Positions 1 through 64,000 are shown, counted from the first letter of the stretch. The stretch: 64,000 nt of DNA from a virus (IMGVR_UViG_3300045988_144812:96001-160000), one strand, 5' to 3'. The notes: generated from the letters alone by a model not told the origin. Numbers and translations are program-made.

Positions 1-1
1 G

Positions 2-115
2 AAAAAGGCAATCTTCTTTTCTACCGGACGTAAGCCAGCACCTCGTGCGAGACTATATAAAAAGGTAGGTAACCATTATCTCTATACTCTAAAACCTAAA
101 ACTCGTCGTACTTAA
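2..115 (+). CDS. 3' end of an upstream gene (partial hypothetical protein)
   Basis: Frame is open from the window edge to TAA at 113-115 (...LKPKTRRT*). Too short for the ORF track. No motif recognised. Confidence 0.3.
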   Translation, partial: KKAIFFSTGRKPAPRARLYKKVGNHYLYTLKPKTRRT

Positions 116-166
116 TATTAATTAACCTTTGTATAACATTTTGATAATGTATTTAGTAGACAGAAA

Positions 167-775
167 TTGAAACTACAGGTAAGTTCTGAATTTGATGAAA
201 AGAATAGTCTGTATCAGTACGTAATTTCAATTAACAAGATCAAGCCAAAATATATATTTTGGTACGATGAAGAATCTTATTTAAAAACTTATATCTTAAA
301 TGACTTCTATCAAGAAGGGAAAAGAAGAAAGAATTTAACATTACCTTATAACGAAGCTGAGAAGCTTGGTGAAGAATATGCTAAATCTTTCGCCTATGCA
401 GTTACTATTGTTAATTACATCGTCAGAGACAATTCTGAAAATAACTATCGTTATTACGAAATGTGTAGCAATTACATTGATTTAATGAATTTGTTATGCT
501 TTGTTAATAACATTGGTAAGATCAGAACAAACGGTATATTGCTTTGTGATTACTTAGGCGTCCCTTGTGATCGTCATTCTTTATTAACTGACATAGAAGT
601 CTATTTTACTGACGATAGCATCAGTAGTCCAATTATGGATATTTCTGTAGGTAGTTTATTTACCGTAAGAGGACAACTAGCAATCAATCAAAACGAACCT
701 TCGTCTCGTAATCTTTCTAGATTACTTATCAATAACACCTATACTCATTTGAGTATCACTAAAGAACTTAACTAA
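167..775 (+). CDS. hypothetical protein
   Basis: 202-aa ORF. Only a TTG start is available (frame opens at 137) and there is no clear RBS, so the start is uncertain. Confidence 0.5.
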   Translation: MKLQVSSEFDEKNSLYQYVISINKIKPKYIFWYDEESYLKTYILNDFYQEGKRRKNLTLPYNEAEKLGEEYAKSFAYAVTIVNYIVRDNSENNYRYYEMCSNYIDLMNLLCFVNNIGKIRTNGILLCDYLGVPCDRHSLLTDIEVYFTDDSISSPIMDISVGSLFTVRGQLAINQNEPSSRNLSRLLINNTYTHLSITKELN

Positions 776-776
776 A

Positions 777-793
777 CTAACTTTGTAAAGGAA
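777..793 (+). promoter_or_regulatory. class-II box CTAACT..TAAAGGAA abutting a start codon
   Basis: ctaactttgtaaaggaa, 8 nt before ATG 802. Confidence 0.5.
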
Positions 794-801
794 ATATTAA
801 A

Positions 802-1515
802 ATGGAAATCTCTTTGAAAAATAACCAAAACTATTACATCCAACGTGTAGAACGTCATTATGACGAATTTAACGAAGGTCGTAAAGGTCTGGACTACTAT
901 GTGACATTTGACTACATGGGATCGTCTGAATTTGAATGGGGTGCATTACCAAAATCATGGAAGTTCATGAAAGAAAATGCTGACCAATACAAACTGACCA
1001 CAATCCCTATGGTATTAGGTGGTAACGAATACAATGTATTCTGCGTCATTCCTAAGGACACTGAAGATCAATACATGATCGATTTGTTTGAAGGATTTTA
1101 CAACTATACAAAACGTACTAAAGAACGTACCGATGTAAGTTATATCGACGAAATGGTATCTCGTGAGAGTTATCAATTAGGTTGGTTCAACATTATTAAT
1201 GACTATACCAGAGATGAAATTCCTTGGTTTGCTACTATTTCACCATCCGTGGCTTATTACTGGTACAAAGAAATGCACAGTAATGCCGAAGTCGAACAGA
1301 AGCATAAAGAAATGTTTGATGATGTTCGAATTGGTGACATGGTTATCTACCCTACTTACAATGAACGAATTTACAATATTGGTAAAGTAGTTGGTATTAA
1401 TGAAGAAAGTGTTGTGGTTAAAAACTACAAACACAAACGTCGTTATAAACATAACCAAGTAATCTTCTTAGAAGAAGGTAAAGTACTTCCAGAATTCGAC
1501 TGGGATATTCGCTGA
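802..1515 (+). CDS. hypothetical protein
   Basis: 237-aa ORF with RBS gtaaaggaaatattaaaATG, followed by a 15-bp-stem hairpin. Confidence 0.7.
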   Translation: MEISLKNNQNYYIQRVERHYDEFNEGRKGLDYYVTFDYMGSSEFEWGALPKSWKFMKENADQYKLTTIPMVLGGNEYNVFCVIPKDTEDQYMIDLFEGFYNYTKRTKERTDVSYIDEMVSRESYQLGWFNIINDYTRDEIPWFATISPSVAYYWYKEMHSNAEVEQKHKEMFDDVRIGDMVIYPTYNERIYNIGKVVGINEESVVVKNYKHKRRYKHNQVIFLEEGKVLPEFDWDIR

Positions 1516-1520
1516 TAGAA

Positions 1521-1556
1521 TATAGAGACTCTAGGTTAAATCCTAGAGTCTCTATA
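1521..1556 (+). terminator. hairpin terminator (CTCTAG variant)
   Basis: tatagagactctagg-ttaaat-cctagagtctctata, a 15-bp stem. Weak T tract. Confidence 0.55.
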
Positions 1557-1595
1557 GATTTCGTATGAACTATTAATTAAATATTATTTTTTTTT

Positions 1596-1612
1596 TACTT
1601 TATAAAAGGAAG
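1596..1612 (+). promoter_or_regulatory. class-II box (variant)
   Basis: ttactttataaaaggaa before ATG 1617. Confidence 0.4.
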
Positions 1613-1616
1613 TAAA

Positions 1617-3962
1617 ATGATTATTGGTGAAAACAATATTATTCAGACAGGGTACGAGCCTCATTTACATCGAAGAAGAGATTCTAGAGCTTATTTGAAT
1701 CCCAGATTTGAATCTATTACAGATAACTTCACTAGGAGTATGTATTCTGTAGCTGATGATTATATTTCTAGTGCTACGCCAGAATTCCAAACAATGGAAT
1801 CCGCTCTTTTAGAAGCTAGAAAATTATCCAAAGAACTTATCCCTTTTTATTTTAGATTTTTTCTAAATTCATTTTTATTCAGAGTAAATGATTTTACTCT
1901 AAACGGATCTAAAGATTTCAAATACGCTTCTACTCGAAACACTACTTCAGTTAAAGAACAAATCTACGAACCTATTGTATATAAGAAAATAGATATTAAA
2001 GGTATTTCTATGCTTTATAGCCCATACAGAAAGTTAGAGTTCTCAGGAGTTAGTTATGGTGGGGAGAATCCTAAGAATTATGGTATTAAACAAGGATTGA
2101 TTGAGAACAGTGCCAATACAGAACCAAAATATTTAAATGAGCTTAAAGACTTTGCGATTAGGATTAACAGCATGTTATTTCCTACTAATGAAAGATTTAA
2201 AGCAGATAAAGAAATTTACAAAACCAGTTTTAAAGGAAATGGTAAATTACCTACTATGGCGTATTCTCCTGAGTATTTCGACTTAATGAAGGAGATTAAT
2301 CTATCTAACTCGGTTGGTAAGACATACTACACTCCCAAAGAAGGTGAAGATCTTTTATTAGATAATACTGATGAAGCAGTAGTTACAAAAGATCCAATCA
2401 TTTACTTTAGTGAGTTCGATCCTTTAAAAATGACCTACGACGAGTTTAAATCTAAAGTAAAGAAAAGAGCTGACGAATATAGTAGATGGATGTATGAATA
2501 TTGGGAATCGACAGCAATAAAAAACGGAATTAATTACGAGAAAGTGATTGCTCATTTTGGAGAATATAGATACGTTCTTTCTGATTATGTGCCTAAAAAT
2601 ATCTATTTAAAGAAGAATACAACATGGAATGAATTACATGTTTCATTCTGTAAACTAGCTCTTTATATTACCATGTCAGATCTTTATAAGGTCGGTTTTG
2701 GTACCGAGACAGAAGATAAGAAAATTCTAGTCTCTCCGGATTTATTTAGAAAGAGATTAATTAAACTTAAAAAATTATTAAGAAAATATATCGATAAGGT
2801 AAAATCATTTCAAGCTTATACAGTGTCTTCTTCAGAGAGGATCGACAATCCATGGTTTCATTTTTTCCAATATAGTAATCCGAATCAAGGTAATGGTATA
2901 GGTACAGGGACTAAAATTACCAATCTTGATATTGGTGAATTTATTTTTAATTCACTAAATCGCAAGATGATGAGTTTAGTTTCATTGAATCCTTTTAAAG
3001 GTTGGATAGGATTTGAAAAACCTAACATGCCTTTATTTTATTGTGGTGATGAACTCAATGATAGTCAAGTTAAGTTATACAAAGTGAGTGATAGTCCGAT
3101 ATTTAACTTAATTACTCCCGAAATATTTGTTTATTCTGGCGATAGTGTTAAATTAACTTCCGATTTATCTAATACAGGTACTGTGATTTTAGGTGATGAA
3201 GAAGTAATAGACCTTTTATTTAATAAGAAAGGATATAACACCGCAAGGTCAACTAGTGGACTTACATCTTCTTCTTACGAAGATGAAAAATTAGAGGAAG
3301 AATTTTCAGGTAAGAAAGGAGCACTTACTTGGTTTATGGAGGAATTTAATAAACTATATTCAGTAGAACAACACCGATATAAGACATTACTTAATGCGAT
3401 ATTTGAAATTGTAAGTAAATCCGCTTTAAATAATTTACGATATGGTGTTTTATCAGGAGAAGCTTTAAAGAAATATAAAAGTTTCTCAGGTATAGATCAA
3501 GATGATGAGATTAAAATTTTATTTCTTTTAGCTAAGACTAAAGATAAAAATAAAAGAACCCACAACATCCCTCTTGATAACTTCTATAAACTTGTAACAG
3601 AACCTAAGTATCAAGTTCATGGATATAAAAATAAAATCTCTAATAAGAATGCATTAATGCTAAATGCATCTGAATGGAGTGGTAAGTTATCCGAAGCTAG
3701 TTACTTGAATGAGTTACGGACGAAAATCTTAGCATTGCCAGACCAAGTATTGAAATGGGAACATATCAAACTAATTGTGGAATATGTCTTCTATTCAATA
3801 TTACACAACATCGGTGCTCCCGATAGCCCTTCTTTGATGCCGGATACTATTAATCAAAATGACTCTATTGATAGTGCTGTAGATAAATACATGCGTGGTA
3901 ATCTATTGGAAAATATTAGTACATGGAGAGATAATATTGAACATGTCTATAAAGAGTTATAA
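1617..3962 (+). CDS. hypothetical large protein (781 aa)
   Basis: Long ORF with RBS aaaaggaagtaaaATG. No catalytic motif recognised. Confidence 0.75.
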   Translation: MIIGENNIIQTGYEPHLHRRRDSRAYLNPRFESITDNFTRSMYSVADDYISSATPEFQTMESALLEARKLSKELIPFYFRFFLNSFLFRVNDFTLNGSKDFKYASTRNTTSVKEQIYEPIVYKKIDIKGISMLYSPYRKLEFSGVSYGGENPKNYGIKQGLIENSANTEPKYLNELKDFAIRINSMLFPTNERFKADKEIYKTSFKGNGKLPTMAYSPEYFDLMKEINLSNSVGKTYYTPKEGEDLLLDNTDEAVVTKDPIIYFSEFDPLKMTYDEFKSKVKKRADEYSRWMYEYWESTAIKNGINYEKVIAHFGEYRYVLSDYVPKNIYLKKNTTWNELHVSFCKLALYITMSDLYKVGFGTETEDKKILVSPDLFRKRLIKLKKLLRKYIDKVKSFQAYTVSSSERIDNPWFHFFQYSNPNQGNGIGTGTKITNLDIGEFIFNSLNRKMMSLVSLNPFKGWIGFEKPNMPLFYCGDELNDSQVKLYKVSDSPIFNLITPEIFVYSGDSVKLTSDLSNTGTVILGDEEVIDLLFNKKGYNTARSTSGLTSSSYEDEKLEEEFSGKKGALTWFMEEFNKLYSVEQHRYKTLLNAIFEIVSKSALNNLRYGVLSGEALKKYKSFSGIDQDDEIKILFLLAKTKDKNKRTHNIPLDNFYKLVTEPKYQVHGYKNKISNKNALMLNASEWSGKLSEASYLNELRTKILALPDQVLKWEHIKLIVEYVFYSILHNIGAPDSPSLMPDTINQNDSIDSAVDKYMRGNLLENISTWRDNIEHVYKEL

Positions 3963-3981
3963 AATAAAAGGAACCTATATC

Positions 3982-4059
3982 ATGATAGTGGTAATGAGTA
4001 TTCTGTTATTCTTAACGTATGTTGCATTTGCGATAAGTTTAATAGAAGATTTTATATAA
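3982..4059 (+). CDS. possible 25-aa hydrophobic (single-TM-like) micropeptide
   Basis: aaaaggaacctatatcATG, product MIVVMSILLFLTYVAFAISLIEDFI*. Sits between the 781-aa gene and the terminator hairpin at 4079-4108. Not in the ORF track (<60 aa). Confidence 0.3.
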   Translation: MIVVMSILLFLTYVAFAISLIEDFI

Positions 4060-4078
4060 ATTTATTTTTTAAGAATAG

Positions 4079-4108
4079 TACAGGACTATGGATATCCATA
4101 GTCCTGTA
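4079..4108 (+). terminator. hairpin terminator
   Basis: tacaggactatgg-atat-ccatagtcctgta followed by tttatt. Confidence 0.6.
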
Positions 4109-4122
4109 TTTATTAATTTGTT

Positions 4123-4138
4123 TTAACTATATAAGGAA
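4123..4138 (+). promoter_or_regulatory. class-II box (variant)
   Basis: ttaactatataaggaa before ATG 4147. Confidence 0.4.
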
Positions 4139-4146
4139 TGTAAAAA

Positions 4147-5208
4147 ATGCAATACTTTATTGGTAATCTTAAAATAGCGGATTATGAAAATACAGAATAT
4201 TTAGTAAGAGAAGAGTCTAAAAGAGTATTACTCCCTGAATTGGTTTTTCTCTCTAAGAAAGTAACCGAATTTAGAAATAAGTTTCTTAATGAAAAACATG
4301 CTCGTTTATCAGTAGCTTATTTTGCTGGTACTTATCAAGTTAGCTACTTTGATTTAAAGACAGATACTTTATCAGGAATCAAAAAACTGATAAATAAAAT
4401 ATACCCTGTTTTTAAAGAGTCTGAATTAAAAGAATACCGAGCAATGGCATCTTTAGGGACTACTGAATTAGGAAAGTCAGCAATTACATCAATACCAGAA
4501 TCGATGAGAGAAGAATTTATAACTAACTTATGTTTTCTCAACATCATCGATCAAGAAGAATTTACTGATTACGATACTGAAGAGTTAGAAAATATTCGTA
4601 AGTTTAGGTTAAATTATCTTTTATATAGTCTAGTGAGTCGTGGACGATTTAACGAGGATCTCGATTATTATACTTTAGGAGATGTTTTAGGAATTGAATA
4701 TCCGTACGATTCTGATAAGTTTTCTGGTAGAAATAATTTAGTGGTTTTTATCAGTGATATTAAAGATAATATTGTTAAAATGTCACTTAGTTTTACTCCT
4801 AAATATTGGCGTAAGTCTGGTTTTAACTCCGGATTAAATCAAGTTCGATTTGAACGAGTTAGTTTTAAAATACTTTTATCTAATAATGGTAAAGATGCAT
4901 TATTACTCAATCAGCTTAATAGTGATTTTGAAACACTTACTAGCGATTACTTGCCATTAAATCTAGATATTAGAAATTTTAAAAGTAAAGGAAACTATAT
5001 CGAATGTATAAAAAAGGACAATCTGTATTTCATTAAAGTAAACGAGCATTCAGCTACTAAACTATACACATTAGAATGTGGAAAATTTAAAGCTGAAGAA
5101 ATACATGTAAATAACTTTACGCAAACTAAAATAACTTTATTAGATGTTGACTCATCTAGTGAATTTATTCTTAATTGCAAGATCTCTGAATTACCATTCA
5201 TGAAATAA
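4147..5208 (+). CDS. hypothetical protein
   Basis: 353-aa ORF with RBS taaggaatgtaaaaaATG. Confidence 0.7.
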   Translation: MQYFIGNLKIADYENTEYLVREESKRVLLPELVFLSKKVTEFRNKFLNEKHARLSVAYFAGTYQVSYFDLKTDTLSGIKKLINKIYPVFKESELKEYRAMASLGTTELGKSAITSIPESMREEFITNLCFLNIIDQEEFTDYDTEELENIRKFRLNYLLYSLVSRGRFNEDLDYYTLGDVLGIEYPYDSDKFSGRNNLVVFISDIKDNIVKMSLSFTPKYWRKSGFNSGLNQVRFERVSFKILLSNNGKDALLLNQLNSDFETLTSDYLPLNLDIRNFKSKGNYIECIKKDNLYFIKVNEHSATKLYTLECGKFKAEEIHVNNFTQTKITLLDVDSSSEFILNCKISELPFMK

Positions 5209-5225
5209 ATTAAAGGAAATTAACT

Positions 5226-6296
5226 ATGTATATTACTACGAATAGAGATCAAATCACTGAAACATTAAGAGAAATGTTTCAGAAAATTCAAGAACAGTAT
5301 CGTCGTGTTTCTAATAGTAAAGAATACGAAGTAATAATTTCTGTTAATAATTCATTTAGCGATGGTAATAGTATTAGGACTCTTGCTGGAGAGGTATCTT
5401 TTTCTATTAGAAAAATACCAGAATCTAAACAAACTAAAGAAAATATCTTTTCTAAAGTTTGTAGTAAGTTAGTAAGAAAATTCAAAGACGATAAAGAATG
5501 CGGGTTTAGACGTACAGTTATTCGTAAAGATATTGTTAGTAAAAATCTAAATACTTTAAATAACCTAGGTATCGATGGGTTTTACGAAGTTTATTTATTT
5601 GCTTTTACCATGTGTGACGAAAGCAAAAGTTATAGATTCGAATCTGATACGGACATTGTAGAATTACGTGCTTTTCTTGATTGGGATATCGTAATTATTG
5701 ATTGGTTAGAATACTATCGTAAATTCGTTCGTATTGCTCAACTGTATCAAATTTTGGATAGACCAAGTGTTGTCAAAGATCCTTTTTCAATTAAGAACGA
5801 ATCTGGGTATACTTTACTTACATTGATCGGATTGAGTTTTAGCGACGTTACCTATAACGACAAATACATCGATATTCGTCGTACTGAAGATAATAATGTT
5901 CAGTTTGTTGTTGAAGGTGATAACAAAGAAGTTGTATTCGATTTAGTGTTTGATGAAACACCTAACGAAAAGATGATTAAGAACATGCTTTTGATCTTAG
6001 CTGACCATACCAAGATCAATGGTATTAAAGTTAGTGAGATTACTAATGTTCGAAATGAAATCTTTAGTAATGGGGAACGATATCTTTCAGTAACTATAGA
6101 CAAACAAAATAAATTAGTGCAGATTTTATTGAAAAACAACGAAGGAACAATCATGCGTACTCTAAGTTTTTCTAATTTTAAAGCCAGTAGTACTGTAAAT
6201 GATTTATTACTTGATGCGTTTCCTAAAACCACTATTTACGTAGACGTTGATGACGTGATTGAAGTAGCAGCAAACATCAGCGAATTTTATTTTTAA
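5226..6296 (+). CDS. hypothetical protein
   Basis: 356-aa ORF with RBS aaaggaaattaactATG. Confidence 0.7.
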   Translation: MYITTNRDQITETLREMFQKIQEQYRRVSNSKEYEVIISVNNSFSDGNSIRTLAGEVSFSIRKIPESKQTKENIFSKVCSKLVRKFKDDKECGFRRTVIRKDIVSKNLNTLNNLGIDGFYEVYLFAFTMCDESKSYRFESDTDIVELRAFLDWDIVIIDWLEYYRKFVRIAQLYQILDRPSVVKDPFSIKNESGYTLLTLIGLSFSDVTYNDKYIDIRRTEDNNVQFVVEGDNKEVVFDLVFDETPNEKMIKNMLLILADHTKINGIKVSEITNVRNEIFSNGERYLSVTIDKQNKLVQILLKNNEGTIMRTLSFSNFKASSTVNDLLLDAFPKTTIYVDVDDVIEVAANISEFYF

Positions 6297-6313
6297 CATA
6301 AGGAGTATTTAAC

Positions 6314-6403
6314 ATGGGTGTAGTTGTAGAAGAAGTAATGCCAATGTTCGGTGATGAAGCTGAACAAGGTCAACAACAAGACAGTGATGAAGAAAAGGAG
6401 TAA
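6314..6403 (+). CDS. possible 29-aa acidic micropeptide upstream of nrdB
   Basis: Strong SD in taaggagtatttaacATG, product [29 protein letters not shown]. Its stop lies 4 nt before the nrdB ATG. Confidence 0.3.
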
Positions 6404-6407
6404 AAAA

Positions 6408-7175
6408 ATGGAATTAGGTGAAAAAACAAAACCAATGAAGTTCTCTGTATTTAATCAGACCCCTAATGACGCTACTAAAGAACAAATGTTCTTAGGCCAG
6501 TCTATTAACTTACAGCGATACGATAAGTCTAAATACCAGACTTATAATGATTTGTCAGAAAAACAAAAATCATTCTTCTGGCGACCTGAAGAAGTAGACT
6601 TGTCTAAAGACCGTATCGATTTTGAAGGTTTACCAGAAAATGAGAAACACATTTTTCTACGTAATCTGGATTATCAATCACTTTTGGATTCGATTCAAGG
6701 AAGAAGTCCGGCTATTGCATTTCTTCCTCTAATTTCTATTCCTGAATTAGAGAACTGGACAATTGCTTGGGATTTCTTTGAATCAATTCACTCTTACTCT
6801 TATACGTATATCATGCGTAATGTATTAATTGATCCTAGTGAAGAGTTTGATAATATTGTAGTAAATGAAGAAATTAAGAAACGAGCAAGAGCGATTTCTC
6901 AATACTACGATGACTTGATTATGTATAGCCAATATTATAATCTTTTTGGAGAAGGAGTTTTTGAAGTTAATAAACAAGCAAAAGATTATAAAATGTATTT
7001 TCATCATCGTATTGAGATTAGCAAACGAGAACTGATGAAAAAGCTTTATCTTTGTATGTTCGTAGTGAATGTACTTGAAGCCATTCGTTTTTATGTATCG
7101 TTTGCATGTAGTTTTAGTTTTGCTGAACGTAAACTCATGGAAGGTAATGCCAAGATCATTAAACTTATTGCCCGT
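6408..7175 (+). CDS. nrdB: ribonucleotide reductase class Ia beta subunit, exon 1
   Basis: From ATG 6408 (aaaaggagtaaaaaaATG) the product is colinear with E. coli NrdB ([47 protein letters not shown]). Similarity stops after ...LIAR at 7175. The track's 6351 GTG start and its tail KLRCGFYQ* are artefacts. Confidence 0.9.
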
Positions 7176-7481
7176 AAACTTCGTTGCGGCTTCTACCAGT
7201 GATGGTAGTCGAATAACTCTGTTAAACGGGGAAACTCTAATATAGACAATCCCGTAGTAAAGACGTTTAAATTATATTAGTATAATTTAAACTGACAAAC
7301 TCTAACGACTATCGAAATCCTAATTATTAGAGAGAGTAGAGTAGTGGACAATCGTTTAGTTCGCCAAACGCAGAGGGTCTGTATTAATTACAGATCATGA
7401 TATAGTCTGACCCCAGTAGTGATATTGGGCGGGTGTCTTAAGCACACCGGCTACGATTAACGACCGTAGTGGACAGCTTCG
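7176..7481 (+). ncRNA. group I self-splicing intron (T4 td-like IA2 type, ORF-less) in nrdB
   Basis: 306-nt insert. The exon ends in U (cgt|) and the insert ends in G (...cttcg|gat). A P1 can form (CCGU|AA with UUGCGG). Core strings ttaaacggggaaactctaatatagacaatcccgt, ctaacgactatcg, gatatagtctg and gattaacgac match my recollection of the T4 td intron core. No ORF inside. Confidence 0.85.
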
Positions 7482-7904
7482 GATGAAGCACTTCATTTAA
7501 CTACCACTCAACACATTATTAACACACTAGCTTCTGGTGCTGAAGGTGAAGAATGGAAACAGATTGCTGAAGAAACTAAAGAAGAATGTATTAATATCTT
7601 TAAAGAAGCAGCTCAACAAGAAAAAGATTGGGCTAAGTATTTATTTAAAGATGGCAGTATGATTGGCTTGAATGAAACTATTCTTTGTCAATATGTCGAA
7701 TACATTACCAATCATCGCATGAAGGCGGTAGGATTAGATCCTATATTCCCAGATGCTAACCATAATCCAATTCCTTGGATTAATGCTTGGTTAACTTCTG
7801 ATAATGTACAAGTCGCACCTCAAGAAGTGGAGATTTCATCTTATCTCGTTAGCCAAGTAGACAGCAATGTTAGTAAAGATGATCTTGGTGGTATTGAACT
7901 TTAA
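7482..7904 (+). CDS. nrdB: ribonucleotide reductase class Ia beta subunit, exon 2
   Basis: Resumes exactly with the iron-ligand motif [11 protein letters not shown], then ...[20 protein letters not shown]...[10 protein letters not shown]...[13 protein letters not shown]. Same frame as the track ORF 7659..7904. Confidence 0.9.
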
Positions 7905-7910
7905 CTGATT

Positions 7911-7946
7911 AATAGAGTAGAGAGGGGTTTCCTTCTCTACTCTATT
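7911..7946 (+). terminator. hairpin terminator (CTCTAC family) after nrdB
   Basis: aatagagtagaga..tctctactctatt followed by tattttatt. Confidence 0.7.
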
Positions 7947-7972
7947 TATTTTATTATAAATAGGAGAACAAT

Positions 7973-8464
7973 ATGTTACCGACTATTTCAGATTGTCCTA
8001 AATATAGCCATGCTTATTTATTCAGACTGAATCCTATTAATCAATTTCTGATTAAAAAGTATCCTAGAGAAGAAGACAATAGCTTCTTAGCAAGATACTG
8101 GACGGCTTATCTTTTTGCGTCCTATATTCTTATAGATAATAATTACTCGGATAAAATAGCACCTATGGTTGTTACACCTGAAGAATTCTATAAAATTCCA
8201 AATCCAAGCATCAGTAGCTGTTTTAACGAATGGTTAGAGATGTATAAGAAAGATCGAATATTCAAATCGACTTTTGTCATGGATAGTATTCCTGGGGTTT
8301 CAGAACCTATCTTTATTGAAGTTGATCCTATTCCTGAAGATGCTGTTATTGCATTTACTGGAATGTTAGACAAAATTAAAACAGATGGGATGATCAGTCA
8401 GAAAGACATTGAAAAGGAAATTGAAGATGGACTCGATATACTTCAGAATGGTGGAACTTGTTGA
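7973..8464 (+). CDS. hypothetical protein
   Basis: 163-aa ORF with RBS taggagaacaatATG. Its 3' end overlaps the ligase start. Confidence 0.7.
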   Translation: MLPTISDCPKYSHAYLFRLNPINQFLIKKYPREEDNSFLARYWTAYLFASYILIDNNYSDKIAPMVVTPEEFYKIPNPSISSCFNEWLEMYKKDRIFKSTFVMDSIPGVSEPIFIEVDPIPEDAVIAFTGMLDKIKTDGMISQKDIEKEIEDGLDILQNGGTC

Positions 8465-10370
8465 TTTAATCAATAAATATTCCTATCATTACTATACCTT
8501 AGATGATCCTTTGGTTTCAGATAAGGAATACGACAAGCTTTATAAGGAACTCTCTCAATTAGAGGAACAACATCCTGACTTAGTGTTAGATGATTCCCCT
8601 GTTAAGAGAATAGGAGATAAAGTTTCACCTACTTTAAGTAAGGTCAAGCATAAACACATTATGGGTTCTTTAAAGAACTGTTTTGATGTAAATGATCTTA
8701 ATAAGTTCTTTTCATTTCTACCGAATCAAACAGAACTCATGGTCCAGTCTAAGTTCGATGGTTTGGCATTAGAGTTAGTTTATCGACAAGGTAAATTAAT
8801 TTCAGCCTCTACTCGTGGTGACGGGTTTATTGGTGAAGATGTGTTAAAGAATGTATTGACTATAACTTCTATTCCTAAAGAAATTCCTATTCAGAAAGAA
8901 ACTATTGTTTATGGCGAGGTCTTGATGTTCATAGATGTTTTTAATCAACTGAATCAAGAACGACTAGCTAGAGGAGAGAAACCCTTTTCTAATCCTCGTA
9001 ATGCTGCCGCAGGGTCATTGAGACAATTAGATCCAGAAATTACTCGTCGACGTCAATTACAATTCATTCCATATACAATAGAACCTAAACAAACCTATAA
9101 ATCTTATTCAGAAATGACCAGTGCTTTATCTAGACTAGGTTTCAATACTTTTGTAAAAGGTATTGTTACTTATCCTTTAGATAAAGAAGTATTAAGCAAG
9201 ATTGTTTCTGAGCATAAGGTTACTCGTAAAACAGATCAGTACGATACGGATGGTATTGTATTTAAGGTAAATGATTTAAGTTATGCGAAACCTAATGAAG
9301 GTAAATTACCTAATTGGGCTTGCGCGTTTAAATTAGACCCAGAGTCAGAAACTACCCAAGTCGTTGATATTGTCGTACAGATTGGTAGAACAGGAGCGAT
9401 CACACCCGTTGCTATTCTTACACCAGTATTAGTATCAGGTTCAATAGTTTCTAGAGCAACTCTAAACAATGCTTCTTTTATTAAGCAGCTAGATGTAAGA
9501 ATTGGTGATTTTGTACAAGTAAGAAAAGCAGCAGAAATCATTCCTGAAATTATTTCTGTGGATTTAGACAAGAGAGATCCTGATAGTAAACCATTTGTCT
9601 TTCCAGATAAATGTCCATGTTGTCAATCTCAACTAGTTACAGAAGAAACCATTACTCGTTGCATGAATAAAGAATGTGAAGAACAGCTAATCCAGAACAT
9701 ATTGCATTTTGCTTCGCGGGATGGAATGGATATTAAAGGCGTGGATGAATTCATTATTCGAGCTTTATTTAAAGCGAAAGCAATTTATTATCCAATTCAT
9801 TTATACCATCTGTCTTTAGAAGATTTAGAAAAAGTATTAGGTAAAGGATTAACTGCTAAAAATGCTTTTGAAGCTATTGAAGCTTCTAGATATACGACTC
9901 CTGAGAAATTCTTATATTCCTTAGGAATCCGTTTCGTAGGTGAAAGAATGTCTAAGCTTTTATTAAAAGAGTATAAAGACATTATGCGTTTATTAGACGT
10001 TACTTACGAGGAATTAGTAAATCTAGAAGGTGTAGGACCTATAAAAGCTAAAGCCATTTACGAATATCTTTCTAATCCAAAGAATCGTGATTTGGTTCTA
10101 AACTATTTAGTAGAATTTAAGTTTAAGAAAGAAAAGAAGCTTTCTAATAAATTAGATCAGAAGACATTCTTGATTACCGGTACGTTAACCAGACCTAGAA
10201 AGGAAATAGAGAAGCTGATTACGGATAATGGCGGTACAATGTTATCGTCAGTTAGTAGTAAGCTAAACTATTTAATTGTAGGTGAGAATGCCGGATCGAA
10301 ATTAGAGAAAGCTAAGAAGTTAGGTATTGAAATCATTGAAGAAAAAGATTTAAATGATTTCTTAAAGTAA
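8427..10370 (+). CDS. ligA: NAD-dependent DNA ligase
   Basis: Adenylation motif KFDG, then SNPRNAAAGSLRQLDP, a C4 zinc finger (CPCCQS...CMNKEC), HhH region and a C-terminal BRCT-like GTLTRPRKEIEKLI...GSKLEKAKKLGI. Start chosen at ATG 8427 (aaaggaaattgaagATG); 8409 (TTG) or 8448 are alternatives. Confidence 0.9.
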   Translation: MDSIYFRMVELVDLINKYSYHYYTLDDPLVSDKEYDKLYKELSQLEEQHPDLVLDDSPVKRIGDKVSPTLSKVKHKHIMGSLKNCFDVNDLNKFFSFLPNQTELMVQSKFDGLALELVYRQGKLISASTRGDGFIGEDVLKNVLTITSIPKEIPIQKETIVYGEVLMFIDVFNQLNQERLARGEKPFSNPRNAAAGSLRQLDPEITRRRQLQFIPYTIEPKQTYKSYSEMTSALSRLGFNTFVKGIVTYPLDKEVLSKIVSEHKVTRKTDQYDTDGIVFKVNDLSYAKPNEGKLPNWACAFKLDPESETTQVVDIVVQIGRTGAITPVAILTPVLVSGSIVSRATLNNASFIKQLDVRIGDFVQVRKAAEIIPEIISVDLDKRDPDSKPFVFPDKCPCCQSQLVTEETITRCMNKECEEQLIQNILHFASRDGMDIKGVDEFIIRALFKAKAIYYPIHLYHLSLEDLEKVLGKGLTAKNAFEAIEASRYTTPEKFLYSLGIRFVGERMSKLLLKEYKDIMRLLDVTYEELVNLEGVGPIKAKAIYEYLSNPKNRDLVLNYLVEFKFKKEKKLSNKLDQKTFLITGTLTRPRKEIEKLITDNGGTMLSSVSSKLNYLIVGENAGSKLEKAKKLGIEIIEEKDLNDFLK

Positions 10371-10375
10371 AATAA

Positions 10376-10406
10376 AATAGAGATACCTCAATAAGGTATC
10401 TCTATT
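10376..10406 (+). terminator. hairpin terminator after ligA
   Basis: aatagagatacc-tcaataa-ggtatctctatt followed by ttta. Confidence 0.7.
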
Positions 10407-10433
10407 TTTAATCTCTTTGTAAAGGACGTAATC

Positions 10434-10682
10434 ATGTTTAATTTTATTTGTAAATTATTTTCTAATTCTCATGAGTCAGTTATTACTGGAAAACTTACTC
10501 TCAAGAATAAGGATAAGATTATTGCCGAATTAAATGGTTGTAGTCTAGTAGAAAAAGTCTTATTAAGTCGTACAGGATGTGGCGATGATATGGTGCTTTA
10601 CGTAATATTTAAGAAATCTATCAAGGTAGTGAATTATTTAAAATTACTGCTTGATGAAGTATGGAAAATAAAGATACTTTAA
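10434..10682 (+). CDS. hypothetical small protein
   Basis: 82-aa ORF with RBS aaaggacgtaatcATG. Flanked by two near-identical terminator hairpins. Confidence 0.55.
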   Translation: MFNFICKLFSNSHESVITGKLTLKNKDKIIAELNGCSLVEKVLLSRTGCGDDMVLYVIFKKSIKVVNYLKLLLDEVWKIKIL

Positions 10683-10697
10683 TAAGGTATCTTTATT
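10667..10697 (+). terminator. hairpin terminator, near-duplicate of 10376-10406
   Basis: aataaagatac-tttaataag-gtatctttatt followed by tttttgtttt. Overlaps the stop codon at 10680-10682. Confidence 0.7.
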
Positions 10698-10705
10698 TTT
10701 TTGTT

Positions 10706-10733
10706 TTATTTTAAACCTATAATATTAAAATGA
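10706..10733 (+). promoter_or_regulatory. class-I AT-rich promoter-like box
   Basis: ttattttaaacctataatattaaaatga. Sits directly after a terminator, 64 nt before ATG 10797. Confidence 0.55.
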
Positions 10734-10796
10734 GTAGTGAAGGAAGGCTACTATAAATAAACTTCTTATTTTTAACCTAAATAAAAGGAATAAGAC

Positions 10797-11708
10797 ATGA
10801 AATCTTATAGTGTTATTGCTAAACAACTCGGTAGTGTATTCGCATCTGCTTCTAGTGATAAAACCATTCAGCAAACCTTAAATGACTTTTACATTTCTGA
10901 TGAAAAAGCCAAAAGAATTAGGGAAGCTAATAATGCTCCCTCTGATGCTCCAATTCCAATGGAAATCACAGGTAAGTTAGCTGCTGACTGGTTTGGGCAT
11001 CTTGATGAGATGTCTAAAAATCCAGATAATCGTGTTCGCTGTATTGAGTTAACTAGACTCTTAAAGAAATCTAGTTTATCTTATTTTCCGTTATTTTTCA
11101 CTTTATTCCACGAAATGAATAAAGTGGTCTCTACAACACGTTATAAAATGGAAATCTTTAAAGAGTTTTTAATTAGTCGTTATGAAATTGAAAATCAAGA
11201 AGAGTTTGATGAGTTTGTAGATCTTGTGGTTAAGGAAATGTGTTACCTGATGGTAACACATAATCATTACCGCAAATTCATTAAAGACAAAATGAATTTT
11301 ACAGGAATTCCAGTCGTAGATTCAAATGGCTTTAAAGAATTCTTTTATAACAGTAGCGTTGAAGAATTGGATAAAAGGGTACCAGTATATTACGATAAAG
11401 GATACTTGGGTACTACTGAAGAATTTATCCAATTACCTAATGAAGAATTAAAGAAACATAGACTTGGTACGTGTTTTGGTTTTGTTTTAAATACTACATT
11501 TGGTAATACTGAATTTATCGCAGGTAAATTTAAACCGAATGAAAAGTGTTTATCTTATCAGTTCCTTAAAGAATATCGTGATGAGAAATTGAAACATAAC
11601 AAAACCATGTTCTATAAACCCAAACATTATGCTAAGTTAATACCTGTTTTCGAAACAATCGACAATAAGAAAGTTTTGAAAATGTTAGTATTTAAAACTA
11701 TAGACTAA
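10797..11708 (+). CDS. hypothetical protein
   Basis: 303-aa ORF with RBS aaaggaataagacATG. A class-I promoter-like box lies upstream. Confidence 0.7.
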   Translation: MKSYSVIAKQLGSVFASASSDKTIQQTLNDFYISDEKAKRIREANNAPSDAPIPMEITGKLAADWFGHLDEMSKNPDNRVRCIELTRLLKKSSLSYFPLFFTLFHEMNKVVSTTRYKMEIFKEFLISRYEIENQEEFDEFVDLVVKEMCYLMVTHNHYRKFIKDKMNFTGIPVVDSNGFKEFFYNSSVEELDKRVPVYYDKGYLGTTEEFIQLPNEELKKHRLGTCFGFVLNTTFGNTEFIAGKFKPNEKCLSYQFLKEYRDEKLKHNKTMFYKPKHYAKLIPVFETIDNKKVLKMLVFKTID

Positions 11709-11718
11709 ACTTAATACG

Positions 11719-11744
11719 GAGTAGGGGTAATATTACCCCTACTC
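11719..11744 (+). terminator. hairpin terminator (CTAC family)
   Basis: gagtaggggtaa..ttacccctactc followed by tattttc. Confidence 0.65.
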
Positions 11745-11779
11745 TATTTTCAAATTTAATTACATAAGGAAATTTTAAA

Positions 11780-12778
11780 ATGGAATTGTACAACCCTGAA
11801 ATCGAACTGTTGGGTGTAGAAATTGATATTACTGGTGCGTATTCAGAATTAGATAAATTACTGAAAACTGTTCTCGGACCAGTCATTAAGAATTTTGAAT
11901 TGGAATCTACAGATGATAAATATATCTGTAATATTGAAACAACAGATGGAAAGATTCTAATCTACGATCTGGATAAAGAAGGAACTAACTTATCTGAAGT
12001 TAATATATTGCACATAATCGCATTTAATTATTTCAAAGAAAAACGAATGACTGATAACAGTGCTCTTTGTCGATTAATTCAGAAACAATGTAAAGAATTG
12101 TTTGGTGATAAACATTCTGAAATGGTTTATCGAATTGAACATTTGACAGATAAAGTAGTTCTTTATCTGGCTGTATCTAATCTGAATGCTTACCCTAAAG
12201 AGAAAATCAAATCTAATATCCAAAACGATACTCAGTCATCTCCTAACTACACTCCTATCGCTAATCTCGTTGGATTAGGTCCTAGTGCTAAAGGATTGGT
12301 TTCTGCACTTAGTTGTGTTAATTGGAAAATCGAAGAGGAAGTACTCAGATTCGAAGCGATCAGTGTATCGAATTTTTATGTAAAATTTGATCCAGCATTT
12401 GGTAATTTTGGATTCATGATTAGACAGAATAGTGTTGAAGAAAGAAATGCTTTAAGTGAATTAGCTGAATTGCCATTATTCTATCCTAAGAATTCTTATT
12501 CTTACTTATTCGATAAAGAGAATCCAATTATCGGAGCCATAAACAATATTCCAGTTATTGAAACAAAAGACAGAACCATCTTTATTGACGGTTCTTGTGT
12601 TGTTAAGAGTATTGAAGATAGTCTCTTTACAAAATCTAAATTGATTTGTGGTTCTGTAGAAACTATTTTCCGTATTCCTCGTATTGATTTAGTTAATCTT
12701 ATCTCTATTGCTAAGCACAATGCTAAACAATATACTGTCAATTCAAGTAAATTCTCTTTAGAGAATTTTGATCATTAA
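11780..12778 (+). CDS. hypothetical protein
   Basis: 332-aa ORF with RBS aaggaaattttaaaATG. Confidence 0.7.
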   Translation: MELYNPEIELLGVEIDITGAYSELDKLLKTVLGPVIKNFELESTDDKYICNIETTDGKILIYDLDKEGTNLSEVNILHIIAFNYFKEKRMTDNSALCRLIQKQCKELFGDKHSEMVYRIEHLTDKVVLYLAVSNLNAYPKEKIKSNIQNDTQSSPNYTPIANLVGLGPSAKGLVSALSCVNWKIEEEVLRFEAISVSNFYVKFDPAFGNFGFMIRQNSVEERNALSELAELPLFYPKNSYSYLFDKENPIIGAINNIPVIETKDRTIFIDGSCVVKSIEDSLFTKSKLICGSVETIFRIPRIDLVNLISIAKHNAKQYTVNSSKFSLENFDH

Positions 12779-12790
12779 ACTTTAATAAAC

Positions 12791-12821
12791 TAATACTAGA
12801 GGGGCAATCCCTCTAGTATTA
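12791..12821 (+). terminator. hairpin (CTCTAG variant), weak T tract
   Basis: taatactagaggg-gcaat-ccctctagtatta. Confidence 0.5.
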
Positions 12822-12843
12822 GTAAAAGATAAGGATATTAAAA

Positions 12844-13047
12844 ATGAAAATGCTGGCTAAACGTATTAAATTCCATAAGAGAAAATATCGTTTCGTTAGA
12901 TTTAGTAGCGGTGAATATCTTGTAGGTAAGCTTAAACGATATAAGAATCGTAAGAAGAAACAAAAATTAGACATTTATCTTCGACACATGGAGATTAAAA
13001 TGATAAAATTTATAGAGGAAAATAAAGACGATTTATTTTCTAACTAA
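12844..13047 (+). CDS. hypothetical very basic small protein
   Basis: 67-aa ORF with RBS aaggatattaaaaATG. Lys/Arg-rich (KRIKFHKRKYRF..., KRYKNRKKKQK). Confidence 0.5.
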   Translation: MKMLAKRIKFHKRKYRFVRFSSGEYLVGKLKRYKNRKKKQKLDIYLRHMEIKMIKFIEENKDDLFSN

Positions 13048-13055
13048 ATTTAAAA

Positions 13056-13072
13056 CTAACTTTATAAAGGAA
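13056..13072 (+). promoter_or_regulatory. class-II box
   Basis: ctaactttataaaggaa, 6 nt before ATG 13079. Confidence 0.5.
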
Positions 13073-13078
13073 TTGTGA

Positions 13079-13486
13079 ATGAGTCCATCTAATGTCGATT
13101 CAGAAATGGATCAAAAGTTCTACGATGAATTAACAAAAAGTATTGAGTCTTTCTTAAAGATGAATGATTCCAAATGGAATAAACAATACTTTGTTTACCG
13201 AGAATACGAAGGTGATAAAGAAACAAACTTAACAAAACTCATGACTTACAGCATTGATGTATATGCTGATCGAGAAACATGGATCAATTTTTATAACTTA
13301 ATGTCATTTTGGTTTGCTGGCTTAAGTGTTAGTAAAAAGAAAGATCATTACTTTAATCAATGTGTAATCAGTAATGCATACTCTAGAATAGATCGAACAG
13401 TCGTTTATTTAGGTTATGTAGACGAAATTGGCATCACCTATAAATACAACATGGCCATTCACCACAATGAAAGAAAGGAAGATTAA
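13079..13486 (+). CDS. hypothetical protein
   Basis: 135-aa ORF preceded by the ctaactttataaaggaa box. Confidence 0.65.
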   Translation: MSPSNVDSEMDQKFYDELTKSIESFLKMNDSKWNKQYFVYREYEGDKETNLTKLMTYSIDVYADRETWINFYNLMSFWFAGLSVSKKKDHYFNQCVISNAYSRIDRTVVYLGYVDEIGITYKYNMAIHHNERKED

Positions 13487-13488
13487 AA

Positions 13489-13701
13489 ATGAAGACGATC
13501 CAAAAGAAAAGAAAGAAAGCAGTTAATAGAAAATATACAGCTCCTAAATCATTATCAGGAATGGATAATCCTCTTGGTGAAACATATGGAAAACCATTTG
13601 ATGGTAGCTTTAATCAGAAACCTACCAAGCATGAAATTGAAGAGGCATTCGATGATCTTGGTATAGCTCTTGCAAAAAGGTTTAGAATTCCTTTAGATTA
13701 A
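13489..13701 (+). CDS. hypothetical small protein
   Basis: 70-aa ORF with RBS aaggaagattaaaaATG, 2 nt after the previous stop. Confidence 0.55.
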   Translation: MKTIQKKRKKAVNRKYTAPKSLSGMDNPLGETYGKPFDGSFNQKPTKHEIEEAFDDLGIALAKRFRIPLD

Positions 13702-13722
13702 AATACATTAAAAATATAATCC

Positions 13723-13748
13723 CCTACTCCTGATAACACAGGAGTAGG
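13723..13748. terminator. bidirectional terminator between 13489..13701(+) and nrdA(-)
   Basis: cctactcctg-ataaca-caggagtagg. Followed by T10 on the plus strand and by attatattttt on the minus strand. Confidence 0.8.
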
Positions 13749-13765
13749 AGATATTTTTTTTTTAA

Positions 13766-15571
13766 TTAGATTTTACAAGCACCACCAGCACAACCATCAT
13801 CCAGACTATCTTGAGTATCATTAGATCCATCGTTTGTATGGTGATAGTACAATGTTTTAATACCATACTTATACGCAATCAACAATTCCTTCAATAGTTC
13901 TTTCATAGGTACTTTGCCATTAGGATAATTGATAGGATTATAACGAGTATTCGTAGAAATAGATTGATCTACAAATTTTTGCATAATCGCTACTAATTTT
14001 AACATTCCGATATTGTTACTGTCGTACCACAAGTATTCGTAACTAGAATCTAAATTCTTATAATCAGGAACGACTTGTTTTAAAATACCATCTTTAGAAG
14101 CTTTAATCGTAATAGGACCACGAGGTAAATCAATACCATTAGTGGCATTACTTACTTGACTACTGCTTTCAGAAGGCATTAGACTAGTCAGCGTAGCATT
14201 ACGTAAACCATATTGGACAATATCCTTACGCAAGCTTTCCCAATCTAATTTATATTCAAACGAAGCATATTCGTCGATAGACTTTTTATAAGTGTCTATT
14301 GGTAAAACGCCTTTAGAATATTTAGTGTTTTCAAACGCACCACACTTACCTTTTTCTTTGGCTAATTGTACTGATGATTTTAATGCATAGTACTGAATAG
14401 CCTCGAATAATTCATGAGTCATCTGATGACCACTGCTATTACTATACCGAGCACCATTCTTAGCTAAGTAATAAGCGTAGTTAATCACACCAATACCTAA
14501 TGGACGATACTTATCTACAGAATTACGAGCTGCTTTAACAGGATAGTTTTGATAGTCTAATACAGAATCAAGAGCACGTACAATTAAGTCCATAGACTCT
14601 TCAATCTCTTCAAGATTATCTTTATCCACTGTACCCAGATTCAAAGCACCTAGAGTGCACAAAGCAATTTCACCTTCTTCATCAGAAATATTGTTTAATG
14701 GCTTGATAGGTAAACCAATTTCCATGCAGTTACCAGTCATGATGTTGTTAAATACAACAGAGTTATTTTTTGGTTCAAATACACAGAATGTATCGTGTTT
14801 ACCATCTAACTTTGTAACTGATTTTACAATAGACTGGTCTACTTTAATAATACCTAATTGAGTCGATGGGGTATTCCATTTAGACAGTTTCACACCATGA
14901 ACTAATTCTTTAGTAGGTATACGAGTACCATCTTCAAGAATCCATTTATGTTCACTAGTACAATCTAAATAACGACCATCTACTAATTCTACACGATATA
15001 AATCTTGATCAGTATTTGTTTTAACAAACTCAATACCTTCAGACCATTCAAAACCATTCCAGATAGTGAATTTCTCACCAATATAATCGCCAATCTTAAC
15101 CATGCCTTTATCAGTTAATACTTCGGTATCTCCTGAAACACACAAGTTACTGGTATAAATAGTTGCTTCTTTTTCAATAAATGAAGAATGGGTATTCATG
15201 TGGTCAGTATTCATGATGTAAATACGACCAGTATTAGCACGCTCTGACATCAACAATGTAAACAATTCAGTAGCTTTAATAGTCTTCTTAGGAATAAGAG
15301 GATTTGCTTCAGCTTCTAAATAAAGTTTTTCAAATAACTCTTGGTCGTTAAAGTAAGCATCGTATAAACCCTCTACAGAATGAGGTGACAATAAAGTAAT
15401 GTCTTTATCTTCAATCAGACGCTGATACATTAATTTATTAATCTGCACACCGTAATCCAATTGGCGAATACGGTTGTCTTCTACACCACGGTTATTTTTT
15501 AATACCAGTAATGATTCTACTTCTAAATGCCAGATAGGGTAAAATAAAGTTGCAGCACCACCACGAATCCC
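13766..15571 (-). CDS. nrdA: ribonucleotide reductase class Ia alpha subunit, exon 2 (contains mini-intein)
   Basis: Starts GIRGGAATLFYPIWHLEVESLLVLKNNRG (E. coli GVRGGAATLFYPMWHLEVESLLVLKNNRG) and ends DGCAGGACKI. The TTG 'start' at 15574 in the track is an artefact. Confidence 0.9.
   Translation of the reverse strand, partial: GIRGGAATLFYPIWHLEVESLLVLKNNRGVEDNRIRQLDYGVQINKLMYQRLIEDKDITLLSPHSVEGLYDAYFNDQELFEKLYLEAEANPLIPKKTIKATELFTLLMSERANTGRIYIMNTDHMNTHSSFIEKEATIYTSNLCVSGDTEVLTDKGMVKIGDYIGEKFTIWNGFEWSEGIEFVKTNTDQDLYRVELVDGRYLDCTSEHKWILEDGTRIPTKELVHGVKLSKWNTPSTQLGIIKVDQSIVKSVTKLDGKHDTFCVFEPKNNSVVFNNIMTGNCMEIGLPIKPLNNISDEEGEIALCTLGALNLGTVDKDNLEEIEESMDLIVRALDSVLDYQNYPVKAARNSVDKYRPLGIGVINYAYYLAKNGARYSNSSGHQMTHELFEAIQYYALKSSVQLAKEKGKCGAFENTKYSKGVLPIDTYKKSIDEYASFEYKLDWESLRKDIVQYGLRNATLTSLMPSESSSQVSNATNGIDLPRGPITIKASKDGILKQVVPDYKNLDSSYEYLWYDSNNIGMLKLVAIMQKFVDQSISTNTRYNPINYPNGKVPMKELLKELLIAYKYGIKTLYYHHTNDGSNDTQDSLDDGCAGGACKI
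14729..15142 (-). mobile_element. mini-intein (138 aa, no endonuclease domain) in NrdA at the SNL|C thiyl-radical cysteine site
   Basis: Insert CVSGDTEVLT...TSEH(TxxH)...VVFNNIMTGN lies between ...IYTSNL and CMEIGLPIKPLN (E. coli SNLCLEIALPTKPLN). Has Cys1, terminal Asn and +1 Cys. The penultimate residue is Gly, not His. Confidence 0.85.
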
Positions 15572-15929
15572 CAAATACCTTCAATACGAGTCGTTAATTC
15601 GTATTCTACCAATTAAGATAGCTCTATGTCACCATAGACGTTGAGACTATATCTTCTTCTCCAGCATTACCTGGTAAGATTCCAAACATCAGGAAACTAC
15701 ATAGAGGATTACATTAATCCACTGTAGTAGTCGCTCTATTTCCCCAAACTCCGTTACAGAGACCTCACTTGAGTGGTACGTCTTTCGACTAGTCGTTGAA
15801 CCTTCCCTAGATGTATTTATATACAATTAGGTATTGGCTGCTGATTGTCTATACTTTAATATAGATTTCCCAGCAATTAAGAGCGATATTTTTAACTCTG
15901 TATTTCTACAGAGCTGGGCAGGATTGTTT
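15572..15929 (-). ncRNA. group I self-splicing intron (T4 td-like IA2 type, ORF-less) in nrdA
   Basis: 358 nt between ...TCC CAG GGT| and |GGG ATT CGT. Removing it restores SCSQG-GIRGG (E. coli SCSQGGVRGG). The exon ends in U and the insert ends in G. P1 is GGGU|A with UGCCC. Core strings caacgactagtcgaaag, gatatagtctcaacgtctatggtgacatagagc and gaattaacgactcg resemble the td intron. Confidence 0.85.
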
Positions 15930-18080
15930 ACCCTGGGAACATGATTTAACTGCAGCTTGAAACATTTTCCAAAATGGAATAACGCCAGTATGGATAGCTT
16001 CACCTTTACGAATTTCACTACCTAATGCACGAATACGACCACCATTAATACCAATTCCAGCACGTTGAGAAATATACTTAACAATAGAGGAAGTAGCTGC
16101 ATTAATACTATCCAGACTATCGTCACAATCAATTACAGTGCAGTTATGTACTCCGATACTACCGGCAGTAAATGAATGTTCATTTTCTACTTCGATATCG
16201 TAAACCATCGGGTTAGTCTCATTAAGTAAATGAATGGCTAAGGTAACTTTAGAGAAACAATAACCATCTTTAAAGACGACATTATTTCTTATATACTTAG
16301 AATGTTCTTCAGATCCAGGAACTGTAACCATTACTGAACTTTCTAAATAATTCGCGTATCTTGCTTCATCATTACCTAAATATTCTTTTATAAGACTTAC
16401 ATTAGAACCGATTGAGAAGAATATTAAGTAACTTACCTCTCTAGTAATAACCTCAGAAATTGCTCCATTTGCTCTTACAACAGGGACTTGTTTACCAGGT
16501 TCTCTGAATGAGACACTGGGTTTTAATCCCAAACGTAGAGATATTTCAGTAAGTTGTTTAGATAGGAATTTATTACTTAGGCTTATAGTGATTCCTCTAC
16601 CGTCTAAAAAACCATCGGTTTCAATAACACCTAGCAACAAACTTAATTGTTTGTCGTGTTCCGAATTCATTACTTCTTTACTGATTTTCTTCTTATTGAA
16701 ACCAGTACCGAGATGATAAAGAATGAATTCTTTAAATACGTAGGAGTGTACTGATACTTTGCAACTATGGTCGTTGTCGTTATAGTTAACAGAACAATTT
16801 AAACCGAAGTTATCTTTTATAGTGTTAACTATAAATTCGATCTTATGCTTATCTTTAGCATTCATGGTAAACGCCACACAATGCACATTTTTATCACAAT
16901 GACCGTTTCCAATATACATACCCATTAATCTAAATATATCGTTATTTAAAACAATATCATTTTTAACAGGTTTTATCTTATCATCGTACTCACCCGACCT
17001 AACACGTACGTCTGATGTGGTTTTACGAATATAGCCATCATCACAAAGAGTATATCTTGGATTGTTTACATAATCGATCATTCTAATATTAGTGAATGGA
17101 ATGATTTCATTATTAAAAGGAATAGAAACATAATCACCTATTTTAATATCTTTAGCTTCCACCCATTTAGGCTCTGACTCACCTTTAGGCAAGGTCCAAA
17201 CAAGATGGTCTTCTGTAGACAAGAAATCATTTCGATGACTTAATGTCGATTTTAACTTGATGAAATTTTCACCAGTATATTGTCGGCATGTAAGTGTTTT
17301 TACAGGAGAGAACGACCCTTCCTTAGTTAAAACCATATCTCCAACATTTACATCTTCGATATATTTGTAACCTTCGCTAGTAAGTACTTGCTGGTCAGCA
17401 GGGAAACAACTACTAAACTGACGAGTAGGTGTACGTACACCTGCCATGATTGGAGTAGGCAATGAAATCTTAAACAATGACAAAGCATCGTAGAATTTCT
17501 TAATATATCCTAAACGAGTTTCTTTAGGGTAGTCAGCAAACAAACAAGTAGGAATTAAAACAAAAGCTACTTGAGGAGATTCGTACACTCGTTTAGTCAC
17601 TCGGTTTTGCACCAAGTATTTACTTTCCATTTGTTTAATACCGGCATAAGCGAAATTTAAATCTCGGGTATGGTCTACAAAGGACTCAATGGCATTAATT
17701 TCTTCCTCGGTGTATTTCTCTAAAATCTCTTTATCGTAAACACCTTTTTCAATCATTGACTGAATATGTTTATATAATCGAGTAGGTACGTATTCACCAT
17801 AAGCAATCTTACGAATATGGAACAGTGCTAAACGCGCAGCCATGTACTGATAATCGGGATATTCTGTAGAGATTAAATCAGCAGCAGATTTTACCAATGT
17901 TTCATGGATATCGGTAGTTGAGATACCATTATAGAATTGAATATGACTATTGATTTCTACTTGGGAACTAGAAACATCTAAACATTCAGCAGCCCATTCT
18001 ACTACACGGTGAATTTTAGCAATATCCAATGGTTCAAAATGGCCATCGCGTTTCTTTACTTTAATTTTTTGTTCAGTCAT
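15930..18080 (-). CDS. nrdA: ribonucleotide reductase class Ia alpha subunit, exon 1 (contains LAGLIDADG intein)
   Basis: ATP-cone VKKRDGHFEPLDIAKIHRVVEWAAE, ...ISLPTPIMAGVRTPTRQFSS | intein | CTVIDCDDSLDSINAATSSIVKYISQRAGIGINGGRIRALGS...AVKSCSQG. The track tail KQSCPAL* is intron read-through. Confidence 0.9.
16143..17408 (-). mobile_element. full-length intein (422 aa) with LAGLIDADG homing-endonuclease domain in NrdA
   Basis: Begins CFPADQQVLTSEGY directly after RQFSS. Has TxxH block (STEDH), two dodecapeptide blocks (FRLMGMYIGNGH, LLLGVIETDGFLD) and block G VYDIEVENEHSFTAGSIGVHN|C. Inserted before the Cys aligned with E. coli C225. Confidence 0.88.
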
Positions 18081-18103
18081 TTTAGGAAAATCCTTTTGAG
18101 TAA

Positions 18104-18571
18104 TTAGTCTTTAATATTAAATGTTTGGATAAGAGTGGGGATGAGTCCTTTAGGATCATCTACAATACCGTTTCTAGAAACCAAATAACATTGATCACCA
18201 GAATGATAACGCCCAATATTAAATAAGAACCACTGAATAAGATTATCAGTAGTAATTAATTCAGGATAAAAAGTACTTGTTCTATCACCAGTGGAATAAC
18301 GAATAGTTTCTATTTTACAATATTCTTTTATAGAATTAGAATATAGTTTAATATATTTAGTGATATTATCTATTTTATTTTCTTTATCTTGTCCCTCGGC
18401 ATTTATCACGTTAGGGAAAATAATTTCAAAAGGACGCACTACAAGAAGAAACTTTATTACTTCTTCAGTAGTACATCCTGTTTCTGTTTTAAGAGATTCA
18501 ATCGCGTGTCTGACACAGTGTTTTAAACTAACGATTTTAACTTCGTCAGTAGAAATGGGTTCTTTTTTCAT
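18104..18571 (-). CDS. hypothetical protein (first gene of the nrdA transcription unit)
   Basis: 155-aa ORF with RBS aggaacaaatttagATG, 23 nt upstream of nrdA. No CxxC or flavodoxin motif. Confidence 0.7.
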   Translation of the reverse strand: MKKEPISTDEVKIVSLKHCVRHAIESLKTETGCTTEEVIKFLLVVRPFEIIFPNVINAEGQDKENKIDNITKYIKLYSNSIKEYCKIETIRYSTGDRTSTFYPELITTDNLIQWFLFNIGRYHSGDQCYLVSRNGIVDDPKGLIPTLIQTFNIKD

Positions 18572-18631
18572 CTAAATTTGTTCCTAAATTTGAGTGAGTC
18601 GGGTTTGGAAATTCATACACTTACCCTGTTT

Positions 18632-18657
18632 GATTTTTTATACTAATATGTGTAATA
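18632..18657 (+). promoter_or_regulatory. promoter-like box (variant sharing aTGTGTAATA with 51863-51890)
   Basis: gattttttatactaatatgtgtaata, 76 nt before ATG 18733. Confidence 0.35.
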
Positions 18658-18732
18658 AAAATATACAGACTGATAAATATATTGAATAATGACTTATTCA
18701 CTTTACTTACACGACTAATAAAGGAAATAAAA

Positions 18733-19185
18733 ATGGCAGTTAAAAAAGCCGATGTTGTAATGAATATCAAACATCTGTTAGAAGACCTGAAAGACGAAAT
18801 GGTGGCTTATTCTAGCTTACCAATGACTGACCTTAAACAACTTCAAAATGCTCTTCTGGAAGCTCGTGAAGCCATCCAGGATCGATATTATAAGAAGAAT
18901 GGTACTCGTGCCGAATCTCGTCTTCGTCCTATTGCATTCTATCGTAAGAATGAGGAAACAGTTACACGTATTGACAGCCATTCTATTATCCGTGATGGTG
19001 AACAATACAAATTATTCAACCATTTGTTAGATAAAGTAGAAACACCGAACATGTCTGGTAACTATCGCTTGAAAGATTCTACTGGTGGTGTAATTACACT
19101 GACACCTAAAACTCTAGAAGCTATTTACCATTACAACCATGTAATTGGTGATGGTAAACTTCCATTTTATAAAATGAAACGATAA
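18733..19185 (+). CDS. hypothetical protein (paralogue of 19705..20178)
   Basis: Start moved to ATG 18733 (aaaggaaataaaaATG). CGT/GGT-rich codon usage. C-terminal SGNYRLKDSTGGVITLTPKTL resembles SGNYSLVTTDGRVVTVRRHTI in the 19705 ORF. Confidence 0.7.
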   Translation: MAVKKADVVMNIKHLLEDLKDEMVAYSSLPMTDLKQLQNALLEAREAIQDRYYKKNGTRAESRLRPIAFYRKNEETVTRIDSHSIIRDGEQYKLFNHLLDKVETPNMSGNYRLKDSTGGVITLTPKTLEAIYHYNHVIGDGKLPFYKMKR

Positions 19186-19190
19186 CGTAC

Positions 19191-19219
19191 TCTACTCTAC
19201 CTTAAAAAGGTAGAGTAGA
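19191..19219 (+). terminator. hairpin terminator (CTCTAC family)
   Basis: tctactctacctt-aaa-aaggtagagtaga followed by ttattttatttt. Confidence 0.75.
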
Positions 19220-19224
19220 TTATT

Positions 19225-19252
19225 TTATTTTAAATACATATCATTAAAATGC
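19225..19252 (+). promoter_or_regulatory. class-I promoter-like box
   Basis: ttattttaaatacatatcattaaaatgc. After the terminator, 36 nt before ATG 19288. Confidence 0.55.
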
Positions 19253-19287
19253 TAATCCAGCACAGTAAACTTTTAAAGGACTTTAAA

Positions 19288-19635
19288 ATGAACGCTATTG
19301 AATTAGAAATTCACAATATCAAAATTACAGAAATCAATAACAAAATTCGTCGTATGCTTCAAAACATGAAGTATAACCACGAGATTAACATCTACACTGA
19401 TAAAGATGAAAATCTTAATTCACTTTACCATGTAATTGACTTAAGAGGTCATCAGTACGATCCTGCAGGTGAATTGTTCGTAAGTGAGATTATTGATAAT
19501 CCTAGTGTATGGTCTTACTTAAGCGAAGATATCATGGGTAGTAATCGTAAAAGTAATGGTAATGATTCCTATCTTATCAATATCTTTTTGGATGGTAAAC
19601 TTTATACTTATAACTTTTTGTTGGAATGGGAATAA
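19288..19635 (+). CDS. hypothetical protein
   Basis: Start moved to ATG 19288 (aaaggactttaaaATG). 115 aa. Confidence 0.65.
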   Translation: MNAIELEIHNIKITEINNKIRRMLQNMKYNHEINIYTDKDENLNSLYHVIDLRGHQYDPAGELFVSEIIDNPSVWSYLSEDIMGSNRKSNGNDSYLINIFLDGKLYTYNFLLEWE

Positions 19636-19704
19636 TCATGTATCCTACTGAATATGCTTGAAGTATGATATTTATTTTATAAAATAATTGAAAGGAATTA
19701 ATTA

Positions 19705-20178
19705 ATGCTGAAGTATATTGGTAAATTGTTTAAGAAATGGGGGAATAGACTAGATCCTGAAGAACGTAAAGTCATCGAGATTAAAACAGATAAGTTATTC
19801 TCTACTGTCTGTAAAGATTGCCAGCGAGTAATCGATGCGGAATCAGAAGAGGTTAAAGAAGATAAAGTTATCGAAACTCAAGATTCTGATGAGGAAGATG
19901 ACGATCATCGTACTTCCTATCCAGTTATTTATTTTAATCGTAAAGATGAATATCCTACAGAGTTTTCATTGTACGAGATCTTGGAAGATGATCATGGCGA
20001 AATTAGTGTAGTATTTGCCAGTGACAATTCTAAGAAAGCCAAGAAGACAAAATCAGGTAATTATTCATTAGTGACAACTGATGGACGAGTAGTAACTGTG
20101 CGTCGACACACTATTCTTAATATTGTGAAAACCCATAAAGAAACTGCGGGTCATCGTTACTACAGAAAACCTAATTAA
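19705..20178 (+). CDS. hypothetical protein (paralogue of 18733..19185)
   Basis: 157-aa ORF with RBS aaaggaattaattaATG. Acidic linker DSDEEDDD, then a shared C-terminal domain. Confidence 0.7.
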   Translation: MLKYIGKLFKKWGNRLDPEERKVIEIKTDKLFSTVCKDCQRVIDAESEEVKEDKVIETQDSDEEDDDHRTSYPVIYFNRKDEYPTEFSLYEILEDDHGEISVVFASDNSKKAKKTKSGNYSLVTTDGRVVTVRRHTILNIVKTHKETAGHRYYRKPN

Positions 20179-20182
20179 ATAG

Positions 20183-20212
20183 TACTCCTCTACCTAACAG
20201 GGTAGAGGAGTA
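20183..20212 (+). terminator. hairpin terminator (CTCTAC family)
   Basis: tactcctctacc-taacag-ggtagaggagta followed by ttgtttttttt. Confidence 0.8.
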
Positions 20213-20226
20213 TTGTTTTTTTTGTT

Positions 20227-20254
20227 TTATTTTAAATCTATATTATTAAAATGA
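20227..20254 (+). promoter_or_regulatory. class-I promoter-like box
   Basis: ttattttaaatctatattattaaaatga. After the terminator, 53 nt before ATG 20307. Confidence 0.55.
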
Positions 20255-20282
20255 ACCTCTTGAATTATTTCAAGATTTTATT

Positions 20283-20300
20283 CAAACTTTTATAAAGGAA
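20283..20300 (+). promoter_or_regulatory. class-II box
   Basis: caaacttttataaaggaa before ATG 20307. Confidence 0.45.
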
Positions 20301-20306
20301 TTGAAG

Positions 20307-20582
20307 ATGAAAAAGATTGTTAATGAAATCGTAGAATTGACTGTTGCGATTTTAGAAAACCAAGAAGACCTATACGGTAAAACTATTTATCAAATCGCTA
20401 ACTCGAACGATACATCTGATTTAGCTAAAATGATTAAGAAGTTGTATCTTAAGTTTAATAAGGTAAAAGACTATCTTGACGTTTCTGTATTTGTTCTGAT
20501 TAACCGTTTGATCAACCAAATGGACATCTCGGCATTTCCGTATGTAATAGCAGGGAAGGATTTATTTCTAAGATTTTCTTAA
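20307..20582 (+). CDS. hypothetical small protein
   Basis: Start moved to ATG 20307 (tataaaggaattgaagATG). 91 aa. Confidence 0.6.
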   Translation: MKKIVNEIVELTVAILENQEDLYGKTIYQIANSNDTSDLAKMIKKLYLKFNKVKDYLDVSVFVLINRLINQMDISAFPYVIAGKDLFLRFS

Positions 20583-20605
20583 CAGATAAAGGATTTAAAG
20601 CAGAA

Positions 20606-20791
20606 GTGTCGATGTGTCATTTTTCAATATTGAAAAACAGCCAAAACAACAAAGGTATTAACCCTGTTCTTCTTCCCTTCTATAGATCAGAAGAGAAGTT
20701 AGAGGGAAATGTTGATGAAAACTCTATTAAAACGATTAAAAGTTTAGTGGGTTTTTATATCATGGATAAATCTGAAGTGGAAGGATTGTGA
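20606..20791 (+). CDS. doubtful small ORF
   Basis: 61 aa with a GTG start and poorly spaced SD. Kept only because it fills the gap and abuts the next gene. Confidence 0.3.
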   Translation: MSMCHFSILKNSQNNKGINPVLLPFYRSEEKLEGNVDENSIKTIKSLVGFYIMDKSEVEGL

Positions 20792-20792
20792 A

Positions 20793-21314
20793 ATGAATAA
20801 AATTTTGAAACGTCGTGAAGTTGAATACAAACGTATTAAAAATATCAAACAACGTCAGAAATTCTTTATTGAATTAGGCCGAGTGAATAAAAGAACCATT
20901 AATGTTTCTTTTAAAGAACTTGATAGAGCAGCTTGCCATACCAACAAAGCCTGTAAAGTGATGAAGTCAATTAGTGAAGGTATTGGTGAAGTTATTGATA
21001 GCGCTGATAAATTCAATGATCGGTTTAGCAGAACGATCAAGGAATATGTTAAATTCGATAATGAATATTTCAATTTCTTAAGCGCGGGACATTCTTGTAC
21101 TTATAGGTCGTATCTTTCTGCAGCGCATTTTACTAGTGAAGATGTAGTAAAACAACTTCATGAAAAGCTTGAGCAATTAAGATATATTCGCAAAGAAATG
21201 AAGAAACATTACAATGAAGGTAATGTAGAAGAATTTCAGAACGCGTTAAAAAGAAAGAGTGCTCTCACGTTTGGTATAAACGCAATTAGTGGTGCTTATG
21301 GCACCGATAAGTAA
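20793..21314 (+). CDS. hypothetical protein (helical/coiled-coil-like)
   Basis: 173-aa ORF with RBS gaaggattgtgaaATG. Confidence 0.65.
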   Translation: MNKILKRREVEYKRIKNIKQRQKFFIELGRVNKRTINVSFKELDRAACHTNKACKVMKSISEGIGEVIDSADKFNDRFSRTIKEYVKFDNEYFNFLSAGHSCTYRSYLSAAHFTSEDVVKQLHEKLEQLRYIRKEMKKHYNEGNVEEFQNALKRKSALTFGINAISGAYGTDK

Positions 21315-21318
21315 GTGA

Positions 21319-21354
21319 TTAGAGACTCTAGGGAATATTCCCTAGAGTCTCTAA
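21319..21354 (+). terminator. hairpin (CTCTAG variant; same stem core as 1521-1556)
   Basis: ttagagactctagggaatattccctagagtctctaa. Confidence 0.55.
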
Positions 21355-21390
21355 TTATTATTGAGTACTAATTTTTTAAGGAGATTTTTT

Positions 21391-21744
21391 ATGGAAATCA
21401 ATGATTGGGATGAGTATCGTACTAATACTGGGATAATGTTTGCCGCATTAGAAAGTTGCATCCAGAGTTTAGTTAGAGCTAAAAATAATATCGTTATTAG
21501 TCGTACTGGTAATGTAGATGAAGGTAGAAAAGTACGAGTAGAGTTAATGAACTCGGCAGATATAGAAAATTATATCGAGTGCGTTAATTTTAGAAAAGAT
21601 GTACTGGATTATCTTAAGAAAGTGAAAAAGTATCTTCGCTTTGTTAATAAAAATTCCGTAAGAGAAGTATTTATTTTAGATGCTGGATTTGGACTGACAT
21701 GGTACGAATTCAATTACAATGAACATTTTAAGGAAATAAAATGA
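21391..21744 (+). CDS. hypothetical protein
   Basis: Start moved to ATG 21391 (aaggagattttttATG). 117 aa. Confidence 0.65.
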   Translation: MEINDWDEYRTNTGIMFAALESCIQSLVRAKNNIVISRTGNVDEGRKVRVELMNSADIENYIECVNFRKDVLDYLKKVKKYLRFVNKNSVREVFILDAGFGLTWYEFNYNEHFKEIK

Positions 21745-22523
21745 AACTAATGCAATATAAAATCGATCAAGCTAATGCTTTAGCCAGAGCTTTGTATACA
21801 ATTTTGAAAACAGCATCTACAGAAGAATATTACGGAAAAACATTAGAAGATATTCTTTTAGATAAAAGATTAAATATCGCTAAAACTTCTAATCTTTATC
21901 GTGTGTGTAATTTTTTAACATCTCGATTACAACATGTTAGAAGATTACCATCCAATCAAGTACTAGAAGTTATCGTAAAAGATATTTATTTCTATACTGC
22001 TCAGATGCTGGTTTATAAAATCACGAATCCAGAAAAATATCCTGAGATGAAATGGTTTATTCAAGCTTCTTATCGTTTAACCAATGAGGAGTATAATGAA
22101 TTTATCGATATTGTCAAATCAAGAATTGGTATTTTAAGTATTGCTAACGAGCTGCAGGCTACGTACTTAAACCGAAACAATCTGATTAATAAAGGCATTC
22201 CTATTTTCGATACGACTGGAATTATTGAGAATTATCTTGTTGATCCTTACTCAATGAAGCATCCTGGTTACAGTATTATTCGAAATAGTATTGTTACAGG
22301 TATTAATGTCTTTATGCCATCTATTGGTAAAGATATTGGCAAAGTAAATTTCATTTATCGTAAGGAAGGAAAGATTTACGCAAACATGATTCGTGATAAT
22401 GATATTAGCATTGCTGGATGTATGCTGATACCAAGATTTCTATTCTCGAATGGTAGGTCTAATAATTTATTTTCTTCATTCACTTGTATTTACGCATTCG
22501 ATTGCGTTAAGATAACTGATTAA
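21741..22523 (+). CDS. hypothetical protein
   Basis: 260-aa ORF with an ATGA overlap onto the previous gene. Confidence 0.7.
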   Translation: MKLMQYKIDQANALARALYTILKTASTEEYYGKTLEDILLDKRLNIAKTSNLYRVCNFLTSRLQHVRRLPSNQVLEVIVKDIYFYTAQMLVYKITNPEKYPEMKWFIQASYRLTNEEYNEFIDIVKSRIGILSIANELQATYLNRNNLINKGIPIFDTTGIIENYLVDPYSMKHPGYSIIRNSIVTGINVFMPSIGKDIGKVNFIYRKEGKIYANMIRDNDISIAGCMLIPRFLFSNGRSNNLFSSFTCIYAFDCVKITD

Positions 22524-22528
22524 TCAAT

Positions 22529-22545
22529 CTAACTACATAAAGGAA
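22529..22545 (+). promoter_or_regulatory. class-II box
   Basis: ctaactacataaaggaa before ATG 22552. Confidence 0.5.
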
Positions 22546-22551
22546 ATTAAC

Positions 22552-22956
22552 ATGGAAAGATATACGGATTATATCGACAAAATGTTGAAACCAACTATCA
22601 AAGGTGATTTTACTAATCAGTATAAAACATTAACTAATGCGATAATTAACTCAATGATGTTACAAGGAGATTATTTTATATTAGAGTGTAGTGCAATGAT
22701 AGGTATTACTCGCATTAATATTAAAATGATGAGTGAATCAGCATTCAGAAGATTTGAAGATTTGATTTTTCATTATTGGGATTATTTTCACTTTGCTAAA
22801 GAACATGATACTCAAGGCATGTCAATACACAAAGATTATAAAGAAGGAAAGATCATAGTACGTATCACGTCTGTTAATCAATATTCTAGAATCGAGTATC
22901 GAATCGAAGCAAATATTGAATTTTCACAAAAACTAATTAGTGTAAAAGGAAACTAA
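22552..22956 (+). CDS. hypothetical protein
   Basis: 134-aa ORF preceded by the ctaactacataaaggaa box. Confidence 0.7.
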   Translation: MERYTDYIDKMLKPTIKGDFTNQYKTLTNAIINSMMLQGDYFILECSAMIGITRINIKMMSESAFRRFEDLIFHYWDYFHFAKEHDTQGMSIHKDYKEGKIIVRITSVNQYSRIEYRIEANIEFSQKLISVKGN

Positions 22957-22957
22957 A

Positions 22958-23455
22958 ATGTTAACTACAAATTTATACATGTTTGTATTTAAGAAAAATG
23001 ACGAACATTTAGCAGCAATGGAATCTTATAAAGATTTCATTACTAAAAAAGAAATTATCATCTCTAAAGATGGGGTTGATGAACACTACTATGTTATTTA
23101 CTGTAATTTCGCAAATCCAATGTCTATTCTGAAAGATGACTCCCTATTCTCAATTTCTCTTGAAATGGATTATACGGCTAATGTCGTAGATCGACTTAAT
23201 GTGGATCTTAGATTTATCGACCTTATCAATAACAAGATCACGTCAGATATCGAGCAATTCTGTATTTTAGATGGTGATGATCGAATTCTTGTGGATATTA
23301 GTGATCTAGAAGGAAATAAAAAGATAGAAAAATTTGTTAGTGAACTGAATAAGTATTCATGTAAAGAATATATTCGTAAATCTAACAAAATGATTAGGAA
23401 TCTCGTTAATTCAGCAGATAACTTATTAGAAAAAGATGAAACAATTGTAGATTAA
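22958..23455 (+). CDS. hypothetical protein
   Basis: 165-aa ORF with RBS aaaggaaactaaaATG. Confidence 0.7.
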   Translation: MLTTNLYMFVFKKNDEHLAAMESYKDFITKKEIIISKDGVDEHYYVIYCNFANPMSILKDDSLFSISLEMDYTANVVDRLNVDLRFIDLINNKITSDIEQFCILDGDDRILVDISDLEGNKKIEKFVSELNKYSCKEYIRKSNKMIRNLVNSADNLLEKDETIVD

Positions 23456-23469
23456 TAGACTCTATAAAA

Positions 23470-23486
23470 CTAACTATATAAAGGAA
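23470..23486 (+). promoter_or_regulatory. class-II box
   Basis: ctaactatataaaggaa before ATG 23493. Confidence 0.5.
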
Positions 23487-23492
23487 TAGAAA

Positions 23493-24347
23493 ATGAACGA
23501 AAAATTTATTGAATTAAAAGATGACTTAAAAAACATACTGACTAAAGTCAGTAAAAGTCCAAGTTATTATTATAATAACTGGATTACTAAAATGATTAAT
23601 AATGGGAAAACCGCTAATAAAGATATCGTAAATATCTTTAAGCGCTGGACTGACCCATCTTTAACCAATACTCTTTCTGCCAAAAGGTATAAAGAGATAA
23701 CCGATATCAGTATCTTGAAACTATCTACATTATTAACCGATATGGGTAACAATGCAGATCTTGCATTATTTCTTTGTACTATTTACGATTGTGTTGATCA
23801 CATGGAGTATTTAATTGAATTGTATTCTAATGAATTTCAGCATCAGAAATTTAAAGAGCAATATGAAAAGCAAATTAAAGAAGAGACCAATTACGATCGT
23901 GGGATTCTGGTAGATGATAATTTAGGTTTAATCAAAGCAGTATTAGATAATCCTGATGCTGTAAAATCGATAAATCTAAAAGAACAAGTAAATACTTTGG
24001 TAAAAGAAGAGTGGTTTCCAATCTATATTGCTAACAAAGTGGCTGGTTATAAAAATACCGGATGGGTCAGGAATTATCTTGATTTAGGTAGTATCGGCTA
24101 TGTTTGCCGTCTGAAAGTATTGGACGGACAAGTCATGGCTGATGTATTTGGATATCCAGGTGAAGATGATGTACTATTTGAAAACAAATCCCATCCTAAC
24201 TATCACAAAGATCTTATTTTGCGACCAGTCTATATTGTTCAAGATGTGGGTATGGTTTCTAAAGTAGATCCAAGTCAGAAAGATAATATTGTTATCATTG
24301 GTGGATTTGATATATGCATCAATAAGAAAAAGAAAGCTGCTAAATAA
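23493..24347 (+). CDS. hypothetical protein
   Basis: 284-aa ORF preceded by the ctaactatataaaggaa box. Confidence 0.7.
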   Translation: MNEKFIELKDDLKNILTKVSKSPSYYYNNWITKMINNGKTANKDIVNIFKRWTDPSLTNTLSAKRYKEITDISILKLSTLLTDMGNNADLALFLCTIYDCVDHMEYLIELYSNEFQHQKFKEQYEKQIKEETNYDRGILVDDNLGLIKAVLDNPDAVKSINLKEQVNTLVKEEWFPIYIANKVAGYKNTGWVRNYLDLGSIGYVCRLKVLDGQVMADVFGYPGEDDVLFENKSHPNYHKDLILRPVYIVQDVGMVSKVDPSQKDNIVIIGGFDICINKKKKAAK

Positions 24348-24365
24348 AATAGCATAAAAATAAAA

Positions 24366-24395
24366 TCCTCTACTCCCGTAAAAAGGAGTAGAGGA
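24366..24395. terminator. bidirectional terminator (CTCTAC family) between 23493..24347(+) and the HNH gene(-)
   Basis: tcctctactcc-cgtaaaaa-ggagtagagga, T-rich on both flanks. Confidence 0.8.
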
Positions 24396-24454
24396 CTTAT
24401 TTTTTTTTTAGTAAGTTCAGTATTCTGCTACTAAAGAATCTTTTCTAAAGTACA

Positions 24455-25789
24455 TTACTTGAACTGTTGTCTAGGATAGTTATAACCAAGGTATAGATAT
24501 TCAGTATATCGACCTTTCCATTTTTTATATAATTCAGATTTAACAAATGAAACATAGTCGATAATAAGATAATGTTCAGTAACATAGAAACGATTAACTG
24601 CTACATTTCTTAAATTATCTCTAGATAAGTGTTTTAATTCATCTATTAGAGAAAGTTTAATTCTGGAATCAGGAAGCAGTATAATAGGAAATCCACTACC
24701 ATCTTTATTTAGAATAACATAAGTTCTACTACTCCAAGTAGTTGCTAATTCGTATACTGGATCTAACTTATCAGGCGTTTTCCATTCTGAAAAATCATCA
24801 ATTCTTTTAATCCGTTGCAGATTACTCAGAATAGGTTGATTTGTCTTCTCTAACATCTTCTTCAGACTAGATAAAGTAATCCCAGTTTCTTTATAGTAAT
24901 CAGTAAGACTACGATAAGTCTTCTCGATGAATTGATTGGTCTTATAATCAATTACAACGATAGGATGTACAATACCACCTCCTTTTTTAACATAGATAGT
25001 GGGTTTCTCAAACTCAGGATCCTCTAGATACTTTACCTGAGTATCGTCAGGCCACATAATCTTCATGTAGTTAGGATCATCTAACCTCTGCCCAATAGTA
25101 GTCTCGTGATAACCCATATATCTAGAAGCATCTATCATGGAATCAAAACTTCTTACTACTCCTCCTTCATTATGGAATTTAATCGATACTTTCTTAGTAG
25201 TCGTAATGAGATTATTTCTTACGGCATGGTGGACGTTTTCAGAATTGGTGATAACCTCTAGATTACACAAATCATTATTCTGTTTATTCCCATCAATGTG
25301 ATTAACAACATATCTTACTCCGTCAATACTATCAAGACCATTATGTTTAGTAACCTTAGCATAATCTTCAGGTCTAAATGTAGCTAGTAATAGGTGATGC
25401 ATTTTCTTAGTCTTTTTCTCCCCGTTATCACCTATTAAAGACAGTACCGTATAGCCATTTCTACCCACAACAGTTCCCATCAATTTATGGTATTTCTTAC
25501 CAAATATCCTACCATCTTTACTAATAAGATAACCAGTATATCCAGGTATTTCTTTAAATTCACTAAAGTCTAGATTCTGATACTCTAATTCTTTAAACAA
25601 TTTAGGAACAGTAATCCATTCTCTTGTATCTGGATCTAAATAGTTATTTCCAGTTATAAACTTATTTCTTATTGTAGAATAAACTTGTTTAGTTTTAGGA
25701 TTTAGCCAAACATAACGGCATCTCTTACTATTTATAAATCCCAATGATTCTAAATCTTCAACAGTATAAATTTTCTTAATAGGTTTCAT
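24455..25789 (-). CDS. free-standing HNH homing endonuclease (444 aa)
   Basis: HNH core VVNHIDGNKQNNDLCNLEVITNSENVHHAV. NUMOD4-like IPGYTGYLISKDGRIFGK upstream and a long C-terminal extension (probably DNA-binding). Sits between two terminators and outside any intron. Confidence 0.85.
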   Translation of the reverse strand: MKPIKKIYTVEDLESLGFINSKRCRYVWLNPKTKQVYSTIRNKFITGNNYLDPDTREWITVPKLFKELEYQNLDFSEFKEIPGYTGYLISKDGRIFGKKYHKLMGTVVGRNGYTVLSLIGDNGEKKTKKMHHLLLATFRPEDYAKVTKHNGLDSIDGVRYVVNHIDGNKQNNDLCNLEVITNSENVHHAVRNNLITTTKKVSIKFHNEGGVVRSFDSMIDASRYMGYHETTIGQRLDDPNYMKIMWPDDTQVKYLEDPEFEKPTIYVKKGGGIVHPIVVIDYKTNQFIEKTYRSLTDYYKETGITLSSLKKMLEKTNQPILSNLQRIKRIDDFSEWKTPDKLDPVYELATTWSSRTYVILNKDGSGFPIILLPDSRIKLSLIDELKHLSRDNLRNVAVNRFYVTEHYLIIDYVSFVKSELYKKWKGRYTEYLYLGYNYPRQQFK

Positions 25790-25829
25790 TTTAATAACTC
25801 TATGTCAAATAGGAGGACAAAAAAAGATA

Positions 25830-25863
25830 ATTACCACTACTCCATGGTAGGAGTAGTGGTAAT
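25830..25863 (-). terminator. terminator after the tube gene (CTAC family)
   Basis: On the minus strand: attaccactactcc-taccat-ggagtagtggtaat followed by tatctttttttg. Confidence 0.75.
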
Positions 25864-25962
25864 ATATCTAAACTTTAAAGTTTCACTACTTCATAAACAT
25901 ACCAATTTGCAAAAAACTACCAATAGGTATGTAAAGAAGCCTCGTAATTACGAGAGTATTAA

Positions 25963-26838
25963 TCATTTGAACTGTTGGCGCGAAATGTTTCGGACAGTTT
26001 CCCCAAATGACATCCTAGACGCGGCTACCATGCTATCGAGACCAATGTTGGAATGTATAGCTTCTTCATGATACGCATTCGCGTTGATTAATTTAATACT
26101 GTCAAGGAATTTTTGAGCAAAGAAGTCAACACCAGGACCGTAGTGATAAATACCAGTAAATTCAATTTGAATTTCACGAGTTTCAGAAGGGTTTTCTTTA
26201 TCGTGTTTGGCTTCATTATCACCAGAAGATTTAGGCCACATGTTGATACCGATCCATGATTGAACCACTTTAGTCATGGTTGCGTTAGGTTCGATAAACA
26301 ACATAGACATGGAATACATGTCAGGCATTGCATCGTAATCTTGAGTACCAGCTACTGTTGAAATGGAAGCATATTTAGTTTCCATATTCATCATCAGCAT
26401 TTCGATCCAGTAACGCATGTAGCGACCGATAGCCAAACCTGGACGTTCCCAGAAAGACATAGAAACGTTCAATGGATCTTCAGTCACGTTAGTGAATACT
26501 TCGTATTTTTGACCTGAACCACCAAATGCTTGGTTTTGGTCAGTGGCTACAGTGAGCTTGTGTCCCAAACCAGTAATACGGTGACGAATGGTTTCTACCA
26601 GGCTACGCAAGATAGCGATATGGACTTTACCATCAGGAAGAAGTTTAAAGCCAAGAGGAGCTTCCAAAAGAAAACTAATCAGCGGACGAGAAGTGTATGG
26701 AGTGTTATTAATCCAAGCAGCCCATTGTTTAGCATAACCGAAGTTACCACCCTCGATAAGACCTACAACAGGAGCCTGAATACCATCAGCAAAACCGCCC
26801 GTATTTTTAGACATAAAAACGGGTTCAATACGTGCCAT
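25963..26838 (-). CDS. putative tail tube protein
   Basis: 291-aa ORF immediately downstream of the sheath gene on the same strand, with strongly biased codon usage. Called from position and size only (phiKZ has sheath-then-tube order, as I recall). Confidence 0.5.
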   Translation of the reverse strand: MARIEPVFMSKNTGGFADGIQAPVVGLIEGGNFGYAKQWAAWINNTPYTSRPLISFLLEAPLGFKLLPDGKVHIAILRSLVETIRHRITGLGHKLTVATDQNQAFGGSGQKYEVFTNVTEDPLNVSMSFWERPGLAIGRYMRYWIEMLMMNMETKYASISTVAGTQDYDAMPDMYSMSMLFIEPNATMTKVVQSWIGINMWPKSSGDNEAKHDKENPSETREIQIEFTGIYHYGPGVDFFAQKFLDSIKLINANAYHEEAIHSNIGLDSMVAASRMSFGETVRNISRQQFK

Positions 26839-26873
26839 TTTTATTTTTACCTTTTAAAATTTTGAAATAAAAT

Positions 26874-26895
26874 AGGGGTTAAATAAATAACCCCT
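26874..26895 (-). terminator. intergenic hairpin/attenuator between the sheath and tube genes
   Basis: On the minus strand: aggggtta-tttatt-taacccct followed by attttatttc. Confidence 0.45.
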
Positions 26896-26905
26896 AGTTA
26901 TAGAC

Positions 26906-29116
26906 TTAGGCGCTAATGCCGCTGAAATTTTCAGGCTTATCTTCGCGACGATAGTTTTCACTGTAGAACGTTTGAACAGTTTTGATGTTGTCGCCGTATA
27001 CACGTGCAACAAAGTGCCAAGACCAAGAACGTTCGGTATCGATAGCAGTGAAGTACAACTCACCTTGAACCTCAATAGTACCACCAAATTTATTGTCTTT
27101 AATTTGGGAGTAGAACCAAGATTCAGCTTCTTGTTTCAGACGCAGTTGTGACCAGTCTTTACCGGAGAAGCGACGACGCAATTCAGCACCAATTTTGTTC
27201 AACTCAACATGGAACAACATGATACGAGCATTCATCAAGGTAGAAGAGTAATCTTCGTAAATGGTACGAATCATCGGGAAGTAGAAGCGACCAGATTCGC
27301 TACGTTCTACCCACATACCGCCAGCAGCCCACGCTTCGTTACGTTGGATGTAAGGTACCCATGGGTTAGAGATATCAGTCAGATAACGCAGATAGTTGTT
27401 ATCACCTTCGGTAGGATCCCAACGAGCATCGGCACGACCAATTTTAGCACCCCAGTATTTAGTAAACAAACGACAGATCTCGTAAGATACTGGAACACGT
27501 TTTTCGTAACTAGATACAGAAGAACGGAAACGACCACTACCACGGATAACCATAGCACGGAATGTTTCAGTACCAAATACTGCAGAATCAGGAGCCAGTT
27601 TCAAACGGTTACGGATGGCTGCCAAACGAGCAATCTCTTCAGCAGCAGTAATGATACCTTCACCAGATACATGAGTGGTAGCACACACCCAACGGTCTTT
27701 ACGGTTAACCAGGTACTTGTTCAGATTGAATTTAGTTTCAATTGGATAACCAGTATCGTAGAAGACAGAATCGTTATAAGTAGTGTCATCCATGTAACGG
27801 CTGTTAGCGTCAGCAAACTCATCGAGCATTGCATCAACAGCAGCAGCAAACAACTCATCAGACATCTCACCATCAGTACCGCCAGTAGACCATTGTACTG
27901 AACCTTCACGCAAAGCAGTTACTTCACCTTCAGTAGTAGAGATGTTGTCAGAATTACGGAAAGTTTGGTAAGGACGACCGTCAGAGTGAGTACCAGTAAA
28001 CAAGTTAAACAGATATTTAGAGTCTGCTTTGTTTTCTTCAGTTACAGCAGCAAAGTCACCGTAGTAACGAGTGGTATTTTCCATCTCGCCAGTCTGAGGA
28101 TTCAGAGTCGGAACTTGAGTACCAGATACATCCAATTCTTTTTGCATGAAAAGAGAAAGGATGCTGTCGATGTTTGCTTGGTAAACGTGAATGTTGCTGA
28201 AAGAACCGAAAGTTGCAGGAAGATTAGGTTCGTCAGGACGATTGTTATTGTAATGTTTTACAAAAGTTTCGCCCAAGTAGTAACGAACACCTACTTTAGA
28301 AACAGCACCTGGTTTCAAACAGAAATCGATTTCACGAGCACCTTTAGTTGTAGTTTCTACAACTTTATTGCTGGTAGCGTTAGGTTTAGTAAATACTTGA
28401 AGACGGAATGGGTAAGAATTTGTATCGCTAAAAGCGATAGTATTCAAAGGAGCTTGGTCAGTGGTCTTAGGTGCCCAGATGGAAATACCGGTTAAATTAC
28501 CCCAAGCACCAGGAGAGCTGGTTTCGAAGTCAAAGATTGGAAGACGCTTACCAACTACACCATTGACAGCAAAGTCAACTTGATTAGTTGCACCTTTACC
28601 CAAACCAGAACTAGATACAGTTCGGCTAGCCAAAGTAATTTGTTCTGGTTTCAGTTCTTCCAAAACCCAACGGTAAGTAATACCAGGAACTTTACGACCT
28701 GTAGATACTTTCTTACCACGGTCTAAACGGAATTGACCAGAAGCATCACGCTCGTATTCATCTACTTCTACTTCGACGTACTCGATAGACAGACGCATAC
28801 CGGCTTTACGCATAGCGTTTTCAGGAACGATACGTTTAGCGATAATGGTACCACTATCTTGCAACATGCCTTCGATGAAGACAGAAGAGTGGTTGTAGTA
28901 CTTGTGGAGAGGATCCAAAGTCTTGTTACCGAAGAGCTTAATAAATGCTTCACCGTCGACAACTACTTCCTCGGTAGGACCTTTTTCAGCGTAGAATGGG
29001 CAAAAAGCCATATGTGGTGCACGCGGAGTGGCGACAACGGATTGAGGTCTACCGGACATATCCTTAGTACCCAGGTGGAAACTGTGGGGTGTAGGATTAT
29101 TAATGTAGATATCCAT
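26906..29116 (-). CDS. contractile tail sheath protein
   Basis: 736 aa. The N-terminal pattern FCPFYAEKGPTEEVVVDGEAFIKLFG...YNHSSVFIEGMLQDSGTIIAKRIV parallels T4 gp18 AGKFQWGPAFQIKQVTNEVDLVNTFG...YFMSAMNFLQYGNDLRVVRAV. Very strong codon bias. Confidence 0.75.
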   Translation of the reverse strand: MDIYINNPTPHSFHLGTKDMSGRPQSVVATPRAPHMAFCPFYAEKGPTEEVVVDGEAFIKLFGNKTLDPLHKYYNHSSVFIEGMLQDSGTIIAKRIVPENAMRKAGMRLSIEYVEVEVDEYERDASGQFRLDRGKKVSTGRKVPGITYRWVLEELKPEQITLASRTVSSSGLGKGATNQVDFAVNGVVGKRLPIFDFETSSPGAWGNLTGISIWAPKTTDQAPLNTIAFSDTNSYPFRLQVFTKPNATSNKVVETTTKGAREIDFCLKPGAVSKVGVRYYLGETFVKHYNNNRPDEPNLPATFGSFSNIHVYQANIDSILSLFMQKELDVSGTQVPTLNPQTGEMENTTRYYGDFAAVTEENKADSKYLFNLFTGTHSDGRPYQTFRNSDNISTTEGEVTALREGSVQWSTGGTDGEMSDELFAAAVDAMLDEFADANSRYMDDTTYNDSVFYDTGYPIETKFNLNKYLVNRKDRWVCATTHVSGEGIITAAEEIARLAAIRNRLKLAPDSAVFGTETFRAMVIRGSGRFRSSVSSYEKRVPVSYEICRLFTKYWGAKIGRADARWDPTEGDNNYLRYLTDISNPWVPYIQRNEAWAAGGMWVERSESGRFYFPMIRTIYEDYSSTLMNARIMLFHVELNKIGAELRRRFSGKDWSQLRLKQEAESWFYSQIKDNKFGGTIEVQGELYFTAIDTERSWSWHFVARVYGDNIKTVQTFYSENYRREDKPENFSGISA

Positions 29117-29227
29117 TTTTTAAAAATCTCCAATGTCTTAACCTGATTAAGATTAGACTATTGTTAAAATAAATAAATTTTAATTGTATTCGCTGTATTA
29201 GGTTTAACCCTAAACAGATACATGAAA

Positions 29228-29245
29228 AACATTACCGGTAATGTT
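29228..29245. repeat. perfect 18-bp palindrome in the sheath / 29457 divergent region
   Basis: aacattaccggtaatgtt. Confidence 0.9.
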
Positions 29246-29309
29246 CTATTAACGAGCGAATAAGCAATAAATTAAACAGTATTAGTGTTTAAAATGATAA
29301 CGTGTTTAG

Positions 29310-29332
29310 CCACGATATTCATAATATCGTGG
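29310..29332. repeat. 10-bp-stem inverted repeat in the same divergent region
   Basis: ccacgatatt-cat-aatatcgtgg. Confidence 0.9.
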
Positions 29333-29456
29333 TAATTAGTTTCTATATATAAATCACATTGAAATTTTTATCAGTAAAAAGTATGATGTTCTCTACGGAG
29401 ACTTTACTTATAAAAGCTTTTATTTAATTAAATTAATTAACCTAGGAATAAAATAA

Positions 29457-30365
29457 ATGGCCATTTTTTATTCGCCTTACGAGACTACAATTGGTAGTTT
29501 CTTTAAAACCGACGAACAACAAAAAACTATTCGACAATCATTGGGTTTAAATTACCCTTGGTTGAAAGTGAACGAACAAAATAAATCAATTTTTATTTAT
29601 CCTAATTCAGTCGTTCCAAAATTTGACCATCCGTTGATTATCGAAACAGTAAAAGGTTTGAAATATACTGTTTGTGATTTATCATCATTTATTCGAGAAC
29701 GTCAAGAGGGTGAGTACACAGTAGCGAACAAACCTTTGTTCTCGCTACAAACCATTCGTACTATTTTGACATCTGATCTTGTTAACAATGGTACTCGTTC
29801 TATTAAATCATTGTCCCCTAATGTGGTTAAGACTTACGTAGACTTGATTACTTCTTCATTGTCTATGGCCTTTAGCTTAAATAGTGAAGAGATTGTCGCT
29901 TTACGAGCAATGTCAGGATGGATGTATTACTCGATGCTACATAGCGAAACATATGCAGGTGAATTAGAGTTTGATGCGCTTATCGCTAAACTGTCCCGAG
30001 ATATCGGCATTCCGTCTAGCTTCTTGTATCGATATGTTGATCGAGAATTCTATAAAAATGTAGATGATTTCTTAGACCAATTGAAATTAAAAATGAATAA
30101 TCCAGCTATTCAGAAAATTAATAGCGGTTTGTTCTATACTGTAATTGCCAAGAACCTTAATGCTAATGTCTGGATTGGTTTAGAAAAACAACAAATCCTA
30201 GCAATGTCTGTAGAACACATTCCTACATTCGTAGCTACCTTAGTAGTGTGTTTATCAGAGCAAGTATTTAAAAATGCTGGTTTAACAAAAATGGCATTGA
30301 AGAATTTTAATCGTGACCGTGCTAACTTCATTCTTGCTGTAAATAGTATTGTAAACGATTATTAA
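29457..30365 (+). CDS. hypothetical protein (possibly virion-associated)
   Basis: 302-aa ORF, divergent from the sheath gene, with RBS taggaataaaataaATG. Confidence 0.7.
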   Translation: MAIFYSPYETTIGSFFKTDEQQKTIRQSLGLNYPWLKVNEQNKSIFIYPNSVVPKFDHPLIIETVKGLKYTVCDLSSFIRERQEGEYTVANKPLFSLQTIRTILTSDLVNNGTRSIKSLSPNVVKTYVDLITSSLSMAFSLNSEEIVALRAMSGWMYYSMLHSETYAGELEFDALIAKLSRDIGIPSSFLYRYVDREFYKNVDDFLDQLKLKMNNPAIQKINSGLFYTVIAKNLNANVWIGLEKQQILAMSVEHIPTFVATLVVCLSEQVFKNAGLTKMALKNFNRDRANFILAVNSIVNDY

Positions 30366-30385
30366 TTAATAAAAGGAGTGTACCG

Positions 30386-33064
30386 ATGAGTGTACCTTAT
30401 CTAATAGGTCATTATCTCTATAATCTCTGGGCAGCTCCACACCAAGATAACCAAAGTATTGTAAGACCAAAACGCATCACTCCTTTGGGTGGTGCTAGAA
30501 ACCATGTTAAAATCGTTACGGAAGATTATAACCTTCCATCTAAACATGAACGTTATCATGCTTACATGATTGGACAAGTTCCTGAGGAAATGTTCAATTT
30601 TAATTTTGTAGAATGGCATGATCGTTCACACTGGTATAACATGGCGGACTTATGCGTAGAGCAAACCGTAGTATTTCAGTTTTATACTGATAAAGGTATT
30701 GTTATTCCATTGACACATATCTACTACACTCTAACTCGTGAGAAGAATTTAGTATTAGTTATTAAAGAAGATCTGAAAATTAATTGGGACATGAATACTG
30801 AAGATGTCTTATTCAGAACGTATAACAATGCATTGCTTCATCACGATGATCAGAATCTTCCTAAAGAGACAATTGCTATCCAGTATGCTAAACCATACCG
30901 TACTTCTGACAAGAGTCCTCTGATCAACTTCTACAATAAATATAAGTCTAAACCTGGGTATATTTTTACCTACATCAATGGTTACTTGGTTAATGACCCG
31001 ATTACTGTAGAGATTCTTGAAAAAGACGTAGTTGAACTGATTTACGATTCTACGATTACTAAAGTCGTAGAAATGAAGATCAGTACCATCCCTACATTTA
31101 AATCTATTATTGATAAGATCCGTAAGTATCTATTTACGCACGGATTGTCTTATCGTAAGAACTTATTTGAATATTTCGATGATTGTGATTTTCACTTATG
31201 TGCTTATCCGAAAACAACACCTAAATTATTTCGAGGTGTAATGTTGCATCGAAATTCAGAAACCAATATTCGACAAGTAGGTAATTGTGATTTCTCTATC
31301 TCTACTAACTTAGTTAGAGAGATGATGAACAATCACGACTTCATTAATGAGCAAATTGCCAATGTGGTATTTAAAGTATTTTATCGTAAACAATACGGTA
31401 AACGTACAATGCCGTTTGTCAATAATCGCTTACACGAATTGAATAAACTTGCTTTCCAAAATCGTGTAGCTGCCATGCAAGGTGTTCGTAGTAATATTAA
31501 AGAATGGCGAGCTGATGAATTAGAATCATCTACTCTATCTCAATTGATCTCTAAACCTAAAGCGGTTTGTAGTTTAAAAGAAGTACAAGATGCATACGGT
31601 TATAATGCTACGACTTACTATACTGGTAAATCACTACATCCATACGAAACGTTTATTGATGACGGATTAGGTGGTAAGTTAGTCAATGTGCCTTATGCTT
31701 ATCGACCATACTCGACCATTTTCGAATATGATCAAAAAGGTAAGCTTTTGGCATGGAGACGTTTAGGTGATTATAATCAGTACCCAGTAACTTCTCCAGA
31801 ATGTCGCTTAGTTGAATTTATTTCTGGTATCGGTACGCGTCAGCCTAATGACTATATTGATATTCTAGAAGTAGAAATTCCAGAAGATGAGGAATTTAGA
31901 GTATATGCCTGTGTGAAAACTCTGGAAGAAGAACCTGATCGATGGGAAGATGTGACTAACGAAGAAGGGGTGTGGGCTTGGAAGACCATTAATGGTAAAC
32001 GAGGAATTGTGATTACAGGAACAAGTGATCGCTTGTTAAGTGATTATACTTTTACAGTAAGAACAGACAAGACATTCTTGTGTCGTACTATTTTGGTACC
32101 ATTTACTAAAGGTATCTTAAACTTCGCATTAAATCAACATTACTATAATGCTGAAAAAGATAATGTGTTTGCTAGACCTGTACGAATTCCTTATGGTTAC
32201 CTGGATATATTCCTAAATGGTAAAGCTCTAATCGAAGGAATTGATTACTTCGTAGAGTTTCCAAATGTATACATTATTAATAAGTCATGTATTGACCATT
32301 CTAAGAACAGTCAAGAAATCACTTATCGAATGATGTCATTTGCGGAGACAAAACCGAAAGAAAACGGAGAAGGTACTCGATTAGCAGGTATCACCACTAA
32401 TCGACAAGTAGGTTATGTAAATAACCATATGCTTTCTCGAAATGGTATTTGGGAAATTTTCGATGATAAGAATTATCTGTTTAAAGTAGGTAACGGGATC
32501 ATTGACCAATCCAAATTAGGTTTTTCTGAGCGCGGAAATATCATTCCCGAGCGAGCAGATGAATTAGAAGGTAGACCTTACGAGATTCGTGACATTATCG
32601 TACCGAAGCGTAAAACATACATTGAAGATACTTATAGTTTTAAGAGCAAAGCAGACGATCTAGATAGACGAGTATCTGCTTACATGGGGCAATTCTTTAA
32701 AGATACCAAGTTTACAAGCAATCCTCCGATCGAAGGATTGTACAAGGTATACTCAACTGTTTTGTCTAGGATCATCTACGATCTAAAACGAAAACAGTAT
32801 AAATTCCCTAACATCGAAACTCGATACAATGACCAAGAAGTCATTAACTTTGTGGAAAGTAACTATAAAGATTTATTTGTTGCGGAACCCTATTTCCGTT
32901 TAGACAATATCTCAATGAAACACGTTACCATTCACCCAACGTATCGTACCGATGTGACAACCCTCACTTACCACGAGGTTCGTTTCTTAAAACAAATTAT
33001 TCGTATTTATTTTAGAAATGAGATTGAGATATCTCACTTTATCCGAATTGGAGAAAACACGTGA
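30386..33064 (+). CDS. hypothetical large protein (892 aa; possibly virion/tail structural)
   Basis: Long ORF with RBS aaaggagtgtaccgATG. Structural role inferred only from size and neighbourhood. Confidence 0.75.
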   Translation: MSVPYLIGHYLYNLWAAPHQDNQSIVRPKRITPLGGARNHVKIVTEDYNLPSKHERYHAYMIGQVPEEMFNFNFVEWHDRSHWYNMADLCVEQTVVFQFYTDKGIVIPLTHIYYTLTREKNLVLVIKEDLKINWDMNTEDVLFRTYNNALLHHDDQNLPKETIAIQYAKPYRTSDKSPLINFYNKYKSKPGYIFTYINGYLVNDPITVEILEKDVVELIYDSTITKVVEMKISTIPTFKSIIDKIRKYLFTHGLSYRKNLFEYFDDCDFHLCAYPKTTPKLFRGVMLHRNSETNIRQVGNCDFSISTNLVREMMNNHDFINEQIANVVFKVFYRKQYGKRTMPFVNNRLHELNKLAFQNRVAAMQGVRSNIKEWRADELESSTLSQLISKPKAVCSLKEVQDAYGYNATTYYTGKSLHPYETFIDDGLGGKLVNVPYAYRPYSTIFEYDQKGKLLAWRRLGDYNQYPVTSPECRLVEFISGIGTRQPNDYIDILEVEIPEDEEFRVYACVKTLEEEPDRWEDVTNEEGVWAWKTINGKRGIVITGTSDRLLSDYTFTVRTDKTFLCRTILVPFTKGILNFALNQHYYNAEKDNVFARPVRIPYGYLDIFLNGKALIEGIDYFVEFPNVYIINKSCIDHSKNSQEITYRMMSFAETKPKENGEGTRLAGITTNRQVGYVNNHMLSRNGIWEIFDDKNYLFKVGNGIIDQSKLGFSERGNIIPERADELEGRPYEIRDIIVPKRKTYIEDTYSFKSKADDLDRRVSAYMGQFFKDTKFTSNPPIEGLYKVYSTVLSRIIYDLKRKQYKFPNIETRYNDQEVINFVESNYKDLFVAEPYFRLDNISMKHVTIHPTYRTDVTTLTYHEVRFLKQIIRIYFRNEIEISHFIRIGENT

Positions 33065-34800
33065 GTGAAAATAATTACCCCGTGAATCAGCCTGTATACG
33101 GTCGTGGTATTGCTGCGAACGTGTCCATTGTCGGTATTGATGGTGAACCTCCTATCCTAGATGATTCCCAGGTATGGCGGATTTGGGCGATTCATGATAT
33201 TTATTTAGGTCAAGAAGGCCATCGTAAATACGTACCTAAGGTAGGTGACTTCGTATTAGACACGAATACCTTTACTTATTACAAGGTTATTTCAGTTAAC
33301 CAAACCACATTGGTTCCAGAATTAGAAGAGATCTCTTCTAAAACGTCTTCTGACGAAATGTCTAAAGACGAAGGTCGTTTCTTTTCTGGCGGTACACTGG
33401 CAACTCCTTGTGCACGACAAATCTTTTACGATGATTCAGTAGTGCGACCTACATTGACTGTACCGGCACAATTCCATATCCAAGGTTCTTTACCTCACCA
33501 TGCAATTGCTTTTAAAGGAACCGTAGCTGGAGCTGGTGGGTTGCCGATTTCAGTACGGTACGATGCTAGTTATAACATAATCGGTAACGAGATTCCCTTA
33601 GAACCAATTGGCCAACAAGATCCGAATAATCTTACCCAATGGTACCTGCCTCCGTTTTATTCAGCCCATGAATTAGAACAAGGTGAAATGGTCTTGATTT
33701 TGATTTACGATGATAAAGGTGGTTTGTTGTCTCGTACTAACTTTATTGTTGAGAAATCAGCACTTCTTCGAGATGTGTCTGACGCAGATAAATTCATCTC
33801 TGCAATCTCTATTGATTCGATGTATATCGATGCTAAGGATGAATCGAATCTTCTGATCCCTGAACAGATCTTGAAAAACTCCATTAACATTATGGGTAAA
33901 GTACATTATACCGATGGTACTATTGTCACTTATCCTGTTGATGGAAATAAATTTGAATTGTTATATCTGGATCGTGCATCAGAATCAACAGTTGGTGTGA
34001 AAGGTACTTTGGTACTTAAGTACTACCTTGGTCCTAATGAGAAATCAGTCAATGTGATTAATAACAATAATCGTTATTTCGTCACTCGTAGCTTTAACTA
34101 TACCATTACTGAACGTGATGGTGCTTACTCAGTTAAACTTTATCCAGTTCCACGTTGGGTAAATGATACTGTTGGTTATCAGCTTGACTGGTATTTATTT
34201 ACATTGGATCGTAACCAATGGATTGATGTGACTAACGATGTATATATTACCTCCAATTCACCAATTCGTTCATTGAATGGTAAACTCTTCGGACCTAACC
34301 AACAATTGAATGTAGCGATTGACTTAGGCGTACTGAATAATACATTCCGTGAACATATCCATCCACAGCAAGTAGATATTCGTTTGTTGCGTAATGCGGC
34401 TGACGCTACTGCTGATCGTTGGTTACTGGGCTTTGAAGCTTATCAGAATCCACCATATGGCGAAGGATTAGTTTGTAATGTACGTGTCCTTACTGGTACG
34501 AATTATACTTATAATTTTGCTAATAGCTGTACAGATCTCGATGATTGGTTAAGAAAAGTATATTACTCAACCATGCCTCAATATCGTACGAATCGTGAAA
34601 ATCAAGCACCTAAACCTAACATGTTTAAATTGTTGGTAGGTGGTCAAGAACATGAATTCCCTATTAGCATGTGGAATCAGGATTTGTCTGTACCTACTCG
34701 TTGTAAAGCAACTTCTACGGTATCATTGGTATTCTTTACCCGATACAATAACAACGATGTATTCTACAGTATTGCTCCATTCCCTGTTGTAATTTCTTAA
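33061..34800 (+). CDS. hypothetical protein (579 aa; possibly virion/tail structural)
   Basis: GTG start overlapping the previous stop (GTGA), with ggag 9 nt upstream. Strong terminator after it. Confidence 0.72.
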   Translation: MSENNYPVNQPVYGRGIAANVSIVGIDGEPPILDDSQVWRIWAIHDIYLGQEGHRKYVPKVGDFVLDTNTFTYYKVISVNQTTLVPELEEISSKTSSDEMSKDEGRFFSGGTLATPCARQIFYDDSVVRPTLTVPAQFHIQGSLPHHAIAFKGTVAGAGGLPISVRYDASYNIIGNEIPLEPIGQQDPNNLTQWYLPPFYSAHELEQGEMVLILIYDDKGGLLSRTNFIVEKSALLRDVSDADKFISAISIDSMYIDAKDESNLLIPEQILKNSINIMGKVHYTDGTIVTYPVDGNKFELLYLDRASESTVGVKGTLVLKYYLGPNEKSVNVINNNNRYFVTRSFNYTITERDGAYSVKLYPVPRWVNDTVGYQLDWYLFTLDRNQWIDVTNDVYITSNSPIRSLNGKLFGPNQQLNVAIDLGVLNNTFREHIHPQQVDIRLLRNAADATADRWLLGFEAYQNPPYGEGLVCNVRVLTGTNYTYNFANSCTDLDDWLRKVYYSTMPQYRTNRENQAPKPNMFKLLVGGQEHEFPISMWNQDLSVPTRCKATSTVSLVFFTRYNNNDVFYSIAPFPVVIS

Positions 34801-34806
34801 TAGTAA

Positions 34807-34841
34807 AATACTCTCTACTCCTTATCGGGGTAGAGAGTATT
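34807..34841 (+). terminator. hairpin terminator (CTCTAC family)
   Basis: aatactctctactcc-ttatc-ggggtagagagtatt followed by ttttattt. Confidence 0.8.
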
Positions 34842-34847
34842 TTTTAT

Positions 34848-34875
34848 TTATTTTAAATCTATATCATTAACATGA
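34848..34875 (+). promoter_or_regulatory. class-I promoter-like box
   Basis: ttattttaaatctatatcattaacatga. After the terminator, 36 nt before ATG 34911. Confidence 0.55.
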
Positions 34876-34886
34876 AGTAGTATTTA

Positions 34887-34903
34887 TAAACTTTATAAAG
34901 GAA
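34887..34903 (+). promoter_or_regulatory. class-II box
   Basis: taaactttataaaggaa before ATG 34911. Confidence 0.45.
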
Positions 34904-34910
34904 ATGAAAA

Positions 34911-35702
34911 ATGAATGTTAACTTTACTTTGATTTTGATTGATGATTCTGGTTTAGAGAAAGTACGTAAAGATATCCGTATCTTAAAAGGAGATGATTCA
35001 TTGCCTGGTACTTTAATTGGTGTTACCAGTGAGATTATTCCAGAACGTGTAAACGTCTGGATTATTGAGAATTACGGAAATGTAGACCATGATGTTCAAG
35101 AAGCATTCTCATCCCATGCTAAAAACATTGTTCGATGCTATCTAGAAGTAGTTGGTGCACGAGAAGTTTTAACGGTGGATCGTGATTCTTTAAATGATTT
35201 CTGGGGCGCGGATTCTGAAGAAGATAAAATTGCTCAAGCTACAAAGATTAATAATTATCTGATCAATAACGAGAATTATTTTGAATTTGTAGCTAATGCA
35301 ACTTCTAAAACATTTACATTTGTAATTGGTAGCGATTCTCCAGATCAACATAAAGTCATTAGCCGTATCACGTTTACTAATGATTCTGGACGATTTACTC
35401 ATCGTGCTGTCTATCGTGAAGTAGAACCTAGTTACGATACAAATTACGAGTTATGGAAGAAAGGTAAAGAGAAACAATGGGTATCTCGTATCGAACGTCG
35501 TTTTGAAATCGATTCTTTTTCTATCGAGAATTTCCAACGTGCTTGTAAAACAGTACTGGAACAAATTGATATAGTTAATAAGAATTACGTTAAACCAGAG
35601 CATGATTATTTAGTGAATCCAGAACCAATCATTAAAGAGTTTTGTGACTTCTGGTTTGGCGTTCGTAAATCAAAACTTAATGGTGCTGAAAAGTTATCTT
35701 AA
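34911..35702 (+). CDS. hypothetical protein
   Basis: 263-aa ORF with both a class-I box and a TATAAAGGAA box upstream. Confidence 0.7.
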   Translation: MNVNFTLILIDDSGLEKVRKDIRILKGDDSLPGTLIGVTSEIIPERVNVWIIENYGNVDHDVQEAFSSHAKNIVRCYLEVVGAREVLTVDRDSLNDFWGADSEEDKIAQATKINNYLINNENYFEFVANATSKTFTFVIGSDSPDQHKVISRITFTNDSGRFTHRAVYREVEPSYDTNYELWKKGKEKQWVSRIERRFEIDSFSIENFQRACKTVLEQIDIVNKNYVKPEHDYLVNPEPIIKEFCDFWFGVRKSKLNGAEKLS

Positions 35703-35722
35703 ATTTATAAATAGTTGAAGAT

Positions 35723-35753
35723 TAGAGAGTATTCCATTTAGGAATACTCTCTA
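35723..35753 (+). terminator. hairpin terminator
   Basis: tagagagtattcc-attta-ggaatactctcta followed by ttttttg. Confidence 0.8.
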
Positions 35754-35803
35754 TTTTTTGATTATACTTAGTTAATTTTTTTTTGCATTAAGGAATTTAT
35801 TAA

Positions 35804-37048
35804 ATGTACAAAAATGTCCGAGAGGTATTTAATGACCATTGCTCGAACCTATCTATAGATATAAAGTTATGTGATAGAATTGAACAATACCTTAATTCCT
35901 TTATTACTAAATCACCAGAACATGCTCAGTTTTTTGGTGGTGATACTATTGGCGATACTGTTGTTAAATTTGTTAATTCGGATCGTTTGAAATGGTTTGA
36001 AGAGATTTTAAGAATTGATGAATTGGATATTGCTCCTGATTTAGCTGAATTAATATCTCCAGTACATTATCTAGTAGCTTCTGACCCATTCTCGTTAAGC
36101 TGTGTCTGGTTAGTTCACATTATTTGGAAATCAACAAAGATACCTGATTCTAAAAAACAGAAAGCAATGTCTGACATTATTATTGTCATGAATATCCGTT
36201 TCTTGACATCTCGTATGCAACGACACTGGCCATATCCTTGTTCAAAACAAACAGCTGAAGCTACACTGTCATCAATGTCTAATAAATACGCTATTAAGCG
36301 ATTAGGTTCGTGGTTAGCCGTATTGAGAGAACGTGGTGATGACACGACAGACATGAAACACTCTATCCATAAACTCACTATTGAGAAGATGGATGTCGAT
36401 ATTCGTAATACAGGTTACTCAGTAGGTTACATGATTACTGACTCTCAATCACGTATTAAGAATATGTTAAAGAACATCTACAATGTCCAAAAGAATCTTC
36501 AAACAACGACGATCACCTCTAGCTCGTCTACGTTTATTGAATCTGATGGCGAAGAGGTGTTAAAAGACAAAGAGAAATCATTAGAAACTTATAAACGATA
36601 TCTCGAAGGTATTATTGCTGATAAGCATTCGTTTATCAAATTAGATTTGATTTCGATTATTGAAAACAGTAATAAAACTATGCCTGCACAAATGTTCAGA
36701 AGTACTTTAAGCTGGATTAGTGATACCTATGGTAAAGGATCAGAAGGAAAATTAGAAATTGATGAGATTATTGCTAAACTCATGAACCATCTACTATCTT
36801 ATCTGTATCTTAATAGAAATATCATGAAAAATAAATCTGACATCTCTGGACTACTCTCCAAGATGAAAGGTGTTTATACTTCATCACGATCAACAGAAGA
36901 AACCCTTCTCGAAATTCGAGATGACATGGAAGGTATTGTTAGAAGAGCTACAAAAGTGAAATCTGGATCAGCTATTGCAGCTACGCGTACCGGTGTCATG
37001 CTGTACATTGTATTAAGAGCATTCACCATGAAACACTACCAAGGATAA
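35804..37048 (+). CDS. hypothetical protein with hydrophobic C-terminal helix
   Basis: 414-aa ORF with RBS aaggaatttattaaATG. C-terminus is GSAIAATRTGVMLYIVLRAFTM. Confidence 0.7.
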   Translation: MYKNVREVFNDHCSNLSIDIKLCDRIEQYLNSFITKSPEHAQFFGGDTIGDTVVKFVNSDRLKWFEEILRIDELDIAPDLAELISPVHYLVASDPFSLSCVWLVHIIWKSTKIPDSKKQKAMSDIIIVMNIRFLTSRMQRHWPYPCSKQTAEATLSSMSNKYAIKRLGSWLAVLRERGDDTTDMKHSIHKLTIEKMDVDIRNTGYSVGYMITDSQSRIKNMLKNIYNVQKNLQTTTITSSSSTFIESDGEEVLKDKEKSLETYKRYLEGIIADKHSFIKLDLISIIENSNKTMPAQMFRSTLSWISDTYGKGSEGKLEIDEIIAKLMNHLLSYLYLNRNIMKNKSDISGLLSKMKGVYTSSRSTEETLLEIRDDMEGIVRRATKVKSGSAIAATRTGVMLYIVLRAFTMKHYQG

Positions 37049-37128
37049 CGTAAATAATTATTTTAACATTGGCAATTACATTATTCTTAAAGTGTATATT
37101 TAATAAATATTACTTTAAGGAATGAGAA

Positions 37129-37545
37129 ATGAGCTTTTTTGAAAAGTTACTAGCTAAAACTTGTAAAACAGCCCATAACCTATCAAATCTAATCTCTACA
37201 GATTTTGACTTTTCTAAAATAGATGAATCCAAACCTACAGTTATTACCATCATGACAAAATATAATTGTCCTATGGATATTGTAGTTATTAAAAGAACCT
37301 ATTTGATGAAAAGGAATAATGTAGCATGGTTTAGGAAAAAGCAACGCAAATTTGTATTGTATCAGATAACAGGAATCGTTCCAGATTGTTTTCCTGATAA
37401 TGTAGCTCGAGTAATGAATTCAACTATGCAAATTCCAGCATTGTTGTCCAAATTCTACGACGAGAAACAACAAATCAATGCGGTTGCTTCTGCTTTTTTA
37501 GACATTAAAATGTCTGACATCTTAAAGCAAGATAAAATAAAATAG
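37129..37545 (+). CDS. hypothetical protein
   Basis: 138-aa ORF with RBS aaggaatgagaaATG. Confidence 0.65.
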   Translation: MSFFEKLLAKTCKTAHNLSNLISTDFDFSKIDESKPTVITIMTKYNCPMDIVVIKRTYLMKRNNVAWFRKKQRKFVLYQITGIVPDCFPDNVARVMNSTMQIPALLSKFYDEKQQINAVASAFLDIKMSDILKQDKIK

Positions 37546-37549
37546 AATC

Positions 37550-37581
37550 TACTCTCCTACTCTTAATTGAGTAGGAGAGTA
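37550..37581. terminator. bidirectional terminator (CTAC family) between 37129..37545(+) and terL(-)
   Basis: tactctcctactc-ttaatt-gagtaggagagta. Confidence 0.7.
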
Positions 37582-37596
37582 ATTCATTTATGCTTA

Positions 37597-39897
37597 TTAA
37601 CTTAACCAATAATTAATATCGCTAATATCATTAGGGTTTTGGTAAATATCATTCGTCATATTGCCATAACGGTTACCGAAATAAGGATTTCCTGTAAATA
37701 CATCACTCATGTGGCTTAAACCATCCATTACGTCATTCAGCATGTCTGGTGAAGAACGTAAAGCATTAATACGACGAGTTTCTTTTAAGTCATCAATCAT
37801 GCCGGATACAGACATCGCCATTTGTGATTTAGATTCAGGAGTTAAACGAGATTCTAACAGACGAATGGTTTTCTCTAATTTAGCAAACTCAAAATGGTCT
37901 TCAGTATTAGATAATTCTTCGTACAGATTAGAAATCTTGTCTTTCAATACTTCTTGTTCTCTTTGTTGCATTTGTTTTACTGGATCGATTTCTTCACCAG
38001 CAGTAACAACATTAGACAAGAATCTTCCCTTATTGATATTGTAATAATTAACATTACGTCCGTTAAATACAAACCAACAAGCCAATAACCAAGAAATTAC
38101 TTGGTCATCGTGATCTTCTTTGTCAGAGCCATGATCGATTCTACCGTCAACAATAACCAATCCTAATAGCTCGCGGATCAGTTTCTTGTCTTTTACTTTA
38201 TCAGCAATAACATCAATAGCTCGATAGAATGTTTCACCATATAGATTATCACGACTATAACGACCTTTACCAGAAGTACTATAACCAAATGAACTACGAT
38301 ACATATTGGCTACACTAGCTGGATTAGGATGTGCATCCATCATCATGAATGCTCTGGCTTTCTCATCTTTTTCATGAACAATAGTATTAAAGATTTGCTT
38401 AAATGGATTAATGCCATGTGCCGGTAAAGTCTCAATTAAGAAGTCGATAATACCTTGTGCAGATGAACGATTCTCAGGAACCAGCAACAGTTTAGGAAAG
38501 CGAATAATCAAATCACAAAGCCATTGAGCATATTGGAAGAGATTGACTTTACTAATACTTGCCGTACCAATTATGTTAAGATCTAAAGCATTTACAAATG
38601 TTAGTGAGCAGGCATCCTTACCAATAGCAGAAGAAGAGTCCAAGCCCACAATAACCGGACAATTATTGAATATACTAGAAAGTTCATGATTATCTACGTA
38701 CCAATTAATAACAATGCCAAATTTACCAATGTCTCTAAATACTGGATCACACTCACTATTCTTGATCATCTGTGCTTGTTCTACCGTAAATGGAGAAGAC
38801 TCAGTACCGGATGTCCAAACATTATAATAATCTCGTAAAGCATCCTCACCTGTTACTTTGTTTCGAGCCATGTTTTCAATCAACCATTCGTCAGTATAAC
38901 CTAATTGGCGATGAGAGAAAGTTCCTTGTACTTGGAAAAGACCAATAGCTTTAAACAAAGGATCGACAGGATTAGAATCGGCTTTTACTCGTTTTTCAAA
39001 TTCAACCGCATCGAAAGAATCAAAATAATTCTCATCAAACTGTGCAGATTCATTCCATACCTCGTATGCCCAACGACCATGTGGTGTGTCTTTTTTACCA
39101 GCAGTTGTTGTGAAGATAGAACAGGTTTCTTTACCTTGCTCTAAAGCTTTTTGTCTCGCCGCGTCCATTGACGAACCCATAGACGGAATGGTAATGTGGT
39201 TTAATTTACAGAAAGCCACCTCATCACACTGACGAACTTCCACTGTGTTACCACGACCACGTTTATAAGCAGCATCTTCTGACTCTTGAGCAATAATCGT
39301 ATTATAGTAATTGTTATTACTCAATACAGTAATACCTTCTGTATTGTTACTATCCTTACGAGTGATAGGATTTAAATAAGGAGGTAAAGTAGCAATAAGG
39401 GCACGAAGACGAATTACGTTTACAGTACGTAAGTCAGAGTCTTTTGTATAAAGAAGCATCTTAAGACTCTTACGAAAACACAACAGATATTGCATGATAA
39501 TATCTGTAGAGAATGATTTACCAGTTTGTCGTGGTTGGATTAAGAAATACTGACAATGGTTAAAGAAACACCAGAACAATGAGATGTTTGCTCTATTAGC
39601 TCTAAAGAAAATACGAGTATCTTCATTCGAGTCAGGCGCTTGGGCTAATTCTCTAAAAAAGTACCATGGGTTTACTGCGATTTCTGTAGCAATTTTAGAA
39701 ATCATGTGAGGGGTTAAATTTGGATCAAATGGATCTACAAATTCTAAATCAGGGTCATGCAAAGCAAGATGGAAGTAATAGTTTTTAATACCCATCTTCT
39801 TGTAAATATTTGCTAAGTCGATAAACGACTGATTTTTAGTAGTGAGATGCACAATGGCATTTGGGTATTTGTCCCAATCTTTTAAAAATAAAATCAT
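37597..39897 (-). CDS. terL: terminase large subunit
   Basis: 766 aa. Walker A LIQPRQTGKSFS and Walker B-like VRQCDEVAFC, with a long C-terminal region consistent with a nuclease domain. Confidence 0.82.
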   Translation of the reverse strand: MILFLKDWDKYPNAIVHLTTKNQSFIDLANIYKKMGIKNYYFHLALHDPDLEFVDPFDPNLTPHMISKIATEIAVNPWYFFRELAQAPDSNEDTRIFFRANRANISLFWCFFNHCQYFLIQPRQTGKSFSTDIIMQYLLCFRKSLKMLLYTKDSDLRTVNVIRLRALIATLPPYLNPITRKDSNNTEGITVLSNNNYYNTIIAQESEDAAYKRGRGNTVEVRQCDEVAFCKLNHITIPSMGSSMDAARQKALEQGKETCSIFTTTAGKKDTPHGRWAYEVWNESAQFDENYFDSFDAVEFEKRVKADSNPVDPLFKAIGLFQVQGTFSHRQLGYTDEWLIENMARNKVTGEDALRDYYNVWTSGTESSPFTVEQAQMIKNSECDPVFRDIGKFGIVINWYVDNHELSSIFNNCPVIVGLDSSSAIGKDACSLTFVNALDLNIIGTASISKVNLFQYAQWLCDLIIRFPKLLLVPENRSSAQGIIDFLIETLPAHGINPFKQIFNTIVHEKDEKARAFMMMDAHPNPASVANMYRSSFGYSTSGKGRYSRDNLYGETFYRAIDVIADKVKDKKLIRELLGLVIVDGRIDHGSDKEDHDDQVISWLLACWFVFNGRNVNYYNINKGRFLSNVVTAGEEIDPVKQMQQREQEVLKDKISNLYEELSNTEDHFEFAKLEKTIRLLESRLTPESKSQMAMSVSGMIDDLKETRRINALRSSPDMLNDVMDGLSHMSDVFTGNPYFGNRYGNMTNDIYQNPNDISDINYWLS

Positions 39898-39918
39898 TCT
39901 GTTTATTGCCTTTTATAA

Positions 39919-39947
39919 AATATTTCAGTTATATATCATTAAAGTGA
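39919..39947 (+). promoter_or_regulatory. class-I promoter-like box (variant)
   Basis: aatatttcagttatatatcattaaagtga, in the divergent region between terL(-) and 40078(+). Confidence 0.4.
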
Positions 39948-39987
39948 ATTATCAAAGCATTTTAATGCTGACGACACATAATTTTAA

Positions 39988-40012
39988 AAGAGATTGGATT
40001 TACCAATCTCTT
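39988..40012 (+). promoter_or_regulatory. leader hairpin (possible attenuator) upstream of 40078
   Basis: aagagattgg-attta-ccaatctctt followed by aatgtttatttttc. Lies between the promoter-like box and the ATG. Confidence 0.35.
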
Positions 40013-40077
40013 AATGTTTATTTTTCTATCTAATTTATTTTGTTTTTTATTCTAATTTTAATCACAAGGACGTTACC

Positions 40078-40938
40078 ATGAATAAAGATGTTTTGAAAAG
40101 CTTCTTTAAAGAAGCTGTAAGTTTAATTAAGTCAGGAGAGAAATCTATTTCTCTTAAAGACCTGATTTTAGCTGATAAAGAAATCGTCAGCAAAACCATT
40201 AAACACATCACGTCGTCATCATACTACATGATGCACGTGGGTCAGATCACATCGATCCAAGAAGGATTCAATGAATGGATTGCTAATCGTGAAGAATCCC
40301 AAGTATTTCCGCAAATCAAATTCCCAACCACGATTGACTACGATCAATCGTTAAATCTAAATAATCCAATTATGGATTTAACAAAAGCATCGGAAGATGA
40401 AATAGCCTTAGTATATCACATGGCTGTATTGTTCTTAATTGAGTATTATTTAGAATCTGAGGAAGAAAGTTCTTGGCAGCGAGAACGAGTGCAAAGTGAA
40501 GTCACTCGTACACTCAATTCCAGTATCTACTTCTTCATTAATTTGGGTGCTGATCACGCTTCTTACATTGGTAACTTTTCTACCGAAGAATCTCACTTCT
40601 TGGTATTCGTTACCATGTTGAAATTCTATCGTAATCTTGATAAGGATTATGTGCGCGGTATCTTGGAATATCTGACTTATCTCTTCTTAGAATTTAAAGG
40701 AGAATACAGTCAAGAAGTACTGGATGATTTCGAAGAATATCTGTCCCGTACTTTCCCAAATTTGGATCTCGAACGAGTATTCCAATTAGATGCAATTATG
40801 TGCATCATTAACATATTCGATATTGTCGAATACTTCTTGGAGTTGTTTATCGATAAGGAAGGTAAAGATATCTTTCCACGCGATGGCTATACTCCATCTG
40901 ACCTACAAGCAACTATTACTAACTGGGCGCTTGTTTAA
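40078..40938 (+). CDS. hypothetical protein
   Basis: 286-aa ORF with RBS caaggacgttaccATG. Confidence 0.7.
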   Translation: MNKDVLKSFFKEAVSLIKSGEKSISLKDLILADKEIVSKTIKHITSSSYYMMHVGQITSIQEGFNEWIANREESQVFPQIKFPTTIDYDQSLNLNNPIMDLTKASEDEIALVYHMAVLFLIEYYLESEEESSWQRERVQSEVTRTLNSSIYFFINLGADHASYIGNFSTEESHFLVFVTMLKFYRNLDKDYVRGILEYLTYLFLEFKGEYSQEVLDDFEEYLSRTFPNLDLERVFQLDAIMCIINIFDIVEYFLELFIDKEGKDIFPRDGYTPSDLQATITNWALV

Positions 40939-40943
40939 TCTAA

Positions 40944-40961
40944 CTAACTTATATAAAGGAA
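40944..40961 (+). promoter_or_regulatory. class-II box
   Basis: ctaacttatataaaggaa before ATG 40968 (preceded by another ctaa). Confidence 0.5.
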
Positions 40962-40967
40962 ATCAAA

Positions 40968-41300
40968 ATGAAACCAACTATTACTGCTCAAGAAGCAAAC
41001 GAAATGATGTACAACCTTTCCATCCGTTACATGGAGAACGTGAAGTATCACATGGAAAGTTTGGAAAACATTCGTCCTGAAGATGAATATACTCCAATGG
41101 ATCTTCTTCTGGCTACGATTAAAGTAGCCAAAGTACTCTTGGTCAAAATGGAAGCTTTGGCTTCCGTTCTGAACATCAAAAGTTATGCCGTTGACTTAGG
41201 TGATGATGCGCTTACGATCGACTTGGATACAAGTAAACCTACCGTAAAACGTGTTCTTGACCTTATCGATCGAGTAGAGGGTTTAGATGGAAATCACTAA
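40968..41300 (+). CDS. hypothetical small protein (expression-type codon usage)
   Basis: 110-aa ORF preceded by the ctaacttatataaaggaa box. Confidence 0.7.
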   Translation: MKPTITAQEANEMMYNLSIRYMENVKYHMESLENIRPEDEYTPMDLLLATIKVAKVLLVKMEALASVLNIKSYAVDLGDDALTIDLDTSKPTVKRVLDLIDRVEGLDGNH

Positions 41301-42093
41301 CCTAGTAGTGGGTCCAGTGGGTAACGTACCACTGGACTATCTATACGATTTCAATGATCCTAAACATCGTGAAGAAATCCGTGCTGATTACGCTAATGGA
41401 ATCTCATCATTATTAGTCAGTATCTGTGAAGAAGTCAGTAACTATCCTGATAAGGTTATTGTCGACATCAGTGATTTATCGGTAGTCGATAATCCTGAGG
41501 AAGACGAATATGCAACCGTTATTCCAAAGGTAGAGATCTTTCCGGATCTAGCGGCAATCACTATGTTTTTCCATAAGAGTATTAATGAAAAAATATACGA
41601 TACCGTACTAGAACACGTAAATAAAGAATCCCCAGGTTCCATGATTACTGATTTTGATGTTTTGACAACTTGTGTTTGTTTAAACGATTCTAAGATCAGT
41701 AACTTTGGTATTACTACCCAGTATGGGACTTACCAAATAGATTGTGTTCAGGTAGATGATGTTGTATTCCAGATGACTGATGGAAATGGTCGTAAAGGTA
41801 AATTCAGCATGAGGATCGTTGGTATTCCTGACAACAAGAAACCAAATGGTGAGTATGATAACATTGCGACAATAATGACCGCTATGTCAACTGAAACTAC
41901 TCGTGAGATGTTTAAAACCATGAGTAATTTTAAACTAATGTTATCTCCAGACGCGCTCTCTTATGTGATGATGACGGCAGGTTCTAGACTTAATCTATCT
42001 CACAATTGTTTAGATGTTATTTACTTCCGAAGTGTTGCCAAACAGTGTATAGACCAACTGGTTTTGGAAGCAAAAGGAAATAGTATTAACTAA
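41287..42093 (+). CDS. hypothetical protein
   Basis: 268-aa ORF overlapping the previous gene by 14 nt. Confidence 0.7.
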   Translation: MEITNLVVGPVGNVPLDYLYDFNDPKHREEIRADYANGISSLLVSICEEVSNYPDKVIVDISDLSVVDNPEEDEYATVIPKVEIFPDLAAITMFFHKSINEKIYDTVLEHVNKESPGSMITDFDVLTTCVCLNDSKISNFGITTQYGTYQIDCVQVDDVVFQMTDGNGRKGKFSMRIVGIPDNKKPNGEYDNIATIMTAMSTETTREMFKTMSNFKLMLSPDALSYVMMTAGSRLNLSHNCLDVIYFRSVAKQCIDQLVLEAKGNSIN

Positions 42094-42103
42094 ACATAAG
42101 AAT

Positions 42104-42133
42104 CTCTCCTCTACCTTAATTGGTAGAGGAGAG
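42104..42133. terminator. bidirectional terminator (CTCTAC family)
   Basis: ctctcctctacc-ttaatt-ggtagaggagag followed by tatttcttttttt. Confidence 0.8.
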
Positions 42134-42144
42134 TATTTCTTTTT

Positions 42145-42747
42145 TTAGTTTCCAGACAAAACAAAAGTAGCGAATACAGCTAATCGATCTGTAGACTGCA
42201 TTAAATCAAATAAACTACCACAGCGCAACTCGACATCTTCCATCTTGACCGTAGCGGGTACTAGAATGACCAAATTAACAAAATAACCATCCACAATTAA
42301 ACTACGAATTTTTTCAACATGGTAATCTGATAAAGTCTCGTATTGAATTGTCCAAATAAATGGTTGGTTATTGTCTTTAATTAAACTCGCTAATTCACCA
42401 GTGATATCGTATAAACCTAAACCACCCTCTACATGTTCTACACTTAAACGACTATTACGGGTAGCGGCAATAGAACCATCTACTCCAGCGATGACATCAT
42501 TACGACCAATCATGTAACTTTTGGTAGGATCATGTTTATCACCCATGTCACGACCTAATGATTCTATCATTCCGTCTTGTTCATTTTCAGTTTTACTAAA
42601 TAACTCATTTAACCTCTGAGCGATCTGAGTAGCAAAATCTCCCATGATAGGAACATTTTCAGTTCCTTTAAATGTAGGTGGGTGAATAAATGACTCGGTA
42701 CTTAAATCTTTCTTTAAAGATTTTATTGGTACGACTTTGAATTTCAT
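42145..42747 (-). CDS. hypothetical protein
   Basis: Start moved from 42879 to ATG 42747 (MKFKVVPIK...), 17 nt after the upstream stop. This removes a 113-nt overlap with 42767..43570. Confidence 0.6.
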   Translation of the reverse strand: MKFKVVPIKSLKKDLSTESFIHPPTFKGTENVPIMGDFATQIAQRLNELFSKTENEQDGMIESLGRDMGDKHDPTKSYMIGRNDVIAGVDGSIAATRNSRLSVEHVEGGLGLYDITGELASLIKDNNQPFIWTIQYETLSDYHVEKIRSLIVDGYFVNLVILVPATVKMEDVELRCGSLFDLMQSTDRLAVFATFVLSGN

Positions 42748-42766
42748 TATTAATCTTTCTATTAAA

Positions 42767-43570
42767 TCAATACATGTTACCCATGGTAACTCGCCACAAT
42801 CTCCAGTTTTGTTCTTCATCAGCCTGCCAAAGAATACGACTAGCATCTCGTTTCTTCTCTTGATACATTTCTTCAGCATCTGCGTAAGTATCTACCCATT
42901 CACTAAATGCTGCCAATTCAGAACCGCCATCTAACATTGCTCTATTGATTCGGATTTTAAGCTTTTTATAAATGTAAGCTTTACATGCCAATAGACTTAA
43001 TTCTTTAACGTAAGAAATTGCAGTACGATCAATAGTATTTAGTTTAGCATCGTGTTCTACTAGAATATCAATCGTACAGTTAGTACTGAGATAAGGAGCA
43101 CGTTTAATAATAAAAGAATTAGGAGAAATGACTTCCGTTTTTTCTAAGTAGTTAGCAGGCACACTGGAACCACCTGCAGCCATTTTAGAGCCAGCAGACA
43201 TTACTGAAGAAACACCAGCTGCAAGACTATCGCTACCCATGTAAGAGTTATTGTAGATGTTGACTGTATTCACACCCAGTACCGAGAGAATCTTTCTATT
43301 CTGTAGTACTTCTGGAGGAATAACGACAACATAGTCAGATACATTGATTCTTTCAATCTGACATGCTTCCAATGGAATAGTAACTTGATGAGCGTATTCT
43401 AAAGAAAGATCAGGAATAACGCGTTTCTCAAAAATCTCAGTGATGATACGGGCATCTGCACTTACTGGTTTATAATAATCTTGGCGATATGGCGTGACAA
43501 AAGTTTCCTCGATAATCTCTTCAGGAATTACTTGATGTATTTCAGCTAGACACATGTTTACAGTCGACAT
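42767..43570 (-). CDS. hypothetical protein
   Basis: 267-aa ORF with RBS cgaaaggatagacttATG. Confidence 0.7.
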   Translation of the reverse strand: MSTVNMCLAEIHQVIPEEIIEETFVTPYRQDYYKPVSADARIITEIFEKRVIPDLSLEYAHQVTIPLEACQIERINVSDYVVVIPPEVLQNRKILSVLGVNTVNIYNNSYMGSDSLAAGVSSVMSAGSKMAAGGSSVPANYLEKTEVISPNSFIIKRAPYLSTNCTIDILVEHDAKLNTIDRTAISYVKELSLLACKAYIYKKLKIRINRAMLDGGSELAAFSEWVDTYADAEEMYQEKKRDASRILWQADEEQNWRLWRVTMGNMY

Positions 43571-43583
43571 AAGTCTATCCTTT

Positions 43584-43610
43584 CGAATATATAAATATAG
43601 ATAAAATATG
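43584..43610 (-). promoter_or_regulatory. class-I-like box on the minus strand
   Basis: Minus strand reads catattttatctatatttatatattcg, just upstream of ATG 43570. Confidence 0.35.
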
Positions 43611-43827
43611 CTCTAATTTTCATACGAATAATCTAATTAGTTACACGAATATATTATTATCATGAGAAAAGAGTAAATATCATTCTATTTTGCTCTAGAT
43701 TCATCCTACATTGAGAAACTATCTTAAGATGATAGATACCCTTAAGAAACATTAAAAGTCCGTATAAGCTTATTTTTACAGACTTTGAGCATTTATGATC
43801 GATATTCTAATTGTATAGGAATTTGTT

Positions 43828-44430
43828 ATGCAACAAACATTCTTTATCCCCGATATAGAAAAAGCAATAAAAGATGTTTTTATGTACGGGCATCAATTAA
43901 TAGAAAATCCTATTGGATCTTCTATGGACAAAACTGTTCAAGAAGCATTAGGCGAATACATCATAAACCATAAATTTACATTATCTAGTTTTAACTGGTT
44001 AGTGAATTTAGGAATCGATAAAGTCTATGCCGAAGAATTTAATCGTGCTGGCTTCATGAAAGATACATGGTCTTGGTACGCTGGTATTAATATTATTGTT
44101 AACTATTGGCTAGAAAGATTAGGTTGTTTTGTTATTAATAATAAACAATATCAAATCCTAGATACGGTTAATTTATTATTGCAATTCGATAAAAACCTAA
44201 AACAAGATTACAGTACAGGTAAGGAAATAGAAATGTTGGTTTCCGCAATAAAAAGCGGACATGTTGAGAATTTCTTTTCTAAGACATTAGGTGCTTTGAA
44301 TAAAGCATATCAAGAAGACATTGAGTTGTGTAGATTTATCGAAGACAGAAATCAAAATGATATTGGAGTTAAATTACCAATGTCTTTTGTCATCGATCCA
44401 TTTTATTTAACAATTACATTTATTCACTAG
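43828..44430 (+). CDS. hypothetical protein (cassette gene 1)
   Basis: 200-aa ORF with RBS taggaatttgttATG. First of six tightly packed genes. Confidence 0.6.
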   Translation: MQQTFFIPDIEKAIKDVFMYGHQLIENPIGSSMDKTVQEALGEYIINHKFTLSSFNWLVNLGIDKVYAEEFNRAGFMKDTWSWYAGINIIVNYWLERLGCFVINNKQYQILDTVNLLLQFDKNLKQDYSTGKEIEMLVSAIKSGHVENFFSKTLGALNKAYQEDIELCRFIEDRNQNDIGVKLPMSFVIDPFYLTITFIH

Positions 44431-44437
44431 GCACACT

Positions 44438-45283
44438 ATGGAAAACAAGTCAATTATTCAATTAAATGTTCGCGAAATTCTTGAAGATATAGAACTTCAA
44501 TTAGTTAATATTGGTGTATATAATAAACCAATATTAGAGAGCGAAGATTTTGGTTTTTACCATAAAGAAACTTATAGAGAACTTATTACGAAAGGAGAGA
44601 CATACACCTTAGTTAATATCGACGGTGTAAAATCTCAACAAGAATATAAAGGAACTATTAAGTCATTTAATTATTTTCGACATCATCAAGTTTACGACAG
44701 TTATGGCAATAAAGTTTATTCTCCTTTTGGGAATGTTGCATTTTCTAGAGTTTGCCATGCTGAGACCCTAACAATATTCAAAGACATTTTTGATCACTCA
44801 TTAAAAATGGATCTTCCATTACGCTTTTGCGGTAGATTGATAATGGCCAGGAGAGATTTAGCTTTATATGTTTTAAGCTTAGTATTTCCGGAACATATTG
44901 GTTATATTCTTAAAGATGATGTTCCTGATGAAGTAGTGGATAAAAATCCATTAGTTATTCTGATGTATAACGTTATTCGTATCATTGAGAATATTGTTAC
45001 TAACTCAGAATTGTCTCCACATGAGATTTATGCATTTGTGTATAAAGAAGGATTTATTTATTTAGAGAGTCTCGGTGATTATAGAATCATTGAGTGGGAA
45101 ATGATACAAGATTATATTCAAGATAAGATTGGGTCGGATACTTCTAGAGAATATAAAAATACCTTTGGAAACATGAATCCATTAGAATTTCTTTGTGATA
45201 CATCACCAAAATATGTTGAATATTTGGTGTGTGAAATGGTGGATAAAAAGCAAAGACAAATTTGGTGTAAACTGATAAATTAA
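44438..45283 (+). CDS. hypothetical protein (cassette gene 2)
   Basis: 281-aa ORF, 7 nt after the previous stop. No SD (cactaggcacactATG). Confidence 0.6.
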   Translation: MENKSIIQLNVREILEDIELQLVNIGVYNKPILESEDFGFYHKETYRELITKGETYTLVNIDGVKSQQEYKGTIKSFNYFRHHQVYDSYGNKVYSPFGNVAFSRVCHAETLTIFKDIFDHSLKMDLPLRFCGRLIMARRDLALYVLSLVFPEHIGYILKDDVPDEVVDKNPLVILMYNVIRIIENIVTNSELSPHEIYAFVYKEGFIYLESLGDYRIIEWEMIQDYIQDKIGSDTSREYKNTFGNMNPLEFLCDTSPKYVEYLVCEMVDKKQRQIWCKLIN

Positions 45284-45304
45284 TTTTAGAAAGTAATACT
45301 AGGT

Positions 45305-45778
45305 ATGGTGCCTATTTTAAACATTCCTAAAAAAAGGTACTCTACAGCTTATCTAGGGAATATCAACTTAACTGATATTTATACCTACTTCCAAGAGGAG
45401 CTTCTTAATAAGAAGCTATCCTCTTGGGATCTTCGTCAATGTGGTTATGAAAGCATACACCACTTTTTTTTGCTTACTTTAAATGAGCTTTATGACGAAA
45501 TGGTTGATCCCGAAGGAAATTCAGACTACTATGCTAAATACGTAGAAACCGTTACGAATATCGGATTGAGCATAGAAGTTGCTGATAATATTTTAAAATA
45601 TTTAGCTGTATTAGTTAATGAAGTAATAGAAGAATTAAGAATAACAAATAAAGAATGTGTTTATATTCAAGTGCAAGAAGACATTAGCTTAATCCCTTTA
45701 GCTTCTGTTTATTGTTTAAGATCCATAAGTATAATTGGAGTAGACACATATGTCCCTAGGCAAAAAATTCGTTTTTAG
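45305..45778 (+). CDS. hypothetical protein (cassette gene 3)
   Basis: 157-aa ORF with no clear SD. Confidence 0.55.
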   Translation: MVPILNIPKKRYSTAYLGNINLTDIYTYFQEELLNKKLSSWDLRQCGYESIHHFFLLTLNELYDEMVDPEGNSDYYAKYVETVTNIGLSIEVADNILKYLAVLVNEVIEELRITNKECVYIQVQEDISLIPLASVYCLRSISIIGVDTYVPRQKIRF

Positions 45779-46121
45779 CGTAAACATTCCGAGTCAGCTA
45801 AATATCGCTATTGATTTAATTTATAAAATGACTGGACACCACATTAACATTAATCAGTTGGTGGACTTCATTTCTAGAAATCGCCCTTATCGAAATGTCG
45901 ATATGGATGCAAAAGTAAATACTGAAACCATTTTATTAACCGATACATTTGTAGAGAACATCGAACATTATCAGAATACCCCAATGGGTATACAGATTTA
46001 CGACACGCTCTACCAAGTAATTTCGGTTTATTATCGTTTTATTTTTGATAAAGGCGATTACCTTTCTACTCAGAACAACTATATTCTGTTTAGTAAGGAA
46101 AATCTGAATCTGGATAAATAA
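45750..46121 (+). CDS. hypothetical protein (cassette gene 4)
   Basis: 123-aa ORF overlapping the previous gene by 29 nt. An alternative start is the Met at 45828. Confidence 0.5.
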   Translation: MSLGKKFVFSVNIPSQLNIAIDLIYKMTGHHININQLVDFISRNRPYRNVDMDAKVNTETILLTDTFVENIEHYQNTPMGIQIYDTLYQVISVYYRFIFDKGDYLSTQNNYILFSKENLNLDK

Positions 46122-46123
46122 CC

Positions 46124-46603
46124 ATGGTCATGACCGCTTTTTTAGATGATCCTCAGTATAAGTTAAAAATTCATTATTGTAACTTATTTGAAAAGTACTA
46201 CATTACTGATGGGGATTATGTCCAGAAAATTATGATACTGATGAGAAATACTTTTCGATTTACTGAAAATCAATTTAGATTATACATCATGGAAATCGAT
46301 AATGTATTTAGAAAGAAAGATCACCTCTTTCAAAATCAAAATGTTCTGGACTTTTATAACGAGTTCTCTATTTTGAATCTATATCCCGAGATACAAGCCC
46401 CTCCCGAGATAGAAAAAAGATTAACTCATCTTGCTTTTGAATTATATCGCTCGATTATCTCAGTGACAGTAAGTAATAAACTCTATCTACCTGAACCTGT
46501 ATTACAGCAAGATGGATATTTGAAAGTGAACTGTTACCATATTGGCGGATATACTACAGATTCAATTATTCTATTTAAGACAAATCCCTGGAGTCCTATT
46601 TAA
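46124..46603 (+). CDS. hypothetical protein (cassette gene 5)
   Basis: 159-aa ORF starting 2 nt after the previous stop. Confidence 0.55.
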   Translation: MVMTAFLDDPQYKLKIHYCNLFEKYYITDGDYVQKIMILMRNTFRFTENQFRLYIMEIDNVFRKKDHLFQNQNVLDFYNEFSILNLYPEIQAPPEIEKRLTHLAFELYRSIISVTVSNKLYLPEPVLQQDGYLKVNCYHIGGYTTDSIILFKTNPWSPI

Positions 46604-46604
46604 A

Positions 46605-47018
46605 ATGGCAGTCACTAAACAACTACAGATTGGTAAAATCTATTCTTTCGATACTTATGCTCCTGAAGTATTAGGTACTCGAATCGCAAATGCAAAATGT
46701 TTAGCCGTGCTTAATGCACAAAATGCAATATCTAATGGTGTAGATATCTTTGCCTATCATGAGCAAATGAGACCACACTTACCTGTCGGATACAATAATG
46801 ATCCGATGACGATGATTTATGTTAAGCTTGTAAACTCATCTGGTTTAGAAACTATTTACTCAATGGACTGGATCAATTTAGAAACTTTACAAGAAACACG
46901 GGCTGATCGAATCATTGCAACAATCGATGGTGTATCTATCGAAGATATTGAGATTATCCGTAGAGCTTTAGCAGTACAAGGCTATAATAACTTTAACTTA
47001 GTACTAACAGAAAGTTAA
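46605..47018 (+). CDS. hypothetical protein, possibly a small beta-barrel (SH3-like) phage family
   Basis: Start moved to ATG 46605 (1 nt after the previous stop). MAVTKQLQIGKIYSFDTYAPEVLG...VKLVNSSGLETIYSMDWI resembles a recurrent phage small-protein family as I recall it. Weak. Confidence 0.6.
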   Translation: MAVTKQLQIGKIYSFDTYAPEVLGTRIANAKCLAVLNAQNAISNGVDIFAYHEQMRPHLPVGYNNDPMTMIYVKLVNSSGLETIYSMDWINLETLQETRADRIIATIDGVSIEDIEIIRRALAVQGYNNFNLVLTES

Positions 47019-47026
47019 AATTTCTC

Positions 47027-47047
47027 AATATCACTCTATATATGAAC
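47027..47047 (+). promoter_or_regulatory. class-I-like box opening the gene-free unit
   Basis: aatatcactctatatatgaac shares aCTCTATAT with the box at 51863-51890. Starts 9 nt after the stop at 47018. Confidence 0.3.
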
Positions 47048-47322
47048 AAGATACTTTAGTCTTATTGATTTAGGTTAATTGACAACTTCCTTCACTACTG
47101 TTTATCGAGGAATAATCTAAATCAATACATTCCCTTGTAGTCATCTTTTTTTTTTCATTTTGATGTGACATGAATAATGTTCTAGCGACGAACTAGAAGT
47201 TATTTCTATAGGGGTGCCAGAATGGCTATTAATAAATTGTATTGGATAACCTGAACACGCCTGTCAAAAGATCCAGTAAGACTAGATAGTAAAAATGTCA
47301 GTTCCTACAAACCCAACCGAAA

Positions 47323-47350
47323 CCCTCGCTCCTTAGATTAGGAGCGAGGG
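47323..47350 (+). terminator. GC-rich hairpin closing the gene-free unit 47019-47422
   Basis: ccctcgctcct-tagatt-aggagcgaggg, an 11-bp stem. The T-rich stretch starts only about 8 nt later (gtttatatgttttt). Confidence 0.5.
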
Positions 47351-47377
47351 GAGTAAGTTTATATGTTTTTGTATGAG

Positions 47378-47393
47378 ATTTAAGATCTTAAAT
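47378..47393. repeat. perfect 16-bp palindrome about 30 nt upstream of ATG 47423
   Basis: atttaagatcttaaat. Confidence 0.9.
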
Positions 47394-47422
47394 TATTTTA
47401 TTTTGATCAAAAGGATAAACAA

Positions 47423-47851
47423 ATGTCTGATGACAAAAAACAAAGCCAAGAGGCTAAAGAACAACCTAAAAAAGCTTATGAAGGTGGCGAAATTGTTTAC
47501 TGGCTCAAAGGTGAAATCTCTCCAGATGATTCTCCATTGATTCGTAATGCCAAACGTGTATTCAACGAAAAAACTTTGAAACATGTAGAAGACGATGCTA
47601 CTGCAGTGGTTAACATTAAGCTTGCTATGCTTGCTGGTAAACCTGCTGACCCTGTAGCTAAAGAAGGTAAAGAAGAACATCGTCGTATTGATGATGGTGC
47701 GGTAGATGATTCTGGTCGTTTCGTTCCTCCTGTAGCTACTCCTACTGGCCCTGGTAACGAAGGTGAACGTGCAAACACACCTGAGCGTACCCCATCTGGT
47801 AAGCCAGTTAAACCTAAAGACGCTAAACCTGAAGGTGCTGCAGAAGCCTGA
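47423..47851 (+). CDS. abundant-type, largely disordered Lys/Glu/Pro-rich protein
   Basis: 142-aa ORF with RBS aaaaggataaacaaATG. CGT/GGT/CTG-biased codons and a low-complexity tail PPVATPTGPGNEGERANTPERTPSGKPVKPKDAKPEGAAEA. Confidence 0.75.
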   Translation: MSDDKKQSQEAKEQPKKAYEGGEIVYWLKGEISPDDSPLIRNAKRVFNEKTLKHVEDDATAVVNIKLAMLAGKPADPVAKEGKEEHRRIDDGAVDDSGRFVPPVATPTGPGNEGERANTPERTPSGKPVKPKDAKPEGAAEA

Positions 47852-47897
47852 AGGGACCTTCAGTCGGGTGGACCGTCTGACGCCTAACGGACTAAAC

Positions 47898-47930
47898 TTA
47901 CACTCTACTCCTTATTGGGGTAGAGTGTAA
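47898..47930 (+). terminator. hairpin terminator (CTCTAC family)
   Basis: ttacactctactcc-ttatt-ggggtagagtgtaa. Weak T tract. Confidence 0.6.
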
Positions 47931-47983
47931 AATTATCTATGTCCTGCCTATTTTTTGAAAATACAAATATAGGAACGACCCAA

Positions 47984-50194
47984 ATGGACAACATACGTTC
48001 TAAGAACCCTAACGATATATCTGGAATTAATGTAAATCAATACGACCTTAAAGAAAATGTATTCGTATTAAATGCTAATGAATACACCAGGAAGTTAAAT
48101 CCAGTAGTCGATTATGTTGAACAACAAGCAAAATTTCTATCGGTTATGGAAGAGATTCCTTACGAAGATGCCAGAAGTTTTGTAGCGGAAAATATTAAAC
48201 CAGATGGTTTATTTCCGATTAAAAATCCTAAGATACATTGTGTTCGTAAAGATGAAAATGGCGATCGGTACGAAGATGTAGACAGTACTTTGTTACAGTA
48301 CTTAAAAGAAACATTTGTTAGTGAAGACATCATGGCTGCTACGTTTACAACGTTTATGCCACACAAACGTAAGATGTCTTACATTTCTCAATACGTGGAA
48401 GAAGCATTTCCTAAACGTAAAGCTTTAAAGAAACGACAGTTTCAAATGAAGCAGATGGGTAACTCAGTAGGTGAAGCATTTGCCAATAATGGTCAGAATA
48501 ACATTAAGCGTTCTATTAACTCCATTTCTGGAGCCTCATCATTACCATCAACACCTATCTATTGTATCTCGATGCATCCTGTATTGACTTCTAACTGTAG
48601 GATGACTTCTGGATATGCTAATGCAAATAATGAAAAACTGTTAGGTGGTAATCGACATTATCATTCAGCAGATGTTACGATCAATAATCTAGTAGCACTA
48701 ACGACCAATATTGATTTGGAACAAGTAAAAGCAGTTATTGATAAATATAATCTTCATGTCCCTAATTCAGAAGAGTTGTTCGAGTACATTTTAGAAAGTA
48801 CGCGTAACTATTGGAGGTGGCCAGAGAAAGAACAAATCATTAGAGAGTTTATTACCAAATGTACTCGTGAAGAAAGAGCTTGCATTGCTTACATTTACGA
48901 CTTACATGCAATGAAACGATTTAATGAAGAATTCATGTATTCTTTTATTGGTAAGCTTTCAGAAAAAGTAGATCCGATTCCTGGATTAGATCTTGAAGAA
49001 GCTGGACGTATTTTTAACAGTGCTTTAGATGAAATTAAGATTCACGCCATTCAAGTACACTCTGATAAAGTTATTGGTGAGCGAGAATCTGAATATGTTA
49101 AGACAGATACAGTGATTACAATGGCTTCACAAGTCATTAATACTTATCATGTTTTCCAAGAATATAAAGATTACATTCAGACATTCTTAAGATCTCGTCA
49201 TTTACCATCTTCATTAGCTATGCTTCCTGCTATTTTACGTAAAGTAGTATTGATGTCAGATACTGACTCGTCTATCTTTACAACAGAAGCTTGGACAAAA
49301 TGGTACACTAATAAGTCTAGAGGTTATAAAGATAAACAATTATCTACAGGTGTGTATTCAGCCATGGTAATGTTGTCTTCATTAACTTTAAAACATTTAT
49401 TAGCCACGATGTCTGCAAACCTAGGTGTACCTGAAAAGTATATCTGGGGTATTGCGATGAAAAATGAATTTAACTTTGTTATTTTCGTTAATTTAAATCG
49501 TACCAAACATTATATCGCTACAATCGCTATTCAAGAAGGTAATGTTTATTCTGAATTAGATATTGAGAAAAAAGGTGTCCATATGAGGAATTCAAATAGT
49601 CCTCAAGACATCATCAAACATGCTGAAAAGATTATGGAAAAACTATATAATTTCCATAGCGATGAAAAGATTAAAGTATTGGATGTTTTAAAAGAAGTAG
49701 CAGATGCTGAAAGGAAAATTATTCATTCCCTAGAGAAAGGTGAACCGATTTATTATCGCTCTACCCAGATCAAAGAAAAAGAATCGTATAAGAAAGAAGA
49801 AGATGCTTCTCCTTTTGCTAATTATACATTCTGGAATGAGACTTTTGGTAAACACTATGGCATGACCGATCCTCCGCCATATTCTTCTTTCAATGTTAAG
49901 TTAGACATCAATAACAAAACAGAAATGGTACAGTGGTTAGATTCTTTTGAAAATAAAGAACTGGCGAATGATATTCGTGAGAATCTTAAGAAGAGAAAGA
50001 AAGATTATTTAGGTACAATTAACGTACCTTATGCAGTCTTTACATCACAACCTATTCCAAAAGAAATCATTCCTGTTGTGGCTAAACGCGATATTGTGAT
50101 TAACTTGTGTGCGCCTTATTATATTGCGTTAGAGGCAGTAGGATTCTTCTTCTTTGATAAATTTAATAGTAAGTTAATTTCTGATTACTATTAA
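47984..50194 (+). CDS. family-B-like DNA polymerase, polymerase (palm/fingers/thumb) domain only
   Basis: Motif-B-like GQNNIKRSINSISGA (RQxxxKxxxNSxYG), motif-C-like VLMSDTDSSIFT (YGDTDS) and a possible degenerate motif A, TFTTFMPH. No exonuclease motifs. Start chosen at ATG 47984 (taggaacgacccaaATG); the track start at 47939 is possible. Confidence 0.5.
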   Translation: MDNIRSKNPNDISGINVNQYDLKENVFVLNANEYTRKLNPVVDYVEQQAKFLSVMEEIPYEDARSFVAENIKPDGLFPIKNPKIHCVRKDENGDRYEDVDSTLLQYLKETFVSEDIMAATFTTFMPHKRKMSYISQYVEEAFPKRKALKKRQFQMKQMGNSVGEAFANNGQNNIKRSINSISGASSLPSTPIYCISMHPVLTSNCRMTSGYANANNEKLLGGNRHYHSADVTINNLVALTTNIDLEQVKAVIDKYNLHVPNSEELFEYILESTRNYWRWPEKEQIIREFITKCTREERACIAYIYDLHAMKRFNEEFMYSFIGKLSEKVDPIPGLDLEEAGRIFNSALDEIKIHAIQVHSDKVIGERESEYVKTDTVITMASQVINTYHVFQEYKDYIQTFLRSRHLPSSLAMLPAILRKVVLMSDTDSSIFTTEAWTKWYTNKSRGYKDKQLSTGVYSAMVMLSSLTLKHLLATMSANLGVPEKYIWGIAMKNEFNFVIFVNLNRTKHYIATIAIQEGNVYSELDIEKKGVHMRNSNSPQDIIKHAEKIMEKLYNFHSDEKIKVLDVLKEVADAERKIIHSLEKGEPIYYRSTQIKEKESYKKEEDASPFANYTFWNETFGKHYGMTDPPPYSSFNVKLDINNKTEMVQWLDSFENKELANDIRENLKKRKKDYLGTINVPYAVFTSQPIPKEIIPVVAKRDIVINLCAPYYIALEAVGFFFFDKFNSKLISDYY

Positions 50195-50231
50195 TTCTAT
50201 AACCCTAACCTAAACTTAAAGGAAATAAAAA

Positions 50232-50504
50232 ATGTCTGATATCGTATTTTTGACTAAAGACGATTTGAAAGCACTGGTAGTGAAAGAATACTATCATCGC
50301 ATTCCAGATTCAACAGTGACTGTTTGTGCAATCACTTTGAAAAATGGTTTTGTAGTAGTCGGTGATTCTGCTTGTATCGATCCTCGTAAATTTGACGAAG
50401 AGATCGGTCGTCAAGTTGCTTTCGATGACGCTATTGAAAAAGTATGGGAACTGGAAGGTTACCGTATGAAATCAGAAGGTTTGTTCAATCAAGAACAACA
50501 ATAA
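50232..50504 (+). CDS. N4 gp49 / Sf6 gp66-family small phage protein
   Basis: 90 aa. TVCAITLKNGFVVVGDSACIDPRKFDEEIGRQVAFDDAIEKVWELEGY matches the family signature as I recall it. Confidence 0.6.
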   Translation: MSDIVFLTKDDLKALVVKEYYHRIPDSTVTVCAITLKNGFVVVGDSACIDPRKFDEEIGRQVAFDDAIEKVWELEGYRMKSEGLFNQEQQ

Positions 50505-50511
50505 GTAATAT

Positions 50512-50545
50512 ATACTCCTCTACCCTTATTTGGGTAGAGGAGTAT
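50512..50545. terminator. bidirectional terminator (CTCTAC family)
   Basis: atactcctctaccc-ttattt-gggtagaggagtat followed by tctttttt. Confidence 0.8.
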
Positions 50546-50551
50546 TCTTTT

Positions 50552-51640
50552 TTACAAATTAAATAACCAAGCTATTTCTTTTTCGTATAGAGGTTTTAGA
50601 TCAGAGATTCGATAATCATCAAATACCTTACCACCTTTTAAACTTAACAATTCGTACTTCAATCGATTAACATAGCCTTTATTGACATACATGTATGGTT
50701 GCGCTGGAGTATTTAAACAATGTCTTAAGAAACGGGACATTGCTAATACATAAACCCATTTGTTTTGTCTATTCAAGAGAATAGGAGGATTATCCATAAA
50801 TGTAATTGCTCTAACATCGCCAATACCGTGAATGTTTTGGCATATTTTAGCAATATTGAAATTACCACCTCTAGCTCTAGAAAAGATTTCCTTAATATCT
50901 TGATCAAGTTCTGTAGAAGAAGTATTAACGTAGAAAGAAGTACCAACATAATCAATAGTTGGTGAAATACTATCATCTGTTAACATGCAGTTTTTATTAA
51001 TAATAACTTGATTCAAATGGGAAGGAAGCATATTAGGTAGAACAACCATGCCTAAGAAATAACCAATGGCAGGAACTTTATGTTCAGGGTTAACTACTTT
51101 AATTCGTTTATGGTGAATACGCCAAGCTAAGTATTGCATTACCAATAAATTGATGTCAATCTGAATAATTGCAAATCCTGGTTTATCAACATAATTCTTA
51201 ATTGTCATTAAGTTATAAGAGATATGGGTTTGGTCATGACGTAATACAATAACAGGACTTAGTTCTTGCCATTCTTTTTTAACATATTCCCAATCCCATC
51301 TATTTTCTACTATGGAAATAACTTCAGTAGTATTAGGACCATAAAAGTTACCATAGTGCAAACGACCCACACTACGATAAGAAGTAAAGCCTAAAGCATT
51401 GGCTTTAGTAAAAACAGTATTATTAACATACTGTTCAATATATTCGTCAGGGATATTTTCCCCAATATCCAAGTGATGTAAAACACGATATAGAATGTGC
51501 TGACCAGCTACGTAATAATAATTGTTACGATACCAGTTAATGGCTCGTTTTAATCTGTTATCGATAACCCTGTTTGCAAACTTAAGATGCCAGGTTTCTT
51601 CTTTACGTATCCGGTTCGTGATACCAACAATATTAAACAT
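50552..51640 (-). CDS. hypothetical protein
   Basis: 362-aa ORF with RBS aaaagagttcagctaATG. Confidence 0.7.
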   Translation of the reverse strand: MFNIVGITNRIRKEETWHLKFANRVIDNRLKRAINWYRNNYYYVAGQHILYRVLHHLDIGENIPDEYIEQYVNNTVFTKANALGFTSYRSVGRLHYGNFYGPNTTEVISIVENRWDWEYVKKEWQELSPVIVLRHDQTHISYNLMTIKNYVDKPGFAIIQIDINLLVMQYLAWRIHHKRIKVVNPEHKVPAIGYFLGMVVLPNMLPSHLNQVIINKNCMLTDDSISPTIDYVGTSFYVNTSSTELDQDIKEIFSRARGGNFNIAKICQNIHGIGDVRAITFMDNPPILLNRQNKWVYVLAMSRFLRHCLNTPAQPYMYVNKGYVNRLKYELLSLKGGKVFDDYRISDLKPLYEKEIAWLFNL

Positions 51641-51749
51641 TAGCTGAACTCTTTTTAATATAATAAAATTTTTAAGTAATAGACGGTCATATGAAGATTT
51701 ACGTATAATGAACTTAAAATTTCGTTATGAGTAATTTTCTACACTACTA

Positions 51750-51771
51750 CCTTATATATGATAGATTAAAC
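51750..51771 (-). promoter_or_regulatory. class-I-like box on the minus strand
   Basis: Minus strand reads gtttaatctatcatatataagg, upstream of ATG 51640. Confidence 0.3.
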
Positions 51772-51862
51772 TACTGACTCTAACTGGGTCAGTATAGGGA
51801 GATATATTATCTCATTTCAAATAACCGGACATTTTGATATAGTGTTTTAATTGTTTTAAAAA

Positions 51863-51890
51863 ATATTTAACTCTATATTATTAATGTGTA
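51863..51890 (+). promoter_or_regulatory. class-I promoter-like box (variant) upstream of the chimallin-like gene
   Basis: atatttaactctatattattaatgtgta, 96 nt before ATG 51986. Confidence 0.45.
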
Positions 51891-51934
51891 ATAGGGAATG
51901 GAAAGTAATCTAATCAACGTTACTTTACGACTTA

Positions 51935-51956
51935 TTACAATTAACGTTAATTGTAA
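51935..51956. repeat. perfect 22-bp palindrome in the leader of the chimallin-like gene
   Basis: ttacaattaacgttaattgtaa. Sits between the promoter-like box (51863-51890) and ATG 51986. Confidence 0.9.
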
Positions 51957-51985
51957 AACAACCCTTCTTTTAAAGGAAATTAATT

Positions 51986-53899
51986 ATGGGTATCGAAATC
52001 GATAACAAAAACTTGGGCAATGCCCGTCCATTCACTTTCACTGGTAACGGTGGTTTCGCTGGTTTCAACGTCATCAACAATGACTTGATGAGTTTCGAGA
52101 AAACTCTGAAAGAAGTCATCGAATCTCGTTTCACTGTAAACGGTATCGACATTGGTATTATTCCACTCGACCGTAAAAACCATCGTCTGCTTCCACTGGA
52201 CGTAATGCTGATTACTGTTCGTGATGAAAATGATTCCGAAAAATCTAAAAACCTGCGTGGTGTTTATGCTGTAGCTATCTGTAAATCTACAGACACTCTG
52301 CGTGAACAACAAGTGGATCTGGGTGGTCGTAAATTCAGCATCGACATCTTGCCTAGCCAAATGTTCAATGCGCCTGAACTGATCAACTTGTTTGTTACTG
52401 TCGTAAAAGACAAGTACAAAGAAGATACTGTATACTGCGGTGGTTCTACTTTGTTCGTAGACGAAGTAAATCTGAAAGACCAAAGCATCGTACTGCGTTC
52501 TTTGATCAACTACCTGATGGCATGTGTTACTGGTGCGAGCTATGAGAAAAATCGTCGTGATCGCAAACTGAGCGACATGAACTTTGCAGACCATGATTCA
52601 TCCGAGATCCTGTATTGCGAACGCAAACTGAATACGGCTCCAGTATTTGATGAAGCAAACCAACCTATCCGTGCTGACTTCATCCACACCGTAACTGGTC
52701 GTGTAGAAAACAACAATGCCTCTACTTCATTCCTGGGTGATGGCGGTGTTGCTCGTGAAGTATCTAGCGTGACTGGCTATATCGACATCTTGCCGGTATC
52801 TCCTAATGCAAATGCTAATGTAAGCAACATGTGCCCATGGTCTTCCACAGGCTTTGCTTATGGTCAAGCTGGTTCAGTAACTGGTCAACAAACTCCAGCA
52901 GAAGCAACTCGTACTTACGTAACTAACGTGGTATTTACTTCTATTAACCCTGCTGAATACCAAACCATGGGTAACATCCTGTTCGGTCTGGTAGCTGGTG
53001 TGGTTGCTTCTTGGGACAACTACTGGTGGGTAATGACTGCGCTGAATCCAAAACAACAAGCGCCTAATAGCCTGCACTCTGTAGCTGGTTTGGGTTACGA
53101 CATTTCTCAAATGTTGCGTCTGCCTAAATTTGAACCAATCCCTGTTGACAGCCCTGAATTTAACGATGCGGCATGGATCAGTGTATTGAACACTTACTTC
53201 CGTCCAGATGTAGTATTCTCTCTGGAAGTTGGTCTGGGTTCTGCTGGCGAATGGAAATACAACGCCATTCTGCAAGCTGCTATCGAGTCTTATGAAGATG
53301 CTGTGAAACCAGGTTCCTTCAACGGCTTCCTGATTGATTTGGCTACTTTGTTGACCAATGGTGTATTTACTGCAGAATACCAAAAACTGGGTGGTGATGG
53401 TCGTGTGGTAACTACTTTGCGTGATCGTCAAACTCTGGTAGGTTCTTACTACAATGACACCCTGAAAACTATTCGTTCTGTTCAAGACTTCGACCGTCGT
53501 CTGTTGCTGAACCAAATCAACGGTTCTGTAGAAAACATGGCGATTATCGCTGACTGGAACTACGCTTCTGTAGATCCATCTTTGAACACTCTGCAACGTT
53601 TGGGTATCCAACAAGACATCATCAAACGTCAAGCACCTTCTGCTAAAGTCACTGGCTATGGTGTACGTGTTGACTTTGATTCTCGTTTTGTACGTGCTCT
53701 GGTAAATTCAATGCGTATTGCTGGTCTGGTCCTGATTAACAGCAATACTGTTACTCCAGTTAACCAAGTACAATTTGCTACCCACATTAACAATGCATTG
53801 GTCAGCAATATCGATGGTCACTTGAGCTATGGTCGTACAACTACTGGTACCAGTGGTATGGGTGCGTTTAACTTCAGTCAACATCGCCCACACTACTAA
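51986..53899 (+). CDS. putative phage-nucleus shell protein (chimallin/ChmA-like); alternative: another very abundant protein
   Basis: 637 aa with the strongest codon bias in the window (it leaves >200-aa stop-free antisense frames). Has its own 345-nt leader with a promoter-like box and its own strong terminator. It directly precedes the beta-prime-N RNAP subunit, as phiKZ gp54 precedes gp55. Called from synteny, size and expression signature, not from sequence identity. Confidence 0.5.
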   Translation: MGIEIDNKNLGNARPFTFTGNGGFAGFNVINNDLMSFEKTLKEVIESRFTVNGIDIGIIPLDRKNHRLLPLDVMLITVRDENDSEKSKNLRGVYAVAICKSTDTLREQQVDLGGRKFSIDILPSQMFNAPELINLFVTVVKDKYKEDTVYCGGSTLFVDEVNLKDQSIVLRSLINYLMACVTGASYEKNRRDRKLSDMNFADHDSSEILYCERKLNTAPVFDEANQPIRADFIHTVTGRVENNNASTSFLGDGGVAREVSSVTGYIDILPVSPNANANVSNMCPWSSTGFAYGQAGSVTGQQTPAEATRTYVTNVVFTSINPAEYQTMGNILFGLVAGVVASWDNYWWVMTALNPKQQAPNSLHSVAGLGYDISQMLRLPKFEPIPVDSPEFNDAAWISVLNTYFRPDVVFSLEVGLGSAGEWKYNAILQAAIESYEDAVKPGSFNGFLIDLATLLTNGVFTAEYQKLGGDGRVVTTLRDRQTLVGSYYNDTLKTIRSVQDFDRRLLLNQINGSVENMAIIADWNYASVDPSLNTLQRLGIQQDIIKRQAPSAKVTGYGVRVDFDSRFVRALVNSMRIAGLVLINSNTVTPVNQVQFATHINNALVSNIDGHLSYGRTTTGTSGMGAFNFSQHRPHY

Positions 53900-53924
53900 T
53901 CCTAATGTAGTTCGGTAATACTAA

Positions 53925-53952
53925 TCCCTGACTCTTTAACTAGAGTCAGGGG
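53925..53952 (+). terminator. terminator after the chimallin-like gene
   Basis: tccctgactct-ttaact-agagtcagggg followed by ttttgtatt. Confidence 0.8.
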
Positions 53953-54048
53953 TTTTGTATTATGTTCATCTAAATTTATTTTTTAGAAGTCAAATATTTT
54001 TTGATGATCTATTTTTGAACGAACTAACTACATGAGGAATGTTTATAA

Positions 54049-55557
54049 ATGGGAACTTACTTACAATACGTGAATAGCGATGAGATTTATAACAATACAA
54101 CTTGTGCTAAGATTATTGTTAATGATCTTCCAAATCGCTCCCAGAAAGACAAAGCAACTATCAATAGTTTATTGATGTTGGAAGTAGGTGAGGTTTTTGA
54201 TAACGTACCACGATGTTCTTGTGGTGCATTATCCATGAAAATGTATAAAGGTGTGCGATGTAAGAAATGCGATACAGTTGTAGAAGAGATTGTGACCAAT
54301 AATCTAGATGATAAGATTTGGGTAAGAGCACCAGAAGGCGTTCCTGCTTTAATGAATATTAAAATCTGGTATCAGTTACAAACTTATTTACAGCGTTCAT
54401 CTTTTAAGTTTAATTTGTTACAATGGCTTACTGATCCTGATTATAAGCCAAAACTAACAAAGATGTCAGCACCTATTAGAAAGGCATTACAGAAATTAGA
54501 TGAACATGGTTTAAACGTAAGAAGTTATCAGTTCTTCTACGATAACTTTGATCGTTACATGGAATTCTTATTACTGAATCCAGAATTCAATACACGGGCA
54601 TTAGAACGAGGTCCAGAGCTTTATCGCTTAATCATGGAGAATCGTAAAGATGTATGGGTACAGTATGTACAAATACCTAACCGTGCATTGACGATTATTG
54701 AGAAGTCTAATGGTAAACAATGGGTAGATGCATCAACACCTAAACTATTAAAAGCAGTACGAAGAATGGTGGGTATTGATAATGATGAGAATTTAAGAAG
54801 CAAAACGTCAGCAAAAACAAAGCAGTCAAGAACTTCGAAATTCTTATCTGAGATGGCTGAGTATTATGGTAAAGAAATTGACCCTAATTACTTAAGTAAG
54901 AAATATGGTTTATTCCGTAAACATATCGATGCCACACGATCCCACTTTTCTGCTCGTTTTGTAGTGACGGCTATTACCGAACCACATCGTTTTGATGAAG
55001 TATGGTTACCATGGGTAGGTGCAATGTCATTACTTGGACCACATATCCGATCTAAGCTTTATAAGAAAGGATATTCTTCGAATAAAGTAATGGCGATCAT
55101 GACTAAGTACCAAATGGTTTATAATGAAGAAATTCACAAAATCATGACGGAACTTATTGATGAATCCAGAGCACCTTGTGGTGAAAAAGGTATTCCGATT
55201 TTACTTAACCGTAACCCAACATTAAAACATGGTTCTATTGTTTTATTGAGAGTCACTCGGATTAAGACAGATCCTAGAGATATGTCAGCATCCACATCTG
55301 GTCCTATTGCTCCGTTGTATAATGGTGATTTCGATGGCGACACAGAGAATTTCTTATTGTTATTGGATAATATTACGGCACGTGCATTACAGCCATTTGA
55401 GCCTAAATACTCCGTAAACAATTTGATTGAGCCTTATATGGCCGATGGCGTAACTTCATTACCTAAACCCACAACCATGTCTATTGCGGTAGCCATGACC
55501 AAAGAACAAAATCCTACAAAAGAACAGTTAGATTTCATGTCTCAGTTTGTAGCGTAG
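54049..55557 (+). CDS. multisubunit RNA polymerase beta-prime subunit, N-terminal half (split; phiKZ gp55-like nvRNAP subunit)
   Basis: Zinc ribbon CSCG...x13...CKKC, NRNPTLKHGS (E. coli NRAPTLHRLG) and catalytic NGDFDGD (NADFDGD). The ORF stops about 70 aa after the Mg site. Confidence 0.85.
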   Translation: MGTYLQYVNSDEIYNNTTCAKIIVNDLPNRSQKDKATINSLLMLEVGEVFDNVPRCSCGALSMKMYKGVRCKKCDTVVEEIVTNNLDDKIWVRAPEGVPALMNIKIWYQLQTYLQRSSFKFNLLQWLTDPDYKPKLTKMSAPIRKALQKLDEHGLNVRSYQFFYDNFDRYMEFLLLNPEFNTRALERGPELYRLIMENRKDVWVQYVQIPNRALTIIEKSNGKQWVDASTPKLLKAVRRMVGIDNDENLRSKTSAKTKQSRTSKFLSEMAEYYGKEIDPNYLSKKYGLFRKHIDATRSHFSARFVVTAITEPHRFDEVWLPWVGAMSLLGPHIRSKLYKKGYSSNKVMAIMTKYQMVYNEEIHKIMTELIDESRAPCGEKGIPILLNRNPTLKHGSIVLLRVTRIKTDPRDMSASTSGPIAPLYNGDFDGDTENFLLLLDNITARALQPFEPKYSVNNLIEPYMADGVTSLPKPTTMSIAVAMTKEQNPTKEQLDFMSQFVA

Positions 55558-55581
55558 GACTAAACGTCGAAAGGAAGTTTT

Positions 55582-56232
55582 ATGGCTATGTTAATTACAG
55601 GTGGTCGCGATGCAATGCGTAACCACATGTACGGAGCAATATCTCAAGATACCGCAAATTTTATTCAGAGCCAAATTGCCAGCTTAACGGCGACTTATGG
55701 TGATGTTGCTGCTGGATTTCAGAATCAGTTGATGTCTAATTTTAATGCATCGGCTATGAGATCCATTACTTTGGCTAAGAATAACCTGGACAGTACTGGT
55801 AATATGTTTGATGAAGGTGTGCGTAAATTATCTACAGTAGATGATTTCCGTATGGCTTCACTGAATAACCAGCATTACATTTGTAGTAATCCTTATTTCC
55901 TGAGAGAATTTACATCAGGACGTATGGAAGGCTGGAAGTTAGAACGAACTTATCCAGAATTAACTGGTGAGCGAGATCCATATTTCCAAAATGTAATGCA
56001 AGGTACTGTTCAGTATGGTGATGAGAATTGGGAAAGTGAAGATTCTGATGATGTCATTATTCAGTATTACAATGATGAGGTTGAAGAACTTCCAGAACTC
56101 ATGATCAATGAGAGATTTATCATCAAACAAAACTGGAATACATTATACAATCTGATTCATTCGAATTCTTCTGATGAAGAAGATTACGATAGTATTATTG
56201 ATCCAACCAGTATTGATGGTAATTTCTTATAA
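55582..56232 (+). CDS. hypothetical protein
   Basis: 216-aa ORF with RBS gaaaggaagttttATG and an acidic C-terminus. Confidence 0.7.
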   Translation: MAMLITGGRDAMRNHMYGAISQDTANFIQSQIASLTATYGDVAAGFQNQLMSNFNASAMRSITLAKNNLDSTGNMFDEGVRKLSTVDDFRMASLNNQHYICSNPYFLREFTSGRMEGWKLERTYPELTGERDPYFQNVMQGTVQYGDENWESEDSDDVIIQYYNDEVEELPELMINERFIIKQNWNTLYNLIHSNSSDEEDYDSIIDPTSIDGNFL

Positions 56233-56247
56233 TGTGAATTGTAAATT

Positions 56248-56272
56248 GAGTAGGTAGAAATACTACCTACTC
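56248..56272 (+). terminator. hairpin terminator (CTAC family)
   Basis: gagtaggtag-aaata-ctacctactc followed by T9. Confidence 0.85.
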
Positions 56273-56306
56273 TTTTTTTTTACTTTGTATTGTTGAGGTT
56301 AAGTAA

Positions 56307-56762
56307 ATGGCATTTACGAATAATGACCCAGACGTAAAGTTAGTTCCTACGTTAGATGGTATAGGATGGATAGATCGAGGTATCAATATTAAATTAGATA
56401 GATTGTTAGCAAATTTCTTTACATCAGATGGTTCACAATCTTCTCTTTACTATCGTATGTTTAAAACATATCAAGTAATCAACGCAGATAATGTTAATGA
56501 TGTCGAATCATTACGTTCGACAATGGAATCTTATCTGTATACTTACTTAAGCAAGTATTTTAATTCTGTTAATGTCGAAGTATCGTTAGCAGATATGCAG
56601 GGTAATAAGAAAGATCTTATGGATCTGCCCGAAGCAAGAATTGGTTTATTCTTGACCGTAACAGTAAACGATAAAGAAGGTTATATTGAAATGAATAAAC
56701 CAGTAATGTACGAAGGCGGTGTGTTTAAATACACGTTGGATAAATTTAATAAAGGTGGATAA
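56307..56762 (+). CDS. hypothetical protein
   Basis: 151-aa ORF with RBS tgaggttaagtaaATG. A very weak pattern resemblance to gp25-like baseplate proteins was not relied on. Confidence 0.7.
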   Translation: MAFTNNDPDVKLVPTLDGIGWIDRGINIKLDRLLANFFTSDGSQSSLYYRMFKTYQVINADNVNDVESLRSTMESYLYTYLSKYFNSVNVEVSLADMQGNKKDLMDLPEARIGLFLTVTVNDKEGYIEMNKPVMYEGGVFKYTLDKFNKGG

Positions 56763-56764
56763 TA

Positions 56765-57409
56765 ATGTCAGAAGTTAGTTTAATCGATATAGAGAAAAAC
56801 AATGCTGAAGCTGATGTAGCCAGTACTGAAGAGGCAATGAATATTGCCATTAAAGAACACATGCAGACGATTCAAGACATTCGACATCAGATCGATACTG
56901 AATTGTCTAGTATTGATGTAAATGATTATATCGAGAATTTTCTAGCACTTCATTGCGGATATGTTTCTGAGAATGATCAATACTCTATGGATACTTGGTT
57001 AGAATTTGCAGGTGGCATGTATCGTCCTGTAAATCTTACCCACAAAGGTAAAGTAATCGGACAAGTTCCTTCTTTGTATCCGGATGGTTTGTATAATTTG
57101 GTTTCTAGTGAAAAAGAAACAGTAGATCCAGATGATAAAACAGTAGGTAATACACTACAACAGATTAACCAATATGCCGAGAACTATCATGAGATCGGTA
57201 ATGCTGAACGTAAGAACTATTACGATGCGTTAGTATCTCGTGTAGATTCTGATGTCATTAATGCCCATAAAGAGAAATGGAAAGAGTTCTTTAGATTCAT
57301 GGGTGTTATTGATAAAAATGTCAACAGTACTGAGACTAAAAAAGAAACTCAGGTAAATGAAAATAAAAATAATATCAGTAATATCTTTTCTTCTGAAGAC
57401 GTATTCTAA
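56765..57409 (+). CDS. hypothetical protein
   Basis: 214-aa ORF with RBS aaaggtggataataATG. Confidence 0.7.
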   Translation: MSEVSLIDIEKNNAEADVASTEEAMNIAIKEHMQTIQDIRHQIDTELSSIDVNDYIENFLALHCGYVSENDQYSMDTWLEFAGGMYRPVNLTHKGKVIGQVPSLYPDGLYNLVSSEKETVDPDDKTVGNTLQQINQYAENYHEIGNAERKNYYDALVSRVDSDVINAHKEKWKEFFRFMGVIDKNVNSTETKKETQVNENKNNISNIFSSEDVF

Positions 57410-57433
57410 AGATAAACTGATAAGGAATTTGAG

Positions 57434-58561
57434 ATGTTAAGACCAATAAAAGGAAGAGTGTTTGGTGATGTTCATTTTTGCCATGCTCAAACACCTTCAG
57501 AGAAAATATTCGAAGAAGTGAGACATTACTTTCCTTTTTCTAAAGACTCTTATTCCTACGATATTACTGTTTTGGATGGTGATTACTGGGATAAGTTAAT
57601 GCCCAATAACCATCCAGATACATTTACGACTGAAGAGTCAATTTATTATTTATTAAAGTGGCATAAGCAACACGATTGTCTGTTAGTCATTGTGGATGGT
57701 ACACCACTTCACGATGCAGGACAAATGGAGAAGTTTGTCCACATTAATGAAAATTCCGGTATAGGTGCCGATTTAATATTTGTTAAAGATGTCGACATTA
57801 AGTATATTGACAAACTTGATATTCATGTTTTGTTTATTCCTGATCGTCCTCGTTCCTCTCCTGATGACACTTATCAGAGAGTTAAGGAAATAATGGAAGA
57901 AAAACAGTTATCAAAAATAGACATGGCGGTAATGCACGGTTGCTTCCAATATCAACTACCAGAAATTTCTGCTGATCACAAACACATAGAAGATAATTAT
58001 TTATCTATTGTAAAAGGACCAATATTTATTGGTCATGTCCATACACATTCTACATTCGATAGGATCATTGCTCCTGGATCATTTTCTCGTTTAAGACACG
58101 GTGAAGAAGAACCAAAAGGAATGATTGAATTCGTCATGGATGTAGATAATAGTTTTAGAGCAAAATTTATTGAAAATGAATTAGCTACTATTTATAAAAC
58201 CATCACTGTTACTGGATTGAATATTGATGATTCTTTAGATAAGATTAAAAGAATTGTTAATAAACTACCAGAGAATAGTAAAGTTCGGATAGAATGCGAA
58301 CAAGGACATCCTATTACTGCCGATAGATCATTCGTTACTTTAAAGGCAGAATATTTATCAATCAACTGGTCTATTAAAGTAGTTACTGATAAAAGTGTTA
58401 TTGCAACAGATAAAGAAGTATTTTCTACAGAGAATGAATACGTTCCATTAATCATTAATGAAAATAACATTATTGAGTTGATTGAAAGAAAAGCAATAGA
58501 ACGTGGTAATTCTAAAGAGCTTATTAAATTAATACCAGAATACTTACAAACTATTATATAA
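57434..58561 (+). CDS. Mre11/SbcD-like metallophosphoesterase nuclease
   Basis: Calcineurin-like motifs in the right order: GDVHF, LDGDYWD, VDGTPLHD, VMHG, IGHVHTH. Confidence 0.7.
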   Translation: MLRPIKGRVFGDVHFCHAQTPSEKIFEEVRHYFPFSKDSYSYDITVLDGDYWDKLMPNNHPDTFTTEESIYYLLKWHKQHDCLLVIVDGTPLHDAGQMEKFVHINENSGIGADLIFVKDVDIKYIDKLDIHVLFIPDRPRSSPDDTYQRVKEIMEEKQLSKIDMAVMHGCFQYQLPEISADHKHIEDNYLSIVKGPIFIGHVHTHSTFDRIIAPGSFSRLRHGEEEPKGMIEFVMDVDNSFRAKFIENELATIYKTITVTGLNIDDSLDKIKRIVNKLPENSKVRIECEQGHPITADRSFVTLKAEYLSINWSIKVVTDKSVIATDKEVFSTENEYVPLIINENNIIELIERKAIERGNSKELIKLIPEYLQTII

Positions 58562-58571
58562 GGACTAAATC

Positions 58572-59441
58572 ATGGATTTCACTAATGAACGAGAGAAAGG
58601 TAAAGTGCCAATATCTATTGGTACTTCGTTAGCATTTGAATCATTACTAAACATCCATGATGATCTGAAACACAAGATACCTCCTTATTTAGAGACAGAA
58701 GTAATCTGGATAAATGTCAAAACATTATTTCGTAATCTCTGGGGAGCAATCCCCAGAATACGACACGATTTAGTTTCAGATATGCAATTAGCAGAAGCGT
58801 TGATATTTGAAATGGAAATGATTAGAGATGTTTGTCGAAATGAGTGTCGTGGTTTAGAAGTAGTTTATTATTTACCTAACTATTTTGGATTAGGAACCAT
58901 TAATAATGAAGTATTGTTAAGAATGGATAATACTGAATTACAGAAAAACTACACAAAAAGAATGGTTAGAACTTTGGAGATTGTTTTAAAACGATATAAC
59001 CAAGGATTAGATATTAATAATGTGTCAGATCGTAACCACATGATTCGTATCTATAATAACCAGATTACTGATAGAGAGACAAGAAAAACATTCATCATTT
59101 CAAGCTATGCTTACGACTTAACCGCTTATAGGAAGTTCAGTAATTTAAAACTACTGGAAACACATACAGGAGCAATTAAAGGTCGAGAGCTATGGTATAC
59201 TAAATACGAAAATCATTCTGCGGTTCCTCCGATGCCGTTTAGATTAGACTTATTGACTATCTTAGGAGATAAAACTTTATTTCGTACCAAAGTACCAAAA
59301 TTAAGACAGGCAATAATCGAATTAGCCAAAGCGAATAGATGGACACCTCTTACTACTACAGATAAGATACGCATGAACATCGGATCTATTAAAGATTATC
59401 AAATTCGCCATCGATTATTAGATGTCATCACAGGCATGTGA
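58572..59441 (+). CDS. FEN / T4 RNase H-like protein, possibly catalytically degenerate
   Basis: By-eye parallels to T4 RNase H: KVPISIGTSLAFESLL ~ GICLIDFSQIALSTAL, KTFIISSYAYDLTAY ~ KILIISSDGDFTQLH, LLTILGDKTLF ~ MTKILKGDKKDN. Several Asp positions appear substituted. Low certainty. Confidence 0.3.
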   Translation: MDFTNEREKGKVPISIGTSLAFESLLNIHDDLKHKIPPYLETEVIWINVKTLFRNLWGAIPRIRHDLVSDMQLAEALIFEMEMIRDVCRNECRGLEVVYYLPNYFGLGTINNEVLLRMDNTELQKNYTKRMVRTLEIVLKRYNQGLDINNVSDRNHMIRIYNNQITDRETRKTFIISSYAYDLTAYRKFSNLKLLETHTGAIKGRELWYTKYENHSAVPPMPFRLDLLTILGDKTLFRTKVPKLRQAIIELAKANRWTPLTTTDKIRMNIGSIKDYQIRHRLLDVITGM

Positions 59442-59513
59442 ATAAATTCACTACTTGCTTATTTAATGAAACACAATTACATTTCACTTTAAACCTTTTA
59501 TAGGACTTTTAAA

Positions 59514-60209
59514 ATGGCTGAACAACAACAATTTGCTTCTAAGTATCGTCGTAATATTACCCATACTCGTATCATGTCTTTGTGGGGTCGTAACGAAGAG
59601 AAAACCGTAGCTTCCTTTAACCTTTATGTTACTGGCAATGTATTGCATTTAACAGTATATACTGGTTTGTCCGAAGACAAACAACGCCGACAAAAACAAA
59701 TTAAGTTTGATTTTAAAGACGGTCAAATTACATCATTCCTGGCAATCTTGCAAGGATTGGTACAATTGTCAGAGCTTCCATTTGATGGTGAGGCACGTAC
59801 AATCGTTTCTTCTATCTTTGGTTATGTTAAGTTCAAAGACATGGACAAAGCAGAACGTCGTGAGATCGGTAAGATCTTGGTAGGTCGCGATAAGAATGGT
59901 ATCTACTTTATCTCTGCCATTAACAATACTCATGGTCGAGTTAAGTTTAACTTTGAACTGGATCGCGATATTGTTATTTACGACATTAACTCTAACGAAC
60001 CTATCGAACCTAAAGAAGCTTCTGAACGCATGATGCTTCAATTTGTTAATAATGCTAAACTGATTTTGGCAAATGTCTTGACTCAAGAATTTGTCGATAA
60101 AGATTCTGAAAAAGAAGGTGGTCAGTCTGGTAGTAATAACAATAACGGTAATCGTCAATCTAGTGGTAATACTTCTGCTGCTGATGATTTCGATTCTTTG
60201 CTTCCTTAA
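59514..60209 (+). CDS. putative ssDNA-binding protein
   Basis: 231 aa with expression-type codons. A globular N-terminal part, then a G/S/N/Q linker (GGQSGSNNNNGNRQSSGNTS) and an acidic tip AADDFDSLLP, which is the bacterial-SSB-style architecture. Neighbours are nuclease genes. Confidence 0.4.
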   Translation: MAEQQQFASKYRRNITHTRIMSLWGRNEEKTVASFNLYVTGNVLHLTVYTGLSEDKQRRQKQIKFDFKDGQITSFLAILQGLVQLSELPFDGEARTIVSSIFGYVKFKDMDKAERREIGKILVGRDKNGIYFISAINNTHGRVKFNFELDRDIVIYDINSNEPIEPKEASERMMLQFVNNAKLILANVLTQEFVDKDSEKEGGQSGSNNNNGNRQSSGNTSAADDFDSLLP

Positions 60210-60226
60210 TCTTTAATGCTACACTA

Positions 60227-60252
60227 CTCTAGAGGCCCGCAAGCCTCTAGAG
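60227..60252 (+). terminator. hairpin (CTCTAG variant) after the SSB-like gene
   Basis: ctctagaggc-ccgcaa-gcctctagag. Weak T tract. Confidence 0.5.
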
Positions 60253-60348
60253 AGTTTAGTATAAATTATTACAACAATATAATATTATATTGTAAGGGTA
60301 GACGTATCCTTATACTTTAGTTTGTTAACAATCAAAAAGGAAACTATC

Positions 60349-61947
60349 GTGTCACAACTTTATTTTGACATGTCAGGAAACAAAGCGTCGATACACGTGA
60401 AGTATGGTTCCGAAACAGTTACTTTCAGTTCTCTTTATTACATTAAGGGAAAAGACAGTAATGATGTTGAAACCGCCGCATCACCTTATAATGAATTTAA
60501 CCAATGGATCACCACAAAACCACAAGCGTGGCAGAGTGAGCTATTTGGTTATTATAAGGATCTAAGAAACACAATCGATACGGTTAATAACGTAGAACTT
60601 CTTTTACAACAATTAAATAAGATTTTTGTAAAAGTATACGACATGATTTCTCTAGAAGAAATCAAGATGTGGATTATTAACCCTAATACTCCAGTATACG
60701 TAACCACAAAACCATCTACTCGATACGATGAGAATAGAATTGCAGTACCAAAAGAAACAACTTACGAATACGAAGACTATTTGGAATTGGTGATTTATTC
60801 TTTCGCATTGCGACTGGCAGCACCTGTGTTAGGTGAAGTAACTTATCGTCGATTGCGTGAAGAGTACGGTAGAAATGCTAAAGAAGTATATGCAATGGAA
60901 ATGTTGCATGGTACCGTTTTAGATGATTGTCGTGCAGAGCAACGATTAAAAGAATTCATGGCGAATACAAAGGTACAAACAGATATTAATAATATCGTTG
61001 TATCTGGATTATCTGAAGAAGATTTCCAAAACTACATGTATGCCATTATTGTTTTAAAGAAAGTTACATTAGGGGATATTTCTGGTGCAGATGGTAGCTA
61101 TCAGTTAATTAAAGATATCTATTATTTGTATCGTTCTAAGATTAAACAAATTTCTAAGCCGTCTACTACGGATCCTAATCAAGTACAAATTAAACGAAAT
61201 CCAATTACGGATAACAATAGTTTTTCAGAAAGTAATTCACAATCTATTTTAGATGTGGGTTATGCTCGTAGTAACCTATTGTCGGATGATAAGATTTTTC
61301 TGAAGATGGCAATTAATGACCATGCTCAATTAATCAATACACTTTGTCCAGATCTTCCGATTGAACTTTATTACGAATCACTTGACGCAATGCGTACTAA
61401 GTTTGATTTATCTATTCAGTCCAATGAAGATGGTTATTCTAAACCGTTGCAGGAAGTACAATTAACTATTTTGAAATGGTTGGTTGATGAATCTGTTAAT
61501 ACCGTGATATTTGACTCTCTTGAATTGGAAGAGTTTATTGGATTGATTGCGGTCATTCGAGCAATTCTTTGGTATCGTGAGTTTTACGAATTTGCAGCGA
61601 TTATTTCAGCAATCTCTTTAGAACCACGTTTCGATCAAATCCATATTCCTTATTCACATCGGGATAATATTACTCCAGCGATTCAGGAAATGTTGGAAAA
61701 ACGATTTGATTTAGCTGGAAATACTAAATCTGAAAAACGCAATATGTCTGCAATCGGATGTATTGGTTTAATTGAGACAGAGATTTCTGGAACCAACTGG
61801 TTACTAACCTTACCCGATTCATGGTTAGCTCAAAACAAAATCCAAACAAAAGAAGGACGTTTGATTGTACAATCTAATATCCGAAATCGTATTGCTGAAT
61901 TAATGCTCTTCATCGAAGCAAATCAAAAGCTAATTGAAGATATCTAA
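60349..61947 (+). CDS. hypothetical protein
   Basis: Start chosen at GTG 60349 (aaaggaaactatcGTG). The track's TTG at 60322 or ATG at 60370 are possible. About 532 aa. Confidence 0.65.
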   Translation: MSQLYFDMSGNKASIHVKYGSETVTFSSLYYIKGKDSNDVETAASPYNEFNQWITTKPQAWQSELFGYYKDLRNTIDTVNNVELLLQQLNKIFVKVYDMISLEEIKMWIINPNTPVYVTTKPSTRYDENRIAVPKETTYEYEDYLELVIYSFALRLAAPVLGEVTYRRLREEYGRNAKEVYAMEMLHGTVLDDCRAEQRLKEFMANTKVQTDINNIVVSGLSEEDFQNYMYAIIVLKKVTLGDISGADGSYQLIKDIYYLYRSKIKQISKPSTTDPNQVQIKRNPITDNNSFSESNSQSILDVGYARSNLLSDDKIFLKMAINDHAQLINTLCPDLPIELYYESLDAMRTKFDLSIQSNEDGYSKPLQEVQLTILKWLVDESVNTVIFDSLELEEFIGLIAVIRAILWYREFYEFAAIISAISLEPRFDQIHIPYSHRDNITPAIQEMLEKRFDLAGNTKSEKRNMSAIGCIGLIETEISGTNWLLTLPDSWLAQNKIQTKEGRLIVQSNIRNRIAELMLFIEANQKLIEDI

Positions 61948-61958
61948 CTGTAAAGGAA
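61944..61958 (+). promoter_or_regulatory. class-II box (short variant)
   Basis: ctaactgtaaaggaa before ATG 61966. Overlaps the upstream stop codon. Confidence 0.4.
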
Positions 61959-61965
61959 CAAACAT

Positions 61966-63585
61966 ATGGCATCTTATAATTCCATTGCTGGAAATGCTGG
62001 TCAACGAATCAATTTCAGAATTGAATCTTTGAAACTTGTCCGTGTTAACGGTTTTCAGGATCAGTACTTGCGTCCATATCGTACCGCAATGACAAATACG
62101 GTAGAAAATAACATTCGTGAAATGACGGATCAGTTTAATGGACGTATTCCGACCAGTCGAATCTCTGAAGCATGTAATGATTTCATCATGCCGTCAGATC
62201 GAGTAGAAAGTTATCAAGGTCGTTCTGTAAGCGTAGCAATGCCTAACGGCTGGAAAGAACATCGCTATACGTTTATCATGGTTGTTGAAACAACTATCGA
62301 TAATCTAGCAACTCGTGAATTGGTTACTGGATATACTGACCGTTGTGATGCGACATATGGACAAGGTGGTTATGGTGGTACAATCCATATTGCTCCAGAT
62401 ACTGTTTTCTATGTAAATGCAGTAACTAAGCTATCTCAACGTTCTGTTAACGGAATCGTTGTACCTACTGTTGTTAACAGTTATTCTGTTATTGGTGGGG
62501 GATTTTCTACAGATGCTTACTTAGGAGCCACTACTTGGCGAATGACTCCGCAGAACATGATTCAGTCTGCTCGAAACAGTAATGTGGAAGGTTTATCCAG
62601 TATTCCACCTACTGGTAGTGCGCCTATCATTGGTTCTGATTATCGTCAAGTACAAAACGCAGCCGTACTTACTAACCGCAATAATAACTCGCCAACGAAT
62701 GTATTCTCTAAAATTATTGAGAATATGGCAACTTCGATTAATGCCGACGCGACATCTGGCATGGTGGATCCTATCATTGCACAAGATCAAGTACGAGCAG
62801 CCGTAGCCGACCCATCTATTTTCAATTCTATCTTCATGAATTCGTTGTATAACTATTTTAGTCAACGTATTGCTTGTTTTGATTTTGGATTCTTAACACA
62901 GATTAATCCAATGATCGACCAAATTATGGCAGTTGATGATAAAGGTTATCAAACAACACAATACCAAGGTATGTGGGATAAACCAACGATTGAATCAATC
63001 ATGGCGGTAGTGGTGTCGAATATTGTTACTTCATTCATGACAAGTGCTTCATTAACTTCGATTGAATTTACAACGACAAATATGTTGCCAGTAATGGTTG
63101 GTGGAGCTGTTTCATCGTTCCAGACAGATACTAAGATCAGTGATGTTCGTGGCTTTAATCAAACCTTAGCTTATCGAAACTTCATTCCATCTTATTGTCA
63201 ACGTCTGACAGATGAACTGGGTCCGATCGTATCTCGTAATAATAATGCTGGTTTCAGTTTGTATGTTCGTGCGGATATGGGTATTGATATATTTATTCGA
63301 TTGAAGTACGATAATGGTATTGAAGAAGCATTCGTATTCCCAATGTTTGCTGACTCAATCATTTCACCTATCTTGACCACAAATAGTGACTTGTTTAGAC
63401 ACAACTCTAACGATATTAATGCAGCAATGAATATCGTTACGGATGTATTTGATGAGAAATTATTTGGTGGTTCTAGTCGTCAAGGATGGGGTACGCCAAT
63501 GATGGGTAATAACGATAACGTTAATACCGCAATGAATTGGGGATCTCCAGTTCAAACTCCAGATAACCAAAAACAACACTTTTAA
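61966..63585 (+). CDS. hypothetical protein (possibly virion-associated)
   Basis: 539-aa ORF with RBS aaaggaacaaacatATG and moderately biased codons. Confidence 0.7.
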   Translation: MASYNSIAGNAGQRINFRIESLKLVRVNGFQDQYLRPYRTAMTNTVENNIREMTDQFNGRIPTSRISEACNDFIMPSDRVESYQGRSVSVAMPNGWKEHRYTFIMVVETTIDNLATRELVTGYTDRCDATYGQGGYGGTIHIAPDTVFYVNAVTKLSQRSVNGIVVPTVVNSYSVIGGGFSTDAYLGATTWRMTPQNMIQSARNSNVEGLSSIPPTGSAPIIGSDYRQVQNAAVLTNRNNNSPTNVFSKIIENMATSINADATSGMVDPIIAQDQVRAAVADPSIFNSIFMNSLYNYFSQRIACFDFGFLTQINPMIDQIMAVDDKGYQTTQYQGMWDKPTIESIMAVVVSNIVTSFMTSASLTSIEFTTTNMLPVMVGGAVSSFQTDTKISDVRGFNQTLAYRNFIPSYCQRLTDELGPIVSRNNNAGFSLYVRADMGIDIFIRLKYDNGIEEAFVFPMFADSIISPILTTNSDLFRHNSNDINAAMNIVTDVFDEKLFGGSSRQGWGTPMMGNNDNVNTAMNWGSPVQTPDNQKQHF

Positions 63586-63594
63586 GGAAATAAC

Positions 63595-64000
63595 ATGAAT
63601 ATGTTAGAAACTTACCAACGCATCCTGAATACATGTAATTTGCATGTAGACGATGCAGGCATGGTAAAACGTCAGTTTAATAATAAAATGATTCCTTTGG
63701 GAATTAAGTTTGGAGAGGAACATCGTTACATGGTTCTCCCAACACGAGAGAATCTTAATTCTCCTCAAGTAGCCAGCTATGTTATTTTCCATCCGTTTAT
63801 CGAAAACCTGGCTCGTTCTGAATCACGAGTATTGTCAGTAATTCGTAAAGAATTCATTCGACATTATGGTGCACAATTAGCTTACTTGATGACTACGTTA
63901 GTAGACTTGTCTAGTTTTGGTAAGCACAACGAACTGACTCCAGAGCAATTGGAGATTATTGGTAAGTTTGGTAAAACCGATAAAACATTTGCAGAAAACT
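63595..64000 (+). CDS. hypothetical protein, 5' partial (runs off the window)
   Basis: taaggaaataacATG, product MNMLETYQRILNTCNLHVDDAG... No stop through 64000, so it is absent from the ORF track. The track's minus ORF 63604..63792 is its antisense shadow. Confidence 0.7.
   Translation, partial: MNMLETYQRILNTCNLHVDDAGMVKRQFNNKMIPLGIKFGEEHRYMVLPTRENLNSPQVASYVIFHPFIENLARSESRVLSVIRKEFIRHYGAQLAYLMTTLVDLSSFGKHNELTPEQLEIIGKFGKTDKTFAEN

Follow-up and report, generated by a model that had tools for sequence, protein, structure and literature searches.

Does an nrdA gene that is divided between two open reading frames (ORFs) still encode one functional ribonucleotide reductase (RNR) alpha subunit? 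We addressed this question in a 64,000-nucleotide stretch of viral DNA (IMGVR_UViG_3300045988_144812:96001-160000; hereafter, the window, at its full length), in which two minus-strand ORFs, 15906..18080 (724 aa) and 13766..15574 (602 aa), had been read from the sequence alone as a single nrdA with three insertions, namely, a LAGLIDADG intein, an ORF-less group I intron and a mini-intein. Both ORFs were found where that sequence-only reading had placed them, and the three inserts (16143-17408, 15572-15929 and 14729-15142; 1266, 358 and 414 nt, respectively) could be removed in frame at exactly these coordinates. With a probability that we put at about 90%, the locus would be a single functional class Ia nrdA that carries three self-removing genetic parasites and belongs to an uncultured jumbo phage of phiKZ-like (chimallivirus-like) type. 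From the 5' end of the gene, its parts are:

17409..18080, minus strand: nrdA coding segment 1, residues 1-224, with the ATP-cone and the all-alpha domain up to ...RTPTRQFSS (Pfam, gapless NrdA alignment)
16143..17408, minus strand: intein 1, class 1, with a LAGLIDADG endonuclease domain, 422 aa, 47.8 kDa, CFPADQ...GVHN, followed by the Cys equivalent to E. coli C225
15930..16142, minus strand: nrdA coding segment 2, residues 225-295, CTVIDCDD...AVKSCSQG, with the last base, U15930, at the 5' splice site
15572..15929, minus strand: ORF-less group I intron, 358 nt (RF00028, P1/P10, reading frame, covariation)
15143..15571, minus strand: nrdA coding segment 3, residues 296-438, GIRGGAATLFYP...IYTSNL
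14729..15142, minus strand: mini-intein without an endonuclease domain, 138 aa, 15.6 kDa, CVSGDTEVL...IMTGN, followed by the thiyl-radical Cys (E. coli C439)
13766..14728, minus strand: nrdA coding segment 4, residues 439-758 and stop, CMEIGLP...YYHHT...DGCAGGACKI (Pfam Ribonuc_red_lgC, alignment with NrdA structures)

Without the three inserts, the minus strand translates into a class Ia NrdA of 758 aa (85.8 kDa), one residue more than the 757 aa counted previously. Residues 4-758 align with PDB 7mdi (1147 bits) and with E. coli R1, 2r1r (1119 bits), in both cases without gaps at the junctions, and the alignment with the E. coli and N. gonorrhoeae NrdA proteins is colinear from end to end, as the sequence-only reading had proposed. 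In the gapless alignment with 1rlr, the Cys following intein 1 corresponds to C225 and the Cys following the mini-intein to C439, the exon junction maps to G295|G296, with the intron between these two codons, and N437, E441 and C462 are in place. Also retained are the YY pair and the Cys pair at the C-terminus; all catalytic and radical-transfer residues are intact. Pfam detects ATP-cone, Ribonuc_red_lgN and Ribonuc_red_lgC in the product, which has the ATP-cone, all-alpha and barrel domains of a class Ia enzyme.

The 358-nt insert matches the Rfam group I intron model RF00028 at 15622..15991 on the minus strand with 85.8 bits (E = 1.9e-20; gathering score 50). This alignment wrongly places P1-P2 in the exon and ends about 50 nt early; the true limits of the intron are 15929 and 15572 because they are fixed by P1/P10 together with the reading frame. 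In P1, the exon end GGGU (15933-15930) pairs with the intron GCCC, with a U15930.G15919 wobble, and this pairing is invariant in 5 sequences. P10 consists of 6 bp between the intron AAUCCU and GGGAUU (15566-15571), the opening of coding segment 3; in two relatives (L003 and L006) with the exon sequence GCAAUU, two P10 pairs are changed on both sides. The last intron base is G. Stop codons close all three frames of the 358 nt, which hold no ORF. The elements of the intron, all on the minus strand, are:

15920-15925, minus strand: P10 guide AAUCCU
15916-15919, minus strand: P1 guide GCCC
15896-15913, minus strand: P2
15880-15886 with 15731-15737, minus strand: P3
15790-15794 with 15645-15649, minus strand: P7
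15780-15789, minus strand: P7.1
15697-15727, minus strand: P8
15623-15638, minus strand: P9
15606-15621, minus strand: P9.1
15584-15604, minus strand: P9.2
15572, minus strand: terminal G

Across five related phages, 71 pairs of this structure were 99.2% paired with 14 compensatory changes, among them the two in P10, compared to 34-46% paired and 0-1 compensatory changes in slid controls. The P3-P8 core with its P3/P7 pseudoknot is present, although P3 and P7 themselves do not vary at all in this set. Of the core strings named in the earlier reading, 'ttaacgac' (15594-15601) turned out to be the P9.2 loop; the J6/7-P7 core, 'uucaacgacuag', is located at 15789-15800. Extra helices (P7.1/P7.2) lie between P7 and P3', a feature typical of subgroup IA2. 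Taken together, the sequence and its relatives support the identification of the insert as a group I intron that is probably self-splicing. A homologous intron with similar core strings interrupts the nrdA of Pectobacterium phage vB_PatM_CB7 (KY514263, CB7_203/202/201) at the identical junction, cag ggt | gga gta (Q-G|G-V); its splicing was demonstrated by RT-PCR, and CB7 nrdB is also intron-interrupted (PMC7344957). Unlike the window intron, that of CB7 contains an HNH endonuclease gene. The introns of phage T4 td, nrdB and nrdD also belong to group I and interrupt phage genes of nucleotide metabolism, but they differ in insertion site.

Intein 1 scores above the cut-offs of three profile models, namely, Hint (30.0-31.9 bits against 29.7) and Hom_end (26.3 bits against 21.1) of Pfam and intein_Cterm of NCBIfam (20.7 against 15.6). 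With Pfam Intein_splicing it reaches 31.8, slightly under the cut-off of 35.8. Its splicing residues are C1, T65-E-D-H68 and the His-Asn end GVHN422, followed by Cys. The mini-intein, in turn, scores 35.2 bits with TIGR01445 (cut-off 24.5), whereas the isolated insert reaches only 14.6 bits with Pfam Intein_splicing. The conserved blocks of the two inteins are:

within 17196-17222, minus strand: intein 1 block B (TEDH)
16899-16928, minus strand: intein 1 LAGLIDADG motif 1, LMGMYIGNGH
16611-16640, minus strand: intein 1 LAGLIDADG motif 2, LLLGVIETDG
16143-16205, minus strand: intein 1 blocks F/G
within 14942-14968, minus strand: mini-intein block B (TSEH)
14729-14797, minus strand: mini-intein blocks F/G

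The NrdA proteins of E. coli, N. gonorrhoeae and many phages are gap-free across the site of intein 1. A search of the close clade for an empty site yielded none, the intein being present in all five relatives; it is 82-93% identical in four of these, its dN/dS is 0.09-0.2, and the substitution pattern indicates that its LAGLIDADG domain is retained under purifying selection. In motif 1, which reads IGNG, Asn occupies the usual catalytic Asp/Glu position, and the Asp of motif 2 is retained; with Asn at a metal-binding position, the endonuclease may lack activity or act only as a nickase, which bears on the mobility of intein 1 and not on its splicing. The NrdA of Tenacibaculum phage PTm1 (AP019524, ORF-048) contains a LAGLIDADG-type intein at the same site (RTPTRQYAS|CFPYDQ...), with 38% identity to intein 1 over 295 aa; it differs in having Glu (AEG) at the catalytic position of motif 1, and the annotated PTm1 ORF stops within the intein.

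The mini-intein has sequence matches to inteins in the PDB, and its AlphaFold2 model, built on a 25-sequence alignment, has a pLDDT of 94.7 and a pTM of 0.87. Each of the best 50 Foldseek matches of this model in the PDB was an intein, a bacterial intein-like domain or a Hedgehog HINT domain (TM up to 0.81), and we are confident that the predicted structure is a HINT fold. Its endonuclease domain has been lost or was never present. In many inteins, the penultimate His assists Asn cyclisation; the mini-intein has Gly in this position, as had been pointed out, but the exception seen in this does not stand: at the thiyl site, the penultimate residue was Gly in 58 of 76 family members and His in a single one (1/76), with GN ends in 31/76 and GQ ends in 27/76, so that, judged by its relatives, a penultimate Gly is the norm. 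This family (1601 representatives, to none of which the mini-intein is more than about 50% identical) comprises contiguous and split inteins of NrdA and NrdJ located immediately ahead of the thiyl Cys (Dassa et al. 2009, PMC2677866), with members in the NrdA of Vibrio phage ICP1, Nitrincola phage 1M3-16 and Burkholderia phage SURPRISE13; it shares with the window copy the N-terminal CV(S/A)GDT and the block G FNGI(L/M)TG(N/Q)|C, and occurs in both mini and endonuclease-containing forms, the window copy being a contiguous mini-intein rather than a split one. The thiyl Cys has been described as the most frequent intein site in RNRs (PMC2677866). Both inteins do precede catalytic cysteines, C225 and C439, but the special weight placed on this was not warranted, such positions being the rule for RNR.

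Every element belongs to a known family and occupies a site already known from other phages, which makes the locus a new example and not a new kind of thing; it is the combination that is new. CB7 comes close, with a thiyl-site family intein at SNL|C (ending FNGILTGQ|C), but this intein contains a LAGLIDADG domain, there is no intein ahead of the C225 equivalent, and CB7, at 143 kb, belongs to the Vequintavirinae and not to the phiKZ-like jumbo phages. Single genes for RNR catalytic subunits that combine self-splicing elements of RNA and of protein are also known from B. subtilis phage SPbeta nrdE (an intron and an intein), Brochothrix phage A9 nrdE (three introns and an intein) and the Trichodesmium RNR (four inteins and three introns that are group II, not group I) (PMC3653736; Liu et al. 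2003 via PMC2874743). These cases differ from the window in RNR class or subclass, host and, in part, insertion site.

Sequence comparison establishes the identity, boundaries, fold, family membership and presence/absence polymorphism of all three elements, and we infer that RNA and protein splicing take place in this phage. nrdA would be transcribed into one pre-mRNA, in which the intron would fold with the exon end on its P1 guide and the start of the next exon on its P10 guide. Guanosine-initiated two-step transesterification would then excise the intron through G15572, joining codon G295 to G296, and the spliced mRNA would be translated into a 1318-aa precursor. Each intein would follow the class 1 pathway, with an N-S acyl shift at Cys1, trans-thioesterification to C225 or C439, and cyclisation of the terminal Asn with an S-N shift, to give the 85.8-kDa NrdA and free inteins of 47.8 and 15.6 kDa.

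The same locus could be read in other ways. NrdA might be made in pieces, without RNA splicing, as two polypeptides that assemble non-covalently into an active enzyme. Aeromonas phage Aeh1 provides the precedent (PMC3045599, PMC2677866), its nrdA being likewise two ORFs because of a mobile element, and the second ORF in the window has an in-frame TTG as its first codon (15574), with GAAGGU ahead of it. However, the element in Aeh1 is a free-standing HNH gene with no ribozyme, whereas the intervening 358 nt here form a complete covarying group I ribozyme that is predicted to restore one ORF, its P1, P10 and terminal G giving an exact in-frame junction. Moreover, the TTG is merely the conserved 3' end of the intron, the purine-rich GAAGGU is not conserved (GAAGAU in relatives), the break would split SCSQG|GIRGG, which is continuous in E. 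coli R1, assembly domains are absent, and CB7 splices its counterpart of this intron in vivo (PMC7344957); we consider two separate polypeptides extremely improbable.

A decaying gene, in which at least one element (for example, the His-less mini-intein) is splicing-dead and the phage, making no NrdA, depends on the RNR of its host, also appears very improbable. Degeneration has been proposed for some intein-interrupted phage nrdA genes (PMC3653736), there is no penultimate His in the mini-intein, and neither this intein nor the intron has an endonuclease; but no frameshift or stop was found in the 1318 codons of the exteins and the two inteins, the extein dN/dS is 0.02-0.10 against three relatives, and the gene is, on the evidence of its codons, under purifying selection. 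The catalytic and radical-transfer residues are all kept, Cys1, TxxH, the terminal Asn and the next Cys are intact in both inteins, and the Gly-Asn end is found in family members whose RNR genes are otherwise intact. As for the possibility that the 414-nt mini-intein is an assembly chimera, two close relatives (L001 and L004) lack it precisely, with YTSNL|CMEI uninterrupted and flanking exteins that are 93-98% identical to those of the window, and a word-indexed search of 5.8 billion proteins returned only one weak match. Against this, the insertion keeps the frame exactly and lies at SNL|C, the canonical site, every intein block is present, a third relative (L003) carries a homologous 239-aa allele at the same site, and many cultured phages have homologues at SNL|C; the probability of a chimera is close to negligible. 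We therefore retain the reading of a single nrdA with three self-removing elements.

The locus adds a clean case in which a single RNR gene hosts three self-splicing parasites, from an uncultured phiKZ-like jumbo phage lineage, which is at most about 37% identical to cultured phages in DNA polymerase, and it provides a compact, Gly-Asn-ended intein of 138 aa with its native Cys nucleophile; it leaves the understanding of how introns and inteins work unchanged. Its practical value lies less in the gene than in the natural series of alleles across close relatives, in which SNL|C is empty or holds the mini-intein or the 239-aa intein, the nrdA intron is ORF-less or, in one relative (the L004-type intron), holds an HNH/NUMOD4 gene in the P6 loop, and nrdB has or lacks an intron. 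The three elements stand at different stages of the homing cycle, and the series offers natural donor and recipient alleles for homing, endonuclease loss and co-conversion in this phage group. It is improbable, although worth stating, that the inteins are redox-sensitive maturation switches and, separately, that the intron allele confers immunity against the L004-type HNH endonuclease. If so, disulfide trapping between Cys1 and Cys+1, for example, immediately ahead of C225, a redox-active residue, and C439, which bears the radical, would gate RNR post-translationally in a jumbo phage of the nucleus-forming type, and the inteins would not be neutral parasites; the immunity of the intron-occupied allele would act during co-infection, where a comparable effect has reportedly been seen for the PhiPA3 intron endonuclease.

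Two minus-strand open reading frames make up nrdA, the gene for the class Ia ribonucleotide reductase (RNR) alpha subunit, as the sequence-only reading had described:

15906..18080, minus strand: nrdA ORF1, 724 aa
13766..15574, minus strand: nrdA ORF2, 602 aa

In ORF1, Pfam searches identified the ATP-cone, the all-alpha domain and an RNR barrel match covering the first 74 positions; in ORF2, the match covers barrel positions 74-523. We constructed the spliced product by cutting 16143-17408 (1266 nt; intein 1), 15572-15929 (358 nt; a group I intron) and 14729-15142 (414 nt; a mini-intein) and translating the remainder, which gave a conceptual protein of 758 aa and 85.8 kDa, one residue longer than the extein total of 757 aa counted previously. 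Residues 4-758 of this product aligned with N. gonorrhoeae NrdA (7mdi, 1147 bits) and with E. coli R1 (2r1r, 1119 bits), and all three junctions were free of gaps. The insert coordinates of the earlier reading were exact. The gapless alignment to 1rlr equates the Cys after intein 1 with C225 and the Cys after the mini-intein with C439 (E. coli numbering), places the exon junction between G295 and G296, and keeps N437, E441 and C462 in register.

Intein 1 (422 aa, in front of C225) exceeded the cut-offs for Pfam Hint (30.0-31.9 bits, cut-off 29.7), Pfam Hom_end (26.3, cut-off 21.1) and NCBIfam intein_Cterm (20.7, cut-off 15.6), in agreement with its proposed identity as a LAGLIDADG intein; Pfam Intein_splicing was slightly below threshold. 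Its motifs comprise Cys1, block B TEDH and blocks F and G VYDIEVENEHSF/GSIGVHN, the next residue being Cys, and the intein-less sequence across the site is CAGTTTAGTAGT/TGCACTGTA. The same site is occupied in four metagenomic relatives, with 82-93% intein identity, and in the cultured Tenacibaculum phage PTm1, where a 38%-identical intein is found (RTPTRQYAS/CFPYDQ). LAGLIDADG motif 1 (16899-16928) reads IGNG, with Asn at the catalytic position in the window and the four relatives and Glu in PTm1; the corresponding residue of PI-SceI is Asp218. Motif 2 keeps its Asp. Purifying selection acts on the endonuclease domain (dN/dS 0.07-0.25); the enzyme could be a nickase or an inactive remnant, or could be moved by recombination. 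Because synonymous divergence between the window and the related metagenomic locus L004 is far lower in intein 1 (0.19) than in the flanking exteins (0.69-1.15), the comparison suggests recent swapping of intein 1 between lineages. A paper on an Aquifex RNR intein was dropped as a comparison for the C225 site, as it concerns the R2 subunit. In PTm1 (L011, 253-2703), the annotated NrdA reading frame stops within the intein, the following nrdA CDS starting 548 nt downstream; the intein may be disrupted, or another intervening element may lie there.

The RNA-level insert matched Rfam RF00028 at 15622..15991 on the minus strand with 85.8 bits (gathering score 50, E = 1.9e-20), which bears out its earlier assignment to the group I introns. 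Since this alignment was shifted into the exon on its 5' side and fell ~50 nt short of the true intron end, the boundaries were taken from P1, P10 and the reading frame. Exon 1 ends ...CAG GGU at U15930, the 5' splice site; P1 consists of exon GGGU and intron GCCC (15919-15916) and places the splice-site U in the canonical U.G wobble. Directly 5' of the P1 guide, intron AAUCCU (15925-15920) pairs with GGGAUU of exon 2 (15571-15566) to form P10, and the last intron base is G15572. The resulting junction, ...SCSQG/GIRGG..., has the counterpart SCSQGGVRGG in E. coli.

Covariation was assessed by aligning the window copy with four related copies over 14 helices and 71 pairs, the helices written out being P1, P10, P2, P3, P7, P7.1, part of P7.2, P8 with its extensions, P9, P9.1 and P9.2. 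Standard pairs filled 99.2% of cells and 14 pairs were altered on both sides, values not matched in 500 shuffles. When the 3' partners were slid by 1-3 columns, pairing fell to 34-46% and only 0-1 compensatory pairs were left. P10 contributes two covarying pairs (exon GCAAUU and guide AACUGU in L003 and L006), which fix the 3' splice site. The P5-P6 module is alike in the window and L001 and differs from that of the other three copies. A search for an endonuclease remnant in the 358-nt intron of the window found none, and stops close all three frames; the intron is therefore ORF-less, as are the copies in L001, L003 and L006. Among the td-like strings singled out before, 'gatatagtct' and 'atggtgacat' correspond to the P7 3' strand and the P9 hairpin, but 'ttaacgac' lies in the P9.2 loop and not in the J6/7-P7 core. 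The loop is AUUAACGAC in the P9.2 hairpins of both introns of the window (15584-15604, minus strand, and 7451-7471, plus strand) and resembles the J6/7-P7 core UCAACGACUA; relatives retain (A/G)CGAC in this loop.

For the mini-intein (138 aa, in front of C439), Pfam detected no Hint domain in the intact ORF2, where the RNR barrel match ran across the insert, and gave a sub-threshold match alone on the isolated insert; NCBIfam TIGR01445 matched at 35.2 bits (cut-off 24.5). Identity was settled instead by NCBIfam together with a PDB sequence search, which matched DnaE and gp41-1 inteins, a HMMER search against representatives, and structure prediction. The AlphaFold2 model, based on 25 family members, had a pLDDT of 94.7, and its best 50 PDB structure matches were all inteins, bacterial intein-like domains or Hedgehog HINT domains (TM ≤0.81). 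A word-indexed protein search with the mini-intein gave one weak match, so that an exhaustive HMMER search was required; it gave 1601 cluster representatives at E ≤ 0.001. The Gly-Asn end, previously regarded as unusual, turned out to be the family norm: at xN[L/P]/CxE the penultimate residue is Gly in 58 of 76 representatives and His in 1 of 76, and the ends are GN in 31 and GQ in 27.

Comparison with related metagenomic phage loci shows which sites are occupied.

Insertion sites in nrdA and nrdB of the window and relatives
Window: intein 1 present; nrdA intron 358 nt, ORF-less; SNL/C site with 138-aa mini-intein; nrdB with 306-nt intron
L001: intein 1 present; nrdA intron 358 nt, ORF-less; SNL/C site empty; nrdB intact (396 aa)
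L004: intein 1 present; nrdA intron 1117 nt (12152-13268) with 230-aa HNH_3/NUMOD4 gene (12343-13035) in P6 loop; SNL/C site empty; nrdB outside fetched locus
L003: intein 1 present; nrdA intron 380 nt, ORF-less; SNL/C site with 239-aa intein (12961-13677); nrdB intron-split

In L001 (252-kb contig) and L004 (255-kb contig), the second nrdA frame has 464 aa, i.e., 602 minus 138, and reads ...YTSNL/CMEI...; this presence and absence among relatives is the strongest evidence for the predicted mini-intein. The homologous L003 intein has a Ser-Gln end and ~101 extra residues between its splicing halves, in which no Pfam domain was found; this segment could represent an endonuclease or DNA-binding domain that is degenerate or has escaped recognition. 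Between the window and L001, ORF2 differs at ~10 of the 464 shared residues, 3 of them (I/V, G/A, I/T) no more than 8 residues from the site of the mini-intein (14700-15170, minus strand), and the window is identical to L004 at these 3. They may represent a short co-conversion tract from intein acquisition, or chance.

The best-supported reading of these sequences is the standard one, in which a single pre-mRNA would lose its self-excising group I intron and be translated into a 1318-aa precursor, followed by two class 1 protein-splicing reactions with C225 and C439 as the following nucleophiles; we infer both RNA and protein splicing in this phage. HMMs, colinearity, intron covariation and relatives agree on nrdA with three inserts, the interpretation offered from the sequence. 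We weighed and rejected three other explanations. The two frames might yield an Aeh1-style enzyme of two polypeptides, and apparent ribosome-binding bases do precede the TTG; this is unlikely because those bases are not conserved and the frame is exactly restored by a complete ribozyme whose helices covary. An assembly chimera is likewise unlikely, and so is a decaying gene or pseudogene. A working gene is supported by 1318 defect-free codons, extein dN/dS of 0.02-0.10 between the window and relatives, and intact catalytic residues.

Each element is of a known family at a known site, and the three-way combination in one nrdA is new. The nrdA of Pectobacterium phage CB7 is annotated in two parts around an HNH gene, with exon 1 ending ...ACA TCC CAG GGT and exon 2 starting GGA GTA AGA, the same Q-G/G junction as in the window at the nucleotide level. 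Its intron has similar core strings, likewise carries its endonuclease gene in the P6 region, and splices, as shown by RT-PCR and sequencing (PMC7344957). CB7 part 2 contains a LAGLIDADG intein (KQSNL/CVAPET...FNGILTGQ/CMEIALP) of the same family as the mini-intein. The nrdE genes of SPbeta (intron and intein) and Brochothrix phage A9 (three introns and intein) are further precedents (PMC3653736), and PMC2874743 cites a 2003 study for another multiply interrupted RNR gene.

A second intron interrupts nrdB:

6408-7904, plus strand: nrdB
7176-7481, plus strand: intron within nrdB

This group I intron of 306 nt, which has no ORF (RF00028, 56.9 bits at 7166-7429), falls between ...LIAR and DEALH..., with P1 CCGU/GCGG including U.G at U7175, P10 UUCGUU/GAUGAA and a terminal G at 7481. 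Just 3' of the site, where nrdB is uninterrupted in L001 and intron-containing in L003, the exon of the window resembles that of L003 (77-95%) more than that of L001 (55-85%), a pattern suggestive of a co-conversion tract.

When the whole region was compared with 50,697 phage records by megablast, no close relative appeared; the matches were 159 nt at 77% identity and 37 nt of intron core, so the source phage is absent from that collection. The window encodes a phiKZ gp29-like (gp29PR-like) sheath, a tail tube protein, an NAD-dependent DNA ligase, a divergent family B DNA polymerase and an RNA polymerase beta'-like fragment; a chimallin-family match was weak (23.5 bits, under the 27-bit cut-off).

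25963-29116, minus strand: marker-gene region
47939-50194, plus strand: marker-gene region
51986-55557, plus strand: marker-gene region
24455-25789, minus strand: free-standing HNH_3 endonuclease ORF, 444 aa, flanked by the tail tube gene and a 284-aa gene

The DNA polymerase is at most ~37% identical to cultured jumbo phage enzymes, the best being from Ralstonia and Burkholderia phages. Because of the marker genes and this divergence from cultured phages, we place the source as an uncultured chimallivirus-like jumbo phage (~250 kb, 34% G+C), phiKZ-like and possibly nucleus-forming. Mobile introns matter in competition among such phages (PMC11620839). HNH_3 frames of similar size to the 444-aa ORF were called in L003 and L004, with none between the corresponding genes in L001, and the ORF looks like another presence/absence mobile element.
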